A program made the translations under genes and the position numbers. Of a stretch of 64,000 bases of DNA, positions 1-64,000 are shown one piece after another. Origin of the DNA: Obrimoposthia wandeli (lineage: Eukaryota). The notes under the pieces are model-generated. The model was not told the DNA's origin. It did no database searches and saw only the letters and a list, made by a program, of their open reading frames with translations. How positions within the stretch are numbered: the first letter of the stretch is position 1; each line of letters starts with the position of its first letter. Location: NCBI GenBank assembly GCA_977020255.1, contig CDROCS010005958.1, forward strand, positions 1-64,000, in the 5' to 3' direction.

Positions 1-1
1 A

Positions 2-1204
2 GTTGATAGAGATGCGCTATTAGAATGCGAGTCTGATTCTTATCACAGTGCGGGTACTTGTACTTTTTACGGCACTGCTAATAGTAATCAATTGATTGTT
101 GAACTGATGGGTTTGCATTTACCTGGCTCATCATTCATTAACCCAAATACTGAAATGCGTGACGCTTTGACGAGTGAAGCGTGCAAGCGATTAATCAAAC
201 TTACCTCTCAAAATGGTGAGTTTACCCCGCTATACAAAATTGTGACCGAGTATTCAATTGTTAATGCGATGGTCGCATTACTTGCAACAGGTGGCTCAAC
301 CAACCATACAATGCATATTATTGCGATTGCACGCGCAGCAGGCATTATAATAGATTGGGATGATTTTTCGGACCTCTCTGCCATCACCCCATTACTCACT
401 AAAATATACCCTAATGGCCAAGCTGATATTAATCATTTTCAAGCGGCTGGGGGGACATCATACTTAATTAGAACATTAGTGGATGCAGGCTTGATGCATG
501 AAAACGTTACCACAGTTATGGGTGAAGGGTTGTCGCACTACATGCAAGAACCCTTTATGGAGCAAGGTAAAATAGTGTGGCGTGAGGGGCCCAAATCAAG
601 TTTAGATCCTCAGGTATTAACAGATTATACGCAGCCGTTTAGTAAAGAAGGCGGGGTGAAGCTATTAAAAGGTAATTTGGGTCGAGCTGTGATAAAAGTA
701 TCAGCGGTAAATATTGAGCACCAAGTCGTTACAGCACCTGCTATCGTGTTTGATGATCAAAACCAAATTGCTGATAAATTTAATGCGGGCGAATTAAACA
801 AAGATTTTATCGCGGTTGTGCGTTTTCAAGGACCTAAAGCGAATGGCATGCCAGAGCTGCATAAACTGACTCCGTTTTTAGGCTCTTTACAAGATAAAGG
901 CTTTAAAGTTGCACTGGTTACTGATGGCCGTATGTCAGGTGCCTCGGGTAAAGTACCCGCTGCGATTCACTTGTGGCCAGAGGCTTGTGAAGGTGGTGCT
1001 ATCGCTAAAATAAAGGACGGTGATGTGATCTCTGTCAATGCAATAACGGGCGAGCTAATACTAGCAGTAGATGATCAAGAGCTAACCCGCAGAACCGCTG
1101 CCAAGTTGGATCCGTTAAAAAATATTACAGGTATGGGTAGAGAGCTGTTCTCGCCAATGCGTGCTCAAGTGAATTGTGCTGAATTAGGCGCCAGTGTTTT
1201 TTAA
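2..1204 (+). CDS. edd: Phosphogluconate dehydratase (Entner-Doudoroff), 5'-truncated by the window edge
   Basis: Frame is open from base 2 ([31 protein letters not shown]) into the 92..1204 ORF. IlvD/Edd motifs [21 protein letters not shown] and [18 protein letters not shown] are present; glk follows. Confidence 0.95.
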
Positions 1205-1395
1205 ATCATTATTGTCCGATTAAAAACGAAGGTTCTCTAACTTGTTGATTGCTATTTTTTTGTTGTAGATTAAAGTTGGCTTTGCAACTAAGCTGCTTGT
1301 CTACAACGTAGAATCAATTAGTTAAAAAGTAACAAAACTAAACCGGACAGCAATGTTTTTAAAGGTTATCGTGGCTTTAATTTTAACTATAAAAG

Positions 1396-2406
1396 TTGTT
1401 ATCAACAAAGGAATTGAATTTGGGTTTTTATGCACTTGTAGGTGACATTGGAGGGACTAACGCTCGTTTTGCATTAGTAAAAAAAGGGAGTGTACAGCTG
1501 CATCATATAGAAGTCTTAAGTTGTAAAGATTACGCTAACTTTGATGATGCAGTAACACGTTATTACCAGATATGTGGCCAATCAACGGTTGATATAGCGT
1601 GTATATCTTTTGCCTGCCCGATCGAAAAAGAGATAAAAATGACCAATAATCATTGGTCATTCAATGTTGAGCAAATGCAACAGAAACTGAGTTTAAAACA
1701 GTTTGTGTTATTGAATGATTTCACCGCAATGGCCTATGGTACTTTGTTCATTAAAGAGAATGAGAAAATACAAGTACAAGCGGGTGCAAGCCAATATACA
1801 AATGCTCCACGTTTAGTGATAGGCCCAGGAACAGGGCTAGGAGTCTCTAGCCTAATACCAACGGGTAATGGTTTATCACAGAGCGAAACTCACAGTGCAT
1901 GGCAAGCAATTGCTACTGAGGGTGGGCATATTAGTTTTGCTCCCCAAAATGAATTAGAAATGCAAGTACTGAGCCGACTACAGGCAAAGTATCAGCGGGT
2001 ATCAGTGGAGCGACTGCTGTGCGGGGATGGGATTTTAGCGCTTTATCAAGCGTTGTGTGACATTGAGCAAAGGTCTGCTGTGTATGCTAATGCTGCACAA
2101 ATAACCGATGCTGCATTGGTTCTTGATCAAGCAGCTGACCGATTAGCAATGCAAACATTACACTTATTTTGTAAGGTATTAGGTGCTGTCACTGGTGATA
2201 TAGTCTTGGCCCAAGGTGCGCGTGGTGGTGTTTATTTATGCGGAGGGATTTTACCGCGCATTCAGAGTTTTTTCCTTCACAGCCAGTTTGCTCAGCAAAT
2301 GTGTAACAAAGGCAGAATGAGTGATTATTTATCGGATGTGCCGGTGTGGCTATGTGATGCAAAATACCCCGGTTTATTAGGCGCTGCAGCTGCTTTAAAA
2401 TTATAA
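1396..2406 (+). CDS. glk: Glucokinase
   Basis: GDIGGTNARFAL, LLNDFTAMA, GPGTGLGV, EGGH and GGVYLCGGI motifs; directly downstream of edd. Confidence 0.93.
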   Translation: MLSTKELNLGFYALVGDIGGTNARFALVKKGSVQLHHIEVLSCKDYANFDDAVTRYYQICGQSTVDIACISFACPIEKEIKMTNNHWSFNVEQMQQKLSLKQFVLLNDFTAMAYGTLFIKENEKIQVQAGASQYTNAPRLVIGPGTGLGVSSLIPTGNGLSQSETHSAWQAIATEGGHISFAPQNELEMQVLSRLQAKYQRVSVERLLCGDGILALYQALCDIEQRSAVYANAAQITDAALVLDQAADRLAMQTLHLFCKVLGAVTGDIVLAQGARGGVYLCGGILPRIQSFFLHSQFAQQMCNKGRMSDYLSDVPVWLCDAKYPGLLGAAAALKL

Positions 2407-2470
2407 ATACAGTGTCAATAGTGCGTTATTATTTGGTTCAGTAGCAATAACAAAATGAGTGCACAGTTAA

Positions 2471-3391
2471 ATGAGTGATAAAGTAGAAAATAACAGCGCT
2501 GATTTATTAAGTTTTTCCCAAGGTATTCATGAAATACAGTGGTTAAACAGAGATGTTTGGCTTATAAATAAGAGTTGGGGGCAGTTAATAGTCGCTAAAC
2601 TCGGTGCTCAAATACTGCACTATTTACCAAAAAATCAACAGAGTGTTTTTTGGGTAAATACTCCCGCTGCTTCATCAGATACTGAAGCGGTTCGCGGCGG
2701 AGTACCGCTGTGCTGGCCGTGGTTTGGAGTACATGAAAACGATTCGACTAAAGCTAACCATGGCGTTGCTAGAACCGCAATGTGGGAGCTAGATTCAGTT
2801 AAGTTAGAATCCGAATTAGAATCTCAATTATCATCTAAACAAGATAATTCAATTTTAACCTTCAAGCCCGTCGCTAATATTTACGAGCCGTTTGATATAG
2901 CTTTTGTAATAGTGATTGGAGAAAATTATTTATCGATGAAAATTTGTACTGAAAATAGAAGTGATAAAGCTCAGTCTTTAACACAGGCGATTCATAGTTA
3001 TTTCAGAGTGAGTAATAGTGAAGAGATTGTGGTTAAAGGGCTTAAAAACTGCGAACATTTAGATAAACTTGAAGATAACAAATTGAAAAAGCAGCATCTA
3101 GAACTCAATAATATTGATGCTATTGACAGTGTTTTTAAGCATAGCGCAGATGTCGTAATAATAGATCACGGGCTTTCTAGGCAAATTCACATCACCAAAG
3201 CCGGTAGTGGCTCAACCGTCGTTTGGAACCCAGGCTCAGCTGCGCATAAATACGCAATTACGACAGGGCAAACGCACTTTATTTGTATAGAGGCTGCTAA
3301 CACACAACATGAAGCGCTATTTTTAGCGCCGGTACAAAAGGTAGAATTATTACAAAGCGTCCAGTTACATTCAATAGACGCTTTACTCTAG
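2471..3391 (+). CDS. D-hexose-6-phosphate mutarotase (aldose 1-epimerase family)
   Basis: RGGVPLCWPWFG, HGVART, HSYF, VVWNPG and FICIEAAN motifs; sugar-catabolism context. Confidence 0.88.
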   Translation: MSDKVENNSADLLSFSQGIHEIQWLNRDVWLINKSWGQLIVAKLGAQILHYLPKNQQSVFWVNTPAASSDTEAVRGGVPLCWPWFGVHENDSTKANHGVARTAMWELDSVKLESELESQLSSKQDNSILTFKPVANIYEPFDIAFVIVIGENYLSMKICTENRSDKAQSLTQAIHSYFRVSNSEEIVVKGLKNCEHLDKLEDNKLKKQHLELNNIDAIDSVFKHSADVVIIDHGLSRQIHITKAGSGSTVVWNPGSAAHKYAITTGQTHFICIEAANTQHEALFLAPVQKVELLQSVQLHSIDALL

Positions 3392-3469
3392 GGTCTTAGT
3401 ATAATATCTCATCTACAAATTATAATTAATTAGTCTGAATTAATAAATTTGAGTTAGTTAATAGTAGAA

Positions 3470-3491
3470 ACCTCTGTTTAAGGTCAGAGGT
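3470..3491. terminator. Probable bidirectional terminator hairpin
   Basis: ACCTCTG-tttaaggt-CAGAGGT between two convergent genes. Confidence 0.5.
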
Positions 3492-3510
3492 GTGGCTTAA
3501 CTCATTTTGA

Positions 3511-4164
3511 TTAAAAGCATTGATTCTGTTCTTTGTTAGTCATCTTGGTAATAAAGCGTTTGTGTACCCAGCCAATGACAGATTGATGCTTAATTTCGCA
3601 CCATTTACCTTTACAGCGATACCGTTTCAGACATTTACCATTATAAGGCGCTGCGCCCATTTTTTTGCTTTTATAGCTGGTGGTTTGACGAATATTTAAG
3701 CTATCGTTGGCTTTAACATTGACAATTTTCACCCACGAAAAATTAGGGTTTACAGCAGGCTTTTTATCAGTTGTTTTATTGGTAGTGCTAGCAACTGCAT
3801 TACAGCTGTTTGTATTTGTTTGCTTAGTAGAGAGTTGGCCTATAAGAGGTTCGCTGACTACATATTTTTTGTTCTTGATATCTACTAAGCATATCCCATC
3901 GTTACAACTATAGAGTTTTATACAGCTTGTGGAAGGTGAGACTAAGTATTTTGGCTGTTTTGTTTTAGGTAATATTTGCAAAGCGGGTATGGATTTTTGA
4001 CTGCTATTAGTAATGTAAGAGGTGGCATTTGAGCGGTCAGCTTCGTCGAATATTGCCTGTACTTCGGCTTCGTTCAAATTAGTGAAAAAGTTAGCGGCTA
4101 AAAGTTGAGTACTTGATAATACAAGCAAAGATATTAGTGTTATTGATTTGATGAGTTGAATCAT
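3511..4164 (-). CDS. Secreted protein with C-terminal bacterial SH3-like domain
   Basis: N-terminal signal-peptide-like segment; C-terminal VVNVKANDSLNIRQ-type...WCEIKHQSVIGWVHKRFI pattern typical of SH3b domains. Confidence 0.65.
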   Translation of the reverse strand: MIQLIKSITLISLLVLSSTQLLAANFFTNLNEAEVQAIFDEADRSNATSYITNSSQKSIPALQILPKTKQPKYLVSPSTSCIKLYSCNDGICLVDIKNKKYVVSEPLIGQLSTKQTNTNSCNAVASTTNKTTDKKPAVNPNFSWVKIVNVKANDSLNIRQTTSYKSKKMGAAPYNGKCLKRYRCKGKWCEIKHQSVIGWVHKRFITKMTNKEQNQCF

Positions 4165-4318
4165 TTAAATACCTTTCGTATTAAGTTCTTTGTGTAAAAG
4201 TAGTGACACGCTCTAGTATAAAGATTTTCCGGAATAAAGCGCTCAATTAGTTTGAAAATATTATCACATTTTCTATATTAAACTATTAATAAGAAACAGT
4301 TATATTAGGAGGTTAGGC

Positions 4319-4801
4319 TTAGTATATGCCAAAATCTAACCCACATGCTACGCTTTGACCCAGTTGATTACACTCTTGTAAAAAGCCATTTTGCCACTGG
4401 CCTTTACATATAACTTTGGGTTGAACCTGTTTCCATTTTAGACCTTTACAAATACTTTGAATGGCAATATCAGTACCTGTGCCATCGTGACCAGCTCTGA
4501 TGTAATAGCTAAAAGCGAGTCCCTGTTTTTTTTCTAAGCAAGGGTAGTAAATTCGGTCAAAAAAATCTTTTAAAGCGCCGCTCATGTAACCTAAATTTTC
4601 TGTTGTGCCAAGAATGATCGCATCGCAGTTTAATACATCATCCGCAATTGCTTTTAATGGTTCTATCCAAGTTACCGTTATGCTCTGCTGTTCATCTTCG
4701 TTTATCAGCATTGCGCCAGCAATAACTTGCTGTACCATTTCATAGGTATTTTGCGAGGGCGCATGAGCAATTATGAGCAGCTTTTTCATTTTAACAATCA
4801 C
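4319..4801 (-). CDS. Flavodoxin-family protein (likely start 4789)
   Basis: LLIIAHAPSQNT, DAIILGTTENLGYMSGALKDFFDR and IRAGHDGTG flavodoxin-like motifs. Confidence 0.8.
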   Translation of the reverse strand: MIVKMKKLLIIAHAPSQNTYEMVQQVIAGAMLINEDEQQSITVTWIEPLKAIADDVLNCDAIILGTTENLGYMSGALKDFFDRIYYPCLEKKQGLAFSYYIRAGHDGTGTDIAIQSICKGLKWKQVQPKVICKGQWQNGFLQECNQLGQSVACGLDFGIY

Positions 4802-4864
4802 CTAAAAGAAGCAGGGTACTCATTAAAGCTTACCCTGCTAGTCGCTAAAAACTATTATTGTAAT

Positions 4865-5131
4865 TTATGCCTTTTTCAAAGGGTGGTCAGCAGGGAGCTG
4901 TTTTTCTATCCAAAGTGCAAGTTTATGTTTCATGCCGTTACCGTCTTCTTTATCTGCTGGGAGTGGGACGATGAGTTTATCTTGTACTAATAACCTATAA
5001 ATAGCTTCAACCTTAATACTCAAAGAGTCAGATGGGTCAAACTTACCTGCGCCGCGTTGCTGGATATAAACAGTGCCAACGCGTATTGCTTCTTTTAATA
5101 GCGGCGCATCTTGTTTTAACTGAGACTTCAT
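4865..5131 (-). CDS. Small conserved hypothetical protein (DUF5062-like)
   Basis: ATG at 5131 gives 88 aa (MKSQLKQDAPLLKEAIRVG...YRLLVQDKLIVPLP...MKHKLALWI), resembling DUF5062 proteins from memory. Confidence 0.6.
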   Translation of the reverse strand: MKSQLKQDAPLLKEAIRVGTVYIQQRGAGKFDPSDSLSIKVEAIYRLLVQDKLIVPLPADKEDGNGMKHKLALWIEKQLPADHPLKKA

Positions 5132-5301
5132 AACATTCCTTAAACAGTGTAGCGGTTTATTATCATATAAATTAATAGGAGGCGAGCTAAGCACTGATCA
5201 TTAACACAAAGAGGATAATACTCAAAACTTTAGCTTATTTTGGTTACAATCCATCTCGCCTATAAGGCTCCTAGTAATTTATTTTTATTGGAACATAAAG
5301 T

Positions 5302-5931
5302 ATGCACTATAGAATAATCCCTGTAACCGCTTTTTCTCAAAACTGTACAGTGTTTTGGTGCGATAAAACCAAAATGGCTGCTGTGGTAGACCCCGGTGGC
5401 GATGTAAATGAGATAATTAGCTTTTTAGACGCGCAGCAATTGACCCTTGAAAAAATATTACTCACCCATGGTCATCTAGATCACGTGGGTGGCACTGCTG
5501 AATTAATCGCAAAGTTTAATGTACCAGTAGAGGGGCCGCATATAGCGGATAGTTTTTGGATTGAAGCATTAAGTGAACAATGCAAAATGTTTGGTTTTGA
5601 GCAAGTAGATAACTTTACTCCTACAAGGTGGTTAAAAGAAGGTGATAGCATTTGTTTTGGGGAACAAGTATTAGAAGTACTCCACTGTCCTGGCCATACC
5701 CCTGGACATGTTGTGCTATATCATCGAAAAAGTAAGTTAGTACAAGTGGGAGATGTGCTTTTTAACGGCTCTATTGGGCGTACGGACTTTGCTCAAGGAA
5801 ACCATCAGCAGCTTATCGATTCAATTAAGAATAAACTATTACTACTAGGTGATGATGTTGAGTTTATTCCAGGTCACGGCCCTATGTCTACTCTTGGGCA
5901 TGAGCGAAAAACCAATACCCATTTGCAGTAA
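5302..5931 (+). CDS. MBL-fold metallo-hydrolase (YcbL/GloC-like)
   Basis: [30 protein letters not shown] and PGHG metal-binding motifs. Confidence 0.9.
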
Positions 5932-5973
5932 ACTTTAAGGCTTGCAGGCTTTGATATGTAAATTATTGTGCAC

Positions 5974-6000
5974 GGGTTTCACTAAAGCTTAGTGAGACCC
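5974..6000. terminator. Bidirectional intrinsic terminator
   Basis: GGGTTTCACTAA-agc-TTAGTGAGACCC, a 12-bp stem with one G-U pair, followed by CTTTT, between convergent genes. Confidence 0.65.
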
Positions 6001-6022
6001 CTTTTAAAATAAATTGCAGTGT

Positions 6023-6625
6023 TTATTTATCATCGTCAATCAGTTGTAGGTTAAGGGTGGTTAAAAGGTCTTTAAATGTAACCACAGAGCCATCAGCTGG
6101 TTGTTTCATTTGCCCTAAATGTTGTAGCTGAACGTATCCTTGAATAAGAGACCAAATAGCGTATTGAGTAGCCAAAGGGCCTGCATTTGAATGCTTAAAA
6201 GGTGCGCAGGTATTAACTAATATTTGAAACGCAGGGCTACTTGAGCGCCCTTCTACAGACGGACTGATATTATCATCGCTTTGGTTAAACATTAAATTAG
6301 CTAACGCTCGGTTATGCTGGTGGAATGCTAAATAGCCTTTACACATAGCGTGTAATTTATCAAAAGGCTTATCTAAAACAAGATCAATTTCATCTTGCAT
6401 TGCCTTAGCAAACATTGACATTCCGCGTTGTGCAATTGCTTGAACGAGTCCTTTTAATCCTGAAAAGTGGTGTGCCGGTGCAGCGTGAGATACGCCTGCT
6501 TTAGCTGCGCACTTTCGTAAAGTGAGTGCATCTAGTCCGCCGTCATTGAGTAACTCAATTCCAGCTAAAATCAGTGCTTCTCTTAAATCTCCGTGATGAT
6601 GTGCTTTTGTCATGTTGGTGTCCAA
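6023..6625 (-). CDS. TetR/AcrR family regulator (likely start 6613)
   Basis: HHGDLREALI...LTLRKCAAKAGVSHAAPAHHF helix-turn-helix. Confidence 0.9.
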   Translation of the reverse strand: MDTNMTKAHHHGDLREALILAGIELLNDGGLDALTLRKCAAKAGVSHAAPAHHFSGLKGLVQAIAQRGMSMFAKAMQDEIDLVLDKPFDKLHAMCKGYLAFHQHNRALANLMFNQSDDNISPSVEGRSSSPAFQILVNTCAPFKHSNAGPLATQYAIWSLIQGYVQLQHLGQMKQPADGSVVTFKDLLTTLNLQLIDDDK

Positions 6626-6742
6626 GCTATTACTGTTTGCAAAGGTATTAAATACTGACTGTGATTCTTTTTCAAATAAATTGTGTGATCTACATTAATA
6701 CCCGAGATGACCCCTGCGGCTAATGATTAAAAAAACAACCGA

Positions 6743-6793
6743 CTTGACAGTGTAAAGTTTATTGTGTTTGAATGCTATCTTTACAATGTAAAG
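6743..6793. promoter_or_regulatory. Two palindromic operators, probably bound by the adjacent TetR
   Basis: CTTGACA-G-TGTAAAG (6743-6757, contains TTGACA) and the perfect CTTTACA-A-TGTAAAG (6779-6793) lie between the divergent tetR and DUF2306 genes. Confidence 0.7.
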
Positions 6794-6889
6794 TTTGATT
6801 TGGTCGAGTTGAGTTTAAATACAGCTTTAAATTCACATCGCCCATAGCATTTATCATTGATGGAATGAATGACTAAATAGGAGATAGAT

Positions 6890-7528
6890 ATGTACCATAA
6901 AAAATGGCGTTCAATAAGTTGGATAATGATGTGTTTTTTCGTGATAATCCTTTGCCTCTATTCAAGTGCTTATTTTATACCCTCAATGCCTTATGGTTTC
7001 AGGCCTGATGTTTATCCACAGAGTCCATTGACGATCTTTTTGATTTTGCATATTGCAGGAGCTATTGTTGCAGCACTTGCAGGGCCGCTGCAGTTTTGGA
7101 GTAAGTTTCGAAATCAAAGCAAGAAAGCGCATCGTGTACTTGGATTTTGTTATTTGACAGGTGTAACAGTGGGGGCTATTTCTGCTCTGATTATTTCGCC
7201 TATCGCTCAAGGTGGGTTAACGACGCAGGTAGGTTTTACCATTTTAGCGGTTCTTTGGATCAGTGCTACAGCCACTGCTTTTTATAAAATATATAAGAAA
7301 GATTGGCAAGCGCACCAGCAGTGGATGATTCGCTCTTACGCATTAACTCTCGCTTTCGTAACATTGAGAGTCTGGTTGGGAGGGTTGGCTTTAACAGGGG
7401 CACCGTTTAATGAAGTGTACCAAACCGTCGCTTGGCTTTGTTGGGTGCCCAATGTAATAATCGTTGAGTTGTATTTAGGGGTAAATACACGAGCCTTTAC
7501 GTCCAACGCACCCTTGAACGTCGTTTAA
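6890..7528 (+). CDS. DUF2306-like membrane protein
   Basis: Several TM segments with LHIAGA, HRVLGFCY and HQQWMIRSYALT, the conserved His motifs of DUF2306. Confidence 0.78.
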   Translation: MYHKKWRSISWIMMCFFVIILCLYSSAYFIPSMPYGFRPDVYPQSPLTIFLILHIAGAIVAALAGPLQFWSKFRNQSKKAHRVLGFCYLTGVTVGAISALIISPIAQGGLTTQVGFTILAVLWISATATAFYKIYKKDWQAHQQWMIRSYALTLAFVTLRVWLGGLALTGAPFNEVYQTVAWLCWVPNVIIVELYLGVNTRAFTSNAPLNVV

Positions 7529-7539
7529 TAGAATGGGGG

Positions 7540-8229
7540 CTAGTTAATATTCTCATCTTTTAAAAGTAACTTGCTAGGGCTAAGCAAATGTTGGCAAATA
7601 AGCTGGCTTGCCAGTGCAATATCTCTTTTGAGCAGAGCGTTAATTAGCGTGTTGTGCTCTGTTTGATTTACTTCAAATGTACTGGGGTTAGCCATGTTTT
7701 TATTTAACCACAAGTTGCGATATCTAGAGGCTTTTTCATATAACGAGCGCCTTACTGATAACAGAGTTGGGGATTGGCAACCTAATGCTATTGCAGTATG
7801 AAAATTTTGGTGTCTAAGTTCCCACTCTTGCGGGTCAGTTTCAATTTGATCCGCAAATTTATTCATTTTATGAGCAGCCGCTAAGATATTTGCTTCCCAT
7901 TCATCGTCACCGCGTTGCATGGCTAGCTCAACACAAAGCTTTTCAATTTGCGCTCTGGTTTCGTAAATGTCTAGCATTTCCTGCTGGGAAATAGGATGTA
8001 CTTTAAAACCTCTCTGGTTTTCAACCACTACTAATTGCTCAACCAATAACTGAGATAACGCTTCGCGTAACGGGCTAATACCTACCTGGTATCGCTCTTT
8101 TAGGCGAGTCATTAATAGCTTTTCTCCGGGTTGAAAAAAGCCACTTAAAATATCTTGTTTGAGTTGATGCATTACTTGAGATGCGAAGTTATCACTTACA
8201 TCTGATACATTTCGATCATTTAGAGGCAT
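7540..8229 (-). CDS. GntR/FCD family regulator (CsiR/GlaR-like)
   Basis: LKQDILSGFFQPGEKL...VGISPLREALSQL...NQRGFKV winged HTH followed by an FCD domain. Confidence 0.88.
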   Translation of the reverse strand: MPLNDRNVSDVSDNFASQVMHQLKQDILSGFFQPGEKLLMTRLKERYQVGISPLREALSQLLVEQLVVVENQRGFKVHPISQQEMLDIYETRAQIEKLCVELAMQRGDDEWEANILAAAHKMNKFADQIETDPQEWELRHQNFHTAIALGCQSPTLLSVRRSLYEKASRYRNLWLNKNMANPSTFEVNQTEHNTLINALLKRDIALASQLICQHLLSPSKLLLKDENIN

Positions 8230-8386
8230 AAAAACCTAACGTTAGCTTTAAAAACAAAGCAGGTAGTTTAACCTAGATTGGCTGAATGGGCATACCTTCA
8301 CTTGAGAAATATACTCTAAGCAAAGGAAGCAGCAGGTTTTGGGGGATGAAGGGGGAAGCAAATAGAGATACAAGAGTGCTATCGAC

Positions 8387-8629
8387 TTAAATTATTTTAA
8401 GAAAGCTTTTAAAGAACAAATTAATTTTGATGTTTGGCGGTAATAGAAATTCTACGATAGTCAGTACTAAAACAGCAAAAAGGTTTATGCCACTTAGCAC
8501 GATGCAAACGGTTGCAGTGGTACTCATTAGCTGTACATCACTGGCACTCCATAGATACATAGAAAGGCTCAGGTGAATCCCCATACTTATCATTAATAAT
8601 AAATTGAAATAAGATTTTTCTTCTTTCAT
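8387..8629 (-). CDS. Small hypothetical membrane protein (two TM segments)
   Basis: 80-aa ORF with AAGGAAG RBS just upstream and two hydrophobic stretches; no family recognised. Confidence 0.5.
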   Translation of the reverse strand: MKEEKSYFNLLLMISMGIHLSLSMYLWSASDVQLMSTTATVCIVLSGINLFAVLVLTIVEFLLPPNIKINLFFKSFLKII

Positions 8630-8804
8630 ATGTCTTCCTTGATCATACTTAGTGGTGTTTCAGCACTGCGCTTAATTTATCTAGTATTCCGCGCTCTGAT
8701 ACTACTCTTGAGTGTAGTGCATTTAATATAGATAAAATAAATTTTGGAAAGAATAGTCATAATTCCTAGATAACTATGATGAGTAAATTCAGTAGCTTAA
8801 CTAA

Positions 8805-8961
8805 TGCCCATCCAGAAACGGGGCCGTTGCGAGGCTGATCCAATGGGTCGAGATGGGTGTGACTAGATGTGGGCGTTTGGTTATTCCAAACAACTACATC
8901 TAGTAACGATCAGATCAATCCAGTGGGACAGCTGCAGTAGGCAACTGTTTCAGGATGGGCA
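8805..8961. mobile_element. 157-bp non-autonomous MITE-like palindromic element
   Basis: Ends TGCCCATCCAGAAAC and GTTTCAGGATGGGCA form a 15-bp TIR with 1 mismatch (TG...CA). CTAA direct repeat at 8801-8804 and 8962-8965. Nested internal hairpin. One end recurs at 52853. Confidence 0.6.
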
Positions 8962-9205
8962 CTAACTAGATGTTGAATGAGAATTGAATGGATTTGTATC
9001 GTTTGTTTACGATTTACAATAGAGCTTCGTTCTGTTTAGCGCAACGTGGTTGATTATTTTTTTAATTTCAAAAGATCCCAATACAACATAACGAACGCTA
9101 TATTATCAAGCGCAGTAGTTCTACCGAGATCTCTTTACAGCACTATAATTTGGAGATCATGATGACCTCCAACAATAGTAATTAGATTACAAATGAGAAA
9201 GCTAG

Positions 9206-9409
9206 TTAAGAGGAGCGCGCTCGAATTTTGCTTACCACTTCTCCGGCTATCCCCCAGTTATCAGTATTTATTTCGTCAATCACGACTACGGTTGTCGCTG
9301 GATTTTTATCTAATACATCAACAAGCAGTTGGGTCGCTCCTTTTATTAAATCTGCTTTTTGTTGAGCAGTGACATTCTCATCGGTAATTTTGATATTTAC
9401 GTAAGGCAT
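9206..9409 (-). CDS. 4-oxalocrotonate tautomerase family protein
   Basis: ATG at 9409 overlaps the upstream stop (TAATG) and gives the catalytic Pro-1 (MPYVNIK...VVIDEINTDNWGIAG). Confidence 0.88.
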   Translation of the reverse strand: MPYVNIKITDENVTAQQKADLIKGATQLLVDVLDKNPATTVVVIDEINTDNWGIAGEVVSKIRARSS

Positions 9410-10320
9410 TATTTTCTCCAATTTGTTAGGTGAGCGTTGGGTTTTAACGTTAGAAAAAGGTCGAGCTTTAAACTAATTATCACACTGCCAATACTGACAA
9501 GTATTAAACCGCTAATCAGTGAAAGGCTAGCAGGTTCATCGAATAAAAAGATAGCTGATATACCTGATAAAATTGGTACGATAGACATCACAGCTCCCAT
9601 TGAAGCAGGCCCGATGAATTGTACTGCACGTACATAAAATACCATTTGTACAATAGTCGCTAAAAAACCTTGGTATATCGCTTGGATGCCTATTGACTGC
9701 CAGTGTTCTATTGACAGATTTTTAGGTAGAAACAATAGATAAATAGGCGCATAAATAATACAGGTTATCATCGCTAAGCTTATAGTTGCCTGCCATGGAG
9801 TGATGTGCCAGTGTTTAATTAAGATTGAAAATAGCGCCCAACAAAAGGCACCCAAAGCTAGATATAAGTGACCTGTGTTAAGCGCGTTAGTCGTGCTGAT
9901 TAAAGGCCAAATTAAGGTAAAGACACCGAGCGCTATGACACTGATACCAATCCATTTTCGGTTTGATTGTTGTTCAGAGCTGGACAGTGTCGCTAGCAAA
10001 ATAATGAATAATGGTATTAAACCAGGTAACAATATAGCAGCGTGTGAGGCGCTCGCAATTTGAAACCCTTGGAAGCTAAAAATAGCGTACCCCAAACCGC
10101 CTACTAAACTGCAGTATATAAATTTTGGCTGTAAAAAGTTAAACCGAAATTTGAACCACCAAATCGGTAACAATATGGCACTGCAGGTGATATAGCGAAT
10201 TGCTATTACATCAAAAGCATTTAGCGCACTAATGCCTCCTAAGCGTGAAACCAGTATAAAACCTGACCAAATTAAAGCAGCTGCAATAGCAAAAATATAA
10301 CCTGATTTATTATCATTCAT
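9409..10320 (-). CDS. DMT/EamA family transporter
   Basis: About 10 TM helices with a duplicated EamA pattern (ALIWSG, IRY, WALFSIL). Confidence 0.88.
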   Translation of the reverse strand: MNDNKSGYIFAIAAALIWSGFILVSRLGGISALNAFDVIAIRYITCSAILLPIWWFKFRFNFLQPKFIYCSLVGGLGYAIFSFQGFQIASASHAAILLPGLIPLFIILLATLSSSEQQSNRKWIGISVIALGVFTLIWPLISTTNALNTGHLYLALGAFCWALFSILIKHWHITPWQATISLAMITCIIYAPIYLLFLPKNLSIEHWQSIGIQAIYQGFLATIVQMVFYVRAVQFIGPASMGAVMSIVPILSGISAIFLFDEPASLSLISGLILVSIGSVIISLKLDLFLTLKPNAHLTNWRK

Positions 10321-10633
10321 AAAAATTAACTCATGTTAAATCAAAGCCCGCGCACAGCGGCAAGACATTGACGTTTGATGACTCAGGCTGTGCTGGACTC
10401 ATCTTTAAAAAATTTAAGGGTGGAGAGTGTTAGAAGATCTTTGTAATCAATGCGAGTAATGTAAGTTAATATTTCATTCAATAATAGTGAATAATTATGA
10501 ATTTGATTATCATAAAAAATGAAAGTATAGTCTGCTAACAGAAAATTGAATTTCTTAGGCGCAATCATTAAAGTCTCTTTATTTTGGGCTGTGTTTATTC
10601 ATCGATTTAAAATTATTATAAAAGGTAGAATCT

Positions 10634-11494
10634 ATGGAGCTTTCTGATTTAAGAGTGTTTATTCAAGTGGTTCAATGTGGCGGGGTAAGCGCTGCTGCGA
10701 AAAAGCTAAATAGAGTACCTTCAAATGTGACAGCGCGTATAAAAACACTGGAAGCTAAACTCGGTCAAACTTTGTTCATTCGAGATAAAAACCGTTTACG
10801 TATCTCTCCAGCAGGTGAGCAGTTGCTACCTTATGCGAAACAGCTTTTATCACTCGCTCAAGAAACGTTAGATGCACTCGTGCAGCAAAAGCCAAATGGC
10901 GAGTTAAGGCTTGGGTCAATGGAGGCGGTTGCTGCAACACGTTTGGTTGAGCCTGTTATGCAATATCACCGAAAATACCCGCAAGTAAAGCTTGAAATTA
11001 AAACCTCGCCAACTGGGGATTTAATTGCAAAAGTATTGGCTGGAGAATTAGATTTAGCCTTAGTAGCTGACCCTCAACCAGATAATCGCTTAGAGGCTAA
11101 GCCTATTTTTCAAGAGAGGTTGGTACTCATCTCATCTAAAACGCATAAAAGTATTCAAAGCCCTGAAGATTTAGCCGGTGTGTCAACTTTACTCGGTTTT
11201 AGTGCCAGTTGCGCTTATCGAAACAGACTGACTCAATGGGTTAAACAGTGTGCTAATGTGACAAGCGTGATTGAAATTAACTCATACCATACTTTATTGA
11301 GCTGTGTTGCAGCGGGGATGGGAGTGGGTTTGGTGCCCATTGCGCTGCTTGATCATTACCCATTTACTAACAGCATTCAAATCCATCAACTACCAGAGCA
11401 ATGGTCGGCGACAACCACGCATTTTATATGGCGCAAAGACAGTGTTAAGTCTAATATGTTGGCATTTATAGCGTGTGTTGATGGCAATTTATAA
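10634..11494 (+). CDS. LysR family regulator
   Basis: GVSAAAKKLNRVPSNVTARIKTLEAKLG HTH; divergent from the DMT-tautomerase operon. Confidence 0.92.
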   Translation: MELSDLRVFIQVVQCGGVSAAAKKLNRVPSNVTARIKTLEAKLGQTLFIRDKNRLRISPAGEQLLPYAKQLLSLAQETLDALVQQKPNGELRLGSMEAVAATRLVEPVMQYHRKYPQVKLEIKTSPTGDLIAKVLAGELDLALVADPQPDNRLEAKPIFQERLVLISSKTHKSIQSPEDLAGVSTLLGFSASCAYRNRLTQWVKQCANVTSVIEINSYHTLLSCVAAGMGVGLVPIALLDHYPFTNSIQIHQLPEQWSATTTHFIWRKDSVKSNMLAFIACVDGNL

Positions 11495-11924
11495 TTTTAT
11501 GGAGGAGGTTGATATGATGGAAAATATAAAAGCAGTAGATTCAGTGGCGATTAACACTCAGCACAGTGCAAAATGCCATTGTGGAGCGGTAGAGTTGCTA
11601 CTGGACTTACCTGATGGATTAGTCAATGTAAGGCGCTGTGATTGCTCTATGTGTAGAAGAAGAGGCGCAATCGTTGCCTCTGTTGCATTAAACGCTATTC
11701 ATATCGTAAAAGGGCAAGATCAATTAACACTTTACCAATTCAATACGCATACTGCCAAGCACTACTTTTGTGGCACTTGCGGTATTTATACGCATCATCA
11801 ACGCCGCTCAAACCCTTCGCAATATGGCTTTAATGTCGCTTGTTTAGAGGATGTTAATCCATTGAAAATAACAGCAGTACCCACCTATGATGGGGTTAAT
11901 CATCCAGCAGATAAAAGCGCTTAG
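11475..11924 (+). CDS. GFA (glutathione-dependent formaldehyde-activating) family protein
   Basis: CHCG, CDCSMCRR and HYFCGTCG zinc motifs; the true start is probably the downstream ATG near 11514. Confidence 0.88.
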   Translation: MLMAIYNFMEEVDMMENIKAVDSVAINTQHSAKCHCGAVELLLDLPDGLVNVRRCDCSMCRRRGAIVASVALNAIHIVKGQDQLTLYQFNTHTAKHYFCGTCGIYTHHQRRSNPSQYGFNVACLEDVNPLKITAVPTYDGVNHPADKSA

Positions 11925-11957
11925 CTTTATTCTTACATTGACAGAACGATTATTTAA

Positions 11958-12509
11958 TCAAGCTTCTTTTTTGATAATAGATTTGGCTGGATTACCTGCA
12001 ACTCTGTCTTGTGCCGCTACGTTTTTGGTGACGACAGCGCCTGCACCAACAACTGCACCATAACCAATATGTACACCTGGCAATATAATTGCACCGCCGC
12101 CTATCCATACGTTATCTTCAATGACGATTGGCTTCGCTTGCTCTTCACCGTTCGCTCTTAGCTGTGTATCTAGTGAATGAGCAGCGGTATAAATTTGGGC
12201 TCTTGGGCCTATCATCACCTGTTTACCAATAGTGACAGAGCCATTATCTAAGATGACCGCACCACTATTTATAAAGCTTTTTTCTCCTAAGCTAAGGTGG
12301 CATCCGTAGGTTATTTCAATAGGCGGGTTGATTAGCGCATCTTTGCCTAATGTAACACCGATATTGGTTAAAATTTCACGGCGTTTTTCTACGCAAACTT
12401 CATTATTAAAGCGTAGGTAATTTGCGTAAGTTTTATCACGCATTTTCTGTAAATCAGGATCAAGGCAGTTATAGGTTTCTCCTGCACGCATCTTGTTTAG
12501 TTCTGACAT
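11958..12509 (-). CDS. Sugar O-acetyltransferase (maltose/galactoside acetyltransferase family)
   Basis: Hexapeptide repeats (NVWIGGGAIILPGVHIGYGAVVGAGAVVTKNV) and AGNPAK. Confidence 0.88.
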   Translation of the reverse strand: MSELNKMRAGETYNCLDPDLQKMRDKTYANYLRFNNEVCVEKRREILTNIGVTLGKDALINPPIEITYGCHLSLGEKSFINSGAVILDNGSVTIGKQVMIGPRAQIYTAAHSLDTQLRANGEEQAKPIVIEDNVWIGGGAIILPGVHIGYGAVVGAGAVVTKNVAAQDRVAGNPAKSIIKKEA

Positions 12510-12518
12510 CTTAATCCT

Positions 12519-13694
12519 TCATTTTGATAAGTAGCTAATTGCATCACTCATGCCTTGCAGTGTTAAAGGGTACATATGTCCATCTAATTGTTTTTCAATT
12601 GCAGTGGTTGTTTGCGTGTATTGCCAATGGTTTTTAGGTGTAGGGTTTAGCCATATCGCTTTTTCCCACATATCCAGCACTCTTTGTAACCATACTTCGC
12701 CGGTCTCTTCATTCATGTGCTCGACACTGCCAAAGCGACTAAACAGTTCATAGGGTGACATAGCGGCATCACCGATAAAGATAATTCGATAATCACTGCC
12801 ATATGAATTGATCACATCTTGTGTCGCAACGGTTTCTTGAAAGCGCCTGTCATTATTTTTCCACAGCTTTTCATACACGCAATTGTGAAAATAATAATAC
12901 TCTAAATGTTTAAATTCGCTGCGCGCTGCACTAAAAAGCTGTTCACATAAATGGATATAAGGATCCATTGATCCACCAATATCAAAAAACAGTAATACCT
13001 TGGCTGCATTGTGTCGCTGGGGGATCATTTTGATATCGAGTAACCCTGCATTATTAGCGGTACTGCGAATAGTGTCATGAAGGTCTAGCTCATCAGCAGA
13101 GCCTGTACGCGCAAATTGTCGCAATTTACGAAGTGCCACTTTAATGTTACGCGTACCTAATTCTACTTGATCGTCTAGATTTTTAAATTCGCGTTTATCC
13201 CATACTTTGATCGCTCGTTTATGTACGCTTTGACCGCCAATTCTTATCCCTTGTGGGTTATAGCCACTGTGTCCAAAAGGGGAGGTGCCACCTGTCCCCA
13301 CCCATTTATTACCACCGGCGTGTCTACCCTCTTGCTCTTTTAGTCGCTCATCGAGCGTTTGCATGAGCTTTTCAAGGCCTCCCAACGCTTCTATTTGCGC
13401 TTTTTCTTCATCGCTAAGCGTTTTAAGAAACTCTGCTTTGAGCCAGTCTTCTGGTATCTGTGATTTAGAGAATAACTCGAGCTGCTCTATGCCTTTAAAG
13501 TAATGAGCGAATGCCTGGTCATAACGATCAAAGAACTTCTCGTCTTTTACTAAACAAACTCGCGCTAAAATATAGAATTCTTCAATATCCGCAAACACGA
13601 CTTTTTGCTGTAATGCTTGTAATAAAATTAGCAGCTCATTAAGCGTGACGGGGATGTGTGCTTTACGCAACGTGGTGAAAAAATCGATTAACAT
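12519..13694 (-). CDS. vWA domain protein (CoxE-like MoxR partner)
   Basis: DIGGSMD MIDAS-like motif, YFHNCVYE and IFIGDAAMSPYEL; adjacent to a MoxR ATPase. Confidence 0.85.
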   Translation of the reverse strand: MLIDFFTTLRKAHIPVTLNELLILLQALQQKVVFADIEEFYILARVCLVKDEKFFDRYDQAFAHYFKGIEQLELFSKSQIPEDWLKAEFLKTLSDEEKAQIEALGGLEKLMQTLDERLKEQEGRHAGGNKWVGTGGTSPFGHSGYNPQGIRIGGQSVHKRAIKVWDKREFKNLDDQVELGTRNIKVALRKLRQFARTGSADELDLHDTIRSTANNAGLLDIKMIPQRHNAAKVLLFFDIGGSMDPYIHLCEQLFSAARSEFKHLEYYYFHNCVYEKLWKNNDRRFQETVATQDVINSYGSDYRIIFIGDAAMSPYELFSRFGSVEHMNEETGEVWLQRVLDMWEKAIWLNPTPKNHWQYTQTTTAIEKQLDGHMYPLTLQGMSDAISYLSK

Positions 13695-13696
13695 AA

Positions 13697-14542
13697 TTAA
13701 CGTTGATGTCTACGTGACATAAATGCTAAACGCTCTAACATATGAACATCTTGCTCATTTTTCAGTAATGCGCCGTGTAAAGGCGGTATAGCGTTGGTTT
13801 GATCGGTGTTTTGTAAGGCGTCTAATGAAATACTATCTGCCATTAATAACTTAAGCCAATCAATTAATTCAGAAGTAGAAGGCTTCTTCTTAATCCCATT
13901 AACATCGCGTACTTGGAAGAAAATGTCTAATGCTTCTTTGACTAAATCATTTTGTAAATTGGGGTAATGTACATCTACTATCCGCTGCATCGTTTGACGA
14001 TCGGGAAATTGAATATAATGGAAGAAACAGCGACGTAAAAAAGCATCCGGGAGCTCTTTTTCATTATTAGATGTGATGATGATAATGGGCCGTTGGATCG
14101 CTTTAATTCGTTGGCCCGTCTCATACACACTAAACTCCATTTGATCGAGCTCAACGAGTAAATCATTAGGAAATTCAATATCTGCTTTATCTATTTCATC
14201 GATCAGTAACACAACTTGTTGGTCTGCTTCAAAGGCTTGCCATAGCATTCCTTTTTTAATGTAATTACCAATATCATGCACTCTTTCATCGCCTAACTGA
14301 GAGTCACGTAAACGAGAGACAGCATCATATTCATAAAGCCCTTGTTGTGCTTTAGTAGTGGACTTAATGTGCCAGCGTAATAATGGCTTGCCCAGTGCGC
14401 TAGCGACCTCTTCAGCGAGCATTGTTTTACCTGTGCCAGGTTCTCCTTTAATAAGCAGGGGTCGCTGTAGTGTAATTGCTGCATTTACTGCAATTTGCAA
14501 ATCGTTTGTGGCAACGTATTGCGCACTACCTTGAAATTTCAT
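13697..14542 (-). CDS. MoxR family AAA+ ATPase
   Basis: Walker A GEPGTGKT, Walker B LLIDEIDKAD and ELPDAFLRRC. Confidence 0.92.
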   Translation of the reverse strand: MKFQGSAQYVATNDLQIAVNAAITLQRPLLIKGEPGTGKTMLAEEVASALGKPLLRWHIKSTTKAQQGLYEYDAVSRLRDSQLGDERVHDIGNYIKKGMLWQAFEADQQVVLLIDEIDKADIEFPNDLLVELDQMEFSVYETGQRIKAIQRPIIIITSNNEKELPDAFLRRCFFHYIQFPDRQTMQRIVDVHYPNLQNDLVKEALDIFFQVRDVNGIKKKPSTSELIDWLKLLMADSISLDALQNTDQTNAIPPLHGALLKNEQDVHMLERLAFMSRRHQR

Positions 14543-14659
14543 GCTGTGTCCTTAAAGTAAAATTTAGCGGCTAATATTATCAATTAAAAAGCCTGATGAA
14601 TATGCTAAATAGATGGATCGTTATGCTTATCTGCTGTGTGTAACAATGTGTTTTGTAAA

Positions 14660-14686
14660 GATGAATGAGGCGTAGCCTAAATCATC
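14660..14686 (+). repeat. REP-like 27-bp palindrome, copy 1
   Basis: GATGAATGAGGC-GTA-GCCTAAATCATC; intergenic. Confidence 0.8.
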
Positions 14687-14848
14687 AGGGGCAATTCTAG
14701 GCTTTACGAAGCGAGTTCGAGCGTAGCAAAAGAGCTTTCCCTGGGGATCTTTATTGATTGATTTGAGGGCTAGGATAGCTTCGAAAATGCATCCCTAGTA
14801 CAATGTTGCTGGTTTTATCTTAATTTTTTTACCGAGTAGTTATATTTC

Positions 14849-15889
14849 ATGTCTGAATTGTTTTCTGTGCGTTTAAATAAATATATTAGTCAAAGTGGTT
14901 TGTGCTCTAGAAGAGATGCAGATCGTTTTATTGAGCAAGGTAATGTATTTATTAACGGTGCTCGAGCAGGGGTTGGGGATAGAGTCAACGTTGGCAGTAA
15001 AGTGGTCGTTAACGGACAGAAAATTGAGCCATTAGAAGAAGAGCTACTGGTCTTTATTGCGCTGAATAAACCGGTTGGCGTAGTCAGTACAACCGAGGAC
15101 AGTGAACGTAACAATATTGTGGATTTTGTAGGCCACAGTGCAAGAATATTTCCGATAGGGCGTTTAGATAAAGATTCCCAAGGGTTAATATTTTTGACAA
15201 ATAATGGCGATATGGTTAATAAAATATTGCGCGCGGGTAATAACCATGAAAAAGAATACATTGTCACAGTAAACAAGCCCGTTACGGATCAGTTTATAGA
15301 AGGACTTAGTAAAGGCGTACCTATACTAGGTGTCGTGACAAAGAAATGTAAAGTTATAAAAGAGTCTCAATTCGCGTTTCGCATTACATTAATACAGGGC
15401 CTTAATCGACAAATTCGTAGGATGTGTGAACATTTTAACTACGAAGTAAAACAGCTTGAGCGCACCCGGATTATGAATGTCAATCTTAAAGGATTGAGCG
15501 TCGGGGATTGGCGTGATTTATCTGAGCAAGAATTGAGTACAATTTTTAACCTAACAGAAGATTCAGTTGCTGATGTGGCTCAAGTAGATGGCGTAAAAAA
15601 GCAATCTAAATCAACAGCTAAGTCGAAATCATTGAATGCTGCGTTGGAAAAAACCGGAGGTGCTAATAAAGCCAGGCCCACAAAAGATGCAAAAAAGAGA
15701 GCCGGTGGTACTGAGTTTAAGTTTAAGAAAAAAGTAGCAAGTGGCTCTAACAGTACATCCAAAAGTACATCTAAAAACACCTCTAATAAGAACAGCTTTA
15801 AAGCAAAGGAGGCGGCCAAAAAACAGGCGCCTCGCAGTGCAACAAGAAAAAAGCCTGCGTTAACAAAGAAGCAAAGGGCGCGCTCATAA
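14849..15889 (+). CDS. rluF: 23S rRNA pseudouridine synthase F, with long Lys/Ser-rich C-terminal tail
   Basis: S4 domain ([18 protein letters not shown]), [14 protein letters not shown] catalytic Asp, HEKEYIV and [12 protein letters not shown]. Confidence 0.9.
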
Positions 15890-15937
15890 CGTCCTTTTTT
15901 ATAGAGAAAAAGAGCTAACACTGCTCATATTGATATT

Positions 15938-17794
15938 TTATAACTCACTAGAGTTAGTAGCGGTATCCGACATCACCGCATTAATGTCTGCTATTTGCTC
16001 CGGTGCTTTTTCGGCTATCATTGAAACCATATCAGTAATGGTTTGTTCGCCATCATCTGCAAGTCGGTCTGCGTAGCGCATATCTTCCCAGTTTTCTGTC
16101 ACATTGTTAAGGTAGCCCTCAGCGATATCAACAATTATCTCAGGGTTTTCATCTAATACTGCTTGCGTTGCAGCTTCAATAATCTCCAGACTCTGCTCTG
16201 GTGCCGCCTCTGTCATAGTGGTTGCTAGTTCCGCTATATCAGTTGACTCGGCCTCATCAAACACAGCACTGACAAATTCGCTAGAGGATTGCGCTGTGGC
16301 AGTAATGATAGATTGCACTAATTCTTGTTGCTGTTCAGGTACGACTTGGTTGAGGCGTAAATATAATTCTGCTTCATCCACACCGTCAACAGCGGCCAAT
16401 GCACCAGCTAATTCAACAACTTGAGCAGGTGATGTTTTAGCAATAAGGCTGACCATATCTAATGCCAAAATAGGGTTTATACGCGCCGTATCTACAATTG
16501 CTTGAGTCATTAAATTCTGACTGCTGCTGTCAGTGTATTCGGTACGCGGATCTAGCTCAGTACTTATCCAACCTGCTGCTCCTTGTAGGACAAAAGCTTC
16601 TTGTTGCGCTATTGGAATTGATTTGCGTACATAGCTGCGATAAATAATAAAAAAAGTAAACAGTAGTTGTATGAAAGCAATGGAGAAAAAGAAATAATTT
16701 ATCCCTATATGCTCCATAATCAAACCAACGGCATAAGGGCCTATGATACCGCCACTGGCATAGAGAATAATCATGGCACCAATTGCACGGCCCATTTCAT
16801 TTTGTTGAAGGCGGTCAAATGTTTCAGCAAGCCCTAGGGGGTATAAGCTAGATATTATGCCGCTACTGAAACCTATGAGCAGCAGCGCCAAAATAAAGAA
16901 ATTCATATCGATGATCATTGGTACTAATGCAGAACTAACCGTTGATACAAGCATAATGATAAGCATGACTTTACGTCGTTCAAATCGATCGGCAAGGTAG
17001 CCAATTGGATATTGCAGCAAGACTCCACCAATGATGGCGGCACCTACTAGGAGTGATAAATTAAAACCGGTAATGTTTTTCGCCTCACCATACACCGCAG
17101 TCATACTTAATAATGAGCTAAGTAACATACCGCACATAAATACAGCGACCACACCAAGAGGGGAAGTTTTGGCAAGTTTACGTAATGGCATTGCAGGTGA
17201 GTCATCAATATCTGGAGCACAAGCGCTGGTCATTGCAATTGGGATTACGCCTGCGCACAGCAGTATACCGGCTATAACGTACAAAGTTGCATGCGTAATA
17301 TCGGCCAGGTTAACCATAAATGATCCGAGGAACATCGCTAACAAAATAACAGTTTGATTGGTCGATAATATACGGGCACGTGTATCACTGGTTGCACGCT
17401 CACTTAACCAACCATCGACAACGATATTAGCTGATGCAATACAAAAGCCCATTAAAATACGCATTAGCGCCCATAGCCATTCATTGAGCCAGAGATAGCA
17501 AATAAGAATGCTGATAGCTGCCAATGCAGCGCTGGTGGTGTAGACGCGAATGTGCCCAGCGTAGATAATAAGCTTACGGGTATAAATGCCGCCTATGAGC
17601 AAACCCACTGAAAACATAGACATTATTAAACCAATATTATCGGTCGATACATTTTCAAGGCTAAGCCTTGAGGGTAGCAGGATATTAATTAAGCCACTGC
17701 CTAGCATGATGAAAAAAGCGCTAAGAAACAGTGCGAATAAAGAAAGCAGCGTTGGTGTCATGGTTAAAAATCCTTCAACATGCGTTTTCTGCAA
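15938..17794 (-). CDS. MFS transporter with acidic C-terminal soluble extension (likely start 17761)
   Basis: 12-TM MFS core (GYLADRFERRKV motif) followed by about 200 aa of acidic helical sequence. Confidence 0.85.
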   Translation of the reverse strand: MQKTHVEGFLTMTPTLLSLFALFLSAFFIMLGSGLINILLPSRLSLENVSTDNIGLIMSMFSVGLLIGGIYTRKLIIYAGHIRVYTTSAALAAISILICYLWLNEWLWALMRILMGFCIASANIVVDGWLSERATSDTRARILSTNQTVILLAMFLGSFMVNLADITHATLYVIAGILLCAGVIPIAMTSACAPDIDDSPAMPLRKLAKTSPLGVVAVFMCGMLLSSLLSMTAVYGEAKNITGFNLSLLVGAAIIGGVLLQYPIGYLADRFERRKVMLIIMLVSTVSSALVPMIIDMNFFILALLLIGFSSGIISSLYPLGLAETFDRLQQNEMGRAIGAMIILYASGGIIGPYAVGLIMEHIGINYFFFSIAFIQLLFTFFIIYRSYVRKSIPIAQQEAFVLQGAAGWISTELDPRTEYTDSSSQNLMTQAIVDTARINPILALDMVSLIAKTSPAQVVELAGALAAVDGVDEAELYLRLNQVVPEQQQELVQSIITATAQSSSEFVSAVFDEAESTDIAELATTMTEAAPEQSLEIIEAATQAVLDENPEIIVDIAEGYLNNVTENWEDMRYADRLADDGEQTITDMVSMIAEKAPEQIADINAVMSDTATNSSEL

Positions 17795-18046
17795 ATGTAT
17801 GTCGAAATGTTAACGCGAGTCAATCAAATAATCATATTGGCGAAGGCTTTTTTAAAATGATTAATTTTCTATACATGAAAGGTTCTAATTCAGAAAAATT
17901 CTGCTCAATAACTTAAAACCTTACATTCTTTCAATCATTAAAAATTGTATTTTCAAAATAGGAGGGTGAGGCTTGTGATAGGAAAAAGCCATAGAGGATA
18001 AGTGTTTATCTGCTAACGTAAACCAAGATAGTTAAAGATAAGCTGA

Positions 18047-18790
18047 TTATGCCGATTGCTTACCTTCAATGTTTCTTACAAAAAAGAATGTTTGCTCTAG
18101 ATTTTTTCGTTTATAAAGCATGGCAGGTCTTCTGCCAGTTTGTTTCATTTTTCCGGTCTCTTCTAGTATATCCGCACTTAACATACGACGCCGAAATGAT
18201 TTATGATCCATCTTATTACCTAAAATAATTTCGTATACGCTTTGTAGTTCATTTAATGAAAAGTTAGTGGGCATAAGATGTATTGGTAAGGAGGTATAGA
18301 GTACTTTGTTTTGTAGGCGCTCAGTACAGTCTTTTAGGATTTGGGCGTGGTCAAATGCCATGTTATCAATTGTTTGTGCCGATTCAATTTTTGACCATTT
18401 TATAGCTTGAGCACCGTTAGCGGCTTGTAAAACAATGTCTTCACTAGGTATTAAAGCAAAATAGACTGTGGTAACAGACCAGCCTCTAGGGTCTCGCTGT
18501 TTATTACCTATAGTTTTAAACTGCTCAAGGTAGGGGGTATTTACAGCGGTTTTTTCACTCAGTTTGCGTTTTGCCGTTGCTTCAAGGTCAGTATCACTTT
18601 CTAGATCAACAAAGCCACCGACTAACGACCAGCATCCTTTATATGGGTGTTCGGCTCGTTTGACTACTAATACATGTAATGCGCCATCAAAAACAGTATA
18701 AATGACATTATCGACACAAGTACTGGGGCGACTAAAAGCATTGGGGTCATAGTTGTTGAGGAACACTTGTTCTGTATCATTATGTTGCAA
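18047..18790 (-). CDS. nrtR: NrtR-type Nudix/wHTH transcriptional regulator of NAD metabolism
   Basis: N-terminal Nudix fold (RDPRGWSVT, MAFDH) plus C-terminal wHTH (ELQSVYEIILG...SFRRRML...GRRPAMLY); next to a Nampt gene; AAGGAG RBS before the TTG start. Confidence 0.88.
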   Translation of the reverse strand: MQHNDTEQVFLNNYDPNAFSRPSTCVDNVIYTVFDGALHVLVVKRAEHPYKGCWSLVGGFVDLESDTDLEATAKRKLSEKTAVNTPYLEQFKTIGNKQRDPRGWSVTTVYFALIPSEDIVLQAANGAQAIKWSKIESAQTIDNMAFDHAQILKDCTERLQNKVLYTSLPIHLMPTNFSLNELQSVYEIILGNKMDHKSFRRRMLSADILEETGKMKQTGRRPAMLYKRKNLEQTFFFVRNIEGKQSA

Positions 18791-18814
18791 CTTGTTCTCC
18801 TTACATTGAACAAA

Positions 18815-18841
18815 GATGAATGAGGCGCAGCCTAAATCATC
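18815..18841 (+). repeat. REP-like 27-bp palindrome, copy 2
   Basis: GATGAATGAGGC-GCA-GCCTAAATCATC between the Nampt stop and the nrtR start. Confidence 0.8.
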
Positions 18842-18910
18842 AAGATAGATTCATTGAGATTTATTACAGTATTGCAGTAGTAAGGAGTTACTCTACTACT
18901 GCGCTACAGT

Positions 18911-20407
18911 TTAAAGCGTTTGTTGTAATTGCGCTTGTAAACGCTCTCTAATTTTACTCAAGTGTTGTTCTTTAGTTAGTATGCCATTTTCAAAGACCGT
19001 TTCAAAAGCACCTTGTTGTTCTTGTTCAGGTGTTTGTTGATCGTAAAGGACATAACTGTTCGCTTGCTCTTCAACCCTTAATAATCCTTTTGCCGATTTT
19101 TTTGTGCCGGAGTCGGTCTTTGGATCTTTGAAAATCTCTCTACGCTCACCGTTTACGACGCCGCTGGTGGCTTTCATGGCAAAGCCGTGATTGTCTCGGG
19201 TAACATACTGGTAAGTGTAAGAACCGACTCCTAGTACTACGTTACCTGAAGCAAATCCTTTAGCTTCTAGGCCCTGCATTATTAACTGGGCTCTTTCAAG
19301 CGTGATTGAATCACCATAGATTAAACCAATATGTTGGTCGAGCAATTTATAACCAGTAGCGGTTTGTACACCGCCAAAAATATCCCATAAACATTGAATA
19401 GCACCTTTATTTTCAGGGCTACCTTTAGCAGCGTTAGCATCGCCACATATTATTTTCACAGGGTCGCCACTGTCTGGACGAATCACTACTTTACCATCAC
19501 GTGCGAGCACGTCGTCTTTTAAGATAGCTAAAAACTCAGTCACAACTTGCCAAAAATCCCAAGTATCAGAGACAATGGATACAATGCCTTGAGGATATGT
19601 TTCATTAATCAAGCGCTTAAAAGTAGCAAGTTCACCTTCTTGCATCCCCATGCACATCACAGAGTGTTCAGTCGCTGGTACTGAAAATCCAACGGGTTGC
19701 TGGGATACATCTGCGAAATAATAGTCTTCTAGCATATCAATGGCAGGTACTGTATCTGTGCCGTAAAATGAAGTTAAGTGTGCAGCGCCGCTAAGTGCTG
19801 AATCTTGTAAGCTTGATAACCCCCTAAAAGAAAAATCGTGTGCTTGAAAGGGAACAAACTCTAAATCGGTTCCTGTTTTTAGTGCATATTTTGTTAAAAG
19901 CCTTTTATATTCAAATGCAGTAGTCGCTGAGGTAATTGGCTTCCATAAATAGCATGAAATGACGGACTCGATATAATTAGTTAACCAAAAGAAGTCAGGG
20001 TGGGTATTTACCACCGTTAATACCGGTACGCCAATAGGAACACGTGCGCCCTCTGCAAGCGCTTTAATCTTGATCGGTAAATAAGCTAAGTCGTGCAATG
20101 CCTCAATATGTTCGACAGCAATTGCATCGGTGCCTAGTGCATAATCCATACGTCTTTTATATGCAGAGACTACTTTATTTTTATCTTTGTTAAAAAACTG
20201 CTCATTCCAAACATCAATCAAGAAGTTTTTTAAGAAATATTGTAAACCAAACATAACGATTTTATTTTCATGTCCCTCTTCGATATATTTTGCCAAACGG
20301 TTACTGCGAGCAGTGAAGTTTGAATACACCTCAGTGGTGCCTTTTGGGTATTGATTTCTGTGGTCTGCTTTATAAAAATCTATTGCTGTTAAGGGGTTGA
20401 TGTTCAT
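18911..20407 (-). CDS. nadV: Nicotinamide phosphoribosyltransferase family protein (NadV/Nampt; possibly Namat-like)
   Basis: IDFYKADH, HDFSFRG, SVPATEHSV, SIVSDTWD, VIRPDSGDP, IYGDSIT, GVGSYTYQ and KDPKTDSGTKKSAKG motifs. Confidence 0.9.
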   Translation of the reverse strand: MNINPLTAIDFYKADHRNQYPKGTTEVYSNFTARSNRLAKYIEEGHENKIVMFGLQYFLKNFLIDVWNEQFFNKDKNKVVSAYKRRMDYALGTDAIAVEHIEALHDLAYLPIKIKALAEGARVPIGVPVLTVVNTHPDFFWLTNYIESVISCYLWKPITSATTAFEYKRLLTKYALKTGTDLEFVPFQAHDFSFRGLSSLQDSALSGAAHLTSFYGTDTVPAIDMLEDYYFADVSQQPVGFSVPATEHSVMCMGMQEGELATFKRLINETYPQGIVSIVSDTWDFWQVVTEFLAILKDDVLARDGKVVIRPDSGDPVKIICGDANAAKGSPENKGAIQCLWDIFGGVQTATGYKLLDQHIGLIYGDSITLERAQLIMQGLEAKGFASGNVVLGVGSYTYQYVTRDNHGFAMKATSGVVNGERREIFKDPKTDSGTKKSAKGLLRVEEQANSYVLYDQQTPEQEQQGAFETVFENGILTKEQHLSKIRERLQAQLQQTL

Positions 20408-20408
20408 G

Positions 20409-21218
20409 TTATTTCTCCTTAATTATGCTTAAAAACTGGGTGTCTATCGCATCGCTTTGTAAAAAACTGTGGTAACAATAAATATGTTTGAAATACGGCT
20501 TTAAACTATTCAATCCTTTTGAAAAAATCCCGTGTGTCACATAAAGATATAAGTCTTTAGCGCCGGCCTCTTTTAGTGCTTTCGCTAATTCGATAAAAGT
20601 ACGCCCGCCATCGCAGATATCATCAATAATAATAAAATTGTTTCCGCTTACGCCGGTGGGGATATGTGTGCTTTCAATTTTCCCGGTTTTAATATTACGT
20701 GTCTTCGTACAATAAATAGCGTTAACATTTAATGTTTCACTCAATTCACGTGTTTTAGCGGTTGCTCCTAAATCAGGTGAAACTAATACAAGCTTATTCG
20801 CTTTTATTACGTCAGATACAATACTATCGGGCAAAATGTTCGCTTGAGTAATAGCGATGCAATTATTCACTAGATCTTCGGTTACTTTTGAATGGGGATC
20901 ATAAATAGTGACACTTTTGCAATCTAAGGTATTAATTAGCCTAGCCATTACAGCTATTGCGAATGCTTCGCCCTCATTGCACACCCTGTCTTGGCGAGCG
21001 TAGGGAAAATATGGAATAGTTAAGTTAACCTGAGCCATTGGTTGTTTTTGTCTAATTGCATTTACGACCATCAACAAACGCATGACATCATCAGATGCAT
21101 ATAAATAAGCGGTAATATTAACTTCATCCGTAATATTTATGTCTGCGATACTTATATGACATTCACCGCCGCTAAAATTAAAATATTCAATCGGTTTATT
21201 GTTTACTTGAATGCTCAT
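20409..21218 (-). CDS. Short ribose-phosphate pyrophosphokinase-like protein (Prs/Adps-like)
   Basis: FSGGE, PYFPYARQDR, DPHS, SPDLGA, IIDDICDGGRTF and VTHGIFSKG motifs; only 269 aa and lacking the canonical Prs N-terminus; 1 bp from the Nampt start. Confidence 0.85.
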   Translation of the reverse strand: MSIQVNNKPIEYFNFSGGECHISIADINITDEVNITAYLYASDDVMRLLMVVNAIRQKQPMAQVNLTIPYFPYARQDRVCNEGEAFAIAVMARLINTLDCKSVTIYDPHSKVTEDLVNNCIAITQANILPDSIVSDVIKANKLVLVSPDLGATAKTRELSETLNVNAIYCTKTRNIKTGKIESTHIPTGVSGNNFIIIDDICDGGRTFIELAKALKEAGAKDLYLYVTHGIFSKGLNSLKPYFKHIYCYHSFLQSDAIDTQFLSIIKEK

Positions 21219-21258
21219 GTTCGCTCCTTGGTTATTAATGGCTTAGTGCCTTTTATTA

Positions 21259-21279
21259 ATAGTGTCACAGGGCCACTAA
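21259..21279. promoter_or_regulatory. NrtR operator
   Basis: aTAGTGTC-acagg-GCCACTAa, a 7-N5-7 palindrome resembling the gammaproteobacterial NrtR box TAGTGTC-N5-GACACTA, about 40 bp upstream of the prs-like start. Confidence 0.72.
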
Positions 21280-21343
21280 TTAAGTCAAGTAATAGTTTAA
21301 GTAAAAATAGTGAAGACAACGTAAGAGGTGCATATGAGAAGTA

Positions 21344-21355
21344 GACGAATTAGGC
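21344..21355 (+). repeat. Left arm only of the 27-bp REP-like palindrome
   Basis: GACGAATTAGGC matches the left arm of the copy at 36423; the right arm is absent. Confidence 0.4.
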
Positions 21356-21461
21356 AGGTTTGTAATGAAGCGTGAGTAGATAAAAATCACAATCGATATG
21401 TAATCAACTATCCAACACTTGGTAGTGCACTATGGTGCTTGAGAGTGCTGTACTAATTTAA

Positions 21462-21510
21462 CGCAGCTGTTGTTAGTAAAGTTTACTTTCCTTTACTAAC
21501 AACAGCTGCG
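21462..21510. repeat. Perfect 20-bp inverted repeat (terminator-like hairpin)
   Basis: CGCAGCTGTTGTTAGTAAAG-tttactttc-CTTTACTAACAACAGCTGCG, just past the stop of the 21546..22406 gene. Confidence 0.8.
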
Positions 21511-21545
21511 CAGTGATAATAAATAATTAGTATATTGCTACAGCC

Positions 21546-22406
21546 TTAGTTATAGCTTGCTTGGTTATTGCTGAATTGAAAATCTTGGTTGAATAATCGC
21601 ATCTGCTCATTTCTTACAGACTCTAATTCACAGTGGAAGTAGCGAGTTGATTTAGAGTCTAAATAACTATAATACTTTTTATCGAATTCATAGCCGTTTC
21701 TTTGAAAAGCCATTAAATCCTTGTATTCCTGTTGTGTAAGATCATCACCACATTTAGATATAATCCATTCTGAGTAACCCGCTGGCGGAGAGCTGGTCAT
21801 ATTATATATTTGGTTTTTTTGAACATACGCCATAGACCCGGATGGCACAGAGAACATTTTGTTCACTAATTGAGGTTTTGCACCCATGCTCAACATATAA
21901 TTTTCCACTATTGCGCGCAGCGTGCTGTATTTTTGGGTGGCTTCTTGAATATTAAGTTTAGAGAAATAATCTCTATTAAACTTAGGGCGGTGCAAGCCAA
22001 TATCACCCGCTGTATTTTCGCTTTTATATAAACTACCCAATAAGATGAATACGCAGGCGCTATTGCATTTTTTAGATTCAAATCTTAGTAAGTACTTTCT
22101 GGCAAAAGACCCTATTTTAAGAGCCTCCATAACATTACCACCACGAGAATCTAAGGATAACTGATAGGGAACATCTCTTTGGCGATTGATGATTTTTAAC
22201 ATCTTTTTGTAATCGCCTTTTTTAATTTCTCCCTTTATATTGAGCTCAGAAAAAGGGCTTTCTCCGGTGTAATAAATATTTGCGGCAAAGCTGATTGAAG
22301 GCGTAAGTAAATAAAGCAATCCGGTTGCTATTAGTGTACTTTTTACCTTCTTTAAAAAAGTGTATTTGAGCTTTGGCTCACTGTTGTCGCTAAATTGCAT
22401 GTGCAT
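21546..22406 (-). CDS. Exported protein with ClpP/crotonase-like fold (COG3904-like)
   Basis: Signal-like segment, then GEIKKGD, LSLDSRGGNVMEALKIG, CNSACVFILLG and IGLHRP. Confidence 0.62.
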   Translation of the reverse strand: MHMQFSDNSEPKLKYTFLKKVKSTLIATGLLYLLTPSISFAANIYYTGESPFSELNIKGEIKKGDYKKMLKIINRQRDVPYQLSLDSRGGNVMEALKIGSFARKYLLRFESKKCNSACVFILLGSLYKSENTAGDIGLHRPKFNRDYFSKLNIQEATQKYSTLRAIVENYMLSMGAKPQLVNKMFSVPSGSMAYVQKNQIYNMTSSPPAGYSEWIISKCGDDLTQQEYKDLMAFQRNGYEFDKKYYSYLDSKSTRYFHCELESVRNEQMRLFNQDFQFSNNQASYN

Positions 22407-22620
22407 CCTATGCTTAAAAAATATCGTGTTAATCAGTTTTGAGTAGCATTAGCTTAAAAGTTCAAAAAATCATGCCAAATTAACATACAGTTCATGTTTT
22501 GAACACCAATTATACCAACAAAAGAGATGCAGTGGGTAACTGTAAGAAGAAAATGGGTAGTGGATATAGGCTGTAAAAAGTAGTTTTTTTTCACTTTGTG
22601 TTCACGTAAATAAATTTAGA

Positions 22621-24300
22621 ATGAAGTCGTTAATGTTTTATATGGCAGTATTTAGTTGGAAGTACATCATTAAATTGAAAGCACTACAAATCTCAAACCT
22701 TCGCTTCAATTTGATTATATCTGTTGCGTTAGTGTTGTTTTATAATCTTCCTTTGTGGCGGTTTTTGGGGCAATTAAATGACGGAATCTCTTGGGGCAGC
22801 GGGTTATTTTTAGCATCTTTTTTTCTGTTCTTAGTCACAGTGTTTAACTTTGTGCTAAACATTGTAAGTGTTAAATATATTACTAAGCCGTTGATCGTTA
22901 TTATTTTATTGTCGTCATCCTTAGCTGCCTATTTTATGAACGCTTACGGAATTGTTTTTGATAAAACGATGATCCGAAATACGTTACAAACAGATAGCAA
23001 AGAAGTACTCGATATATTAAGTCTGCCTTTATTTATAAATTTTGTTTTATTAGGGGCATTACCAAGTGTGTTAGTTATGTGTAGCAATATAACTTACAGA
23101 CCGTTTTTTAAAGAGTGTAAAGCACGACTTATAATAGCAATAGTCAGTGTGTTTGTTATTGTTTTAAATTTAGCGGTTTTTTACAAAGACTATTCATCTA
23201 CTTTTAGTAACAATAAAGAAATTCGTAATTTTATTTCCCCTTCTAGCTTTATTTATTACACCACAAGATATTTATCGGGTGCTGATGATCAAAACAGTGA
23301 GTCATTTAAAACATTGGCAGATGATGCAGTATTAAAACCGATATGGAGTGCGCAAAAGAAAAGGGTAGTGACTATAGTGGTGGTGGGTGAAACAGCCAGG
23401 GCGATGAACTTTTCAGTTAACGGCTATCACCGTGAAACTAACCCTAAACTAGCGAAGCAACCTATCATTAATTTTAAAGATACACACTCGTGTGGTACCT
23501 CTACAGCTGTGTCATTGCCTTGTATGTTTTCTCCTATGGTGCAAGCTGATTTTGATTCAGGCAAAGCGAAAAACTCGGAGAATATATTAGATATATTTCA
23601 GAAAATGGGCTTTGATGTGCTTTGGCGCGATAACAATTCTGGATGTAAAGGGGTATGCGACAGAGTAAAGAAACAAGGGGTGAGCAGTTTTAGAACGGAT
23701 CAATTTTGTGAAGGGAATAAATGCTTTGATGAAGCGTTATTATCTGATTTGGATCACTATTTAGGTGCCCATTCAAACAATGCTGTGATCGTGCTACATC
23801 AAAATGGTAGTCATGGACCTGCATACTCGAAACGTTATCCACAGCACTTTGAAATATTTACCCCCGTTTGTTCATCATCTCATTTACCTAGTTGTGAGAA
23901 AGCCAGTATTTTAAATAGTTACGATAATACGATTGTGTACACAGACCATTTTTTGCATCAAACAATTGAGTTTTTAAAACAGCGCAGCGATAAATACACG
24001 ACAGCAATGCTGTATTTATCTGATCATGGGGAGTCTCTTGGGGAAAATAATATTTTTCTACATGGATTACCTTATTACATGGCACCAGAAACTCAATATA
24101 AAGTGCCATTTTTTATCTGGTTATCCAAAGATTTTAAGCAGAACTTTAAACTGGATGAAGAGTGCTTAATGGCTAAACAAAATAAAGCGGTTAGTCATGA
24201 TTATTTATTTCACTCTCTTTTAGGTTTGCTGAATATTGAAACATCAGTGTATCAAAATCAGCTAGATGTATTTGCACAATGTAAAGCAGCTGCACTTTGA
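22621..24300 (+). CDS. eptA: Lipid A phosphoethanolamine transferase
   Basis: 5 N-terminal TMs; VVGETARA, SCGTSTAVSLPCMFS (catalytic Thr), HQNGSHGPAY, YDNTIVYTD, SDHGESLGE and LHG motifs. Confidence 0.93.
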   Translation: MKSLMFYMAVFSWKYIIKLKALQISNLRFNLIISVALVLFYNLPLWRFLGQLNDGISWGSGLFLASFFLFLVTVFNFVLNIVSVKYITKPLIVIILLSSSLAAYFMNAYGIVFDKTMIRNTLQTDSKEVLDILSLPLFINFVLLGALPSVLVMCSNITYRPFFKECKARLIIAIVSVFVIVLNLAVFYKDYSSTFSNNKEIRNFISPSSFIYYTTRYLSGADDQNSESFKTLADDAVLKPIWSAQKKRVVTIVVVGETARAMNFSVNGYHRETNPKLAKQPIINFKDTHSCGTSTAVSLPCMFSPMVQADFDSGKAKNSENILDIFQKMGFDVLWRDNNSGCKGVCDRVKKQGVSSFRTDQFCEGNKCFDEALLSDLDHYLGAHSNNAVIVLHQNGSHGPAYSKRYPQHFEIFTPVCSSSHLPSCEKASILNSYDNTIVYTDHFLHQTIEFLKQRSDKYTTAMLYLSDHGESLGENNIFLHGLPYYMAPETQYKVPFFIWLSKDFKQNFKLDEECLMAKQNKAVSHDYLFHSLLGLLNIETSVYQNQLDVFAQCKAAAL

Positions 24301-24400
24301 CTTGCTAAGCCTAGCGCAGCGCAGCTTGTTTTGTTAGCTATTAGATAGAACAAGGTTTCATTTATATTAACGTTTAGAAGTAGTTCCCTTTGAGGTTTAT

Positions 24401-25084
24401 ATGCATGTATTAGTTGTTGATGATGAAAGTGATATTCTTTCTACAATAATTGACCAATTAGAAATTAATGAGATAGTGGCTGATTGCGCGATAAATGGAC
24501 AGCAAGCGATTAGTTTAGTCGCTAAAAATAACTACGATGTTATCGTGTTAGATGTAATGATGCCGGGTATAGATGGTCTTGAAACTTGTCGCCAATTACG
24601 CGCAAGTGGTTGTACGGTGCCGATTATTTTCCTAACAGCGCGCGATACGCTACCAGATAAAATTAGTGGCTTTAAAGTAGGCGCTGATGACTATCTAGTT
24701 AAACCTTTTTCAATGGATGAGCTGCTGTGTCGGGTGCAAGCGTTAGGTAAAAGGGTTTCTCGTCAGGCGTTAAGTCATTTAACGTATGCTGATTTACATA
24801 TTGATTTAGACAGCATTCAAGTTAAACGTGCGAACAAGCCGCTTGCGCTAAACCAAATCCAATATAAATTATTACGCTGTTTGATGATACAAGCGCCAAA
24901 AGTTGTTACTAGAGAGCAATTAGAGTTTGCTGTTTGGCAAGGAGAAACACCTGACAGTGATGTGTTACGCAGTCATTTATATCAATTACGCCAAATAATT
25001 GATAAGCCGTTTAGTTTCCAGATGTTAGAAACCGTTAGAGGACAAGGTTATCGCTTGTTAAGTCCTAGTAAAAATCAAGAGTAA
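24401..25084 (+). CDS. OmpR-family response regulator
   Basis: VVDD, DVMMPG, FLTARD, GADDYLVKPF and ETVRGQGY. Confidence 0.93.
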   Translation: MHVLVVDDESDILSTIIDQLEINEIVADCAINGQQAISLVAKNNYDVIVLDVMMPGIDGLETCRQLRASGCTVPIIFLTARDTLPDKISGFKVGADDYLVKPFSMDELLCRVQALGKRVSRQALSHLTYADLHIDLDSIQVKRANKPLALNQIQYKLLRCLMIQAPKVVTREQLEFAVWQGETPDSDVLRSHLYQLRQIIDKPFSFQMLETVRGQGYRLLSPSKNQE

Positions 25085-25089
25085 AAAAT

Positions 25090-26292
25090 ATGAAGTTGAA
25101 TTATAGACAGCGATTTACCTTAGTTATTAGTGCTTATACTTTTTTCTTAGTTTTCGTGGCACTTACCGCATTATGGATCGCGTTTGAAATAATAGAAAGT
25201 GGCCATGATCGCGAACTAGAGCAAGCGTTTAATCAGAAAATAACTACCGCCTTAGCAGATAGCTATCAAGATCAGAGCAGTGTTAAAACGGATATTTTTG
25301 ACTTGTATTATGATAATGATCAGTTACCAGAGCAGTTAAAAAAGTACACTCAGTTTGGCTTTCAAGAAATAGCTTTGGATGAACAGCTAATTGTTGGTCA
25401 ACACCCTAAAAGCGGCCAAAAATATTATCTAGTTTTTCACCTTAATGTTAATGAGGGTTTTTTAGAGCAAGAGCTACTGGATATTTTATTTGTGATCGCC
25501 GCTGCATTTTTAGCCACTATTATGGTTGTATATTTAGTTTTATATATGGCTAGAAAGTTGACTGCGCCGGTGCTGGAATTACAAAATGTGGTAAAGAATT
25601 TAGATATTGATTCAGACCAATTGCCGCTATTAGATAGAGAAGATGAAATAGGTGAGCTAAGTAACCATTTTAGTGAATTAGTTTCAAAAATGCGGGCCTT
25701 TGCTCAAAGGGAAAGAGATTTTACTCGGTTTTCTAGCCATGAATTACGTACCCCTATTACGGTAATGAGGGGGAATTTTGATTTGTTGGATAAAACCATA
25801 CCGAAAAATGCATTAAACTCACGCGTATTACAGCGCATGGATACGGCAATTAACCGGATGGGTAGCTTGGTTGAAGTGTTTTTATGGTTGGGGCGAGATC
25901 ATAAAGATAAGAATGAGTTTAAAACAGAGGCAGTTAACAGTAGCCAACTCAGCAGCATGATAGAGCAAGTGCTTGATACGCTTTCGCAGGTAGATAGAAA
26001 GCATATAGATGTCCAATTAGATGCTATTCAATGGCAATTAAAACCAGTCATGTTGTCGATGTTGATTGATAATTTATTGCGAAATGCTCTACAGCATGGA
26101 GATAAAAATATTCAAATATATGCGCATAAAGATCAGCTGTGTATCAGCAATCAAACCACCAAAGAGGTTAATTTTGTGCAACAAGGTATAGGTTTACAAA
26201 TAGTGCAAAGAATCTGTGAAGCAAATAATTGGCATTTAATGATAGAGTCAAATGATTTACAGTTTAAAGCGAGCTTAGTCTTTATAGATTAG
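25090..26292 (+). CDS. Sensor histidine kinase (HAMP-HisKA-HATPase)
   Basis: Two TMs, HAMP (DEIGELSNHF), H-box SHELRTP, N-box NLLRNALQHG and GIGL. Confidence 0.88.
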   Translation: MKLNYRQRFTLVISAYTFFLVFVALTALWIAFEIIESGHDRELEQAFNQKITTALADSYQDQSSVKTDIFDLYYDNDQLPEQLKKYTQFGFQEIALDEQLIVGQHPKSGQKYYLVFHLNVNEGFLEQELLDILFVIAAAFLATIMVVYLVLYMARKLTAPVLELQNVVKNLDIDSDQLPLLDREDEIGELSNHFSELVSKMRAFAQRERDFTRFSSHELRTPITVMRGNFDLLDKTIPKNALNSRVLQRMDTAINRMGSLVEVFLWLGRDHKDKNEFKTEAVNSSQLSSMIEQVLDTLSQVDRKHIDVQLDAIQWQLKPVMLSMLIDNLLRNALQHGDKNIQIYAHKDQLCISNQTTKEVNFVQQGIGLQIVQRICEANNWHLMIESNDLQFKASLVFID

Positions 26293-26304
26293 GGTTTATT
26301 CGCG

Positions 26305-27318
26305 CTACTTTATTATTTCTGACGATAAATCATCGCTAAAACTTTCACACCTTAGAGTAATTAACGAGGAGGTAGGGTTAAGGCGAAGCCCAAGTGTAAC
26401 CGCTTTTAATAAGTGATTCTTTGAGCCAAGCACCTGATAATCCTCATCTGTAAGTCCCGTATCTTGCTCTAACCTTTTTAAAAAGAAGTCACCATTGTGG
26501 CTATAGATTTTATCACCCACAATTGGCAAATTAAGGTGTGCTAAGTGTGCTCTAATTTGGTGTTTTCTTCCCGTAAAAAGCTGGCATTCAATAAGTGAGT
26601 ATTCGCCTTGGGTTTTTAAAAGTCTAAAGTGAGTTTTACAGTCTTTAGGTTTTTTATAAAGCTCTCTAGCTAGCAGCGGGTCGACAACAAACATCTTACA
26701 ACGAATAGCGCTGTCTAGCCGTTCTGCCAGCTGTGTTTCACAAGTGTATTCAGACCATTGAGGTACACCTTTAACAATGGCGTGGTAGGTTTTAACTTCA
26801 ATTAATTGCTTGAGATTTTTCTTATGCTTGCTATCGCTTTGCTTATTTTTGGCTATTAATATTAAGCCTGAAGTTTCAATATCTAAGCGATGTAATAGCT
26901 GAGCACTGTAAAAAGGCGTTTGCCTTCTTATCAGGCCTATTAATGTGTCGTATAAGTTACGAGTCGTTCTACTGACAGCAAGAGGTGCCGGTTTGTATGC
27001 GGCGAGTATTTCATCATTTTGCCAAATGGTGTGCCACTGTAGATTTATTTTTTGCTCAAAATGATTGGCAAGGGTAATTGATAGCCTTTGCCCTGCACCA
27101 ATTAGAGTATCTGGTTGCGCTATTTCACCATCGAGCGTTAATACATGTGAAGATAACCAAGCAGTCAGCTCTTGCTCAGATAACAACGGCATATGGTTTT
27201 GCAGATAATCAAAAATTGTGTCGTTTGTTGATAGTAAAATCTCTGAGAAAATAGGGTAGGTTAACTCATAGTGGCTATCAGCTGTTGGCTTATTATTACT
27301 ATTTAAATCATGTTGCAT
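26305..27318 (-). CDS. RluA-family pseudouridine synthase
   Basis: HRLDIETSGL and TGRKHQIRAHLAHLNLPIVGDKIY. Confidence 0.9.
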   Translation of the reverse strand: MQHDLNSNNKPTADSHYELTYPIFSEILLSTNDTIFDYLQNHMPLLSEQELTAWLSSHVLTLDGEIAQPDTLIGAGQRLSITLANHFEQKINLQWHTIWQNDEILAAYKPAPLAVSRTTRNLYDTLIGLIRRQTPFYSAQLLHRLDIETSGLILIAKNKQSDSKHKKNLKQLIEVKTYHAIVKGVPQWSEYTCETQLAERLDSAIRCKMFVVDPLLARELYKKPKDCKTHFRLLKTQGEYSLIECQLFTGRKHQIRAHLAHLNLPIVGDKIYSHNGDFFLKRLEQDTGLTDEDYQVLGSKNHLLKAVTLGLRLNPTSSLITLRCESFSDDLSSEIIK

Positions 27319-27540
27319 ACTTAATGCTACCTTGCATAGCTAAAAGAGGGTTGGCTATTATAAACGTAAGATATATGACTAAACAGTGAAGAATGATAAA
27401 TAAACTAAATCGAGCAATATTCTAAAACAGTTGTCTGCTAATCAGTTTGCTTGCTATTATTCGTGCTCAAAGTGTTTAAGATCTCTCGCTGATTTATCAT
27501 TTGTTATTTAACTTAAGTTTACTAATAAAGTACTTTATTC

Positions 27541-28584
27541 ATGCCCAAGCTAACTGCCTATTTTAGTGTGTTTTTATGCCAACTTTCACTCGCCACATTT
27601 GCAATGGCTGGTGAAGACCCTTGGACTTTAAATTTACATTTTGAAAATGACTTATTTGCAGAGACAGATTTAAATTATACCAACGGTGTAAGAGCATCTT
27701 GGGTGTCTCCTGATATGTCTGATTTTTTAGCGAATCAGCAGCAAACATATACCTGGCTTAACCAAGTAAACCAGTTATTAGAACCCCTACACCCATCTAT
27801 TGAATCAGGTGAAAAAGTTCATAGAAATATTGTGGTTAGTGTAGGGCAGTTGATGTTTACCCCTCAAGATAAAAAGAAGACAAAGCTTGATAAAACAGAT
27901 AGACCTTATGCTGGTTGGTTGTACGGTGGTGTTGGCTATCAAGCGCGGACAAGCGATAGATTGCACAGTTTTGAGCTAAATGTTGGGGTGGTAGGTCCTG
28001 CTGCTTTAGCAAAAGAGACGCAAGATTTAATACATGATATTCGCTCTATTAGCCGTTTTGAAGGTTGGGATAATCAATTAGATAATGAATTAGGTCTTCA
28101 ACTTGTGTTTGAGCGTAAACGACGATTTAAACCATTAAAAGGCAAAATATTTAATCATTTAGAAACAGACTTAATCACCCATTGGGGTGGTAGTCTCGGT
28201 AATGTGGCGACTTATGTAAATGCGGGAGCCGAGTGGCGTATAGGTTGGTCTCTTCCTGCTGATTTTGGTACCTCAACTCTTAGGCCAGGTGGCGATAGTA
28301 ATAACCCTGGATTAACTAACCCATTGAATCGAGCGTTACAAGTACACGGTTTTATTGCCAGTGATGCCCGTTTAGTGGCGCATAATATATTTTTAGATGG
28401 CAATACCTTTTCAAATAGTCACAGTGTAGATAAGAAAAATTTGGTAGCAGATATTACCGTAGGCGTAAGCACTACCTATCAGCGTTGGAATATAAGTTAC
28501 TCGCATGTATATCGAACAAAAGAGTTTAAGGGGCAGAGCGAAGCGCAAAAATACGGCTCTCTCTCTTTAAGCTATAGTTATTAA
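27541..28584 (+). CDS. Lipid A 3'-O-deacylase LpxR family outer-membrane protein
   Basis: Signal peptide; ENDLFAETDLNYTNG, QLMFTP, DRPYAGWL, GWDNQL, NIFLDGN and FKGQ; terminal aromatic residue. Confidence 0.82.
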   Translation: MPKLTAYFSVFLCQLSLATFAMAGEDPWTLNLHFENDLFAETDLNYTNGVRASWVSPDMSDFLANQQQTYTWLNQVNQLLEPLHPSIESGEKVHRNIVVSVGQLMFTPQDKKKTKLDKTDRPYAGWLYGGVGYQARTSDRLHSFELNVGVVGPAALAKETQDLIHDIRSISRFEGWDNQLDNELGLQLVFERKRRFKPLKGKIFNHLETDLITHWGGSLGNVATYVNAGAEWRIGWSLPADFGTSTLRPGGDSNNPGLTNPLNRALQVHGFIASDARLVAHNIFLDGNTFSNSHSVDKKNLVADITVGVSTTYQRWNISYSHVYRTKEFKGQSEAQKYGSLSLSYSY

Positions 28585-28585
28585 A

Positions 28586-28722
28586 GATGAATTAGGCGCA
28601 GCCTAAATCATCCAAGACTTCAATTACGTTTCACACAAAAGATGAATTAGGCGCAGCCTAAATCATCCAAGGCTCCCATTACGTTTCACACAAAAGATGA
28701 ATTAGTCGCAGCCTAAATCATC
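28586..28722 (+). repeat. Tandem array of three REP-like palindromes, 55-bp period (BIME-like; copies 3-5)
   Basis: GATGAATTAG(G/T)CGCAGCCTAAATCATC at 28586, 28641 and 28696, separated by near-identical 28-bp linkers; between convergent genes. Confidence 0.9.
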
Positions 28723-28753
28723 ATAAGGTTTGAATTAGCTAAGTTTAATCCAA

Positions 28754-29515
28754 TCACGACTTAAGTCTATAACCTGTTTTGAAAATCCAATACGTACCTG
28801 CCAAGCAAAGCAATAAAAACAGGAAGGTCATACTTAGGCTAAGACCTATACCTACATCAGCAACGCCGTAAAATGACCATCTAAAACCGCTGATCAAATA
28901 GACAACTGGGTTAAATAAAGTCATGGTTTGCCACGGCTCAGGTAACATGCTGATTGAATAAAAAGCGCCACCTAAAAAGGTTAATGGGGTGATAATCATT
29001 AAAGGTATGATTTGCAGTTTTTGAAAATCATCGGCCCATATACCAATCATGAAACCAAACAAACTAAAGGTTACAGAAGTCAGTATTAAAAATACCACCA
29101 TCCAAAATGGATGAGCAATACTGTAATCGACAAAGATACGCGCTGTTAATAATGTCACTATCCCTAAGACAATAGACTTAGTGGCAGCGGCGCCAACATA
29201 GCCTGCAACTATTTCAAAGGGTGAAACAGGGGCTGAAAGTACTTCGTATATAGTGCCTGAAAATTTAGGAAAAAATATTCCAAATGAGGCGTTTGAGATA
29301 CTTTGGCTTAACAAGGAGAGCATAACTAAGCCTGGAATAATAAATGCACCATAACTCACACCATCTATATTGCCCATACGTGAGCCTATAGCTGAGCCAA
29401 ACACCACAAAATAAAGTGAAGTAGAAAGCACAGGGGATGCTAAGCTTTGCATTAATGTGCGCCACGCTCTTGCCATCTCAAAATAGTAAATAGCTTTCAT
29501 GCCATACCAATTCAT
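28754..29515 (-). CDS. ABC-2 type transporter permease (YadH-like)
   Basis: [39 protein letters not shown] and [13 protein letters not shown]. Confidence 0.88.
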
Positions 29516-30450
29516 AGGTTTGTCTCCTTTTGAGAGTGAACTAAATTGACAAAAATTTCTTCTAACGAGCTTTCACAAGAATTTAAATCTTTTACCTGTA
29601 AATTCGCTTTATTAAGCTCAACAAGTAAGTTTGCAATACCATTTTCTGGTTGTTGCATATCGTAGCTGTAGTGTATTTCCCAGCCGTCTTTTACCAATTG
29701 TAATTGATAGCTAGCTAGAGAGTCGGGTAAAGTATCGGTCGGTTGTTGTAACTGTATAATGAGTGTTTTTTGTCCAAGTTTATTCATTAATACCGATTTT
29801 TCTTCAACTAACACGATGCTACCCTTATTGATCACTCCAATGCGATCAGCCATTTCTTCAGCCTCTTCAATGTAGTGGGTAGTCAGTAAAATAGTAACAC
29901 CGCTATCTCTTAACTCACGCACCATATTCCACATATCCCGGCGAAGCTCTACATCTACTCCGGCGGTTGGTTCATCTAAAAATAGGATAGTTGGTTCGTG
30001 TGATAAGGCCTTGGCTATCATTACTCTGCGTTTCATGCCGCCAGATAACTCGCGGATTTTAGCGTTTCTTTTATCCCAAAGCGAAAGCTGGCGTAAGATC
30101 TTTTCAATGTAGGCATCATTAGGTGGTTTGCCAAACAAGCCTCGGCTAAAGCGTACGGTTGAAAAAACACTCTCAAAGGCATCGGTCGTTAATTCTTGCG
30201 GCACTAAGCCTATCTTACTACGCGCTTGGCGGTAATCCTTAATAATATCGCAGCCATCCGCCACGACGGTACCGCCAGTGGCTGTGACAATGCCGCAAAT
30301 GATACTAATAAGCGTGGTTTTTCCAGCACCGTTAGGACCTAATAAAGCAAAAATTTCACCTCGCTTAATTTTTAGGTTTACATTGCTCAAAGCGCTAAAG
30401 CCCGAGCTATAGGTTTTACTTAGTTCACTAATATTGATGATAGAGGGCAC
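29512..30450 (-). CDS. ABC transporter ATP-binding protein (YadG-like)
   Basis: [25 protein letters not shown] and TTHYIEEAE. Confidence 0.92.
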
Positions 30451-30649
30451 AAAAACTCCTTTTGTACAAAGAAACCTAACGAGAGTAGGTCTATATTTGT
30501 CTATTAGAAATACTGATCTAGTTATTTTAAGTGATCATTTTTATCAACCAAGAACCCCGCTGCAAGCTATCTTACCGAGGCTAGACTTCATTTTGCGAAG
30601 CGGATTATGTAAATTTCTTTATAATAGGTTGGTTGCCCAGATTACCCTT

Positions 30650-30676
30650 AATGAACTAGGCTACGCTTAATTCATC
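30650..30676 (-). repeat. REP-like 27-bp palindrome, copy 6 (reverse orientation)
   Basis: Reverse complement reads GATGAATTAAGC-GTA-GCCTAGTTCATT. Confidence 0.7.
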
Positions 30677-30848
30677 TCTATTAAACAACATAAATCACAT
30701 AGGCTTGCGGATACATACTAGGTTAAAATTCACAGAGAGTTCGCAGTGAATAGATCGAGATAAAGGCTAAATTGAAATATAATCTGATATTCAAGATGAT
30801 GACAATAACAGATATCTGATGAGCTGTTTAAAAATCAGCATAAATTAA

Positions 30849-32213
30849 ATGAAAAACTTGGAAAAACTTATGAACAATAATTCTTTTAATCACCAATCTC
30901 TCAATAACTGGCAGCAAAGTCATCCTCTACTGCAACAAATGAGTCAAAAAAAAGCGGTGTTTTGGGTTAACGATAAATACCAAGAGCAAGTTGAAAAACC
31001 ATCACTTAGTTTGTCTGATATTGAAGATGCCAGTGAAAGGCTGCAGCGATTTGCTGCGTATATGATCAAAGTGTTCCCTGAGACACAGGCGAGTAAAGGC
31101 ATTATAGAGTCACCGTTGAAACCAATTAATGCAATGCATAATGTGTTGGCAGATATTTACGATGTCGTATTGAGCGGCGCATTATTTTTGAAATGCGATA
31201 GCCATTTACCTATATCAGGGTCGGTAAAAGCAAGAGGGGGCATCTATGAAATTATTAAACATGCTGAAACAATTGCGATGCAAGCAGGCTTACTAAATGA
31301 AACCGATGATTATGCAATAATTGATTCAAGCGCTTTTAAAGCCTTGTTTGCCAAACACAGCGTGGTCGTTGGATCCACTGGTAATTTAGGTTTAAGTATT
31401 GGCATTATGAGTGCGCAACTCGGGTTTAAGGTCACTGTTCATATGTCGGCAGATGCACGTGCTTGGAAGAAGCAGTTATTACGTAGTAAAGGTGTAATTG
31501 TTATTGAATACGATGAGGATTATTCCAAAGCGGTAGAGCAAGGCAGATTAGAAGCGCAAAACACCGCCAACTGTCATTTTGTTGATGATGAAAATTCTCA
31601 AGACTTATTTTTAGGCTATGCCGTTGCAGCGCTGCGCCTACAACAGCAATTAAAAGAGCAGAGCATTACAGTGGATGCGCAACATCCACTGTTTGTTTAT
31701 TTACCCTGTGGTGTTGGTGGTGCTCCTGGAGGTATTGGCTTTGGTTTGAAACAAGTGTTTGGTGAGCACGTACATTGCTTTTTTGCTGAACCAACAGCCG
31801 CACCTTGTATGTTGTTGGGTATGTATAGCGGATTACACGATGCGATATGTGTTCAAGATATTGGCGTAGACGGCGCTACTTGCGCCGATGGTTTGGCAGT
31901 AGGACGCCCTTCTGCATTTGTCGGCCGTTTTATGCAAACATTGCTCAGTGGTATTTACACCATAACAGATGATGACATGTATAAATTACTTGCGCTGATG
32001 AAAGATAACGAAGGTATTGAATTAGAACCCTCTGCATTAGCAGGGGTAGTGGGTATTCAAAAAATCCAGACACAAGGGAGTGGGTATATTGACAAGCATA
32101 GCCTAGGATCTGTGATGAAAAATGCAACGCACATTGCCTGGGCCACTGGTGGAAATATGGTACCTGAACAAGAGCGGGAGCAGTATTACAATATCGGTAA
32201 AGCTTTGCTTTAG
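30849..32213 (+). CDS. dsdA: D-serine ammonia-lyase
   Basis: [18 protein letters not shown] (PLP Lys), [38 protein letters not shown] and WATGG. Confidence 0.93.
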
Positions 32214-32453
32214 AAGTGTTATTTTAAGATAAGTATCATAAAAATAGCCGCTACATTAAACACGCTGCGCAGCGTCATAGCTGCGCATTGTTGTTAAATT
32301 AAGCTTTTTGTTGCTCTGAATTATCACCGCAGTTCGATTTAAGAATATTGATCATTTTATAGAGTGGGACCTACCCACTTTACACGGCCTACAATCACAA
32401 ATAATCTGCACCACGTAAGAGAAAATATCTAGCTCATTTAGACTTAGAGTCGT

Positions 32454-33137
32454 TTATAAAGCTTTGCCACCGACTTTACCTTCAGCCCAACTGGCAAAGC
32501 GTAGTACTGGATAACAATAAACAAAGTAGAGCGCTGCTATAAGGCCGTAGATAAACATGGTATCACCAGGCATACGTAAAATAGCCGTTTCACCCTGACG
32601 CGTTAGCTCAGAAATACCGATAACTGATAATACTGCCGTACTTTTAATAACGATTACATAAACACTCGCCATTGGTGGTACTGTCAACTTTAACGCTTGA
32701 GGTACAACAACATAAAACAATGCTTGAGCTTTACTCATACCACATGAGCGCGCGGCTTCTTCTTGTCCTTCAGGCACTGCATAAATAGCAGATGCAACGA
32801 TCGCCGTTACATAACTGGCAGTGTACAGTGTGAGCGAAATAACAGCTGCTGTGTAGCTGTCAAATTCTAGTGCGGAAATACCCGTTGAAGGCAGTACAAA
32901 ATAAATCAAGTACAGCTGTACTAAATAAGGTGTCCCTCTAAAAACATGTAAATAGCTATCTATACAGATTCGCAGCACTTTAGTGTCTAATGTTTTTAAA
33001 ATGCCGAGCATCGCTCCAAGTAAACTACCGCAAACAATTGCTACGATAGACACTTCAAAAGTACTTTGTAGGCCCGCCAGCAAAAAAGGTGACAAGCTGT
33101 CTATTATTTGCCATTTGGCACTTAACCATTCTAACAT
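32454..33137 (-). CDS. Polar amino acid ABC transporter permease
   Basis: FRGTPYLVQLY and the EAA loop VPEGQEEAARSCGMS. Confidence 0.9.
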   Translation of the reverse strand: MLEWLSAKWQIIDSLSPFLLAGLQSTFEVSIVAIVCGSLLGAMLGILKTLDTKVLRICIDSYLHVFRGTPYLVQLYLIYFVLPSTGISALEFDSYTAAVISLTLYTASYVTAIVASAIYAVPEGQEEAARSCGMSKAQALFYVVVPQALKLTVPPMASVYVIVIKSTAVLSVIGISELTRQGETAILRMPGDTMFIYGLIAALYFVYCYPVLRFASWAEGKVGGKAL

Positions 33138-33146
33138 TTTAGCCCC

Positions 33147-33857
33147 CTAGTTCGTGCTTTCGCCGCCTAATTTACGTTGAATAAACCCAGATGCAATCAG
33201 CATCATGAGATAAATAAGTAAATAGCAAAACGCAGTCGTTAAATAACTTTCAGTCGCTATAACTGTTTCTGAAAACATTTGTAAACCTGCACCCATTAAC
33301 TCAAATACCGCAATAATACTGAGCAACGAAGTATCTTTTACTAATACCACTGTCTGCCCTAACAATGGTGAAATAACTTTGGCAATAGCTTGTGGCAAAA
33401 TAATGTAATACATCGTCTGAAATTTGCTCATACCGACAGCCATCGCACCTTCTCTCTGTTTATTAGAGATAGATAAAATTCCCGTGCGGATTATTTCTGC
33501 CATATAAGGCGTTGTATGGATAGTTAAAGCAATGATTCCGGTTTCGGTTTCATCAAAAAAATTACCGATTAAACTCGGTAAGCCGTAATAAATTAAATAA
33601 ATTTGGATTAGCAGCGGTGTGGCGCGAATAAACTGTATATAGGCTGCAGCAGTACGCCAAATAATCGATACAGATGACATGCGCATCAAAGCGATAAAGA
33701 TGCCAAAAAATAGTGACAACGCGAGACAGATAAGAGAGATCCAAAGCGTTGCTATGATACCATTGAAGAATACATCAGCGTATTCACCAACGATTCGGTA
33801 GTTAAAATAGTCGAGTAGCCAAGACATAGGCGGCCTCAAAAAACCGGTAGCAAGCAT
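33147..33857 (-). CDS. Polar amino acid ABC transporter permease
   Basis: IRATPLLIQIY, AEIIRTGI and VKDTSL. Confidence 0.9.
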   Translation of the reverse strand: MLATGFLRPPMSWLLDYFNYRIVGEYADVFFNGIIATLWISLICLALSLFFGIFIALMRMSSVSIIWRTAAAYIQFIRATPLLIQIYLIYYGLPSLIGNFFDETETGIIALTIHTTPYMAEIIRTGILSISNKQREGAMAVGMSKFQTMYYIILPQAIAKVISPLLGQTVVLVKDTSLLSIIAVFELMGAGLQMFSETVIATESYLTTAFCYLLIYLMMLIASGFIQRKLGGESTN

Positions 33858-33951
33858 GATTTACGATGCAATGTTCAATGTTTGTAGCGGTAGAAAAAGA
33901 GAATAACTGGGGCGCCTAACACGACCCAGCGAGAATTTGAACTCAGTATAT

Positions 33952-34746
33952 TTACTTGTGATCAACTTCCCAATCTGTACTGTTCCACCAGTAATCAAGC
34001 ATTTTTTGCTTGCTTCCATCATGCTCAATCAACTGCATGTAGTTATTAAGCGCTAATAACAAGTGCATAGAGTCAGGGCGTACAGCAAAACCTAGTGGCT
34101 CTTTACGCATGAATCCTACAACTGTTAGCTCTGGGTACTGTTTAGTATAAGTCGCTAAGCTAGCACGATCAGAAATACCTGCATCAATACGACCACCTAG
34201 AACAGCTTGAACTGTCTGAGGAGTACCACCAGCATATTCTTTAAGCTTAGCATTTGGTAGTAATTCACGTGCAAGACCTGCGTAGCTTGACGCTTGAGTC
34301 GCACCTAAAGTGTACTGCTTGTCGTTTAGCAAGTTCCACTTAGTGAAGCCTTTGTCTTTTTTAGCGAACATTACATTCTCAGCAAAGAACGCAGGGTCTG
34401 TGAACAACACTTGCATATGACGCTTTGCTGTCGGTGTCATATCTGCAGCAATAAAATCAACCTTTCCCGATTTAAGTGCAGGGATTAATCCTTTCCAATC
34501 ATAATCTTTAACTTCAAGCTCTACGCCCATGTCATCGGCAAATTTCTGTGCCAAATCAATCGCAAGGCCGGTACGCTTACCATTCTTGTCGATAAAGCTA
34601 GTAGGTGGTCCTTGAGTTTGAACCGCAATGCTCATTTTCCCGGTTTTAACGATTTTTTCCATCGTTGTTTCAGCGCTGACTGTTGTTACAGCAAAAGCTG
34701 CGACCCAAGTCGCTGCTACTAAAAGCGTTTTTTTGAAGTTGAACAT
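33952..34746 (-). CDS. Polar amino acid ABC transporter substrate-binding protein (SBP family 3)
   Basis: Signal peptide; WKGLIPALKSGKVDFI and MTPTAKR (conserved Arg for the alpha-carboxylate). Confidence 0.9.
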   Translation of the reverse strand: MFNFKKTLLVAATWVAAFAVTTVSAETTMEKIVKTGKMSIAVQTQGPPTSFIDKNGKRTGLAIDLAQKFADDMGVELEVKDYDWKGLIPALKSGKVDFIAADMTPTAKRHMQVLFTDPAFFAENVMFAKKDKGFTKWNLLNDKQYTLGATQASSYAGLARELLPNAKLKEYAGGTPQTVQAVLGGRIDAGISDRASLATYTKQYPELTVVGFMRKEPLGFAVRPDSMHLLLALNNYMQLIEHDGSKQKMLDYWWNSTDWEVDHK

Positions 34747-34800
34747 TAATATTTCCCCATTATTATGCTTAGTTGATTTTATATTCTGTTGGTGTTTTTT

Positions 34801-35574
34801 CTAAAGAATTTGCTGTAAGAACTTCTGGGCTCGTTCGGTTTTAGGGTTGTCAAAAAACTCTGCAGGATCACCCTCTTCAACGATTGCTCCCGCATCCATA
34901 AAGATGACCCGATCCGCTACTTCTCGGGCAAAGCCCATTTCATGAGTAACAACAGCCATCGTCATACCATCTTTAGCCAGTTGCTTCATGAGATCTAATA
35001 CCCCATTGACTGTTTCAGGGTCTAAGGCAGAAGTTGCTTCATCGAACAGCATCATTTTAGGTTTCATCGCCAATGCTCTAGCAATCGCAACACGTTGTTG
35101 CTGACCACCTGATAGTTGGCGCGGGTAATTGCTCTCACGATCGGGAATGCCCACTTTTTGTAGTAATTCACGAGCGCCTTCTTCCGCTTCAGCAAGTCCT
35201 CTTTTAAGAACAACTCGCTGTGGCAATACAATATTTTCCAAACAAGTTTTATGCTCAAACAGATTGAAGTGTTGGAAAACCATCCCCACTTCAGTACGTA
35301 GCGCATTCATATCGGTCTTTTTATCTGCTAGATTGACACCATCCAGTATAATACTACCTTCATCAATGCTCTCTAAGCCGTTCAGTGTGCGCAATAAAGT
35401 ACTCTTACCAGAACCACTAGGGCCGATAATAACGACTACTTCTCCGGGATATATCTGGTTGGAAACATTGTCTAGCGCCAGTACACTTGTTTTGCCTTTA
35501 TCCACGCTAAAACGACGCGATACGCCGTTAATTTTTACGATAGGTTCTGGAGATTTCACTAAACTTTTCCTCAA
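34801..35574 (-). CDS. Polar amino acid ABC transporter ATP-binding protein
   Basis: [31 protein letters not shown] and [10 protein letters not shown]. Confidence 0.93.
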
Positions 35575-35981
35575 CTAAACTTATTCAAAATAAAACTACT
35601 TAAAATATGGCGATGCTCAATCAGCGACTGCATAGCAAACGACAAAGCATTTAACTCCAATTATTAAAGTTGGCAGCAGACTCATCTTTAACAATATATT
35701 TTCAATATGACTGCAAATAGTAACTTATGATCTTCATGAACAGGGTGTGCTGAGATCTGATGTTCGCATTAGATGTAACGTTATTACGCAAGCTGACAGC
35801 CCTCTTTAGTTTGTAGGGCCTATACTTTTAAATCGATAAATTAATGTACATCACTAAATAAGCACTAACAATTAACAATATGCTAATAAAGTGAGCAATG
35901 TATAGCAATGTGTAATAAATTGCTAACTTTATGCTAGGCTTGGGACTTTATTCAAAAATCCACAGATAATTATTAGGTATA

Positions 35982-36413
35982 TTGGCGATGGAACTTGAAC
36001 AACGAGATAAAAAATTGATAGCCCTTTTATTACAAAATGGACGAGAGTCTGTTGTTTCCCTCAGTAAGAAACTTGGCGTTTCCAGAGCAACTGTTCAAAA
36101 TCGTATTGATACACTTCAGCGTCGTAAAATCATCAAAGGCTTTACTGTATTATTCAATGATGAATATGAAAAGCGGCTATTACGTGTGCTAATGTCAGTA
36201 AATCTGCGAGCGGGTACCTCACGGGCCGTCATTAAAAATTTACGCACACGCCCTCAAGTGACTAAAATTCTCTCTGTCAGTGGTGTATACGACTTAGTAA
36301 TAGAGTTAACCGTAGAAACGACTGTAGAGCTAGACATACAAGTCGATGATATCCGCGAAATTGATGGTATCGAAAACACCATTTCTTCGGTAATACTTGC
36401 TGATTACTACTGA
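35982..36413 (+). CDS. Lrp/AsnC family regulator
   Basis: DKKLIALLLQNGRESVVSLSKKLGVSRATVQNRI HTH and VSGVYDL. Confidence 0.92.
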   Translation: MAMELEQRDKKLIALLLQNGRESVVSLSKKLGVSRATVQNRIDTLQRRKIIKGFTVLFNDEYEKRLLRVLMSVNLRAGTSRAVIKNLRTRPQVTKILSVSGVYDLVIELTVETTVELDIQVDDIREIDGIENTISSVILADYY

Positions 36414-36422
36414 TTTAATAGA

Positions 36423-36449
36423 GACGAATTAGGCGTAGCCTAAATCATC
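36423..36449 (+). repeat. REP-like 27-bp palindrome, copy 7 (start of a ~105-bp shared module)
   Basis: GACGAATTAGGC-GTA-GCCTAAATCATC, 9 bp after the Lrp stop. Confidence 0.8.
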
Positions 36450-36804
36450 AAGGGCAAACTCTCTGCATCTGAAGGCGTGAATTTATTAGCACAAAAAGAC
36501 CCTAGAAATACCCCGTTTCACGTAGCGAGGGGCTTTATTATCATTTATACGGCTGGGTTGCTTAACTTCACCAGTCCATTGCGGTCAATATTCTACAAGT
36601 AATTATTTCAAATATTACATTTTGAAATAATTACTTAGCAAAATGTTATTAAATAGTTACAGTTCTAACTTATTGCTCGCTTGTTTGTACATATTCTACT
36701 CGTTACAATTTTCCAATCATATTACTGCCTCTGCGATAGGTTAGCCCATCCTATATGAAGCACTAATTGTCCTCTCATGATAAGAGATTATTGGATTTAT
36801 ATAG

Positions 36805-38058
36805 ATGAAATACAACTTTACAGCCATCCTTAAACAAGCCCTTAATGGCCAGCGTGGTTGGCCACGTGCCTGGCGCAACGCGACACCTAAGCCGCACTAC
36901 GACGCGATCATTATCGGTGGGGGTGGTCACGGCTTAGCCGCCGCTTATTATCTCGCAAAAAATCACGGTATTACCAATGTAGCCGTATTAGAAAAAGGCT
37001 GGATAGGTGGCGGAAATGCAGGGCGCAACACAACCATCGTGCGCTCTAACTACGAGCTACAAAGCAATGCGCGTTTTTATGAACACTCATTAAAGCTTTG
37101 GGAAAACCTGAGTGAAGAGCTCAACTTCAATACCATGTTTTCTCAGCGCGGCGCGATGATCGTGGCACAAAATGACGGCAGTGTTGATTACTTACTCAAA
37201 CGCGGTAATGCGATGCGCTTGCAAGGTATCGATGCACAGTGGTTATCACCGGACGAAGTTCGCAGTGAGCTGCGCGGCGTGTACAGCAACGAAAATGCAC
37301 GTCTTCCTATTTACGGCGGCCTAATGCAACGCCGTGGCGGAACCGCGCGGCACGATGCATTGATTTGGGGTTATGCCCGTGCAGCCAGTGCTTTAGGTGT
37401 GGACATCATTGAAAACTGCGAAGTTACCGACTTTGTTATTCAAGGCGAAAAAGTACTCGGAGTACAAACCAATCAAGGCAAGATTCTAGGGGGCGCTACG
37501 GCACTCAGTGTCGCTGGTCACTCAGGACACCTCGCAGCGAAAGCAGGTATTCGCCTGCCACTAGAAAGCCATTTGCTGCAAGCGTTCGTCACAGAACCTG
37601 TTAAACCTTTAATAGATACCGTGGCGGTTTTTAGTGGTCTGGAACTCTATATTAGTCAGTCGGATAAAGGCGGGCTGGTGTTCGGTGGCGAGCTTGATGG
37701 CTACAACTCTTACTCTCAACGCGGCTCTTTTTCACGCAGCCGCGACATCATGAAAGCAGCTGCAACTTATTTTCCAATGATCAGCCGTTTAAAGGTATTG
37801 CGTCAATGGGCCGGAGTAGTTGATATGAGTATGGATGGCAGCCCTATTATGCATTGCGGCCCGCTGGATAATTTATATCTCAATGCAGGTTGGTGTTATG
37901 GCGGTTTTAAAGGTACACCCGCCGCTGGGTGGTGCTTAGCTCACAGTATCGCAGAAAACAAATCCCATCCGTTAAGTGAGGGCTTTAGTTTAGACCGCTT
38001 CAAAAGTGGCCGTACTATCGATGAACCAGGTACTGGCCCTGTACCAAATGCTCACTAA
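36805..38058 (+). CDS. soxB: Heterotetrameric sarcosine oxidase-like beta subunit
   Basis: IIGGGGHGLAAAYYLAKNHGITNVAVLEKGWIGGGNAGRNTTIVRSNY, GTARHD and GWCYGGFKGTP. Confidence 0.92.
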   Translation: MKYNFTAILKQALNGQRGWPRAWRNATPKPHYDAIIIGGGGHGLAAAYYLAKNHGITNVAVLEKGWIGGGNAGRNTTIVRSNYELQSNARFYEHSLKLWENLSEELNFNTMFSQRGAMIVAQNDGSVDYLLKRGNAMRLQGIDAQWLSPDEVRSELRGVYSNENARLPIYGGLMQRRGGTARHDALIWGYARAASALGVDIIENCEVTDFVIQGEKVLGVQTNQGKILGGATALSVAGHSGHLAAKAGIRLPLESHLLQAFVTEPVKPLIDTVAVFSGLELYISQSDKGGLVFGGELDGYNSYSQRGSFSRSRDIMKAAATYFPMISRLKVLRQWAGVVDMSMDGSPIMHCGPLDNLYLNAGWCYGGFKGTPAAGWCLAHSIAENKSHPLSEGFSLDRFKSGRTIDEPGTGPVPNAH

Positions 38059-38079
38059 TGACTACCTAGAGAAATTACT

Positions 38080-38373
38080 ATGAACCGAATTCCCTGTCCT
38101 CATTGCGGCGAGCGTGATTTAGAAGAATTTTACTACGGTGGCGACGCCACTCTGCAGCGTCCATCAATGGATGATGAATCACTTGAACGCTGGCACGATT
38201 TTGTCTATTTACGCGATAACCCACGCGGCCCACACACTGAACTTTGGTATCACTCAAGTGGCTGTAGACGCTGGTTTAAACTAGTACGAGATACGCTGAC
38301 TCATCAAATATCTGCCATTGATCAAAACAATACCTCGACAGTTAGCGCCAAGTTAGGAAACGAGCATGTTTAA
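38080..38373 (+). CDS. soxD: Sarcosine oxidase-like delta subunit
   Basis: CPHCG...WYHSSGCRRW zinc ligands. Confidence 0.92.
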   Translation: MNRIPCPHCGERDLEEFYYGGDATLQRPSMDDESLERWHDFVYLRDNPRGPHTELWYHSSGCRRWFKLVRDTLTHQISAIDQNNTSTVSAKLGNEHV

Positions 38374-41300
38374 ATCTAAAATCGATAACTTGCGCCTCTC
38401 TACCGGTGGTGCCATTGACAGAACAGAAGTATTGGAGTTTAGCTTTAATGGCCAAACGCTGAGCGGCTTTCAAGGTGACACTGTTGCTTCAGCGCTGGCC
38501 GCCAACGGTATTAAATTACTGGCGCGCAGCTTTAAGTACCATCGCCCTCGAGGTCTTTATAGTGCGGGGCCAGAGGAGCCGAATGCATTATTGAGTATAG
38601 AAATTGGTGGCCGTACTGAAGTGAATGCTCGCACTACAATGGTCGCGCTACAGCAAGGTATGCGTTTGCGTTCTCAAAATTGCAGCCCTTGTGTTAACTT
38701 TGATTTTTTGGCTATCAACGACAAACTATCTGCTCTTCTTAGCGCCGGTTTTTACTACAAAACCTTCATTTGGCCAGGATTAAAAGGTTGGATGTTTTAT
38801 GAAAATATTATTCGTAAAGCAGCAGGCATGGGAAATACTGGATTACAGGCTGATAATGCAAAATATGAGCACATCCATCTGCACTGCGATTTACTGATTG
38901 TTGGGGCGGGTATTGCTGGAGTTAATGCAGCACTTGCAGCAGCAAATGGTGGTCTCGATGTGATTTTAGTCGAGCAACATCAAGCAATTGGTGGGCGTCT
39001 TTGCGAGCACCCACAACATGTCATTTGGTTACACCGCGCTGAGCAAGAAATTAGCGACCATAAAAATGTTCGCTTAATGACACAAACGACGGCCTTTGGC
39101 GCGTACGATAATCAAATCTATACTTTATTAGCACGCAATACCGCATCACCCATTATATTAGAGCAACTATTTGAAGTTAATGCCAAGCACTGCATCACTA
39201 CTACCGGTGCTATTGAACGACCATTAGTGTTTGCCAATAATGACTTACCCGGTATCCAGCTGGCCGGTGCTGCACAAACTTATCTACACCGTTATGCCAC
39301 ATTACCTGGGCGCGAGATTGTTATTTTTTGTAACAATAATAGTGCCTATCAAGTCGCAGCAGATTTACTAGATGCTGGCGCAAAGGTCACTGCATTGGTT
39401 GAGATACGTGCGCAAGAAGAGGTCAAATTGGATGCCCCACTTCGAAATAAAATACAAAGCTCTGCCATTCAGTTACATTACAATACGGCTGTTAGCTGTG
39501 CCAAAGGTAATAAAAGAGTACGTAGCGTAGCACTCAAGCCTACTGATTCTTTTACTACGAGGTCTTCAAGTACTCAGCCAATGATACTGCAATGCGATAC
39601 TTTGCTCGTATCTGGTGGCTGGTCACCCACAGCACATTTACACAGCCAAAGTGGCGGTAAACTGAAATACGATGCAGCCGTCGCTGCGCTTATCCCTATC
39701 CAAAGTAGTAGCGAAATATTCAGTGTCGGTGCAGCTGCAGGCGATTTTAGTGTGTCTAATACGGCAAAAAGTGCATGGAAATTAGGCTTGAATTTAGCCG
39801 AAAGTAATGATGCACAACCCTCTTGGCTAATGATTAATCATAGCGAAAATGCCTATCAAATCAGCCCTGTGTGGTCCGTTGCAGGTCGTGGAAAAGCATT
39901 CGTCGATTTACAACACGATGTTAGCACTGCCGATATCGCTCTGGCGGCACGCGAAGGTTATCAATCAGTTGAGCATTTAAAGCGCTACACCACGCTGGGT
40001 ATGGGGACCGATCAAGGAAAGCTAAGTAACGTCAACGCACTTGCACTGATGGCAGAACAGCTAGGACAAAGCATAGATCAAACCGGAACTACCCGTTTTC
40101 GACCTCCTTATACACCGGTTACTGTCGGTGCCTGGGGAGGAAATGAAACGGGTCATCATCTTACTCCAAGGCGTCGCACGCCAATGCAACAATGGCACGT
40201 AGATAATGGCGGTTATTTTAATATCAGTGGTCCCTGGCAGCGCGCCACCGACTATCGCCGCCAAGGTGAATCAAAAAAAGCGGCAGTGATTCGCGAAGTA
40301 ACACATGTGAGAGCGCAAGCAGGTTTAGTGGATGTATCTACCTTAGGTAAAATACGCTTGTGTGGCCCTGATGCATTGCAGTTATTGAATCTCGTTTATG
40401 TGAACAGCTTTGATACACTTAACATTGCCCGTGTCCGCTACGGTATTATGCTACGCGAAGATGGGTTAGTGTTTGATGATGGCACCGTGATACGCCTCGC
40501 TACTGATGACTATTTAATTACCACCACCACCGCTAAAGCACCCTTAGTGATGCGCCATTTAGATAGGCTCACCCAGGTTGATTGGCCTGAACTCGAAGTT
40601 GCTTGTACCAGTGTGACAGATCAATATGCGGCGATGGCTATCGCTGGGCCTAAAAGCCGTGAAATTCTACAAGGGTGCATTGCCGATATTGATTTTAGTG
40701 ACGAGACTCTGCCTTTTATGGGCTACGCCTGTGGGCATTTAGGGCAAGTGCCTATCGAAATTTGCCGCATCAGTTTCAGCGGTGAATTAGCCTATGAACT
40801 ATATACGGGCGCAGACTATGGCAGCTTGTGCTGGCAGGCATTACTTGATCATGATACAGCGCTGCAAGTTTACGGTTTAGATGCGCTCGATACACTACGC
40901 ATTGAGAAAGGCCATCTCACTGGGGCGGAGATAGATGGCAGACGTAGCTTAGATGATATTGGTATGTCAGCGATGATGCGTGGCACAAAGTCTTTTATTG
41001 GTAGTGCACTAGCCAAGCGTTTTGAGTTACACAAAAGCGAAGAGCGGTTACAAATTGTCGGCCTTCGTTCAGTCGATCCTGAGCAGGCACTTGAAGAGGG
41101 AATGCATTTAATCGAAGAGGCTATCGATCTTGAAAAACACGATTCCCATGGGCAGATCAGCTCCGTTTGTTACAGCCCAATGGCTCACTCTGAAATAGCG
41201 CTGGCGCAATTACGTAATGGTCGCGCACGTGTGTGTGAAAAACTATGGGCAGTGTCGCCACTGCGTAACATGCGCGTAGAAGTAATGGTTGTTGACAGTT

Positions 41301-42025
41301 GTTTTTACGATCCGAAAAATATAGTCCCTCGAGCATCGCTTACACCAACTGATCAATTACAGCGCCCGAACCATGCGATGTCATTGGCAGCGGTGCGCAA
41401 CGGCCCATTGCTCAATAGTGACAAAAAAATGCACAGTGCAATTGATAGTATTGTTCATTCACAGCTCAACTTGTATAGCGTTGCCAGCTGGCCAAATGCC
41501 AACAATATGCGTATTGATACTTTAGCTAAATTGCTCGGTTTTCACGTCGATGATTATCCAAAACCTGGCAGCAGTATAAAGATAGCTGGCGTAGATATAT
41601 TTGCCATCGGCCCTTATCATTGCTGGTTACAAGTCGATAATGAACAAAGCTCTCTGTGTATTAATGACTTAGCCAAGCAGCTATCTAGTTCAATAGCCAG
41701 TGTCGTTGACATAAGCCACAGCTACACAAAAGTTAGTTTGCGAGGCAAAGGGCTGCGTGCTCTACTGAGCCGTGCAATAGACATTGATTTGCGCACGAGC
41801 GAGTTTAAAAAACAACAGTTTGCGCTAACACGTTTGCTTGCTGTGCAAGCTTTAGTGCACTGCCTTGATGTAGGTGATGTTGATCATAAAGTAGCTACAG
41901 ATACTTCCAATAACGAACAATTCGATATTCTTTTTAACCGCGCTTTTGCCTTAGATGCTTGGCAGCATTTATCAGAAATAAGTCATCATTTAAGCGTCAC
42001 TGAACAGCAAGGAAAACTCTCATAA
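38366..42025 (+). CDS. soxA: Sarcosine oxidase-like alpha subunit fused to a gamma-subunit-like domain
   Basis: RSFKYHRPRG, GFYYKTF, EHLKRYTTLGMGTDQGK, DVSTLGKI, RISFSGELAYE and LRIEKGH. The usual SoxA end FYDP is followed in frame by about 230 aa resembling SoxG (VVDISHSYTKVSLRG...LSRAIDIDLR...RAFA). Confidence 0.88.
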   Translation: MFKSKIDNLRLSTGGAIDRTEVLEFSFNGQTLSGFQGDTVASALAANGIKLLARSFKYHRPRGLYSAGPEEPNALLSIEIGGRTEVNARTTMVALQQGMRLRSQNCSPCVNFDFLAINDKLSALLSAGFYYKTFIWPGLKGWMFYENIIRKAAGMGNTGLQADNAKYEHIHLHCDLLIVGAGIAGVNAALAAANGGLDVILVEQHQAIGGRLCEHPQHVIWLHRAEQEISDHKNVRLMTQTTAFGAYDNQIYTLLARNTASPIILEQLFEVNAKHCITTTGAIERPLVFANNDLPGIQLAGAAQTYLHRYATLPGREIVIFCNNNSAYQVAADLLDAGAKVTALVEIRAQEEVKLDAPLRNKIQSSAIQLHYNTAVSCAKGNKRVRSVALKPTDSFTTRSSSTQPMILQCDTLLVSGGWSPTAHLHSQSGGKLKYDAAVAALIPIQSSSEIFSVGAAAGDFSVSNTAKSAWKLGLNLAESNDAQPSWLMINHSENAYQISPVWSVAGRGKAFVDLQHDVSTADIALAAREGYQSVEHLKRYTTLGMGTDQGKLSNVNALALMAEQLGQSIDQTGTTRFRPPYTPVTVGAWGGNETGHHLTPRRRTPMQQWHVDNGGYFNISGPWQRATDYRRQGESKKAAVIREVTHVRAQAGLVDVSTLGKIRLCGPDALQLLNLVYVNSFDTLNIARVRYGIMLREDGLVFDDGTVIRLATDDYLITTTTAKAPLVMRHLDRLTQVDWPELEVACTSVTDQYAAMAIAGPKSREILQGCIADIDFSDETLPFMGYACGHLGQVPIEICRISFSGELAYELYTGADYGSLCWQALLDHDTALQVYGLDALDTLRIEKGHLTGAEIDGRRSLDDIGMSAMMRGTKSFIGSALAKRFELHKSEERLQIVGLRSVDPEQALEEGMHLIEEAIDLEKHDSHGQISSVCYSPMAHSEIALAQLRNGRARVCEKLWAVSPLRNMRVEVMVVDSCFYDPKNIVPRASLTPTDQLQRPNHAMSLAAVRNGPLLNSDKKMHSAIDSIVHSQLNLYSVASWPNANNMRIDTLAKLLGFHVDDYPKPGSSIKIAGVDIFAIGPYHCWLQVDNEQSSLCINDLAKQLSSSIASVVDISHSYTKVSLRGKGLRALLSRAIDIDLRTSEFKKQQFALTRLLAVQALVHCLDVGDVDHKVATDTSNNEQFDILFNRAFALDAWQHLSEISHHLSVTEQQGKLS

Positions 42026-42927
42026 TGCATACTCAAAGCTGGCAAGAAATGGTCCCTCAAGGACGTCCCTTTATCAAAATGCAAGGCTTACACAACCACT
42101 TTGTTATAGTAGATGCTCGGGCTATTGCCTACCGACCAAGCAAAGCCGAAATTGTGCAAGTTTGCGATGTTAAAACAGGCGTAGGTGGCGATCAGTTATT
42201 AGTGATTGAGCTACCAACAGAGCAGGGGAAATTGGCAGGCGCGGTTGCTTTTATGCGTATCATCAACGTTGATGGTGCAGATGCTGAAGCCTGTGGTAAT
42301 GCTTCACGATGTATCGCTTGGTTGCTCATGGAAGAACAAGGTTGTGATGAACTCTCTTTTGAAACATTAGCCGGTGTACTGGCTTGCAAACGTACGGGGG
42401 AGTTAGAAGTCAGTGTTGAAATGGGCCGTATCTCAATGCAAGCGGCTGATATACCTTTAGCACCAGATGCTGATTCTCTCAACTTAAATTTAGAGAGTGG
42501 TCCGTTGAAAAACCCTATCGCGCTTAACATCGGTAATCCACATGCCGTGTGTTTCGTCGATGATTTAGATGCAGTCGATATGTTGCAATGGGCACCAGCG
42601 ATACAATGTGATGCAGTTTTTCCAGAAAAAGCCAATGTAGGGGTAGTTCAAATGCTCAGCCCGGAGCATTTACGCCTATCTGTTTATGAGCGACCGGGAA
42701 TTCTGACCACGGCTTGTGGTAGTGGTGCTTGCGTAAGTGTAGTGGCTGCTCGGGTTAAAGGCTTAACCGATGCGCGTAGGGTAAAAGTAGAAATGCCTGC
42801 AGGCAGTGTCATTGTTGAAATATTAGAAGATAATAGTGCGATTATGACAGGCTCGGTCAGCTGGTGTTATCAGGGGTACCTGCCTTTATTTGACAACAGT
42901 GAGTTAGGAAAACAGAGAATTGTTTAA
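42025..42927 (+). CDS. dapF: Diaminopimelate epimerase family protein
   Basis: KMQGLHNHF, GGDQLL, INVDG..ACGN, IGNPH, ANVG, VYER and TACGSGAC; both catalytic Cys retained. Confidence 0.82.
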   Translation: MHTQSWQEMVPQGRPFIKMQGLHNHFVIVDARAIAYRPSKAEIVQVCDVKTGVGGDQLLVIELPTEQGKLAGAVAFMRIINVDGADAEACGNASRCIAWLLMEEQGCDELSFETLAGVLACKRTGELEVSVEMGRISMQAADIPLAPDADSLNLNLESGPLKNPIALNIGNPHAVCFVDDLDAVDMLQWAPAIQCDAVFPEKANVGVVQMLSPEHLRLSVYERPGILTTACGSGACVSVVAARVKGLTDARRVKVEMPAGSVIVEILEDNSAIMTGSVSWCYQGYLPLFDNSELGKQRIV

Positions 42928-43127
42928 GAACATTGATCAGTTTGTAGAGTGCTAAGGCTTAGGCTTAGGCTTAGGATAGAGCTTGTGTGGATCTTTCTTG
43001 ATTGGTCCTTTATTAATCCTAAGCTGCGCTAATTTTAGGGTACAGATAATCATGTGCCCTAAAATTATTGACTTGATTAGTGTTTACGATCAGAGCAAGT
43101 CAGAAATGAAAAACGAGAAAAGTTTGG

Positions 43128-43355
43128 TTACTTTACAGTAGACTTTTTTAAAGCCGCACATATCTTATGCACAATAGGCGCTATGACTACGACACTTGGA
43201 AATGCGACTAAAAATGCCACGCCCCATGCAGTAAGCCACTTAATAAATAAACCATCAATAAGACCCAGATTAAGTAAAGTCAGGAAAAACGACATAATCC
43301 CCGACATAAACAGTGCCATAAAAAACGGGAAGTAAAGCCTTTCTAATTTGCGCAT
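43128..43355 (-). CDS. DUF2798-like small membrane protein
   Basis: MALFMSGIMSFFLT...WLTAWGVAFLVAFP pattern. Confidence 0.72.
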   Translation of the reverse strand: MRKLERLYFPFFMALFMSGIMSFFLTLLNLGLIDGLFIKWLTAWGVAFLVAFPSVVVIAPIVHKICAALKKSTVK

Positions 43356-43559
43356 AGCTCTTTTGCCTAAATATATAATGGGTACGGTTTAGCTATTGTA
43401 ACATCAGTTAAAAAATCGAAGTAATAATACTCAGTTAGATTTATAAACTTAATGAAATATTTATGTTGCTTTTTTGAGAACAATAAACCAAAACCGCTCT
43501 ATATATAAATATTTGATAAGTCATTATTCTGTAAAAAATATAGCGCAATGGAGTAATGA

Positions 43560-44453
43560 ATGGACTTAAATCAGCAGTATCAAAAGATAGGCATTATTGG
43601 ATTGGGCAATATGGGTAATGCAATGGCGCGCACACTGATAAGGGAAGGATTTTTAGTTGTCGGTACTGACCTTGGTGAAGTGCAAAAAAAGACTGCTAAA
43701 GCGATAGGCGTTGAAGTCGTTGATGATATTAAAGCACTGTGTTCACAAACTAAAAATATAATTTTATCACTACCAATGGCTAAACATGTCGTCAGTGTGA
43801 TTAAAGGTGAAGAACAAGGTTTAGGAGGGATTATTGAATATGCCCAACCTGACACGTTGGTGATAGATACATCAACGTCAGAGCCAAGTATTACCAAGCA
43901 ACTAGCGGTGCTGTTGGCAAATAAGGGGCACCAACTTTTAGATTGTCCTGTTAGTGGTGGCCCTGCAGGGGCAGCCAATGGCTCGATGGTTGTCGTTGCA
44001 GGTGGGGAGAGCAGCGCGTTAGAGCGTGCTCAGCCTTGGCTAGATGCTTTAAGTAGTAAGGTAGTGCATTTAGGTGCGTCGGGTAATGGTCATACAGCAA
44101 AGCTGATTAATAATTTATTGTGCGCTGCGCATTTAGTCACCACAGCAGAGGCGATTGCATTAGGAAAAAAAGCAGGTCTTGATCCTGCAGCATTGATTGA
44201 GGGGCTGAATGCAGGCTCTGGTCGCAGTGCTATAAGTGAAGTGAATTTCCCCCGTTGGATATTAAACGAGCGTTTTGACTCAGGCTTTAGCATGCAACTC
44301 ATGCGCAAAGATGTGCGTTTAGCAAAGCAATTAATAAAGGACATGCAAATGCAGTTATCAATGAGCGAAGCGGTTGCTGATATATGGGCTGCAAGCGAGG
44401 ATTGTATCGCTGATGCAGATGATTTTAATAGCATTGTTAAAAGCCACATTTAA
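43560..44453 (+). CDS. NAD(P)-dependent beta-hydroxyacid dehydrogenase (3-hydroxyisobutyrate dehydrogenase family)
   Basis: IGLGNMG, DCPVSGG and GHTAKLINN (catalytic Lys). Confidence 0.9.
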   Translation: MDLNQQYQKIGIIGLGNMGNAMARTLIREGFLVVGTDLGEVQKKTAKAIGVEVVDDIKALCSQTKNIILSLPMAKHVVSVIKGEEQGLGGIIEYAQPDTLVIDTSTSEPSITKQLAVLLANKGHQLLDCPVSGGPAGAANGSMVVVAGGESSALERAQPWLDALSSKVVHLGASGNGHTAKLINNLLCAAHLVTTAEAIALGKKAGLDPAALIEGLNAGSGRSAISEVNFPRWILNERFDSGFSMQLMRKDVRLAKQLIKDMQMQLSMSEAVADIWAASEDCIADADDFNSIVKSHI

Positions 44454-44476
44454 ACGCTTACTGAGGCAGGAAGATT

Positions 44477-46027
44477 ATGTTCACTGTAGAAAATAATGGC
44501 GAAGCGCAGGTAGAGGCGTTACTAAAAGAGTTATTAGCAATTGAAAAACTCGATAACGAAAGTTTTGGGAGTTGGGTTAATGGTGAATTAGTAGGGGGTA
44601 CAGGTGAGAGTATAGCGCTGGTAAATGCAGCCACTGGACAGGCGTTTATGCAGTATAAAGATGCAGGCAAAAGTGTGGTTGATGATGCAGCACAAGTGGC
44701 AGTGATAGCGCAGCGTAAATGGTGGGCGATGACGGCGAGTGCCAGAGGGAAGTTAATGTATGCTTGTGCTGAAAAAGTAAGATTGGCGGCGCCCTCTTTA
44801 GCGAAATTAGAATCTATATCTGCCGGCAAACCGATACGAGATTGTCGGGTTGAAATAGCCAAAGTGGCAGAGATGTTTGAATACTATGCAGGCTGGTGCG
44901 ATAAAATGACAGGCCAAGTTATTCCTGTACCTAGCAGTCATCTTAATTACACCAGGCATGAGCCTTTTGGTGTAGTCGTGCAAATAACCCCCTGGAACGC
45001 TCCTGTTTTTACTGCGGGTTGGCAAATTGCCCCTGCGATATGTGCAGGTAATGCGGTACTGATAAAACCGTCTGAGTTAACACCTTTAAGTACTACGATT
45101 TTAGCTAAACTCATTGAACAAGCAGGTATTCCAAAAGGTTTGGTGAATGTCATTAATGGTTACGGTCACTCTACAGGTTGCGCAGCGATTGCCAACCGAG
45201 CCTGTAAAAAAGTAGTGTTTGTAGGCTCTCCTAAAACAGGCAGTGTAATAGCAAGTGCAGCTGCGCAGCGGGTTATCCCCTGTGTGCTTGAGTTAGGTGG
45301 TAAATCTGCCAATATTATATTTGAAGATGCGGATCTTGATCGTGCGGTAGTAGGTGCTCAAGCGGCAATATTTGCAGCAGCTGGGCAAAGCTGTGTTTCA
45401 GGCTCAAGGTTATTAGTAGACAAAAAAGTATATGCGCAAGTAGTGGACAAATTAGCATCTGCAACACGTAAAATTGAGCCAAACCTGCCTTGGCTAGAGA
45501 CAACGATGGTTGGCCCTGTCAATAATGTAAATCAGCTTAATCACATAAAAGCACTAGTAACAGATGGTGTGGCACAAGGCGCCACCATTGCAGCCGGTGG
45601 GGATAGCGGTTTAATAAAAGGAGGGGAAGGCGGCTATTTTTATCAGCCAACGGTACTGGCAGATGTAAATAACCAGATGAATATTGCGCAAGAGGAAATC
45701 TTTGGCCCTGTTGTTTCTGTGATCCCTTTTGATGATGAAGCGCAAGCTATTGAGATAGCTAATGATAGCCGTTTTGGTTTAGCAGGTGCTGTATGGACGG
45801 CTGATGTTGGGCGTGCACACCGAATGGCTGCCCAGGTAAATGCTGGCACTTTTTGGGTGAATAGCTATAAGGCAATTAACGTTATGTCGCCTTTTGGTGG
45901 TTTCGGTGAAAGTGGCTATGGTCGTTCAAGCGGTTATGAAGGACTTTTAGAATATACCCAAACCAAGAGTGTCTGGATTGAAACCGCTGCCAACGCTGCC
46001 ATCCAATTTGGGTACAGTGTTGAGTGA
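44477..46027 (+). CDS. Aldehyde dehydrogenase
   Basis: ITPWN, KPSE, LELGGKSA, GQSCVSG (catalytic Cys), EEIFGPV and PFGGFGESGYGR. Confidence 0.93.
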   Translation: MFTVENNGEAQVEALLKELLAIEKLDNESFGSWVNGELVGGTGESIALVNAATGQAFMQYKDAGKSVVDDAAQVAVIAQRKWWAMTASARGKLMYACAEKVRLAAPSLAKLESISAGKPIRDCRVEIAKVAEMFEYYAGWCDKMTGQVIPVPSSHLNYTRHEPFGVVVQITPWNAPVFTAGWQIAPAICAGNAVLIKPSELTPLSTTILAKLIEQAGIPKGLVNVINGYGHSTGCAAIANRACKKVVFVGSPKTGSVIASAAAQRVIPCVLELGGKSANIIFEDADLDRAVVGAQAAIFAAAGQSCVSGSRLLVDKKVYAQVVDKLASATRKIEPNLPWLETTMVGPVNNVNQLNHIKALVTDGVAQGATIAAGGDSGLIKGGEGGYFYQPTVLADVNNQMNIAQEEIFGPVVSVIPFDDEAQAIEIANDSRFGLAGAVWTADVGRAHRMAAQVNAGTFWVNSYKAINVMSPFGGFGESGYGRSSGYEGLLEYTQTKSVWIETAANAAIQFGYSVE

Positions 46028-46080
46028 AGTAAGAGTTAAAAGAAACAAGTTGCAGCACTTGAATACAGGTCTGATATAGA

Positions 46081-46887
46081 GTGATAAACAACATGGCAGA
46101 TTATGAGAAAACTATTTATAAGAAAACAATAGATATTCCCAATTTGTGGGAGACAATCCAAGGCGAGATAAAAAAGGAAGCTAAAAGCTGCCCACTGTTA
46201 ACCGATTTTTTGCATCGTAATATATTGCAGCACGCTAGTTTTGAAGTAGCACTTTGTTATGTATTAGCAGAAAAACTAGCTGAAAACTCAAGCAAAATTA
46301 ACGAATGGTATCACTACTTACTTGCTGTTTTAAATGAGCAGCAGGCTCTAGTAAATGATCAGTTATCGATCAGCGAATGCGCATTACGCGATTTACTTTG
46401 CCAATTACAAAGCAATGCCAGTATTAAAGATCACTATAGCCCGTTACTCTTTTTTGCGGGCTATCAAGCATTGCAGTGTTATCGCTTTTCTCATTATTGT
46501 TGGCACCATCATCAACGGGCAATGGCCAGCTTTATACAAGCGAAAAGTGTCGAGTTATTTGGCGTAGATATACATCCTGCAGCGCGTATTGGAACGGGGA
46601 TATTTATGGATCACAGTGTGGCAGTGGTCATAGGAGAAACCGCCGTCGTTGAAAATAATGTCACTATTTTCCAAAGTGTGACATTAGGTGGTACCGGTAA
46701 GGGAAGTGGAGATCGGCATCCCAAAGTTCGCCAAGGTGCCTTTATTGGCTGTGGGGCAGTCATTTTTGGCAATATAGAAATTGGTAAAAATGCAAAGGTG
46801 GCCGGGGGAGCAGTTGTAGTTAAAAGCGTAGCAGCAAATACAACTGTTTTGGGCACAGTGGCAAAAATCAAATCAATCAATTCTTAA
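46081..46887 (+). CDS. cysE: Serine O-acetyltransferase-like protein lacking the usual C-terminal tail
   Basis: SATase N-domain plus DIHPAARIG, DH and VTLGGTGK...DRHPK; ends shortly after the hexapeptide domain. Confidence 0.72.
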   Translation: MINNMADYEKTIYKKTIDIPNLWETIQGEIKKEAKSCPLLTDFLHRNILQHASFEVALCYVLAEKLAENSSKINEWYHYLLAVLNEQQALVNDQLSISECALRDLLCQLQSNASIKDHYSPLLFFAGYQALQCYRFSHYCWHHHQRAMASFIQAKSVELFGVDIHPAARIGTGIFMDHSVAVVIGETAVVENNVTIFQSVTLGGTGKGSGDRHPKVRQGAFIGCGAVIFGNIEIGKNAKVAGGAVVVKSVAANTTVLGTVAKIKSINS

Positions 46888-46900
46888 TATAGGTGGAACA

Positions 46901-47800
46901 ATGAGCGAGACAACCAGAAAAGCGAATCACTTAGGTATTGATCATCCGTTAGTTGCTGTCTCAGATATGGACAAAGCCACTGTCGACTTTGCGCGTTTAG
47001 GTTTCTTTATTAACCCTAGGCATCATCATCCTTGGGGAACAGATAATCACTTGTTGATGTTTCCTGAAAACTTTATTGAACTGATTAGTGTTTATGATCA
47101 CAGCAAATTAGACATGAAAAATGAGCAAGGTTTTGCTTTTGGTCGTTTTATACAAGATTCGATAGAGCGCAAAGAAGGCATTTCGTTAGTGGCCTTACAC
47201 AGCGAAGATGCGAGAGCGGATCATCAAATGTTAGAGCAACGTGCGGTTGAAAATCAAGGTATTGTGGATTTTCGACGCGTAGCACATCGCCCAGATGGTA
47301 CAGAGGAAGAAGCCGTTGTCTCATTAGTTATGCTGATTAATTCAGAGCAACCGGCTGTATCTCATTTCTTTTGTCATCAGCATAAGCCCGATTTAGTTTG
47401 GGTAAAAGATTGGATGACACATCCTAATGGCGCGAATGCAATAACCATGATAAGTTATGTAGCGCATAAACCTGCTGATTTTTTACAGCGCTTTATCGGT
47501 ATCTATGGTGAGCGAGCTGTGAGTGTAATAAACGATTGTTTAACAGTGAAAACAGATAGAGGTGTTTTTGAAGTTTTGAGTCCAGATCATGCAAAATTAA
47601 GGTTTGCAGGAGTAGAGATTCCCTGTTCTGATCAACACTTGCCTTGTGGAATTGCTATAAGAGTGAGTACGGCATCGATAATACAAGCGCAACAACATCT
47701 AGATAAAAACCAAGTGAATTACATTATAACTGATGATGGAGGATTACGTATTGCTGCAAGTTATGCAGGAAATACCATTATTGAGATATATCCTCAGTAA
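46901..47800 (+). CDS. VOC family (glyoxalase-like) protein
   Basis: IDHPLVAV, LGF, HPWGTDNHL, FIELI and HPNGA motifs. Confidence 0.82.
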   Translation: MSETTRKANHLGIDHPLVAVSDMDKATVDFARLGFFINPRHHHPWGTDNHLLMFPENFIELISVYDHSKLDMKNEQGFAFGRFIQDSIERKEGISLVALHSEDARADHQMLEQRAVENQGIVDFRRVAHRPDGTEEEAVVSLVMLINSEQPAVSHFFCHQHKPDLVWVKDWMTHPNGANAITMISYVAHKPADFLQRFIGIYGERAVSVINDCLTVKTDRGVFEVLSPDHAKLRFAGVEIPCSDQHLPCGIAIRVSTASIIQAQQHLDKNQVNYIITDDGGLRIAASYAGNTIIEIYPQ

Positions 47801-47900
47801 CATTTTTTTATAGAGACAAACTCACTCGTTTTTAGCTATAACCAACTAATACCCAAATCAGCTTAGCCTCTGCCTGAACTGCGTATATAAAGGATTAACA

Positions 47901-49079
47901 ATGGGACTTATTGTAAAAGAAAGTGAACTACACCAGCAAATGCGCGAGTGGCGCAGAGATATCCACGCGCATCCTGAAACAGCCTATGAAGAGCATAGAA
48001 CGGCAGCTAAAGTTGAACAGTTACTAAAAAGCTTTGATTTAGAAGTACATACCGGGATGGCTGTCACAGGAGTGGTGGCCACTTTAACAGGTAATTTAAC
48101 TGTTGATGCTGCAAACTCACCTTCTATTGGTTTGCGGGCAGATATTGATGCACTTAATTTGCAAGAGCTCAACAAGTTTTCGCATTGCTCGCAACATGAT
48201 GGAAAAATGCATGCCTGTGGTCATGATGGCCATACGGCAATGTTGCTTGGCGCAGCAAAGTACTTATCTGAGCATCGTGATTTTTCAGGGACTGTTGTGT
48301 TTATCTTTCAGCCCGCTGAAGAGGGAGAGGCGGGTGCTAAGTTAATGTGTGATGAGGGCTTGTTCGAGCAATTTAATGTTGATGCCGTTTATGGCATGCA
48401 TAATTGGCCGGGAATAGAGCAAGGGAAATTTGCCATACATGCAGGGCCTGTTATGGCGTCAATGGATTTATTTGATATCACGATCAGTGGGCAAGGGTGT
48501 CATGCAGGGATGCCGCATTTAGGTACAGACCCTATTATGGTTGCAGGGCAGTTGATTGGCGCATTGCAAAGTATTGTCAGTAGAGACTTAGACCCACTTC
48601 ACTCAGGCGTGGTGAGTATTACCCAAATGCACGGTGGAGAGGCGTATAACGTGGTGCCAGATAGTGTGACATTATCGGGCACTTGTCGTGCATTTTCCAC
48701 TGAACAACAGGCGCAAATAGAAGCATTAATGAGAGTGCGTATTGAAAATATTTGTGCAGCGTTTGGCGCAAAAGGCGAATTAGATTATCGCAAAGTTGCG
48801 CCGTGCACTGAAAATCATCAAGCGAATACAAAAATATGTGTTGATGTGACTCGCTCATTAGTCGGCGAAGGTAATGTGCTTTTAGATGAATCGCCCAGTA
48901 TGGGGTCTGAAGATTTTGCATTTATGTTATTAGAAAAGCCTGGAGCGTACATTTGGATAGGCAATGGTGCTATGCAAGGAGCAAAAGGGTTACACAACCC
49001 GCACTATGATTTTAATGACGAAATTTTAGCGCTAGGTGCTAATTATTGGATCGCTCTAACTCAGAGCCAGCTAAACTAA
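47901..49079 (+). CDS. M20 family amidohydrolase (hippurate hydrolase-like)
   Basis: RRDIHAHPE, LRADIDAL, MHACGHDGH, FQPAEEG, SEDFAF and LHNPHYDFND. Confidence 0.92.
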   Translation: MGLIVKESELHQQMREWRRDIHAHPETAYEEHRTAAKVEQLLKSFDLEVHTGMAVTGVVATLTGNLTVDAANSPSIGLRADIDALNLQELNKFSHCSQHDGKMHACGHDGHTAMLLGAAKYLSEHRDFSGTVVFIFQPAEEGEAGAKLMCDEGLFEQFNVDAVYGMHNWPGIEQGKFAIHAGPVMASMDLFDITISGQGCHAGMPHLGTDPIMVAGQLIGALQSIVSRDLDPLHSGVVSITQMHGGEAYNVVPDSVTLSGTCRAFSTEQQAQIEALMRVRIENICAAFGAKGELDYRKVAPCTENHQANTKICVDVTRSLVGEGNVLLDESPSMGSEDFAFMLLEKPGAYIWIGNGAMQGAKGLHNPHYDFNDEILALGANYWIALTQSQLN

Positions 49080-49147
49080 GCAATGCGATTGATTGATACG
49101 TTTTTATGCTTTGTTTCAAGTATGTTTGAGCTTAAGTAAACCGGTGT

Positions 49148-50077
49148 TTGATGACTGTAATTAACCAAAAAAGAGTCACTTATTTATACGAAGCGGTGAA
49201 TTGCGGATCGATAAGAGGGGCAGCTGATAAATTAAATATAGCGCCCTCTGCAATTAGCCGGCATATATCATTACTTGAAAAAGAACTCGCATGTCGACTA
49301 ATAGAGAGACATAAGACAGGAGTGGTTGTCACACAAGCGGGTGAAGTCGTATTGCAACACTATCGTGAATCAATCAGCATGCAAGAAAACTGCCTGGCTA
49401 AATTAACCGCACTACAAGGTTTACAGCAAGGGCACATTAATCTCGTGATAGGTGAAGGTTTTGTCAGTGATTTAATGATGGGGCCGCTATCTGAGTTTTC
49501 TAAACGCTATCCTAAATTGACACTCACTATTCACTTGGCAGGCTCTAACGAGGTAATACGTCAAGTAGAAACAGATGAAGCACATATAGGTATCTTGTTT
49601 CACGGCGCAAGCCACCCTGCTATTCGCTCGCACGTCATTAGTAAGCAAGCTATTTGTGCTGTCGTTAATCCCGCACATCCGCTGGTTGAATACGCTAAAT
49701 CGGAATCAGAAATACATTTAACTGACTTGCTTAGTTATCCCATCGCGTTATCTGAAAATAGCTTTGGAGTACGCCAATTATTAGCTTTAGCAGAGTTTAA
49801 AGAGAGGTTTCGGTTTACACCTGCCATGACAACCAATTCAATAGCGGTCTTAAAGCAATTTGTACGAACTAATATGGGCATTACTTTTTTGCCAGAATTT
49901 GTAGTTCGAAGTGAAATAGCGGATAAACAGCTAGCTGTTTTGCCGTTAGTCGATGAAATACTTAACTCTGGTGAAGCGCATATGATTACTCGATTAGGTA
50001 GGCAGTTACCAACAGGGGCCCAAGCATTACTCGTTCATTTAACGCAGTGGATGAAAGCTTTTCAAGAAAAACCATGA
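49148..50077 (+). CDS. LysR family regulator
   Basis: GSIRGAADKLNIAPSAISRHISLLE HTH. Confidence 0.92.
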   Translation: MMTVINQKRVTYLYEAVNCGSIRGAADKLNIAPSAISRHISLLEKELACRLIERHKTGVVVTQAGEVVLQHYRESISMQENCLAKLTALQGLQQGHINLVIGEGFVSDLMMGPLSEFSKRYPKLTLTIHLAGSNEVIRQVETDEAHIGILFHGASHPAIRSHVISKQAICAVVNPAHPLVEYAKSESEIHLTDLLSYPIALSENSFGVRQLLALAEFKERFRFTPAMTTNSIAVLKQFVRTNMGITFLPEFVVRSEIADKQLAVLPLVDEILNSGEAHMITRLGRQLPTGAQALLVHLTQWMKAFQEKP

Positions 50078-50220
50078 TGGCTTAACATGATAGGTGAAAA
50101 ATGGCACTTAAGGGATGAGCGTTAGCCCATCGCTTGTTTTTTGCATTTAAAATGTGCTGCTTCCGTTTGGTTTTGCTGTTAATATAAATTGATCTAAGAC
50201 GAATAAATAATAGTTTATAA

Positions 50221-50985
50221 ATGAAAGATCAACTAGAACAACAGCACGATGAAAGTATTCAACAGTGGTTTAATTCTGAGCTGGGTCAAGAGCTGCTAGA
50301 AGCTGAAAAAAGAGCGATCAATAGGCTATTACCTAACTTGTTCGGCTACTTTTTAGTTGAAATAGCCATAAGCCCGCAGATGAACTTAGCTGCCGACAGC
50401 TTAATTGGTCATAAAATTGTGACAAGTACTGAGCTGCAATTAGGTCTTAGTGACAAAGCTGTGTTGTGCGAGCCTACTGAGCTACCCTTTGAACACAACA
50501 GTGTCGATGTTGTGCTTTTACACCATTCTCTTGATTTCACCGACAACCCTCATCAAGTATTACGCGAAGCGATAAGAGTATTACGCCCCGGTGGATATTT
50601 GATTACAGTGGGCTTTAATCCTGCATCTTGGTGGGGTGTTAGAAAATTTTGTATGCGCCAGTTACAAGCGCCTTGGCAAACGGGTCAATTTATTTCTCAA
50701 AGACGTTTAGGTGATTGGATGAGCTTGTTAGGTTTATCACAGTTACGCACGTTAACTGATTATTATTTACCACCTTTTATGAGTAAAAAATGGCGCCACA
50801 AGTTTACTAAAATACAAGCGATTGGTCGGCGTTCAACACCAAAGAATGGCGCGTTTTCAATGACATTAGCGCGTAAAGATATTGAAGGCATCACCCCGAC
50901 TAAAAGAATCGTTTTTCCAAGAAAATTTTATACATTGCCGGTAAGAAAACCGGCAACAAGGGAGCAATTAAGTGAAAGAAGTTAA
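50221..50985 (+). CDS. Class I SAM-dependent methyltransferase-like protein (YafS-like)
   Basis: [19 protein letters not shown]...[11 protein letters not shown]; conserved position upstream of rnhA. Confidence 0.85.
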
Positions 50986-51406
50986 CATATTCACCGATGG
51001 AGCCTGCAAGGGGAACCCAGGACCAGGTGGATGGGGAGCAGTACTTTATTACGCGGAGATGAAAAAAGAAATTTTTGGCGGAGAAAAAGAAACAACCAAT
51101 AACCGCATGGAGCTAATGGCTGCTATTGAGTCTTTGGCAATTTTAAAACAACCTTGTAAAGTAACCTTAACCACTGATTCGCAATATGTACGCAAAGGTA
51201 TTAGTGAATGGATTATGGGTTGGAAGCGCAATGGCTGGAAAACGGCGGCTAAAAAACCCGTTAAAAATGCTGATTTATGGAAAATGCTAGATGAGCAGAG
51301 CCAGCAACATGAAATTAATTGGTGTTGGGTGAAAGGCCACAGTGGCCACCCTGATAACGAACTTGCGGACGATTTAGCTAATCGCGGTGCTGAGCAATAT
51401 AAATAA
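50972..51406 (+). CDS. rnhA: Ribonuclease HI
   Basis: [29 protein letters not shown] and [15 protein letters not shown]. Confidence 0.97.
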
Positions 51407-51481
51407 CTGAGAAGTAACAGTGCCCAGTAAGTTAGCGATTTTGTATAAAATAAACTAGTAACAAAAAGGTTAGACCTTAGT

Positions 51482-52186
51482 ATGCGACAAATTGTACTCG
51501 ATACAGAAACAACGGGCTTAGAGCCTTCTCAAGGGCACAATGTAATTGAAATAGGTTGCGTTGAGATGTTTAAGCGTCGCTTAACGGGCAATAATTACCA
51601 TCAATATATAAAACCTGATCGTGACTCTGATGAAGACGCTATTCGAATTCACGGAATAACCAATGAGTTTTTAGCGGATAAGCCAAAGTTTAGAGATATA
51701 ACAGCACAGTTTTTAGAATATGTACGCGGTGCAGAGTTAATTATCCACAACGCCCCTTTTGATGTTGGGTTCTTAAATGCTGAGTTAAAGCGCAATGGTT
51801 GCCATGAAAAAATCGAAGATATTTGCTCTATTGTAGATTCTTTGCAACTTGCTAGACGTAAGCATCCCGGGCAAAAGAATAACTTGGATGCACTTTGTCG
51901 CAGGTACACAATAGACAACTCTCATCGAGAATTGCACGGCGCCTTATTGGATTCCGAAATACTCGCCGATGTATACCTAATGATAACCGGTGGCCAAACC
52001 GATTTAATGTTAGCTGAAGAAGGTGAGAGCCTTGGAGCCGATGGCGGAATTGAAGTCAGAAAATTAGAAAATGTAAACACCAGCCTTAAAGTAATTAAAG
52101 CATCTGAATTAGAGCTTGCAGAGCACAGAGAGTTTGTTCAGCTATTAGAGAAAAAATCCGGTGGGCCCTGTCTTTATTCTCAATAA
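51482..52186 (+). CDS. dnaQ: DNA polymerase III epsilon subunit
   Basis: LDTETTG, IHNAPFDVGF and HGALLDSEILADVY (DEDDh). Confidence 0.97.
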   Translation: MRQIVLDTETTGLEPSQGHNVIEIGCVEMFKRRLTGNNYHQYIKPDRDSDEDAIRIHGITNEFLADKPKFRDITAQFLEYVRGAELIIHNAPFDVGFLNAELKRNGCHEKIEDICSIVDSLQLARRKHPGQKNNLDALCRRYTIDNSHRELHGALLDSEILADVYLMITGGQTDLMLAEEGESLGADGGIEVRKLENVNTSLKVIKASELELAEHREFVQLLEKKSGGPCLYSQ

Positions 52187-52345
52187 TAAAAAAGTATTTA
52201 CTCGCAATTGAACAAGGCTCTATTGGCAATAGCAGATGAGGCATTGTGCGCTAATACTTATACTCATGATTTTTAGCGCGTCATTGCCCTCTGTGCCAGA
52301 AGATAATTTACAAAAACCTACTGGTGAGTATTTGCAGGGTGAGTT

Positions 52346-52618
52346 TTAATCTTCTTGTCTTTTTTGTAAGTACAATAGAGAAATATCAATGGCGTCTTGT
52401 ACTTCTTTGCTCATTACTGCACGTTCTGAGTTACTTAAAAAAAATGCCATATCAATATCGTGTCGAATATAGCGAGCAGGAAGCCTGGTTAGAGACAAAC
52501 AGCATAAGTCGGCTATAAACTCTTGGTCGTATTTACGAATAAGGTCATTCATTTCTAGATGCTCTAGTACTAAATGTTCGTAGAAGTTGTGGATATCTAA
52601 ATCAAGTTTCATACGCAT
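52346..52618 (-). CDS. ComFB-family (late competence development) protein
   Basis: IHNFYEHLV...ADLCCLSLTRLPARYIRH pattern. Confidence 0.75.
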   Translation of the reverse strand: MRMKLDLDIHNFYEHLVLEHLEMNDLIRKYDQEFIADLCCLSLTRLPARYIRHDIDMAFFLSNSERAVMSKEVQDAIDISLLYLQKRQED

Positions 52619-52852
52619 CCTTTATAGTTTGGTTTACATGCTATATAAGCGCCATTTACAGCTTATATTATTCTAACGCTAAATAAGTGATCAAGATATA
52701 ATCACTTGCTACAAATTAAAAATAATAATTGTATTAAGCTTACCACTCGGCTTTTTTATGTGTTGATATCCCATATAACTTGAATTATATGTTGCAGTGA
52801 CTGCTTTGAAAAGAGGTAGGTATTTAGCGTAGTTGTGGCTTATATTAGTTAG

Positions 52853-52888
52853 TGCTCACCCAGAAACAGTTGCCTACTGTAGCTGCCC
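52853..52888 (+). mobile_element. Degenerate single end of the 8805..8961 element
   Basis: TGCTCACCCAGAAACAGTTGCCTACTGTAGCTGCCC matches the reverse complement of the element's right end (5 mismatches in 36 nt), preceded by the same TAGTTAG flank. Confidence 0.6.
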
Positions 52889-52946
52889 TGTTGTTGCACG
52901 AACACGAGTTATATATTCGGATAGTCACTGATAATGGGGGTAATTA

Positions 52947-53351
52947 ATGGCATTTGAAGACACGTATAGATTAAGTTGCCACGCTGTAATTTTAAACCCT
53001 AAAGGGCAAGTTTTACTTTTAAAATCAACTTACGGTGCAAAGTCTTGGGGTCTACCTGGCGGGTGTGTTGACCCTGGAGAGACCATTCACGTGGCCCTAT
53101 CAAGGGAGTGCATAGAAGAGCTAGGTTGTCATGTTGAAATTAAGTATTTAAGTGGCGTTTACTACCATCAAGCCTTCAACTCTCAAGTGTTTATATTTTC
53201 CTGTCAGATTGATTCTACAGCAATAATTAATTTATCAGATGAGCACAGTGATTATAAATATAGTGATATAGCGACGCTCTCAAAGGTACAAAAAATTAGA
53301 ATCAATGATTGTTTAAATTATGCGGGCTATGTCAATAGTGAAACTTTTTAG
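52947..53351 (+). CDS. Nudix hydrolase
   Basis: Intact Nudix box GGCVDPGETIHVALSRECIEELG. Confidence 0.88.
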   Translation: MAFEDTYRLSCHAVILNPKGQVLLLKSTYGAKSWGLPGGCVDPGETIHVALSRECIEELGCHVEIKYLSGVYYHQAFNSQVFIFSCQIDSTAIINLSDEHSDYKYSDIATLSKVQKIRINDCLNYAGYVNSETF

Positions 53352-53381
53352 TGCATCGCTGCTAAGCTAATGGAATAAAAT

Positions 53382-55376
53382 ATGAGTTTAACCACAAAAT
53401 TAAAAGATAATTTCGGTTTTGATTCTTTTCGATTAGGCCAACAAGAGACGATAGAATCTTTATTGTCAGGGAATTCTTCTTTGGCCGTTTTTCCCACCGG
53501 TTCAGGAAAATCCTTGTGCTATCAATTTGCGGCATCTGAGTTAGCGCATTTAACTCTGGTCGTATCTCCGTTACTCGCTTTAATAAAAGATCAACTTGCA
53601 TTTTTAGCAGCCAAAGGGATAGCAGCTGCGAGTATTGACTCTACATTAAATGCGCAGCAAAGCCAGCAAGTGATGGAGGACATACGCAGCGAGAAAATAA
53701 AAATATTAATGGTGTCGGTGGAGCGTTTTAAAAATGAGCGTTTTAGGGAATTTATCCGCACTATAAACCTGTCAATGTTAGTAGTAGATGAAGCACACTG
53801 TATATCCGAATGGGGGCATAATTTTAGGCCTGATTATCTAAAGATCCCCACATATCAACAACAATTAGGGATCCCCTTAGTCTTATTGCTAACAGCGACG
53901 GCAACACCTGCTGTAAAAAAAGATATGGCGCAAAAGTTTAATATTGAAAAGCAACATATTATTCAAACAGGCTTTTATCGCAGCAACTTAGATCTAAATG
54001 TAGAGTCAGTTAATAGTGAGACTAAAAATCGGCGACTGCTTGAAATTATTAAGCACAGAGCAATAGATTTTGACAGTTGCGGTATTGTCTACGTTACTTT
54101 ACAGAAAACAGCAGAACAAGTGGCGGCTTATTTAGCTGCATCGGGGCACAATGCAAGTGCTTACCATGCGGGCCTTGTCGATGATAAACGACAATTTATA
54201 CAACAGCAGTTTATGGATGGCCAAATAGATGTCGTGGTTGCTACCATTGCATTTGGGATGGGGATTGATAAAAGTAATATCCGATTTGTGATTCATTATG
54301 ACTTACCAAAGTCGATAGAAAATTATTCACAGGAAATAGGGAGGGCAGGTCGAGACGGTAAAGCGGCTTTTTGCTTTACGTTAGCTAACTTGGACAGCTT
54401 AAATACTCTAGAAAATTTTGTTTATGCCCAATCACCGCAACAAAGCTCAATAGATTGTGTGATTAATGAGGTGCGCGATAACGTATTAAACCAGCAATGG
54501 GAAATGCAGCTATATAGTTTATCTAATCAGAGTAATATTCGCCAATTAACACTTAAAACTTTAATAGTCCAACTGGAGTTGATGGGGGTGTTAACGGCTA
54601 AGTATAGCTACTTTGCAGAATTTAAAATAAAGCTGCTATCTTCTCAAAGCCAAATCTTGAATCAATTTAACGCATCTCGTCAGCAGTTTTTACAGCAGAT
54701 TTTTGATTTTATAGAATTTAAAAGAGTGTGGGGTGTTTTAAAGTTTCCAGAATTATTAAATACATATCAAATAGATCGAGCTAAGGTGATTGCGGCCTTA
54801 GAATATTTAGCCGGCAAGCAACTTATTGAACTGCAAGCCTCTCAAATGACAGAAGTTTATAGTGTAAATGTTGAACTATTGAATCAACCTAATTTAAGTT
54901 TCGATCTTTATCAGTATTTTAAGGCCACAGAAGGTAAGGAAATTGCAAGGATTGCTAAATTAATTAGCTTCTTTGAAAATGATAGCTGTTTAACTTATAA
55001 CTTGGCTCATTATTTTGATGATAGAAAAATAATCGAAAAGGGCTTCACTCATAAACTCAATAGTAGCTTTGGCTTACAGCAATGCGGCCATTGTCATGTA
55101 TGTCGTGGGAAAGTAGTAAAACTCTCTTTAAGTAAAGACCCGGTATGGCCTGAGTATCAAGAGATAGAGCGTAGTTTTCATCAGTTGAGTAATGCGCTGA
55201 AGCAGCATCAAGCGCAAGCGTTATCTCGTGAGTTATTTTGTCGTTTTTTATCAGGTATAACACTGCCATTATTTACTAAAATAAAGGCCAGAAAAATAAT
55301 AGGTTTTGCGAGTTGCGAACAACTACGATATCAAGATATTAAAGATAAAACTGCTTCGCTGTTTAAAAGCATTTAA
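53382..55376 (+). CDS. RecQ family ATP-dependent DNA helicase (no HRDC domain evident)
   Basis: PTGSGKSLCYQ, VVDEAHCISEWGHNFRPDY, TATA, QEIGRAGRDG and the CGHCHVC zinc motif. Confidence 0.92.
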   Translation: MSLTTKLKDNFGFDSFRLGQQETIESLLSGNSSLAVFPTGSGKSLCYQFAASELAHLTLVVSPLLALIKDQLAFLAAKGIAAASIDSTLNAQQSQQVMEDIRSEKIKILMVSVERFKNERFREFIRTINLSMLVVDEAHCISEWGHNFRPDYLKIPTYQQQLGIPLVLLLTATATPAVKKDMAQKFNIEKQHIIQTGFYRSNLDLNVESVNSETKNRRLLEIIKHRAIDFDSCGIVYVTLQKTAEQVAAYLAASGHNASAYHAGLVDDKRQFIQQQFMDGQIDVVVATIAFGMGIDKSNIRFVIHYDLPKSIENYSQEIGRAGRDGKAAFCFTLANLDSLNTLENFVYAQSPQQSSIDCVINEVRDNVLNQQWEMQLYSLSNQSNIRQLTLKTLIVQLELMGVLTAKYSYFAEFKIKLLSSQSQILNQFNASRQQFLQQIFDFIEFKRVWGVLKFPELLNTYQIDRAKVIAALEYLAGKQLIELQASQMTEVYSVNVELLNQPNLSFDLYQYFKATEGKEIARIAKLISFFENDSCLTYNLAHYFDDRKIIEKGFTHKLNSSFGLQQCGHCHVCRGKVVKLSLSKDPVWPEYQEIERSFHQLSNALKQHQAQALSRELFCRFLSGITLPLFTKIKARKIIGFASCEQLRYQDIKDKTASLFKSI

Positions 55377-55443
55377 ATAACTGATTGTCATTGGAATGAA
55401 GTGAATAGAATACTGTATGGACATCAGATTTTTTTAAGATTAT

Positions 55444-55480
55444 CCATACAATCATTAGATAGTGTATGGCTATTTTTTTT
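55444..55480 (+). terminator. Intrinsic terminator after the recQ-like gene
   Basis: CCATACA-N12-TGTATGG followed by CTA and a T8 run. Confidence 0.55.
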
Positions 55481-55891
55481 GCGATTATTATCCTAGATTC
55501 AGCAGTTGACCGCTCTAGGTGTGAGCCAAGTTATTATTACCTGTCAGCTTTAGCGAAATAATAGCATTAACTTATTAAGTGAACACCCTACATTACACTA
55601 GACTAACTAAATCAGAATTAAGATAGACTCTATTAAAGACTTTGTGTGGGCTAACTCCCTCTTATTAAAGCGGTACAATAACGAAGTCCAAAATGTTACC
55701 TGCAAAGAAGTTCAGTAAAAGCTTATCTTTAAGCCCCAAGTAAATAAATTTCTTAATTGAGATGAAATCATTAATGGATGTATCATCCGCTACTACAGTG
55801 TGAGATATTATGTTCATTGATATACACCTAATAGAACATATCTAAACAGATTAGTTAAGAGTTTATAGCCCGCTAAATTCAAAGGATATTT

Positions 55892-57037
55892 ATGAAAAAA
55901 CACATAGTTTTAGGTCTTGGTATGCTGCTTCATACACAGCTACTTTTTTCTGCTCAAGCGCAGCCTAAAGCCCCTGAAATACCAGTAATGGTTGTAGAAG
56001 TTGCTGGTGAGTCTGAAATTGTCTCTCAGGATTTACCCGGTAGGGTGTCGGCGTATCGTACGGCACAAGTTAGGGCGAGAGTGACCGGTATTATAGAGAA
56101 ACGTGTTTTTGAGGAAGGCTCAAACGTTGCTGCGGGCCAAGTGCTTTTTCAAATTGAGTCGAGAAGCCTAAAAGCGACTGTGCGTGCCAGAAAAGCAGAT
56201 GTTGCAAACGCAGTAGCAGCTTATAATCTATCTAAGCAAACGTTAAAGCGTTATAAAAAATTATTAACACTAGGTGCGGTTAGTCGCCAAGAATACGACA
56301 GCAATCGTGCGCAAAATCAGCAATCTAGAGCACAAGTTGAACAAGCTCGAGCTAATTTAGAAATTGCAGATATTAATTTAAAATATGCCACTGTTAATGC
56401 GCCTATTTCAGGGCGTATCGATAAAGCTTTGGTAACAGAGGGGGCTCTAACAACAGCTGACTCCACTCAACTGGCGACAATAGAGCAAATTGATAAAGTG
56501 TATATCGATTTCTCTCGATCAAGTGCAGATGTGATTCGTATCAGGCAAGCAACTTCTGCTGGGCAATTAACTGATACAACCAATAAAAACATTGAAATTT
56601 TATTTGCTGATGGCTCTGCCTACGATAAAAAAGGGCACTTAGAGTTCTCCTCTATGACGGTTGATCAAGCAACAGGTGCTATATCGTTGCGTGCAGTGGT
56701 TGATAACCCAAATAACTCTTTGTTACCGGGTATGTTTGTCCGGGTAAAAGTGCCTGTTGCTACGACTAACAACACGATTAAAATTCCGCAAAAAGCAGTC
56801 AACATAACCGGCCAAGGTGCACAAGTTTTTGTAATCCAAGGTAAAAAAATGGTTCCTGTTAGTGTACAGCTAGGACCTATGAAAGGTGACAGCTGGTTTG
56901 TAAAAGCGGGATTAAATAATGGCGATAGAGTGGTCATTAGCGATACAAGTATAGTGAAAACGATACCAGGTGCGACTTTTATTGGTATGACAGCTCAACA
57001 GATGAAAGCTGCAGGTGTGAGTGAAAAGAAAAAGTAA
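55892..57037 (+). CDS. RND efflux membrane fusion protein (AcrA/MexA family)
   Basis: LPGRVSAYRTAQVRARVTGII, APISGRI and LLPGMFVR. Confidence 0.92.
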   Translation: MKKHIVLGLGMLLHTQLLFSAQAQPKAPEIPVMVVEVAGESEIVSQDLPGRVSAYRTAQVRARVTGIIEKRVFEEGSNVAAGQVLFQIESRSLKATVRARKADVANAVAAYNLSKQTLKRYKKLLTLGAVSRQEYDSNRAQNQQSRAQVEQARANLEIADINLKYATVNAPISGRIDKALVTEGALTTADSTQLATIEQIDKVYIDFSRSSADVIRIRQATSAGQLTDTTNKNIEILFADGSAYDKKGHLEFSSMTVDQATGAISLRAVVDNPNNSLLPGMFVRVKVPVATTNNTIKIPQKAVNITGQGAQVFVIQGKKMVPVSVQLGPMKGDSWFVKAGLNNGDRVVISDTSIVKTIPGATFIGMTAQQMKAAGVSEKKK

Positions 57038-57129
57038 TTATTAAGGGTGAATTCCCCTCTGAAGGCAACCTTAAGCGAGAGGCTTCTGCGGGGATCTTTA
57101 TTAGCACATATCTAATTTAAGAGAATACT

Positions 57130-60100
57130 ATGCCACAGTTTTTTATAGATCGCCCTAAATTCGCCTGGGTTGTTGCTATATTGATAATCCTTGCTGGATA
57201 TTTATCATATACGCAGCTGCCTGTATCAGCTTATCCAAGTATAGCTCCGCCTCAAGTAACTATTTCAGCGGTTTATCCCGGTGCTTCAGCTAAAACGATT
57301 GAAGATACAGTGACCTCTGTAATAGAAGATGAGATGAATGGTATTGATGGTCTTAAATACATCTCGTCTGATTCTTCACGTGCAGGTACGGCTACCATTA
57401 CTTTGACCTTTGAAACGGGCACAGATACCAATATAGCTGGGGTTGATGTACAAAATCGTTTAAAAAGAGTAGAGGCAAGTTTGCCCTCATCTGTTAATCA
57501 ACAAGGGGTGAAAATAGATAAAACTCGCCCTGATTTTTTAATGATTATTGCATTGTACTCACCAAAGGGCACTTTTAACTCAACGGATTTAGGTGACTAC
57601 ATTGATGCTAATTTACTGGGCGAGGTGCGCCGAGTACCCGGTGTAGGCTCAGCAGATTTATTTGGATCTAAGTATGCCATGCGTATTTGGTTAGATCCTA
57701 AGAAAATGACCTCATTTAGTATTACCCCTGATGAAATAGTCAGTGCTATTCGCAACCAGAATGCGCAATTGGCAACGGGTGAGCTCGGTGCACTTCCGGC
57801 GCCTGCAAATCAACAGCTAAATGCAACGGTATTAGTGCCATCAAGACTGGCAACGGTTACTGAGTTTGGCAGTATTATTTTACGCTCCTCTTCTCAAGGT
57901 GCGATCGTTAGGCTTAAAGATGTCGCCCGTATAGAGCGTGGCGCTCAAAGTTATGGGACTCAAGTATTACTTAACGGTAATCCAAGTGCTGCATTTGCAA
58001 CGAAGTTATCAAATTCTGGTAATGCATTGGTGACGGCGCAAGCTATAAAAGCAAAAATGGATGAGCTTGAGCAGTTTTTCCCTGAAGATATGGCTTGGAT
58101 GTCTCCGTACGACACTTCACTATTTGTTGAAGTCTCGATTGCCGAAGTACAAGAAACGTTATTGATAGCGATAGCACTTGTTACGGCTGTAATGTTCATA
58201 TTTTTACAAAACTGGCGCACCACTGTCATCCCGTTAATTGTAGTACCCATTTCATTAATCGGTACCGCAATAGGTATGTATTTATTTGGTTTCTCGCTGA
58301 ATATGCTGACTATGTTTGGGCTTGTTTTAGCGATAGGTATTGTGGTTGATGATGCAATACTGGTGGTTGAGAATATTCAACGAATAATGGAAGAGGAAGG
58401 TTTAGACCCTTATCAGGCGACTAAAAAGTCAATGCGCCAAATTACCGGAGCCATCATAGGTACAACTGCGGTGTTAGTTGCAGTGTTTGTTCCAATGGCG
58501 TTTATTAGCGGGTCTGTCGGTTTAATTTATCAACAGTTTTCAATGACAATCATTGTATCTGTGGTTATCTCTTCTTTCTTAGCGTTATCATTAACTCCCG
58601 CGATGGCGCAGGGACTACTAAAAGCAAAGAATAAAAACCCAGGGCCTATAATCAAATTCTTGAGCGCACCAGCCAATCTGTTTAATAAATTATTTTCAGG
58701 TTTAACTAGGGGCTATTTGTTTATAGTTAAATTAATGCTCTCTGGAATAGGCATTATTGTATCGTTGGTTATTTTTGCAGCGATAGGTGTCTTTGATTAT
58801 CAACAGCTTAATAGTTTGCCAAAAGGCTTTGTTCCCTCTGAAGATCAGGGCTTTATTGTAACGGGTGCTTTATTACCATCAGGTGCTACTCAAGAGAGAA
58901 CCAGAGCATTAGCACTTAAAACGGATGCTTGGTTAACAGCGCAACCTGAAGTAAAAAGCGTTATTACAGTATTAGGTTTTGGTTTTCTCGGTTCGGGACA
59001 AAATACATCCATTACCTTTGCTAGTTTACATCCTTGGGCAGAGCGTACCGAAAAAGGACAGCGCGACGCAGATACTCTAGTAGAAGTTGCTGGTGGCGTC
59101 TATAAGCGCTTTATAGGCGACGGTATAGTTTTTGCTTTCAATATGCCTCCAATACCAGGGCTGGGCAATGACAGTGGATTCGATTTTAGATTGCAAGATC
59201 GCAGTGGTAAAAACGAGCCCGGTGTTTTAATGCAAGCAGCTTTCCAAATGATGGGTATGGCAGGAGAGCACTCGGATAAAATAGTTGGTTTGCGTCCAAA
59301 CTCACTTCCTCCAGCTCCTCAATTGAAAATTGATGTCGATAGAGTAAAAGCACGCTCTTTAGATGTTGATTTAGCATCACTAAACTCCACCTTGCAAGTC
59401 GCTTTGGGCTCAGCCTATGTCAATGACTATATTGATAACGGTAAAGTGCACCAGGTTTGGGTGCAAGCAGATAAAGATGCGAGATCTAATGTAGAGGGGA
59501 TAATGGCACTGCAAGTTCGAAATACGTCAGGAGGGCTAGTTGATCTTAAAGAAATCGCCAACGCAACGTGGATACAAGGCCCCGCTAAACTGAGTCGTTA
59601 TAATGGTATGCCGTCTATTCCGTTAAGTGGTGGTCCAGCACCTGGAGTCAGTAGTGGTACTGCGATGGCAACTATGGAGTTACTCGCATCTAAACTGCCA
59701 CCAGGTATCAGCTACGAGTGGTCTGGGCAGTCATTAGAAGAAAAAATTTCTGGTGGACAAGCGACCTTTGTTTTTGCACTGTCGATTGTCATGGTTTTTT
59801 TGGTTCTGGTCGCTTTATATGAAAGTTGGGCGGTGCCATTATCGGTCATGCTGGTTGTACCTTTAGGCGTGTTAGGCTGTGTCTTAGCGGTTAGCATGCA
59901 AGGCTTGACGAATGATGTGTATTTTACTGTAGGTATCATCACTATTATTGGTCTTTCTACTAAAAACGCCATTGTAATAGTTGAGTTCGCAAGAGACTTA
60001 CAGCATGAAGGATACAATGCATATGACGCCGTTATGGAGGCTTGTAAACTGCGTTTTCGTCCAATATTAATGACCTCGTTTGCCTTTGTTTTAGGGGTTA

Positions 60101-60303
60101 TCCCGCTAGTACTTGCAACCGGTGCAGGCTCTGCTAGTCGCAGGGCAATTGGCACGGGTGTGTTTGGTGGCATGTTATCAGCCACTGTTTTAGCTGTTTT
60201 ATTTGTACCTGTATTTTATTTGGTTGTAAGAAAAGTCTTCCCACCAAAACAATCAAAAGCTGAATTAGAAAGACAAGCGATAGCTGATCAGGAGAATGTA
60301 TAA
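57130..60303 (+). CDS. HAE1-family RND efflux permease (AcrB/MexB family)
   Basis: MPQFFIDRPKFAWV, GIVVDDAILVVENI, KNAIVIVEFA and RFRPILMTS; 1057 aa. Confidence 0.95.
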   Translation: MPQFFIDRPKFAWVVAILIILAGYLSYTQLPVSAYPSIAPPQVTISAVYPGASAKTIEDTVTSVIEDEMNGIDGLKYISSDSSRAGTATITLTFETGTDTNIAGVDVQNRLKRVEASLPSSVNQQGVKIDKTRPDFLMIIALYSPKGTFNSTDLGDYIDANLLGEVRRVPGVGSADLFGSKYAMRIWLDPKKMTSFSITPDEIVSAIRNQNAQLATGELGALPAPANQQLNATVLVPSRLATVTEFGSIILRSSSQGAIVRLKDVARIERGAQSYGTQVLLNGNPSAAFATKLSNSGNALVTAQAIKAKMDELEQFFPEDMAWMSPYDTSLFVEVSIAEVQETLLIAIALVTAVMFIFLQNWRTTVIPLIVVPISLIGTAIGMYLFGFSLNMLTMFGLVLAIGIVVDDAILVVENIQRIMEEEGLDPYQATKKSMRQITGAIIGTTAVLVAVFVPMAFISGSVGLIYQQFSMTIIVSVVISSFLALSLTPAMAQGLLKAKNKNPGPIIKFLSAPANLFNKLFSGLTRGYLFIVKLMLSGIGIIVSLVIFAAIGVFDYQQLNSLPKGFVPSEDQGFIVTGALLPSGATQERTRALALKTDAWLTAQPEVKSVITVLGFGFLGSGQNTSITFASLHPWAERTEKGQRDADTLVEVAGGVYKRFIGDGIVFAFNMPPIPGLGNDSGFDFRLQDRSGKNEPGVLMQAAFQMMGMAGEHSDKIVGLRPNSLPPAPQLKIDVDRVKARSLDVDLASLNSTLQVALGSAYVNDYIDNGKVHQVWVQADKDARSNVEGIMALQVRNTSGGLVDLKEIANATWIQGPAKLSRYNGMPSIPLSGGPAPGVSSGTAMATMELLASKLPPGISYEWSGQSLEEKISGGQATFVFALSIVMVFLVLVALYESWAVPLSVMLVVPLGVLGCVLAVSMQGLTNDVYFTVGIITIIGLSTKNAIVIVEFARDLQHEGYNAYDAVMEACKLRFRPILMTSFAFVLGVIPLVLATGAGSASRRAIGTGVFGGMLSATVLAVLFVPVFYLVVRKVFPPKQSKAELERQAIADQENV

Positions 60304-61736
60304 TGAAATTAATGGTTAGCAAGGTAATACCATTATCCTTAGTACTCACTCTTGGTGGATGTGCTAATTTATCGCCTGACTTTACATTACCCGACTCTGT
60401 GATCACTAAAACGATGAGTGGCAAGGTGAGCGCAAAACCAGAATCGGTCAAGTTAGAGGCTTGGAAAGACTTTTTTCCAAACCCAAATACAAGAGAGTTC
60501 ATCACGCTTGCGCTTGAACATAACAGAGACTTGCGTATCAGTGCTGCAAATGTGGCAGAAGCACAAGGGATGTTTCAAATACAGCGGCGCAATCGCCTCC
60601 CTAATATTAATGCCGGGGGGAGTAATTCAGTTACAGGTCACTCTAAGAGCTTAACAGGCAATGATAATACCAGCAGGAGCTATTCAGCGAATGTCGGTTT
60701 AACGAGTTATGAGATTGACTTTTGGGGCAGAGTTCGCGATTTAAGTGACGCAGCTTTAGCCAGTTACTTTTCAACTTTAGAAGCGCAGCGCTCTAGTAAA
60801 CTCAGTGTGATCTCAAGTACGGCAAGTGCTTATACCAATTGGCGGGTTGCAGGTGAAAAGCTTGAGTTAGCGGAGCAGACTTTAAAAGGTCGTGAAAAAT
60901 CCTATGATTTAATCGAACTAAGAGAGTCTGTCGGCATTGCATCAGCGCTTGATTTAGCCCAAGCAGAAGTAGCTAAGGTAACCATAGAAGCCCAGAAAGC
61001 GCAGAGTCAAAGAGCCCTAAGCGATGCAAAGGCTGCGCTCGAATTGTTAGTAGGTACGTCGATTAACGAAGTAGTAGCAAATCAAACTTCAGCCCCTAAT
61101 GAATCGCTCGATTTTGATATACCTGATAACCTAAGCTCACAACTAATATTATCAAGGCCTGATATTATAGCGGCTGAAGAACGTTTACGATCTGCTAATG
61201 CTAATATTGGAGCGGCTCGAGCTGCTTTTTTACCGAGTGTCTCGTTAACTAGCAATGTAGGTTTTGCAAGTGGAGATCTTAGCAGTTTATTTAAGTCGGG
61301 CTCACGCACTTGGTCGTTTATCCCTTCTATCTCAATTCCTTTATTTGGTAATGCCAATAAAGCAAATTTAGATGTGGCTATTGCCAGAAAAGAAAAAAGT
61401 GTAGCTGAATATGAAAAAGCGATTCAACAAGCCTTTTCCGAAGTATATACAAACTTTTTAGGTAGAGAGGCTAGAGGCAGGGAAATTGATGCAAACCAGC
61501 GGCTTGTCAAAGCCCAAAATAAACGGTTATCACTTGCCACGGCGCGTTATGATGCGGGGCTTTCAAGTTATATAGAAGTGTTGGATGCACAGCAAAATTT
61601 ATTTAGTGCGCAACAATCACTACTTGAATCCGAGCGTGGAGAAACACAGTCTATTATTGAGTTGTACCGAGCCTTAGGTGGTGGAGATGAGTTACAAGGC
61701 AGTTACCGCTCTAGATTAGCGCCTCGTAAGCCTTAA
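60303..61736 (+). CDS. Efflux outer-membrane lipoprotein (OprM/NodT family)
   Basis: Lipobox LGGC, NRDLR, YEIDFWGR, RPDIIAAE, ARAAFLPSVSL and YRALGGG. Confidence 0.93.
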   Translation: MKLMVSKVIPLSLVLTLGGCANLSPDFTLPDSVITKTMSGKVSAKPESVKLEAWKDFFPNPNTREFITLALEHNRDLRISAANVAEAQGMFQIQRRNRLPNINAGGSNSVTGHSKSLTGNDNTSRSYSANVGLTSYEIDFWGRVRDLSDAALASYFSTLEAQRSSKLSVISSTASAYTNWRVAGEKLELAEQTLKGREKSYDLIELRESVGIASALDLAQAEVAKVTIEAQKAQSQRALSDAKAALELLVGTSINEVVANQTSAPNESLDFDIPDNLSSQLILSRPDIIAAEERLRSANANIGAARAAFLPSVSLTSNVGFASGDLSSLFKSGSRTWSFIPSISIPLFGNANKANLDVAIARKEKSVAEYEKAIQQAFSEVYTNFLGREARGREIDANQRLVKAQNKRLSLATARYDAGLSSYIEVLDAQQNLFSAQQSLLESERGETQSIIELYRALGGGDELQGSYRSRLAPRKP

Positions 61737-61758
61737 ACGTATGAAAAGCCTAAACGGG

Positions 61759-61783
61759 TCAATAGGCATTAAAAGCCTATTGA
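61759..61783. terminator. Hairpin ending the RND operon
   Basis: TCAATAGGC-attaaaa-GCCTATTGA, a 9-bp perfect stem 22 bp after the stop. Confidence 0.55.
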
Positions 61784-61984
61784 ACAAAACTCTGGGTAAG
61801 CTTTCTTTTCTCGCTTAATTTTGCATGAATTAATATAAAAGCAAAACTAGAAGACTTTGCTTGATGTATCAAAATAGGATGAGAGGGAAAAACTCTTCAT
61901 TATACTGATTTCAAACTGTTGTAAGTGGAGCCAAATATTAACTTTATATAAGAAACACTCTACTTAATAGGTGATTATCTATAT

Positions 61985-62806
61985 GTGGCACACTGCTATA
62001 TGAACAAAGCGACACTAAAACCTCAATGGTTGCTCTATATTATATTTACAATAACTATCACTTTTTCTGTAAACCTATGCGCATCAATAGTGGAAGATAA
62101 AACGATAACGATTGGGTATTTTTCTTTACCCCCACATGTAATTATTGGCTCTGATGATGAGCATCCAACAGGTGCCGCTGTAGAATATTTTAATCAAGAA
62201 ATAGCTAAACGACTAAATGTCAAAATAAAGTGGCTACGCCAACCATTGACTCGGTCACTAAAGTCGATGAAAGAAGGTGAGATTGATGCAGTGATCTCAC
62301 TTGGGAAAAATGACGAAAGAGCAAAATATTTACTTTATCCTACACATCCGTACCATTATATAAGAGCGGGGATGATCGTCCTTAGTGAAGACCCCCTAAA
62401 TGAAATTAAGAGTGTTGATAATATTCTGGATCGTAAAATTCTGATAATTAAAGGATGGTTACAATCTAAATTTGTGGTTAAAAATCGAGAGTCGCTGCAG
62501 CTAGAATATATTTATGGAGACAATACAGCGCGCCGGTTAGCTTCTATGCTGCTTAAAAAGCGTTTTACAATGGCTTATTCTCCAATCGTTTCTACGATTC
62601 TTTATAACTTTAAAGTAATGAATAAAAGCGGACGAGTAAGAGTGCTTTCATTACCAAACGAAGGTTTGTATTCCTCGGGCTTATACACTGTTTTTTCTTC
62701 TGTTAGTGGTAAAAACCTCGCGATTGAATATGAAAAAATAACTGCGCAGCTTAACCAAAATGCTGGTTTGCTCTATCAGAAATACCTCGCTAAATATATT
62801 GATTAA
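61985..62806 (+). CDS. Stand-alone periplasmic substrate-binding protein (family 3-like)
   Basis: Signal-like N-terminus; LPPH, PLTRSLKSMKEGEIDAV and ERAKYLLYP pattern. Confidence 0.7.
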   Translation: MAHCYMNKATLKPQWLLYIIFTITITFSVNLCASIVEDKTITIGYFSLPPHVIIGSDDEHPTGAAVEYFNQEIAKRLNVKIKWLRQPLTRSLKSMKEGEIDAVISLGKNDERAKYLLYPTHPYHYIRAGMIVLSEDPLNEIKSVDNILDRKILIIKGWLQSKFVVKNRESLQLEYIYGDNTARRLASMLLKKRFTMAYSPIVSTILYNFKVMNKSGRVRVLSLPNEGLYSSGLYTVFSSVSGKNLAIEYEKITAQLNQNAGLLYQKYLAKYID

Positions 62807-63028
62807 TATTAGTTTTTGGATTGGTTGCCAGTACGCTTATGACTCATTTTAAGGCACCTAATTTCAAAGCCGACATTTTGTAACCTACCAATGCTAGATT
62901 GACTGATACCTTTAAAAATCTTCGGGGAAAGCACTCGCGTTATGCTTGAATTGATCTCGTGAAGCACCGTTTATCTAGGGACTTTTGGTGCTAATAAGTT
63001 TACACCTCAAAGAGAGGAGTTTCCCGCT

Positions 63029-63055
63029 GATGATTTAAGCTACGGCTAATTTATC
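63029..63055 (-). repeat. REP-like 27-bp palindrome, copy 8 (reverse orientation; start of a ~100-bp shared module)
   Basis: Reverse complement reads GATAAATTAGCC-GTA-GCTTAAATCATC. Confidence 0.7.
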
Positions 63056-63280
63056 TCTATTAAAGAGGCATTCTTAAAATGACAGTGCTTGATAATACAG
63101 CAATAAAAATGCTTTAAATTAAATAATTTCTCCCTAGCTGATCTTAAGATGCAATGCTAATATGAGCTATCTATTGTCTTACATACAAACTAAATGCAAT
63201 TAACAGTTACTCAGTTTAATAACTAATAAAATATTAGTACTATTTAAGCTAGGGCGGCGCCATCAGCAAAGGATTATTTA

Positions 63281-64000
63281 ATGACAACAATACATTGGGT
63301 CGGTACTGGCCTATCTGCTATTCCAGGACTTAGACGTTTAATTAACCTCGATTATCAGGTAAAAGTGTATAACCGCTCAGTTGATAAAGCACAACAAGCG
63401 GTAGGGGATTTAAATGTAGAAATCATTAAGTTTGATATCGATACATTCTCTGACAACTTAGCAGCAGCCGATGTGGTTGTATCTATGCTTCCTGGCGATT
63501 TTCATGTGCCATTAGCTGAGATTTGTTTACAAAAAAATGCACACTTTGTCTCTAGCTCATATATTTCGGATCCAATGAGAGCGCTCAATGATCGAGCTAA
63601 AGCTGCTAATTTGTGCTTAGTTAATGAGGTGGGTTTAGATCCTGGATTAGATCACAGTATGGCGCATGCCCTTATTGACAGTTATAAAGAATCAGCAGCA
63701 TTTGACAAAGAGAATAGTCATTCATTTACCAGCTATTGTGGCGGTTTAAGTGAAGTTGCAAATGATTTTTGCTATAAGTTTAGCTGGTCACCTGCCGGCG
63801 TTTTAAAAGCACTTAAAAGTACTTCAGTTAGTATTCTTAATGGGCAAGAATACACCGTCACTCAACCTTGGAATGCGGTTGATGACTTTCCTATGACAAT
63901 GCCTTGGGGTAGCGAAACATTTGAGGTATATCCTAATCGTGATTCGCGACCGTTTATTGCTCAATACCACATGGAAGATGGCTGGAATATCAAACAGTTT
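63281..64000 (+). CDS. Saccharopine dehydrogenase family protein, 3'-truncated by the window edge (absent from the ORF track)
   Basis: Hand translation from ATG 63281: MTTIHWVGTGLSAIPG...VVSMLP..FH...FVSSSY...NEVGLDPGLDH...SYCGGL...YKFSWSP...YPNRDS; the frame is open to the window end. Confidence 0.88.
   Translation, partial: MTTIHWVGTGLSAIPGLRRLINLDYQVKVYNRSVDKAQQAVGDLNVEIIKFDIDTFSDNLAAADVVVSMLPGDFHVPLAEICLQKNAHFVSSSYISDPMRALNDRAKAANLCLVNEVGLDPGLDHSMAHALIDSYKESAAFDKENSHSFTSYCGGLSEVANDFCYKFSWSPAGVLKALKSTSVSILNGQEYTVTQPWNAVDDFPMTMPWGSETFEVYPNRDSRPFIAQYHMEDGWNIKQF

What the first reader, a model, noticed from the sequence alone, without database searches (positions are those of the whole stretch)
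18911..21218. Chromosomal Prs-like + Nampt-like pair that may be an NARP1-type ADP-ribose-to-NAD+ pathway rather than classical salvage
Seen: a short (269 aa) PRPP-synthetase homolog sits 1 bp from a Nampt homolog. No NMN adenylyltransferase (nadM/nadR/nadD) is in the locus, and the pair is tied to NrtR. Established: NrtR repressors respond to ADP-ribose, and prs-nadV operons under NrtR have been read as PRPP supply plus Nampt. The phage NARP1 pathway uses a Prs homolog (Adps: ADPR to ADPR-PP) and a Nampt homolog (Namat) to rebuild NAD+ in two steps without an adenylyltransferase. Inference: the short form (FSGGE start, ARQDRVCNEGEAF) looks to me like the phage type. The operon could recycle ADPR left by NAD+ cleavage (sirtuins, NADase defences, toxins), and its inducer would then be its own substrate.
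Basis: partly seen in the sequence, partly recalled or inferred. Interest (0 to 1): 0.78.

Follow-up and report, generated by a model that had tools for sequence, protein, structure and literature searches.

The report
Chromosomal NrtR-controlled NARP1-type NAD+ rebuilding operon
This bacterial three-gene operon looks like the chromosomal version of the phage NARP1 pathway, which rebuilds NAD+ from ADP-ribose and nicotinamide, and it sits under a repressor of the family that ADP-ribose releases from DNA; such modules are already known in bacteria, so this is a good new example, not a new kind.

Summary
On the minus strand lie a 269-aa Prs-like gene (20409-21218), a 498-aa Nampt-like gene one base downstream (18911-20407), and an NrtR gene 120 bp further on (18047-18790).

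- **Nampt-like protein.** It scores 566 bits to the SPbetaL1 Namat crystal structure, against 237 for human NAMPT. It carries the Namat clamp motif (GSYTYQYVTRD) and the R40 equivalent. It falls on the Namat side of a 100/100 split from 14 Nampts.
- **Prs-like protein.** It has the Adps hallmarks: no C-terminal alpha11-12, a de-basified RF loop, a TGxI hairpin and a DDICDGGRTF PP loop. It scores 259 bits to a phage-only Adps profile, against 95 to a Prs profile.
- **Regulation.** A conserved 21-bp NrtR-type palindrome lies just downstream of a -35-like hexamer.
- **Context.** The flanks are ordinary chromosomal genes.
- **Relatives.** Thirteen of 17 related bacterial loci have NrtR adjacent.

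No enzyme activity was tested. Namat keeps PRPP activity in vitro, and relatives carry PncC and NadD, so classical salvage is not excluded.

Chromosomal bacterial NARP1 and NrtR-regulated prs-nadV operons are each published. I found no paper that links the two. Verdict: a new member of a known kind.

The parts
20409..21218 (-). adps-like gene (269 aa): short Prs-family protein, predicted ADP-ribose pyrophosphokinase (ADPR + ATP -> ADPR-PP + AMP)
   Evidence: Pfam and TIGR01251 match covers only positions 25-252 of 309. Keeps R87, H121, D161, K185, D212, D213, D216. Has the Adps-type I194, C215, F221, the TGxI hairpin and the DDICDGGRTF PP loop. The basic RF loop and the C-terminal alpha11-12 are missing. 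Scores 259 bits to a phage-only Adps HMM against 95 to a Prs HMM. Groups with ICP1 Adps.
18911..20407 (-). namat-like gene (498 aa): predicted nicotinamide ADP-ribose transferase (ADPR-PP + nicotinamide -> NAD+ + PPi)
   Evidence: 566 bits to PDB 9W5X/9W5W (SPbetaL1 Namat), against 237 to human NAMPT and 218 to 7YQO. SCH motif GSYTYQYVTRD, the R40 equivalent and S190 are present, and all 21 NAD+-contact positions are kept or conservatively changed. On the Namat side of a 100/100 split.
18047..18790 (-). nrtR: Nudix-related winged-helix repressor, predicted to be released from DNA by ADP-ribose
   Evidence: NUDIX + NrtR_WHD. 196 bits over the full length to S. oneidensis NrtR, PDB 3GZ5. The Nudix box reads RKLSEKTAV in place of REUxEExGU, so two of the three catalytic Glu are lost (read from the translation). 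TTG start with a GGAG ribosome-binding site.
21259..21279 (-). primary NrtR-type operator: 21-bp imperfect palindrome TTAGTGGCCCTGTGACACTAT, 61 nt upstream of the adps ATG
   Evidence: The same palindrome (about ATAgTGgC-N5-GcCACTAT) occurs at -54 to -83 upstream of adps in L019, L017, L029 and L018, and in 2-3 copies in L023 and L077. It is the only zero-mismatch match to TRRTGKC-N5-GMCAYYA in 64 kb. It fits the 21-bp palindrome described for NrtR.
21235..21255 (-). possible second, weaker NrtR half-conserved site (TAAAAGGCACTAAGCCATTAA) in tandem with the first
   Evidence: 6/10 palindromic positions, with the GGC-N5-GCC core kept. Tandem sites were shown to be functional in S. oneidensis. 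This is inference only.
21283..21288 (-). -35-like hexamer TTGACT of the operon promoter; the operator starts 3 nt downstream of it
   Evidence: Read from the sequence. TTGACA or TTGAAA sits in the same position relative to the operator in L019, L017 and L029. The -10 is uncertain, and the consensus scan did not call this promoter.
21462..21510 (-). 20-bp perfect-stem hairpin ending the upstream gene (21546-22406), which isolates the operon promoter from it
   Evidence: Read from the sequence.

Best explanation
The three genes form a chromosomal, NrtR-repressed NARP1 module. When NAD+ is cleaved to ADP-ribose and nicotinamide, ADP-ribose binds NrtR and releases it from the 21-bp operator at the promoter. 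The short Prs-like enzyme (Adps) then transfers pyrophosphate from ATP to the terminal ribose of ADP-ribose, giving ADPR-PP. The Nampt-like enzyme (Namat) replaces that pyrophosphate with nicotinamide, giving NAD+ directly, with no NMN intermediate and no adenylyltransferase. Shown here: family and clade membership, diagnostic residues, the operator and its conservation, and the chromosomal context. Inferred: the substrates, the response to ADP-ribose, and the physiological role, which is most likely housekeeping recycling of ADPR from NAD+-consuming enzymes.
For: Namat:
- PDB scores are 566 bits to 9W5X/9W5W against 237 and 218 to Nampts. The identity of 9W5X/9W5W was confirmed.
- The SCH consensus GSX-phi-X-phi-X-phi-TRD is matched exactly, and R40, S190 and all NAD+ contacts are kept, whereas 14 Nampts have G190, GGxLLQ and a short ESRGG loop.
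- The careful ML tree splits Nampt from Namat at 100/100, with the window among bacterial pairs and ICP1.

Adps:
- ICP1 numbering was verified at 23 of 23 positions.
- The Adps-specific I194, C215, F221, the TGxI hairpin, the PP loop, the lost basic RF loop and the lost C-terminal helices are all present. These match the features defined.
- Profile contrast is 259 against 95 bits.

Neighbourhood:
- Every Namat-type gene I examined except one (the solo G347 copy) has a short Prs-like gene beside it or, in L024, about 2 kb away.
- None of the Nampt-type genes does, and three Nampt-type genes sit next to NadM.

NrtR:
-.
- ADPR releases the S. oneidensis orthologue from the prs-nadV operator.
- The same adps-namat-nrtR order is found in 6 of 6 sampled homologue contigs.

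Precedent: Paenibacillus foliorum chromosomal NARP1 is active in vitro and in vivo.
Against: - No activity was measured for these proteins.
- The window Adps is only 29-39% identical to the characterised Adps enzymes.
- The Prs outgroup in the tree was narrow: seven gammaproteobacterial class I enzymes.
- Namat retains about half of human Nampt's PRPP-dependent NMN synthesis in vitro. S. oneidensis NadV expressed in E. coli yields NMN.
- Related genomes that hold the pair carry PncC and NadD, so an NMN route to NAD+ exists.
- NrtR scores below the NF050029 cut-off (279 against 400).
Confidence: 0.75

Rival explanations
1. Classical salvage as read in 2008. The short Prs is a dedicated PRPP synthase, NadV makes NMN from PRPP and nicotinamide, and NMN reaches NAD+ through PncC, NadD and NadE. 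ADPR is only the signal that NAD+ is being consumed.
For: Rodionov 2008 interpreted prs-nadV in this way. Namat enzymes make NMN from PRPP in vitro. S. oneidensis NadV gives NMN in E. coli. PncC was found in 4 of the 5 related pair-holding genomes searched, and NadD in all four gammaproteobacterial ones.
Against: The genomes that hold the pair already have a full-length Prs, and the 2008 authors themselves called the second copy unexplained. The short form has lost the Prs regulatory loop and C-terminus and carries the Adps donor-site residues. The Nampt-like protein has the adenine clamp that is dispensable for PRPP chemistry. When both substrates are offered, SPbetaL1 Namat makes only NAD+.
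Confidence: 0.12
2. Dual use. The pair runs NARP1 when ADPR is abundant, and Namat also draws on cellular PRPP to salvage nicotinamide to NMN. Both routes would contribute in vivo.
For: Retained PRPP activity of Namat. PncC and NadD in related genomes. One related genome (G062) keeps both a Nampt-type and a Namat-type gene, which suggests the two are not fully redundant.
Against: In competition assays Namat gave only NAD+. I found no data on relative flux in bacteria.
Confidence: 0.1
3. A remnant of a phage or mobile-element counter-defence cassette with no host function.
For: NARP1 was discovered in phages, and 1567 phage records carry a homologue of the Prs-like protein.
Against: No phage or mobile-element genes were found among the 34 of the window's 49 ORFs of at least 150 aa that were scanned, and GC content is typical of the surroundings. 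A host-type repressor and operator are conserved with the pair across many chromosomal contigs of up to 934 kb. All catalytic residues are intact.
Confidence: 0.03

Closest known systems
Phage NARP1 (Adps + Namat of Bas63, SPbetaL1, FADO, ICP1; Osterman et al. preprint 10.1101/2024.02.11.579819; Lan 2026 PMC12774641; Liu 2026 PMC13586617)
   Same: Same two-gene unit in the same order. The Namat is 54-55% identical to the SPbetaL1, FADO and ICP1 enzymes, with an identical or near-identical clamp motif. The Adps shares the family's truncations and donor-site residues.
   Different: It is chromosomal, with no phage context. It carries a dedicated NrtR repressor and operator, which none of the 9 phage loci showed within 2.5-3 kb. 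The Adps is only 29-39% identical to the characterised enzymes.
Chromosomal bacterial NARP1 (Paenibacillus foliorum pfAdps/pfNamat, Lan 2026; AntiDefenseFinder survey, 469 occurrences in Acinetobacter, 10.1101/2024.08.21.608784)
   Same: A non-mobile bacterial Adps-Namat pair. An Acinetobacter chromosomal copy (L029) is 64.5% identical in Namat and has the same adps-namat-nrtR order.
   Different: Those reports, as far as I read them, do not discuss regulation. Here the NrtR gene and operator are part of the unit. The window's lineage is distinct, with best Adps homologues at 62-68% identity.
NrtR-regulated prs-nadV operons (S. oneidensis, Acinetobacter sp. ADP1, Chromobacterium, Cytophaga; Rodionov 2008 PMC2330246)
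   Same: Same gene order as ADP1 (prs-nadV-nrtR). The NrtR is homologous to the S. oneidensis protein (3GZ5). The operator is a 21-bp palindrome at the promoter.
   Different: These operons were read as PRPP supply plus Nampt. The sequence evidence here says the two enzymes are of Adps and Namat type.
Classical Nampt/NadV with NadM (nadM-nadV; phage KVP40 NARP2)
   Same: Same protein superfamily and the same catalytic core (F189, D215, R306 equivalents).
   Different: About 30-34% identity. Nampts have G190, GGxLLQ and a short loop in place of the clamp. Three of the Nampt-type genes examined sit next to NadM, and none sits next to a short Prs.

Membership tests
Namat (nicotinamide ADP-ribose transferase) | SCH motif GSX-phi-X-phi-X-phi-TRD with aromatic X residues | tested here: met
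   GSYTYQYVTRD, identical to ICP1. The motif is absent from all 14 Nampts aligned.
Namat (nicotinamide ADP-ribose transferase) | SCL loop longer than in Nampt, with an Arg/Lys/Tyr stacking residue (SPbetaL1 R40) | tested here: met
   Arg at the R40 column, and the loop is about 10-12 residues longer than the Nampt ESRGG loop.
Namat (nicotinamide ADP-ribose transferase) | Conserved catalytic core (F189, D215, R306, D308 and others) | tested here: met
   All are present. SPbetaL1 numbering was verified at 21 of 21 positions.
Namat (nicotinamide ADP-ribose transferase) | Clade with characterised Namats, apart from Nampt | tested here: met
   100/100 split in the careful ML tree of 35 proteins. 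PDB scores are 566 against 237 bits.
Namat (nicotinamide ADP-ribose transferase) | Prefers ADPR-PP over PRPP | not testable with these tools
   Needs an enzyme assay.
Adps (ADPR-PP synthetase) | Loss of the C-terminal alpha11-alpha12 module of PRPS | tested here: met
   59 residues follow the F223 column, against 80-85 in seven Prs. The terminal segment (E. coli [20 protein letters not shown]) is absent.
Adps (ADPR-PP synthetase) | Remodelled PP loop and donor site (I194, C215, F221 in ICP1) | tested here: met
   I, C and F are present. The loop reads DDICDGGRTF, against DDMIDTGGTL in Prs.
Adps (ADPR-PP synthetase) | Degenerate RF loop and allosteric ADP site | tested here: met
   RQDRVCNEGEA in place of RQDRRVRSARV.
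Adps (ADPR-PP synthetase) | Catalytic Lys185 and acceptor residues R87, H121, D161, D212, D213, D216 | tested here: met
   All are conserved. They are shared with Prs, so they do not discriminate between the two.
Adps (ADPR-PP synthetase) | Phylogenetic or profile placement with characterised Adps | tested here: met
   Short forms split from 7 Prs at 100 SH-aLRT, and the window is in a 10-row group with ICP1 at 92. Phage-only HMM gives 259 bits against 95 for the Prs HMM. Caveat: the outgroup was narrow.
Adps (ADPR-PP synthetase) | Pyrophosphorylates ADPR, not ribose-5-phosphate | not testable with these tools
   Needs LC-MS of the reaction products.
NrtR repressor | N-terminal Nudix-like domain plus C-terminal NrtR winged helix | tested here: met
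   PF00293 and PF21906. 196 bits over the full length to 3GZ5.
NrtR repressor | 21-bp palindromic operator upstream of the regulated operon | tested here: met
   Site at 21259-21279, conserved in position and sequence in at least 7 related loci and unique in the window at zero mismatches.
NrtR repressor | Score above the NCBIfam NF050029 equivalog cut-off | tested here: not met
   279.4 bits against a cut-off of 400. It is the best hit by far, but the protein is too divergent for that model.
NrtR repressor | DNA binding relieved by ADP-ribose | not testable with these tools
   Shown for the S. oneidensis orthologue only.
Housekeeping class I Prs | Full-length match to Prs equivalog models, with the basic RF loop and C-terminal helices | tested here: not met
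   No equivalog cut-off is reached, and TIGR01251 covers 25-252 of 309. The loop and C-terminus are lost. Four of the five related pair-holding genomes searched carry a separate full-length Prs; the 1-Mb G002 MAG showed none.
Classical Nampt / NadV | GGxLLQ helix, G190, short SCL-equivalent loop; often next to NadM | tested here: not met

The most novel reading that the evidence does not exclude
All NrtR-controlled 'prs-nadV' operons of Proteobacteria (this one, and those of Acinetobacter, Shewanella and relatives) are substrate-induced NAD+ re-ligation modules. ADP-ribose would be both inducer and substrate. That would give bacteria a housekeeping cycle that reverses NAD+ glycohydrolysis in two steps. 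Phage NARP1 pairs such as ICP1's, which nests among NrtR-linked bacterial pairs in both trees, would have been captured from this bacterial pathway.
Probability: 0.45. Interest if true: 0.7.

Novelty: new member of a known kind. Interest (0 to 1): 0.5.

Why it matters
If the assignment holds, the annotations 'ribose-phosphate pyrophosphokinase' and 'nicotinate/nicotinamide phosphoribosyltransferase' are wrong for this operon and for thousands of homologues. One search found more than 7,500 similar short Prs proteins.

It would also settle a point left open in 2008: why NrtR regulons hold a second prs next to nadV. It would give the published but unexplained bacterial NARP1 modules a regulatory logic that can be tested at once, namely induction by their own substrate.

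It bears on phage defence too. A host that can rebuild NAD+ from ADPR could blunt or reset its own NAD+-depleting defences.

Tried and rejected
- **Census of NAD genes in the window's own genome.** Not possible. G000 is a 1.35-Gb, 6912-contig mixed assembly with dozens of Prs and adenylyltransferase genes from many organisms. I used related genomes instead.
- **Adps structures.** They are not in the PDB copy, so the best hits for the Prs-like protein were ordinary Prs at 85 bits. The comparison had to rest on the ICP1 sequence and the residue numbers in Liu 2026.
- **Genome-contig scan.** It returned only 3 full relatives, all from MAGs: Midichloriaceae, Coxiellaceae and an unnamed bacterium. 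The organism therefore remains unnamed. Its gene content (Edd, Glk, LpxR, EptA, RND efflux) is that of a free-living Gram-negative.
- **Exact-sequence look-up of the window Namat.** Nothing found.
- **Sorci 2010 JBC paper on Acinetobacter NadV.** Not held.
- **Argument from the absence of an adenylyltransferase.** Considered and set aside. No NadM or NadR was found in four related gammaproteobacterial genomes that hold the pair, but PncC and NadD are present.
- **Consensus promoter scan.** It did not call the operon promoter.
- **Earlier scan notes near this place.** They concerned unrelated features.
Full report
**What is there**

Three ORFs lie on the minus strand:
- a 269-aa ORF at 20409-21218;
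- a 498-aa ORF at 18911-20407, starting one base after the first ORF's stop;
- a 247-aa ORF at 18047-18790, 120 bp further downstream.

Pfam assigns them to three families:
- Prs domains: Pribosyltran_N, Pribosyltran, Pribosyl_synth;
- Nampt domains: NAMPT_N, NAPRTase;
- NUDIX plus the NrtR winged helix.

I scanned 34 of the window's 49 ORFs of at least 150 aa with Pfam, including all 20 that start within about 10 kb of the operon. The neighbours are ordinary chromosomal genes:
- EamA, a LysR regulator, an acetyltransferase, an AAA/VWA pair and RluF-like pseudouridine synthases;
- an MFS transporter, EptA with a two-component system, and LpxR;
- Edd, Glk and an RND efflux set.

None is a phage or mobile-element gene, and none has an adenylyltransferase domain. 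GC content is uniform across the locus.

**The Nampt-like protein is a Namat by sequence**

Against the PDB it scores as follows:
- 566 bits to 9W5X/9W5W;
- 475 bits to 9KE8;
- 237 bits to human NAMPT;
- 218 bits to 7YQO, which its depositors call a 'Pre-B cell enhancing factor related protein'.

Entries 9W5X and 9W5W are the SPbetaL1 Namat structures of Lan et al. 2026.

That paper defines a Namat-specific 'selectivity clamp':
- a helix with the consensus GSX-phi-X-phi-X-phi-TRD, whose aromatic residues stack on the adenine of NAD+;
- a longer beta1-beta2 loop that supplies an Arg, Lys or Tyr.

I checked that my copy of SPbetaL1 Namat carries all 21 residues the paper names at the stated positions, then tabulated those positions across 35 proteins. 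The window protein reads GSYTYQYVTRD. It has Arg at the R40 column and Ser at 190, and it keeps every NAD+ contact or changes it conservatively. All 14 Nampt-type proteins have G190, GGxLLQ and a short ESRGG loop.

A careful ML tree separates the 14 Nampts from 21 Namat-side proteins at 100/100. The Nampts are two KVP40/T4-like phage enzymes and 12 bacterial ones. The Namat side includes SPbetaL1, FADO, ICP1 and a FelixO1 relative of Bas63. The window protein is:
- sister to a Midichloriaceae MAG copy (100/99);
- next to a Coxiellaceae MAG copy (75% identity);
- then close to an Acinetobacter chromosomal copy (64.5% identity).

**The Prs-like protein is an Adps by sequence**

Liu et al. 2026 solved the ICP1 Adps (UniProt F1D1Q1). 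They list its ADPR and ATP contacts, a remodelled PP loop and catalytic hairpin, a degenerate regulatory loop, and loss of the C-terminal alpha11-alpha12 module as the family signature. My ICP1 ORF228 translation carries all 23 named residues at the stated positions.

The window protein keeps the residues shared with Prs: R87, H121, D161, K185, D212, D213 and D216. In addition it has the states found in phage and bacterial short forms but not in seven housekeeping Prs:
- I194, where Prs have S or A;
- C215, where Prs have I or V;
- F221, where Prs have L or I;
- a one-residue-longer hairpin with TGxI;
- the PP loop DDICDGGRTF, against DDMIDTGGTL in Prs;
- RQDRVCNEGEA in place of the basic RQDRRVRSARV;
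- about 25 fewer C-terminal and 17 or more fewer N-terminal residues.

An HMM built only from nine phage Adps scores the window protein at 259 bits. Housekeeping Prs score 107-128 bits against it. A Prs HMM gives the window protein 95 bits.

The quick tree puts all short forms apart from Prs (100 SH-aLRT). It places the window in a group with ICP1 Adps (92). The outgroup in that tree was narrow, so I give it less weight than the residue and profile evidence.

**Neighbourhood rule**

I sampled 401 species of the class that holds the Coxiellaceae relative. Sixteen have a NadV-family gene:
- four genomes (G001, G052, G187, G062) hold a Namat-type gene with a short Prs directly beside it;
- one genome (G347) has a solo Namat-like gene with an altered clamp;
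- twelve genomes, G062 among them, hold a Nampt-type gene with no short Prs nearby. Three of these genes sit directly next to a bifunctional NadM-Nudix gene.

The four gammaproteobacterial genomes with the pair also have a normal full-length Prs.

**NrtR control**

The 247-aa protein matches S. oneidensis NrtR (PDB 3GZ5) over its whole length at 196 bits. Rodionov et al. 2008 showed two things for that protein:
- it binds two tandem sites upstream of prs-nadV;
- it is released from them by ADPR.

In the window protein the Nudix box has lost two of its three catalytic glutamates (read from the translation), as expected for a sensor.

Sixty-one bases upstream of the adps ATG lies a 21-bp imperfect palindrome, TTAGTGGCCCTGTGACACTAT. 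It starts three bases after a TTGACT -35-like hexamer. The same palindrome occurs in a similar position (54-83 nt upstream of adps) in the Coxiellaceae, Midichloriaceae and Acinetobacter loci and in one other. It occurs in two or three copies in two further loci. It is the only exact match to the derived pattern in the 64-kb window. A weaker tandem copy may follow at 21235-21255.

The adps-namat-nrtR order recurs in six of six homologue contigs I sampled, on contigs of up to 934 kb. Overall, 13 of 17 bacterial pair loci have NrtR adjacent. None of nine phage loci has it within 2.5-3 kb. The sample is not independent, because six of the loci were picked from the closest homologues.

**Mechanism proposed**

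NAD+ cleavage yields ADPR and nicotinamide. ADPR lifts NrtR from the promoter. Adps makes ADPR-PP from ADPR and ATP. Namat then joins nicotinamide to it, giving NAD+. The family assignments and the operator are shown here. The substrates, the induction and the role are inferred from characterised relatives.

**What weakens it**

- Nothing was assayed.
- Namat enzymes still make NMN from PRPP at about half the rate of human Nampt, and S. oneidensis NadV yields NMN in E. coli. Older biochemical evidence for 'NadV' activity in this clade is therefore compatible with either reading.
- Four related gammaproteobacterial genomes that hold the pair showed no NadM or NadR, but they do have NadD and PncC.

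**Novelty**

Three things are already published:
- Osterman et al. noted NARP1 in some bacteria outside prophages, and mentioned that ADPR regulates transcription in some bacteria.
- The AntiDefenseFinder preprint found NARP1 enriched in non-mobile chromosome, with 469 occurrences in Acinetobacter.
- Lan et al. showed a Paenibacillus chromosomal NARP1 to be active and called its role open.

Rodionov 2008 described prs-nadV under NrtR and called the second prs unexplained. In the papers I could search, none links NrtR to NARP1. The only paper that mentions both treats them separately.

The window is therefore a new member of a known kind. The explicit link to NrtR is a modest and readily testable addition.

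**Other points**

The window's assembly is a mixture of many organisms, so the host bacterium could not be named. The scan's earlier notes near this place concern other features and did not bear on this report.

Noticed in passing
G000 contigs C1154 (L022), C546 (L023), C5497 (L024), C5518 (L025): The same 1.35-Gb mixed assembly holds at least four more short-Prs + Namat-type sets on other bacterial contigs. Two have an adjacent NrtR (C1154 in the order nrtR-namat-adps; C546 divergent, with three operator copies). In C5497 the two genes lie about 2 kb apart.
   Followed up: partly
L017:6812-8320 (Midichloriaceae MAG, nearest relative of the window Namat): This copy has D215A at a catalytic position, Ser at the R40 column and a degenerate clamp (GSNAYQSVTRD), although the operator upstream is intact. 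That 1-Mb MAG showed no full-length Prs and has a stand-alone NadM-like NMNAT of 184 aa (L042). The copy may be decaying or may have changed function.
   Followed up: partly
L029 = CAKLQF020000015.1 45529-59004: The record is filed as 'Acinetobacter phage MD-2021a', but the stretch looks like ordinary Acinetobacter chromosome (iron ABC transporter, AraC, MetH-like gene, EmrAB) with prs-nadV-nrtR. Its NrtR is annotated there as a bifunctional NMN adenylyltransferase/ADP-ribose pyrophosphatase.
   Followed up: no
L099:9362-10051 (934-kb metagenomic contig): A TIR_2-domain protein lies about 1.3 kb downstream of nrtR in a homologous adps-namat-nrtR locus. It is a possible NAD+-cleaving neighbour of the ADPR-recycling operon.
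   Followed up: no
L075:4986-6464 (G347): A solo Namat-clade gene with an altered clamp (GAQTYQRNTRD) and no short Prs or NrtR nearby. It may be an intermediate or a reverted form.
   Followed up: no
window 18874-18902: A 9-bp-stem hairpin lies in the 120-bp gap between namat and nrtR, with no T-run after it. It may be a partial attenuator or a processing site. nrtR has its own GGAG ribosome-binding site and a TTG start.
   Followed up: no
window 13704-13722: A one-mismatch match to the operator pattern lies at the junction of the AAA and VWA genes. Seven of 100 shuffles gave as many matches, so it is probably chance.
   Followed up: no
window 21546-22406 (-): A 286-aa ORF directly upstream of the operon has a signal-peptide-like N-terminus and no Pfam family. 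It ends in a 20-bp perfect-stem hairpin at 21462-21510.
   Followed up: no
window 22621-28584: A lipid A remodelling cluster lies next to the operon: an EptA-type phosphoethanolamine transferase, a PmrAB-like response regulator and histidine kinase, and LpxR.
   Followed up: no
L031:2959-4740 and L038:3426-5210: The FelixO1 and Listeria phage WIL-2 Namat genes are about 100 aa longer (593-594 aa) and align to the window protein in two pieces. This points to an insertion within the enzyme.
   Followed up: no

Follow-up and report, generated by a model that had tools for sequence, protein, structure and literature searches.

An accessory gene block joining a DapF-type epimerase, an amino-acid importer and an altered sarcosine-oxidase-type enzyme: a possible locus for the use of diaminopimelate-type diamino acids

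What could a diaminopimelate (DAP) epimerase do at the end of an operon for a sarcosine-oxidase-type enzyme, opposite an amino-acid importer? This arrangement occupies positions 32454-42927 of the window, that is the whole stretch of 64,000 nucleotides analysed (which holds no N letters). The contig lies within the assembly of an animal host, in or on which the source, a marine bacterium, is found. A polar-amino-acid ABC operon lies on the - strand, and an Lrp/AsnC gene followed by soxB-soxD-soxA/G-dapF diverges from it on the + strand. We propose, with a probability of about 0.45, that the locus is an accessory, horizontally spread one which would serve the import and use of a DAP-type diamino acid and the folate-coupled demethylation of an N-methylated one. 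The gene families, the divergent layout and the soxD/soxA and soxA/dapF overlaps given in the original prediction are borne out by the open reading frames and the profile scores.

The epimerase (42025..42927, + strand; PF01678) scores 215.3 bits against TIGR00652, the cut-off of which is 114.65. Its catalytic C90 and C231, invariant in the subfamily, align with Cys75 and Cys224 of Anabaena DapF, in which DAP is contacted by N13, N66, G76, N77, N164, N197, E215, R216, G225 and T226 (PMC12039745); their counterparts at the locus are N24, N81, G91, N92, N171, N204, E222, R223, G232 and S233, the last a change from Thr to Ser. All the DAP contacts are retained, and a genuine DAP epimerase is predicted. 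Both cysteines and the DAP-binding motifs had been recognised in the original prediction, and the DAP-like ligand that it listed gains support from the conservation of all the contact residues.

In the DapF tree, the DapF-like subfamily forms a starred clade apart from the canonical DapF of the gamma and alpha groups. One clade (97, starred) unites the sox-linked copies, and its sister group (95, starred) consists of alphaproteobacterial copies placed immediately before an orthologous ABC importer, with no sox genes alongside. Among the canonical gamma dapF loci of the assembly, lysA stands upstream in seven of the eight; there is no lysA in the window, and the window copy has neither the lysA neighbour nor the canonical gamma placement of a housekeeping gammaproteobacterial dapF. 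It is an accessory second copy, as had been supposed from its position outside a lysA-dapF context. Indeed, the Oceanospirillaceae MAG G011 has a canonical lysA-dapF pair in addition to the locus gene, and the GTDB genomes with the alphaproteobacterial DapF-ABC module all have two DapF genes (5/5). Two gammaproteobacterial MAGs carry the DapF-like type only, so that in some lineages the subfamily has a housekeeping role and finding it does not by itself imply catabolism.

The importer has the full composition of the polar-amino-acid (PAAT) type, with one SBP_bac_3 periplasmic binding protein (33952..34746; PF00497), two HEQRo-type permeases (permease 1, 33147..33857, and permease 2, with the 3-TM signature, 32454..33137; PF00528 and TIGR01726 in both) and one ATPase (34801..35574; PF00005), all on the - strand. 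The ATPase, listed with a TTG start although translation may really begin a few codons further on, is GlnQ/EhuA/TcyN-like at scores below the equivalog cut-offs, and the top permease match is the cystine permease model, far below its equivalog cut-off. The binding protein gives weak matches, below cut-offs, to the lysine/arginine/ornithine and cystine binding-protein models, and a weak one of 45 bits to the nopaline-binding proteins (NocT). Among solved structures it comes closest to AncCDT-1 and further binders of the arginine/lysine type, not to DAP binders, which counts against the explanation we favour. Within the sox-linked loci, orthologues are 82-89% (permease 2), 80-86% (permease 1) and 78-88% (binding protein) identical; in the alphaproteobacterial DapF-ABC modules the figures are 62-71% for permease 2 and, in six modules, 65-70% for permease 1 and 59-64% for the binding protein, with 49% and 46%, respectively, in L028. 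A terminator-like hairpin (32266..32287) between the convergent dsdA and the ABC operon marks the left edge of the locus; beyond it the relatives differ, L176 having a chemoreceptor gene and L192 lysA as left neighbour.

The divergent Lrp/AsnC-family regulator (35982..36413, + strand; PF13404 and PF01037) has as its best NCBIfam match the lysine-responsive LysM type, at 74 bits for a cut-off of 180. It is 75-87% identical across the related loci, and L012 and L016, both alphaproteobacterial modules, also have an Lrp next to them. A perfect 16-nt inverted repeat with an 8-nt spacer (36597..36636), upstream of the soxB promoter, is a candidate regulator site, the right half of which (ACATTxTGAAATAA) is partly kept in C6375, another contig of the host assembly, and in the Oceanospirillaceae MAG. 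The putative promoter itself, a sigma-70-like consensus match (TTGTTT-17 nt-TACAAT; 36681..36709, + strand) about 95 nt before soxB, is the stretch of the Lrp-soxB spacer most conserved among four relatives.

The oxidase operon encodes all the subunits of a heterotetramer. The SoxB-family beta subunit (FAD/FMN; 36805..38058, + strand) scores 617 bits against TIGR01373 (cut-off 529) and 453 bits against the crystallised beta subunits, and the SoxD-family delta subunit (38080..38373, + strand; PF04267) scores 117.4 bits against TIGR01374 (cut-off 116.5). The gamma part announced in the original prediction as soxA(G) is present, with the correction that it is fused to alpha in a single ORF of 1219 aa (38366..42025, + strand). 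This ORF comprises Fer2_4, NAD/FAD-binding and A3 domains, a GcvT folate domain (GCV_T at 195 bits, and GCV_T_C) and a SoxG-like tail at residues 1046-1162; both parts are below the curated cut-offs (alpha 1122 against 1164, gamma 49 against 144). The fusion is also found in relatives from independent assemblies, and only three close relatives of the fused subunit were found (at least 57% identity), followed at 47% by ordinary SoxA. The soxD 3' end lies inside the soxA start, with 8 nt in common, and soxA and dapF overlap by 1 nt in TAATG, with AGGAAAA upstream; dapF is probably translationally coupled to soxAG.

The cofactor sites of this enzyme are conserved and its amine pocket is altered. 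SoxB retains the FMN-His (H183) and the flavin-N5 Lys369 (beta Lys358), and alpha retains the folate-site core (Asp, Glu, RxE) in FDD, GELAYE and LRIEKG. His280, which is His in the crystallised enzymes and in 98% of 110 ordinary SoxB, is replaced by Glu in the locus clade. The residues near Glu280 are smaller than in the ordinary enzyme, and 18 other clade-specific changes affect residues that at least 93% of the same 110 proteins share. Position 280 aligns with the TSOX-beta His (His269/270) and with glycine oxidase His244, and we take it to be an active-site position from this alignment and from published work on His269 of MSOX and on the H244A variant of glycine oxidase. The active-site His and usual pocket of a sarcosine oxidase proper are thus missing, and the locus enzyme is an extra paralogue and no ordinary sarcosine oxidase, in agreement with what had been suspected. 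Heterotetrameric sarcosine oxidase paralogues are numerous in marine bacteria, and most have no known substrate. A second soxBDAG in G011, of the ordinary kind, adjoins a glycine-betaine-type pair of Rieske oxygenase and reductase genes; the SoxB it encodes has His at 280 and is 49% identical to that of the locus. A sister SoxB with Glu280 sits among D-aminopeptidase, GGT, MlrC, TonB-receptor and DAO genes.

The usual companions of such oxidases, the lack of which had already been remarked, were not encountered. Among the window ORFs scanned (all but 18911-21218 and 55892-61736) there is no SHMT, purU, folD, gmaS or mgs domain and none of the glycine-betaine/sarcosine companions glyA, purU, folD, gbcAB and dgc; the Gln-synt_C, GATase_2, GXGXG and Glu_synthase domains are found neither in the window scans nor in the related loci L094, L176 and L192. 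The locus is therefore without the adjoining gmaS and mgsABC of the N-methylglutamate dehydrogenase pathway.

The sox-dapF-ABC-Lrp order is conserved elsewhere. A second bacterial contig of the host assembly, G000:C6375, bears the whole block as well (69-94% aa identity), as do the Oceanospirillaceae MAG G011 (L176 and C251; 73-94%), the L094/L192 lineage (57-83%) and a contig of SRR29092993; several metagenome contigs carry it overall, and identity across the related loci ranges from 57 to 94%. Within that host assembly the block is present in two different bacteria, and it was found in none of 800 sampled alpha- and gammaproteobacterial species genomes, a distribution that suggests a niche-specific nutrient. 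The block appears rare, transferable and horizontally spread. All the sox-linked loci are monophyletic, and because they share one ancestor their common gene order counts as a single evolutionary event; the tight coupling and its persistence over a long time speak for a link, without proving one. The C-rich codon usage claimed for the locus holds for soxB (GC3 0.464, C3 0.297) and soxAG (GC3 0.385), relative to a window mean GC3 of 0.346 (sd 0.031), but not for the ABC genes and dapF, the composition of which is ordinary.

The model we propose has as its core a module for DAP uptake and epimerisation, since alphaproteobacterial dapF-ABC pairs exist without sox and a true lysA is present in one sox-linked lineage. 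This LysA, from L192, is bona fide (TIGR01048, 482 bits for a cut-off of 298) and divergent (46-50% identity to canonical gamma LysA), and its gene follows the permeases at a distance of 98 nt. The importer, of the cationic amino-acid clade and cystine/DAP-like, would take up DAP isomers and close relatives. The DapF paralogue would equilibrate LL- and meso-DAP, which would enter peptidoglycan synthesis or be decarboxylated to lysine, in one lineage by its own extra lysA inside the importer operon. In the Oceanospirillaceae-type lineage, a specialised enzyme of the heterotetrameric sarcosine-oxidase family (beta, delta and fused alpha-gamma) would have been recruited before dapF. It would most likely strip an N-methyl group, as 5,10-methylene-THF, from a co-imported N-methylated diamino acid, since the flavin and folate C1-transfer sites are kept and the amine pocket is changed; the product would be DAP or lysine. 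The Lrp-type regulator would govern both divergent operons. A single route, in which an imported N-methylated DAP- or lysine-type diamino acid would be demethylated, its methyl kept as methylene-THF and the product epimerised to meso-DAP, would be unreported and is a doubtful, though possible, extension; its substrate would be a natural product that might come from the host, from algae or from the breakdown of peptides. To our knowledge, no natural N-methyl-DAP has been described. Furthermore, the alphaproteobacterial modules lack the oxidase, which may thus serve a different imported compound.

Other explanations have to be weighed against this model. The block could combine, under a single regulator, two functions that have nothing to do with each other: an oxidase that simply acts on sarcosine or N-methylglutamate would by chance have been inserted between Lrp and an older DapF-ABC salvage module, and the whole would have been passed on together from then on. 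SoxB and SoxD are indeed above their family cut-offs with intact flavin and folate sites, the DapF-ABC module does occur without sox in Alphaproteobacteria, and the monophyly of the sox-linked loci would correspond to a single insertion event. We nevertheless hold it unlikely: the nearest genome already has its ordinary betaine-linked soxBDAG with the normal His, the locus SoxB has Glu280 and its 18 accompanying changes, the alpha-gamma fusion and the 1-nt soxAG/dapF overlap are retained across 57-94% divergence, and glyA, purU, folD, gmaS and mgs are all missing among the window ORFs scanned. A lysine-supply regulon, in which lysine and its derivatives would be imported, N-epsilon-methyl-lysine or something like it demethylated to lysine and the final part of lysine synthesis boosted by extra dapF and lysA under a lysine-sensing Lrp, seems to us quite unlikely. 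It would account for a binding protein closest to arginine/lysine binders, for the LysM-type top match of the Lrp and for the association of DapF with LysA, the final two steps to lysine, and Glu280 could bind a diamino acid through its alpha-ammonium group. However, that LysM match is far under its cut-off, the genomes already own a canonical dapF, and a mobile lysine importer with a redundant biosynthetic epimerase would confer no clear advantage.

In the original prediction, a single secondary-amine compound would be imported, epimerised by the DapF paralogue and then oxidatively cleaved by the Sox-like enzyme, be it a bis-amino acid of the lysinoalanine type or an opine such as alanopine or strombine; octopine would be a further compound of this kind. 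An amino-acid ABC importer beside a SoxB/SoxA-like oxidase is reminiscent of the loci for octopine and nopaline catabolism, the source assembly is that of an animal host and the SoxB pocket is altered. The scheme is nonetheless unsupported, and we consider it very unlikely, because DapF and ABC genes without the oxidase in Alphaproteobacteria and a lysA joining the locus in one lineage point to a flow from DAP to lysine, not to cleavage. Opines and lysinoalanine find no support: the DapF pocket is residue for residue that of DAP epimerases, so that longer or iminodiacid substrates would fit poorly, the match to nopaline-binding proteins is weak, and alpha has a GcvT domain with its core residues, missing from opine oxidases, a folate site that fits an N-methyl and not a carboxyalkyl group. 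An N-methylated amino acid, which was among the same candidates, may be the substrate. Equally improbable, in our opinion, is the oxidation of DAP at its D-centre, or of piperidine-2,6-dicarboxylate, to tetrahydrodipicolinate by a Sox-like complex with a merely structural folate domain, a reaction that would feed or drain the DAP pathway. Among the relatives in this flavoenzyme family, glycine oxidase oxidises primary amines and archaeal proline dehydrogenase cyclic imino acids, and the sister Sox lies in a cluster resembling peptidoglycan-peptide breakdown; but conserved folate-site residues are unexpected in an idle domain, and we know of no heterotetrameric, GcvT-bearing member of the family that oxidises DAP or a cyclic imino acid.

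The breakdown of bacterial cell walls, in animal hosts as elsewhere, sets free DAP and related compounds. We found no description in the literature of a dedicated bacterial module for DAP uptake and epimerisation, of which this would be the first, and a demethylating enzyme would add a new substrate class to heterotetrameric sarcosine oxidase. The exchange of His for Glu in the pocket and the partners dapF, lysA and a cationic-type importer narrow the substrates to a short, testable list.

Several known systems resemble parts of the locus. In Agrobacterium, occQMPJ and nocPTQM with ooxAB and noxAB unite a polar-amino-acid ABC importer and a SoxB/SoxA-related flavoenzyme in a transferable block, as at our locus. 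The opine oxidases OoxAB and NoxAB have two subunits without a GcvT folate domain, and their loci have no DapF, whereas the locus alpha subunit bears GcvT and is accompanied by delta and gamma parts, and the binding protein resembles NocT weakly. For DAP uptake, the cystine/diaminopimelate uptake of E. coli (FliY/TcyJ-YecSC), reportedly described by Berger and Heppel in 1972, is a precedent from the same transporter family; the locus importer scores far below the corresponding equivalog cut-offs, and the E. coli operon is without epimerase or oxidase. The SoxBDAG of Corynebacterium sp. U-96 and S. maltophilia (PDB 1VRQ, 2GAG) have the same subunit set, order and domains, with the FMN-His, Lys358 and folate-site core in common. 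The locus type differs from them by its alpha-gamma fusion, with both parts under family cut-offs, by Glu in place of the active-site His and by the lack of glyA, purU and folD nearby among the window ORFs scanned, and in the nearest genome it is additional to an ordinary betaine-linked sox operon. Finally, the DapF of H. influenzae, Anabaena and E. coli (TIGR00652) are matched over their full length, with the same Cys and DAP contacts. The locus DapF is 35-40% identical to the solved ones, belongs to a separate clade with subfamily-wide changes, such as GNDF to xNHF and VWERG to VYERP, and, instead of lying beside lysA, is a second copy tied to an importer and an oxidase.

The locus at 32454-42927 is best explained, with a probability that we put at roughly three in four, by an ABC importer and a paralogue of the diaminopimelate (DAP) epimerase DapF which act together on DAP-type diamino acids; they would yield either meso-DAP, used in the cell wall, or lysine. 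The gene calls of the original prediction agree with the ORF list and with the scans for protein families. Two polar-amino-acid ABC permeases (32454-33137 and 33147-33857), an SBP_bac_3 binding protein (33952-34746) and an ABC ATPase (34801-35574) are encoded on the reverse strand, and the divergent gene for an Lrp/AsnC regulator (35982-36413) is followed on the forward strand by soxB (36805-38058), soxD (38080-38373), the gene of an alpha subunit of 1219 aa (38366-42025) and the DapF-family gene (42025-42927). The soxD/soxA overlap is 8 nt, and the alpha stop codon and the dapF start codon have one base in common (TAATG), with a Shine-Dalgarno-like AGGAAAA directly upstream. A gamma gene of its own, which had also been claimed, does not exist: gamma is the C-terminal extension of alpha, a TIGR01375-like stretch at residues 1046-1162, and the presence of the fusion in independent assemblies (1229-1259 aa) means that it is not an assembly error.

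The source assembly comprises 1.35 Gb in 6912 contigs and contains at least 22 DapF genes, which identifies it as that of a host, with numerous contigs of bacterial origin. The window, free of N and with a GC content of about 40%, is itself bacterial. The closest relatives of the locus were retrieved by a word search and by exact-protein look-ups. The complete block, in the order permease, permease, binding protein, ATPase / Lrp, soxB, soxD, soxAG, dapF, is found on another contig of the same assembly (C6375:62000-78801; L180, L181), with proteins 69-94% identical to those of the window; the GC of this contig, 46-48%, and its possession of the block indicate that two different associated bacteria share it. 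The block is also present in an Oceanospirillaceae MAG (GCA_036960485), split across two contigs and with proteins 73-94% identical, in a lineage from four JGI metagenomes (L094, L192-L194; 57-83% identical) and on one SRR29092993 contig, so that the conserved synteny proposed as a check on the locus was recovered. The left flanks (dsdA in the window, a chemoreceptor gene in the MAG, lysA in the JGI lineage) and the right flanks (a HIBADH-like gene and an aldehyde dehydrogenase gene, or an M48 peptidase, or MerR and TauE) are different in every case, and the unit is thus exactly the interval first delimited. The sox-linked loci share one ancestor, and their synteny is a single event that has been maintained for long. 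In the literature searched, neither a sox-dapF nor a dapF-ABC locus is described, and no such genes are credited with DAP catabolism.

The window carries several other genes of note. The D-serine ammonia-lyase gene dsdA (684 bits; 30849-32213) is convergent to the importer operon, from which a terminator-like hairpin (32266-32287) separates it; its position next to the locus is not conserved among the relatives. On the other side, a same-strand run at 43560-50077 encodes a HIBADH-like dehydrogenase, an aldehyde dehydrogenase, a CysE-like acetyltransferase, a Glyoxalase_3 protein, an M20 amidohydrolase (DoeB2/CpsA-like) and a LysR regulator; the run is not a conserved neighbour of the locus elsewhere and is perhaps a small catabolic operon in its own right. 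The genes for DsdA, the HIBADH-like and aldehyde dehydrogenases, the CysE-like protein and the M20 amidohydrolase were dropped as members of the locus because the relatives do not conserve them beside it, and the M20 enzyme is not DapE. An outer-membrane lipid A remodelling cluster, composed of an EptA-type phosphoethanolamine transferase, a response regulator and a histidine kinase, and an LpxR lipid A deacylase, occupies 22621-28584.

The DapF of the window can be aligned from end to end with solved DapFs. The DAP contact residues of the Anabaena enzyme are listed in PMC12039745, and every one of them is kept, together with both catalytic cysteines (N24, N81, C90, G91, N92, N171, N204, E222, R223, C231, G232 and S233 in the window protein), so that, judged from its residues, the locus DapF would be a true DAP epimerase. 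Since the assembly mixes many bacteria, the copy status of dapF was judged from phylogeny and from the nearest relative genome. A maximum-likelihood tree built from 69 DapFs places the window protein in a starred clade, distinct from canonical DapFs of Alphaproteobacteria and from those of the assembly's Gammaproteobacteria, and unites the five sox-linked copies in a single clade (97*). A lysA gene lies directly upstream of dapF in seven of eight canonical gammaproteobacterial loci of the assembly, and there is none in the window; among genomes with the locus the MAG is the nearest, and in addition to the locus copy (213 bits) it possesses a canonical lysA-dapF pair (297 bits). The suggestion that this dapF is an accessory second copy is therefore upheld. 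From GC and divergence, contig C6248 (L008) of the assembly is the likeliest home of the canonical lysA-dapF of the window bacterium. Two gammaproteobacterial MAGs, probably Desulfobacterales, appear to have the subfamily of the locus DapF as their sole DapF, which argues for ordinary DAP epimerisation chemistry.

Sister to the sox-linked DapFs (95*) are copies from Alphaproteobacteria, and directly downstream of each dapF of this group, frequently with gene overlaps, lies an ABC importer orthologous to that of the window (L009, L012, L013, L016, L024, L026, L028). Six of the seven loci encode an ATPase 70-73%, a binding protein 59-64% and permeases 65-71% identical to those of the window, the more distant L028 showing 69%, 46% and 49-62%, respectively. 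The sox genes are absent from all seven, the genomic surroundings are unrelated between genomes, and Lrp adjoins two of the loci; each of the five GTDB genomes with this module possesses a second, canonical DapF. The module is rare: with E-value cut-offs set to recover the DapF subfamily, 400 gammaproteobacterial and 400 alphaproteobacterial species genomes, evenly sampled, did not yield it, the two centre genomes excepted. In the JGI lineage, a diaminopimelate decarboxylase gene, lysA (L192:7680-8948, also in L094, L193 and L194), lies 98 nt past the permeases on the same strand. Its product is a bona fide LysA (TIGR01048, 482 bits against a cut-off of 298), and its identity of just 46-50% with canonical gammaproteobacterial LysAs makes it look like an added copy too. 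The association of the importer with the last two DAP-acting enzymes points to a cargo made of DAP isomers or of something converted to them.

In the Sox-type oxidase, SoxB and SoxD score above the family cut-offs, alpha falls narrowly under (1122 vs 1164 bits) and the gamma part is weak. By word search the fused alpha-gamma has three close relatives only (at least 57% identity), the next being an ordinary unfused SoxA at 47%. SoxB keeps the FMN-linked His (H183) and Lys369 (beta Lys358), and alpha keeps the core of the GcvT folate site: the FDD Asp (Asp96, Thermotoga T-protein), the GELAYE Glu (Glu195) and the LRIEKG motif. Of 188 columns with at least 93% conservation among 110 ordinary SoxB, 19 are fixed for a different residue in the locus clade, the most telling change being the replacement of His280 by Glu. 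This position aligns with the conserved His of the crystallised sarcosine oxidase beta and archaeal proline dehydrogenase beta, and with position 244 of glycine oxidase, which is Ala in PDB 3IF9, the H244A specificity mutant; the active-site mapping relies on sequence alignment and background literature, not on a structure of the locus enzyme. Close by, the smaller Gly278 and Val275 take the place of the His and Met of the crystallised enzymes. Glu280 is shared by the nearest outside SoxB relatives (P0243, 67% identical), and at their locus (L195:1-17500, GCA_021772915) the neighbours are a gamma-glutamyl transpeptidase, a beta-lactamase-fold protein, MlrC, an M55 D-aminopeptidase, a DAO-family enzyme, a TonB receptor and an MFS transporter, a setting that looks like the breakdown of D-amino-acid-containing or peptidoglycan peptides.

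The Lrp-soxB spacer contains a block, TTGTTT-17 nt-TACAAT (36681-36709), which is conserved in four relatives and is the predicted soxB promoter. About 45 nt upstream of it, a perfect 16-nt inverted repeat (AAGTAATTATTTCAAA / TTTGAAATAATTACTT, 36597-36636), only half conserved in the relatives, is a candidate operator. No Rfam family matched within 30000-45000, and there is no lysine, glycine or THF riboswitch in this region. The C-rich codon usage attributed to the locus holds for soxB (GC3 0.464, C3 0.297) and, less, for soxAG (GC3 0.385), against a window mean GC3 of 0.346 (sd 0.031); the importer genes and dapF are ordinary. This composition would fit, weakly in either case, strong selection on codons or an older module to which sox was recruited later.

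What the oxidase does beside the importer and DapF can be read in several ways. That an ordinary oxidase is hitch-hiking in the locus is made less probable by the MAG, which has an extra, ordinary soxBDAG beside a glycine-betaine-type Rieske oxygenase and reductase pair; its SoxB has His280, His278 and Met275 and is just 49% identical to the locus SoxB. With the changed pocket, this makes the locus enzyme an additional paralogue that combines a remodelled amine pocket with an intact C1-transfer site. A third, more divergent soxB-like gene (C251:10494-11699, L213; 476 bits, below the cut-off) occurs in the MAG about 9 kb downstream of the DapF paralogue. The cleavage of an opine or of lysinoalanine, as in the original prediction, is likewise weakened, since the DAP pocket of DapF is unchanged and the oxidase keeps its folate domain and site.

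The kept folate site favours the removal of an N-methyl group, and the new Glu in an enlarged pocket favours a substrate larger than sarcosine with a second ammonium group. The oxidase genes fixed before dapF, together with lysA in the sister lineage, suggest that the oxidase product enters the importer-DapF route. The substrate would then be an N-methylated DAP- or lysine-type diamino acid; we know of no natural N-methylated DAP derivative. The combination of DAP-type import and epimerisation with such a demethylation is a tentative model, to which we give slightly less than an even chance. Further rivals are a lysine-supply regulon in which the oxidase would act on N-methyl-lysine, and a direct oxidation to tetrahydrodipicolinate, with either DAP or a cyclic imino acid as the substrate; BMAA, pipecolate and teneraic acid were also weighed.

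As regards the importer, the ESM Atlas gives the binding protein generic names only, and its nearest solved relatives are arginine/lysine-type binders. The best match of the window permeases, far under the cut-off, is the cystine ABC model, and it is through the cystine ABC system that E. coli takes up DAP.
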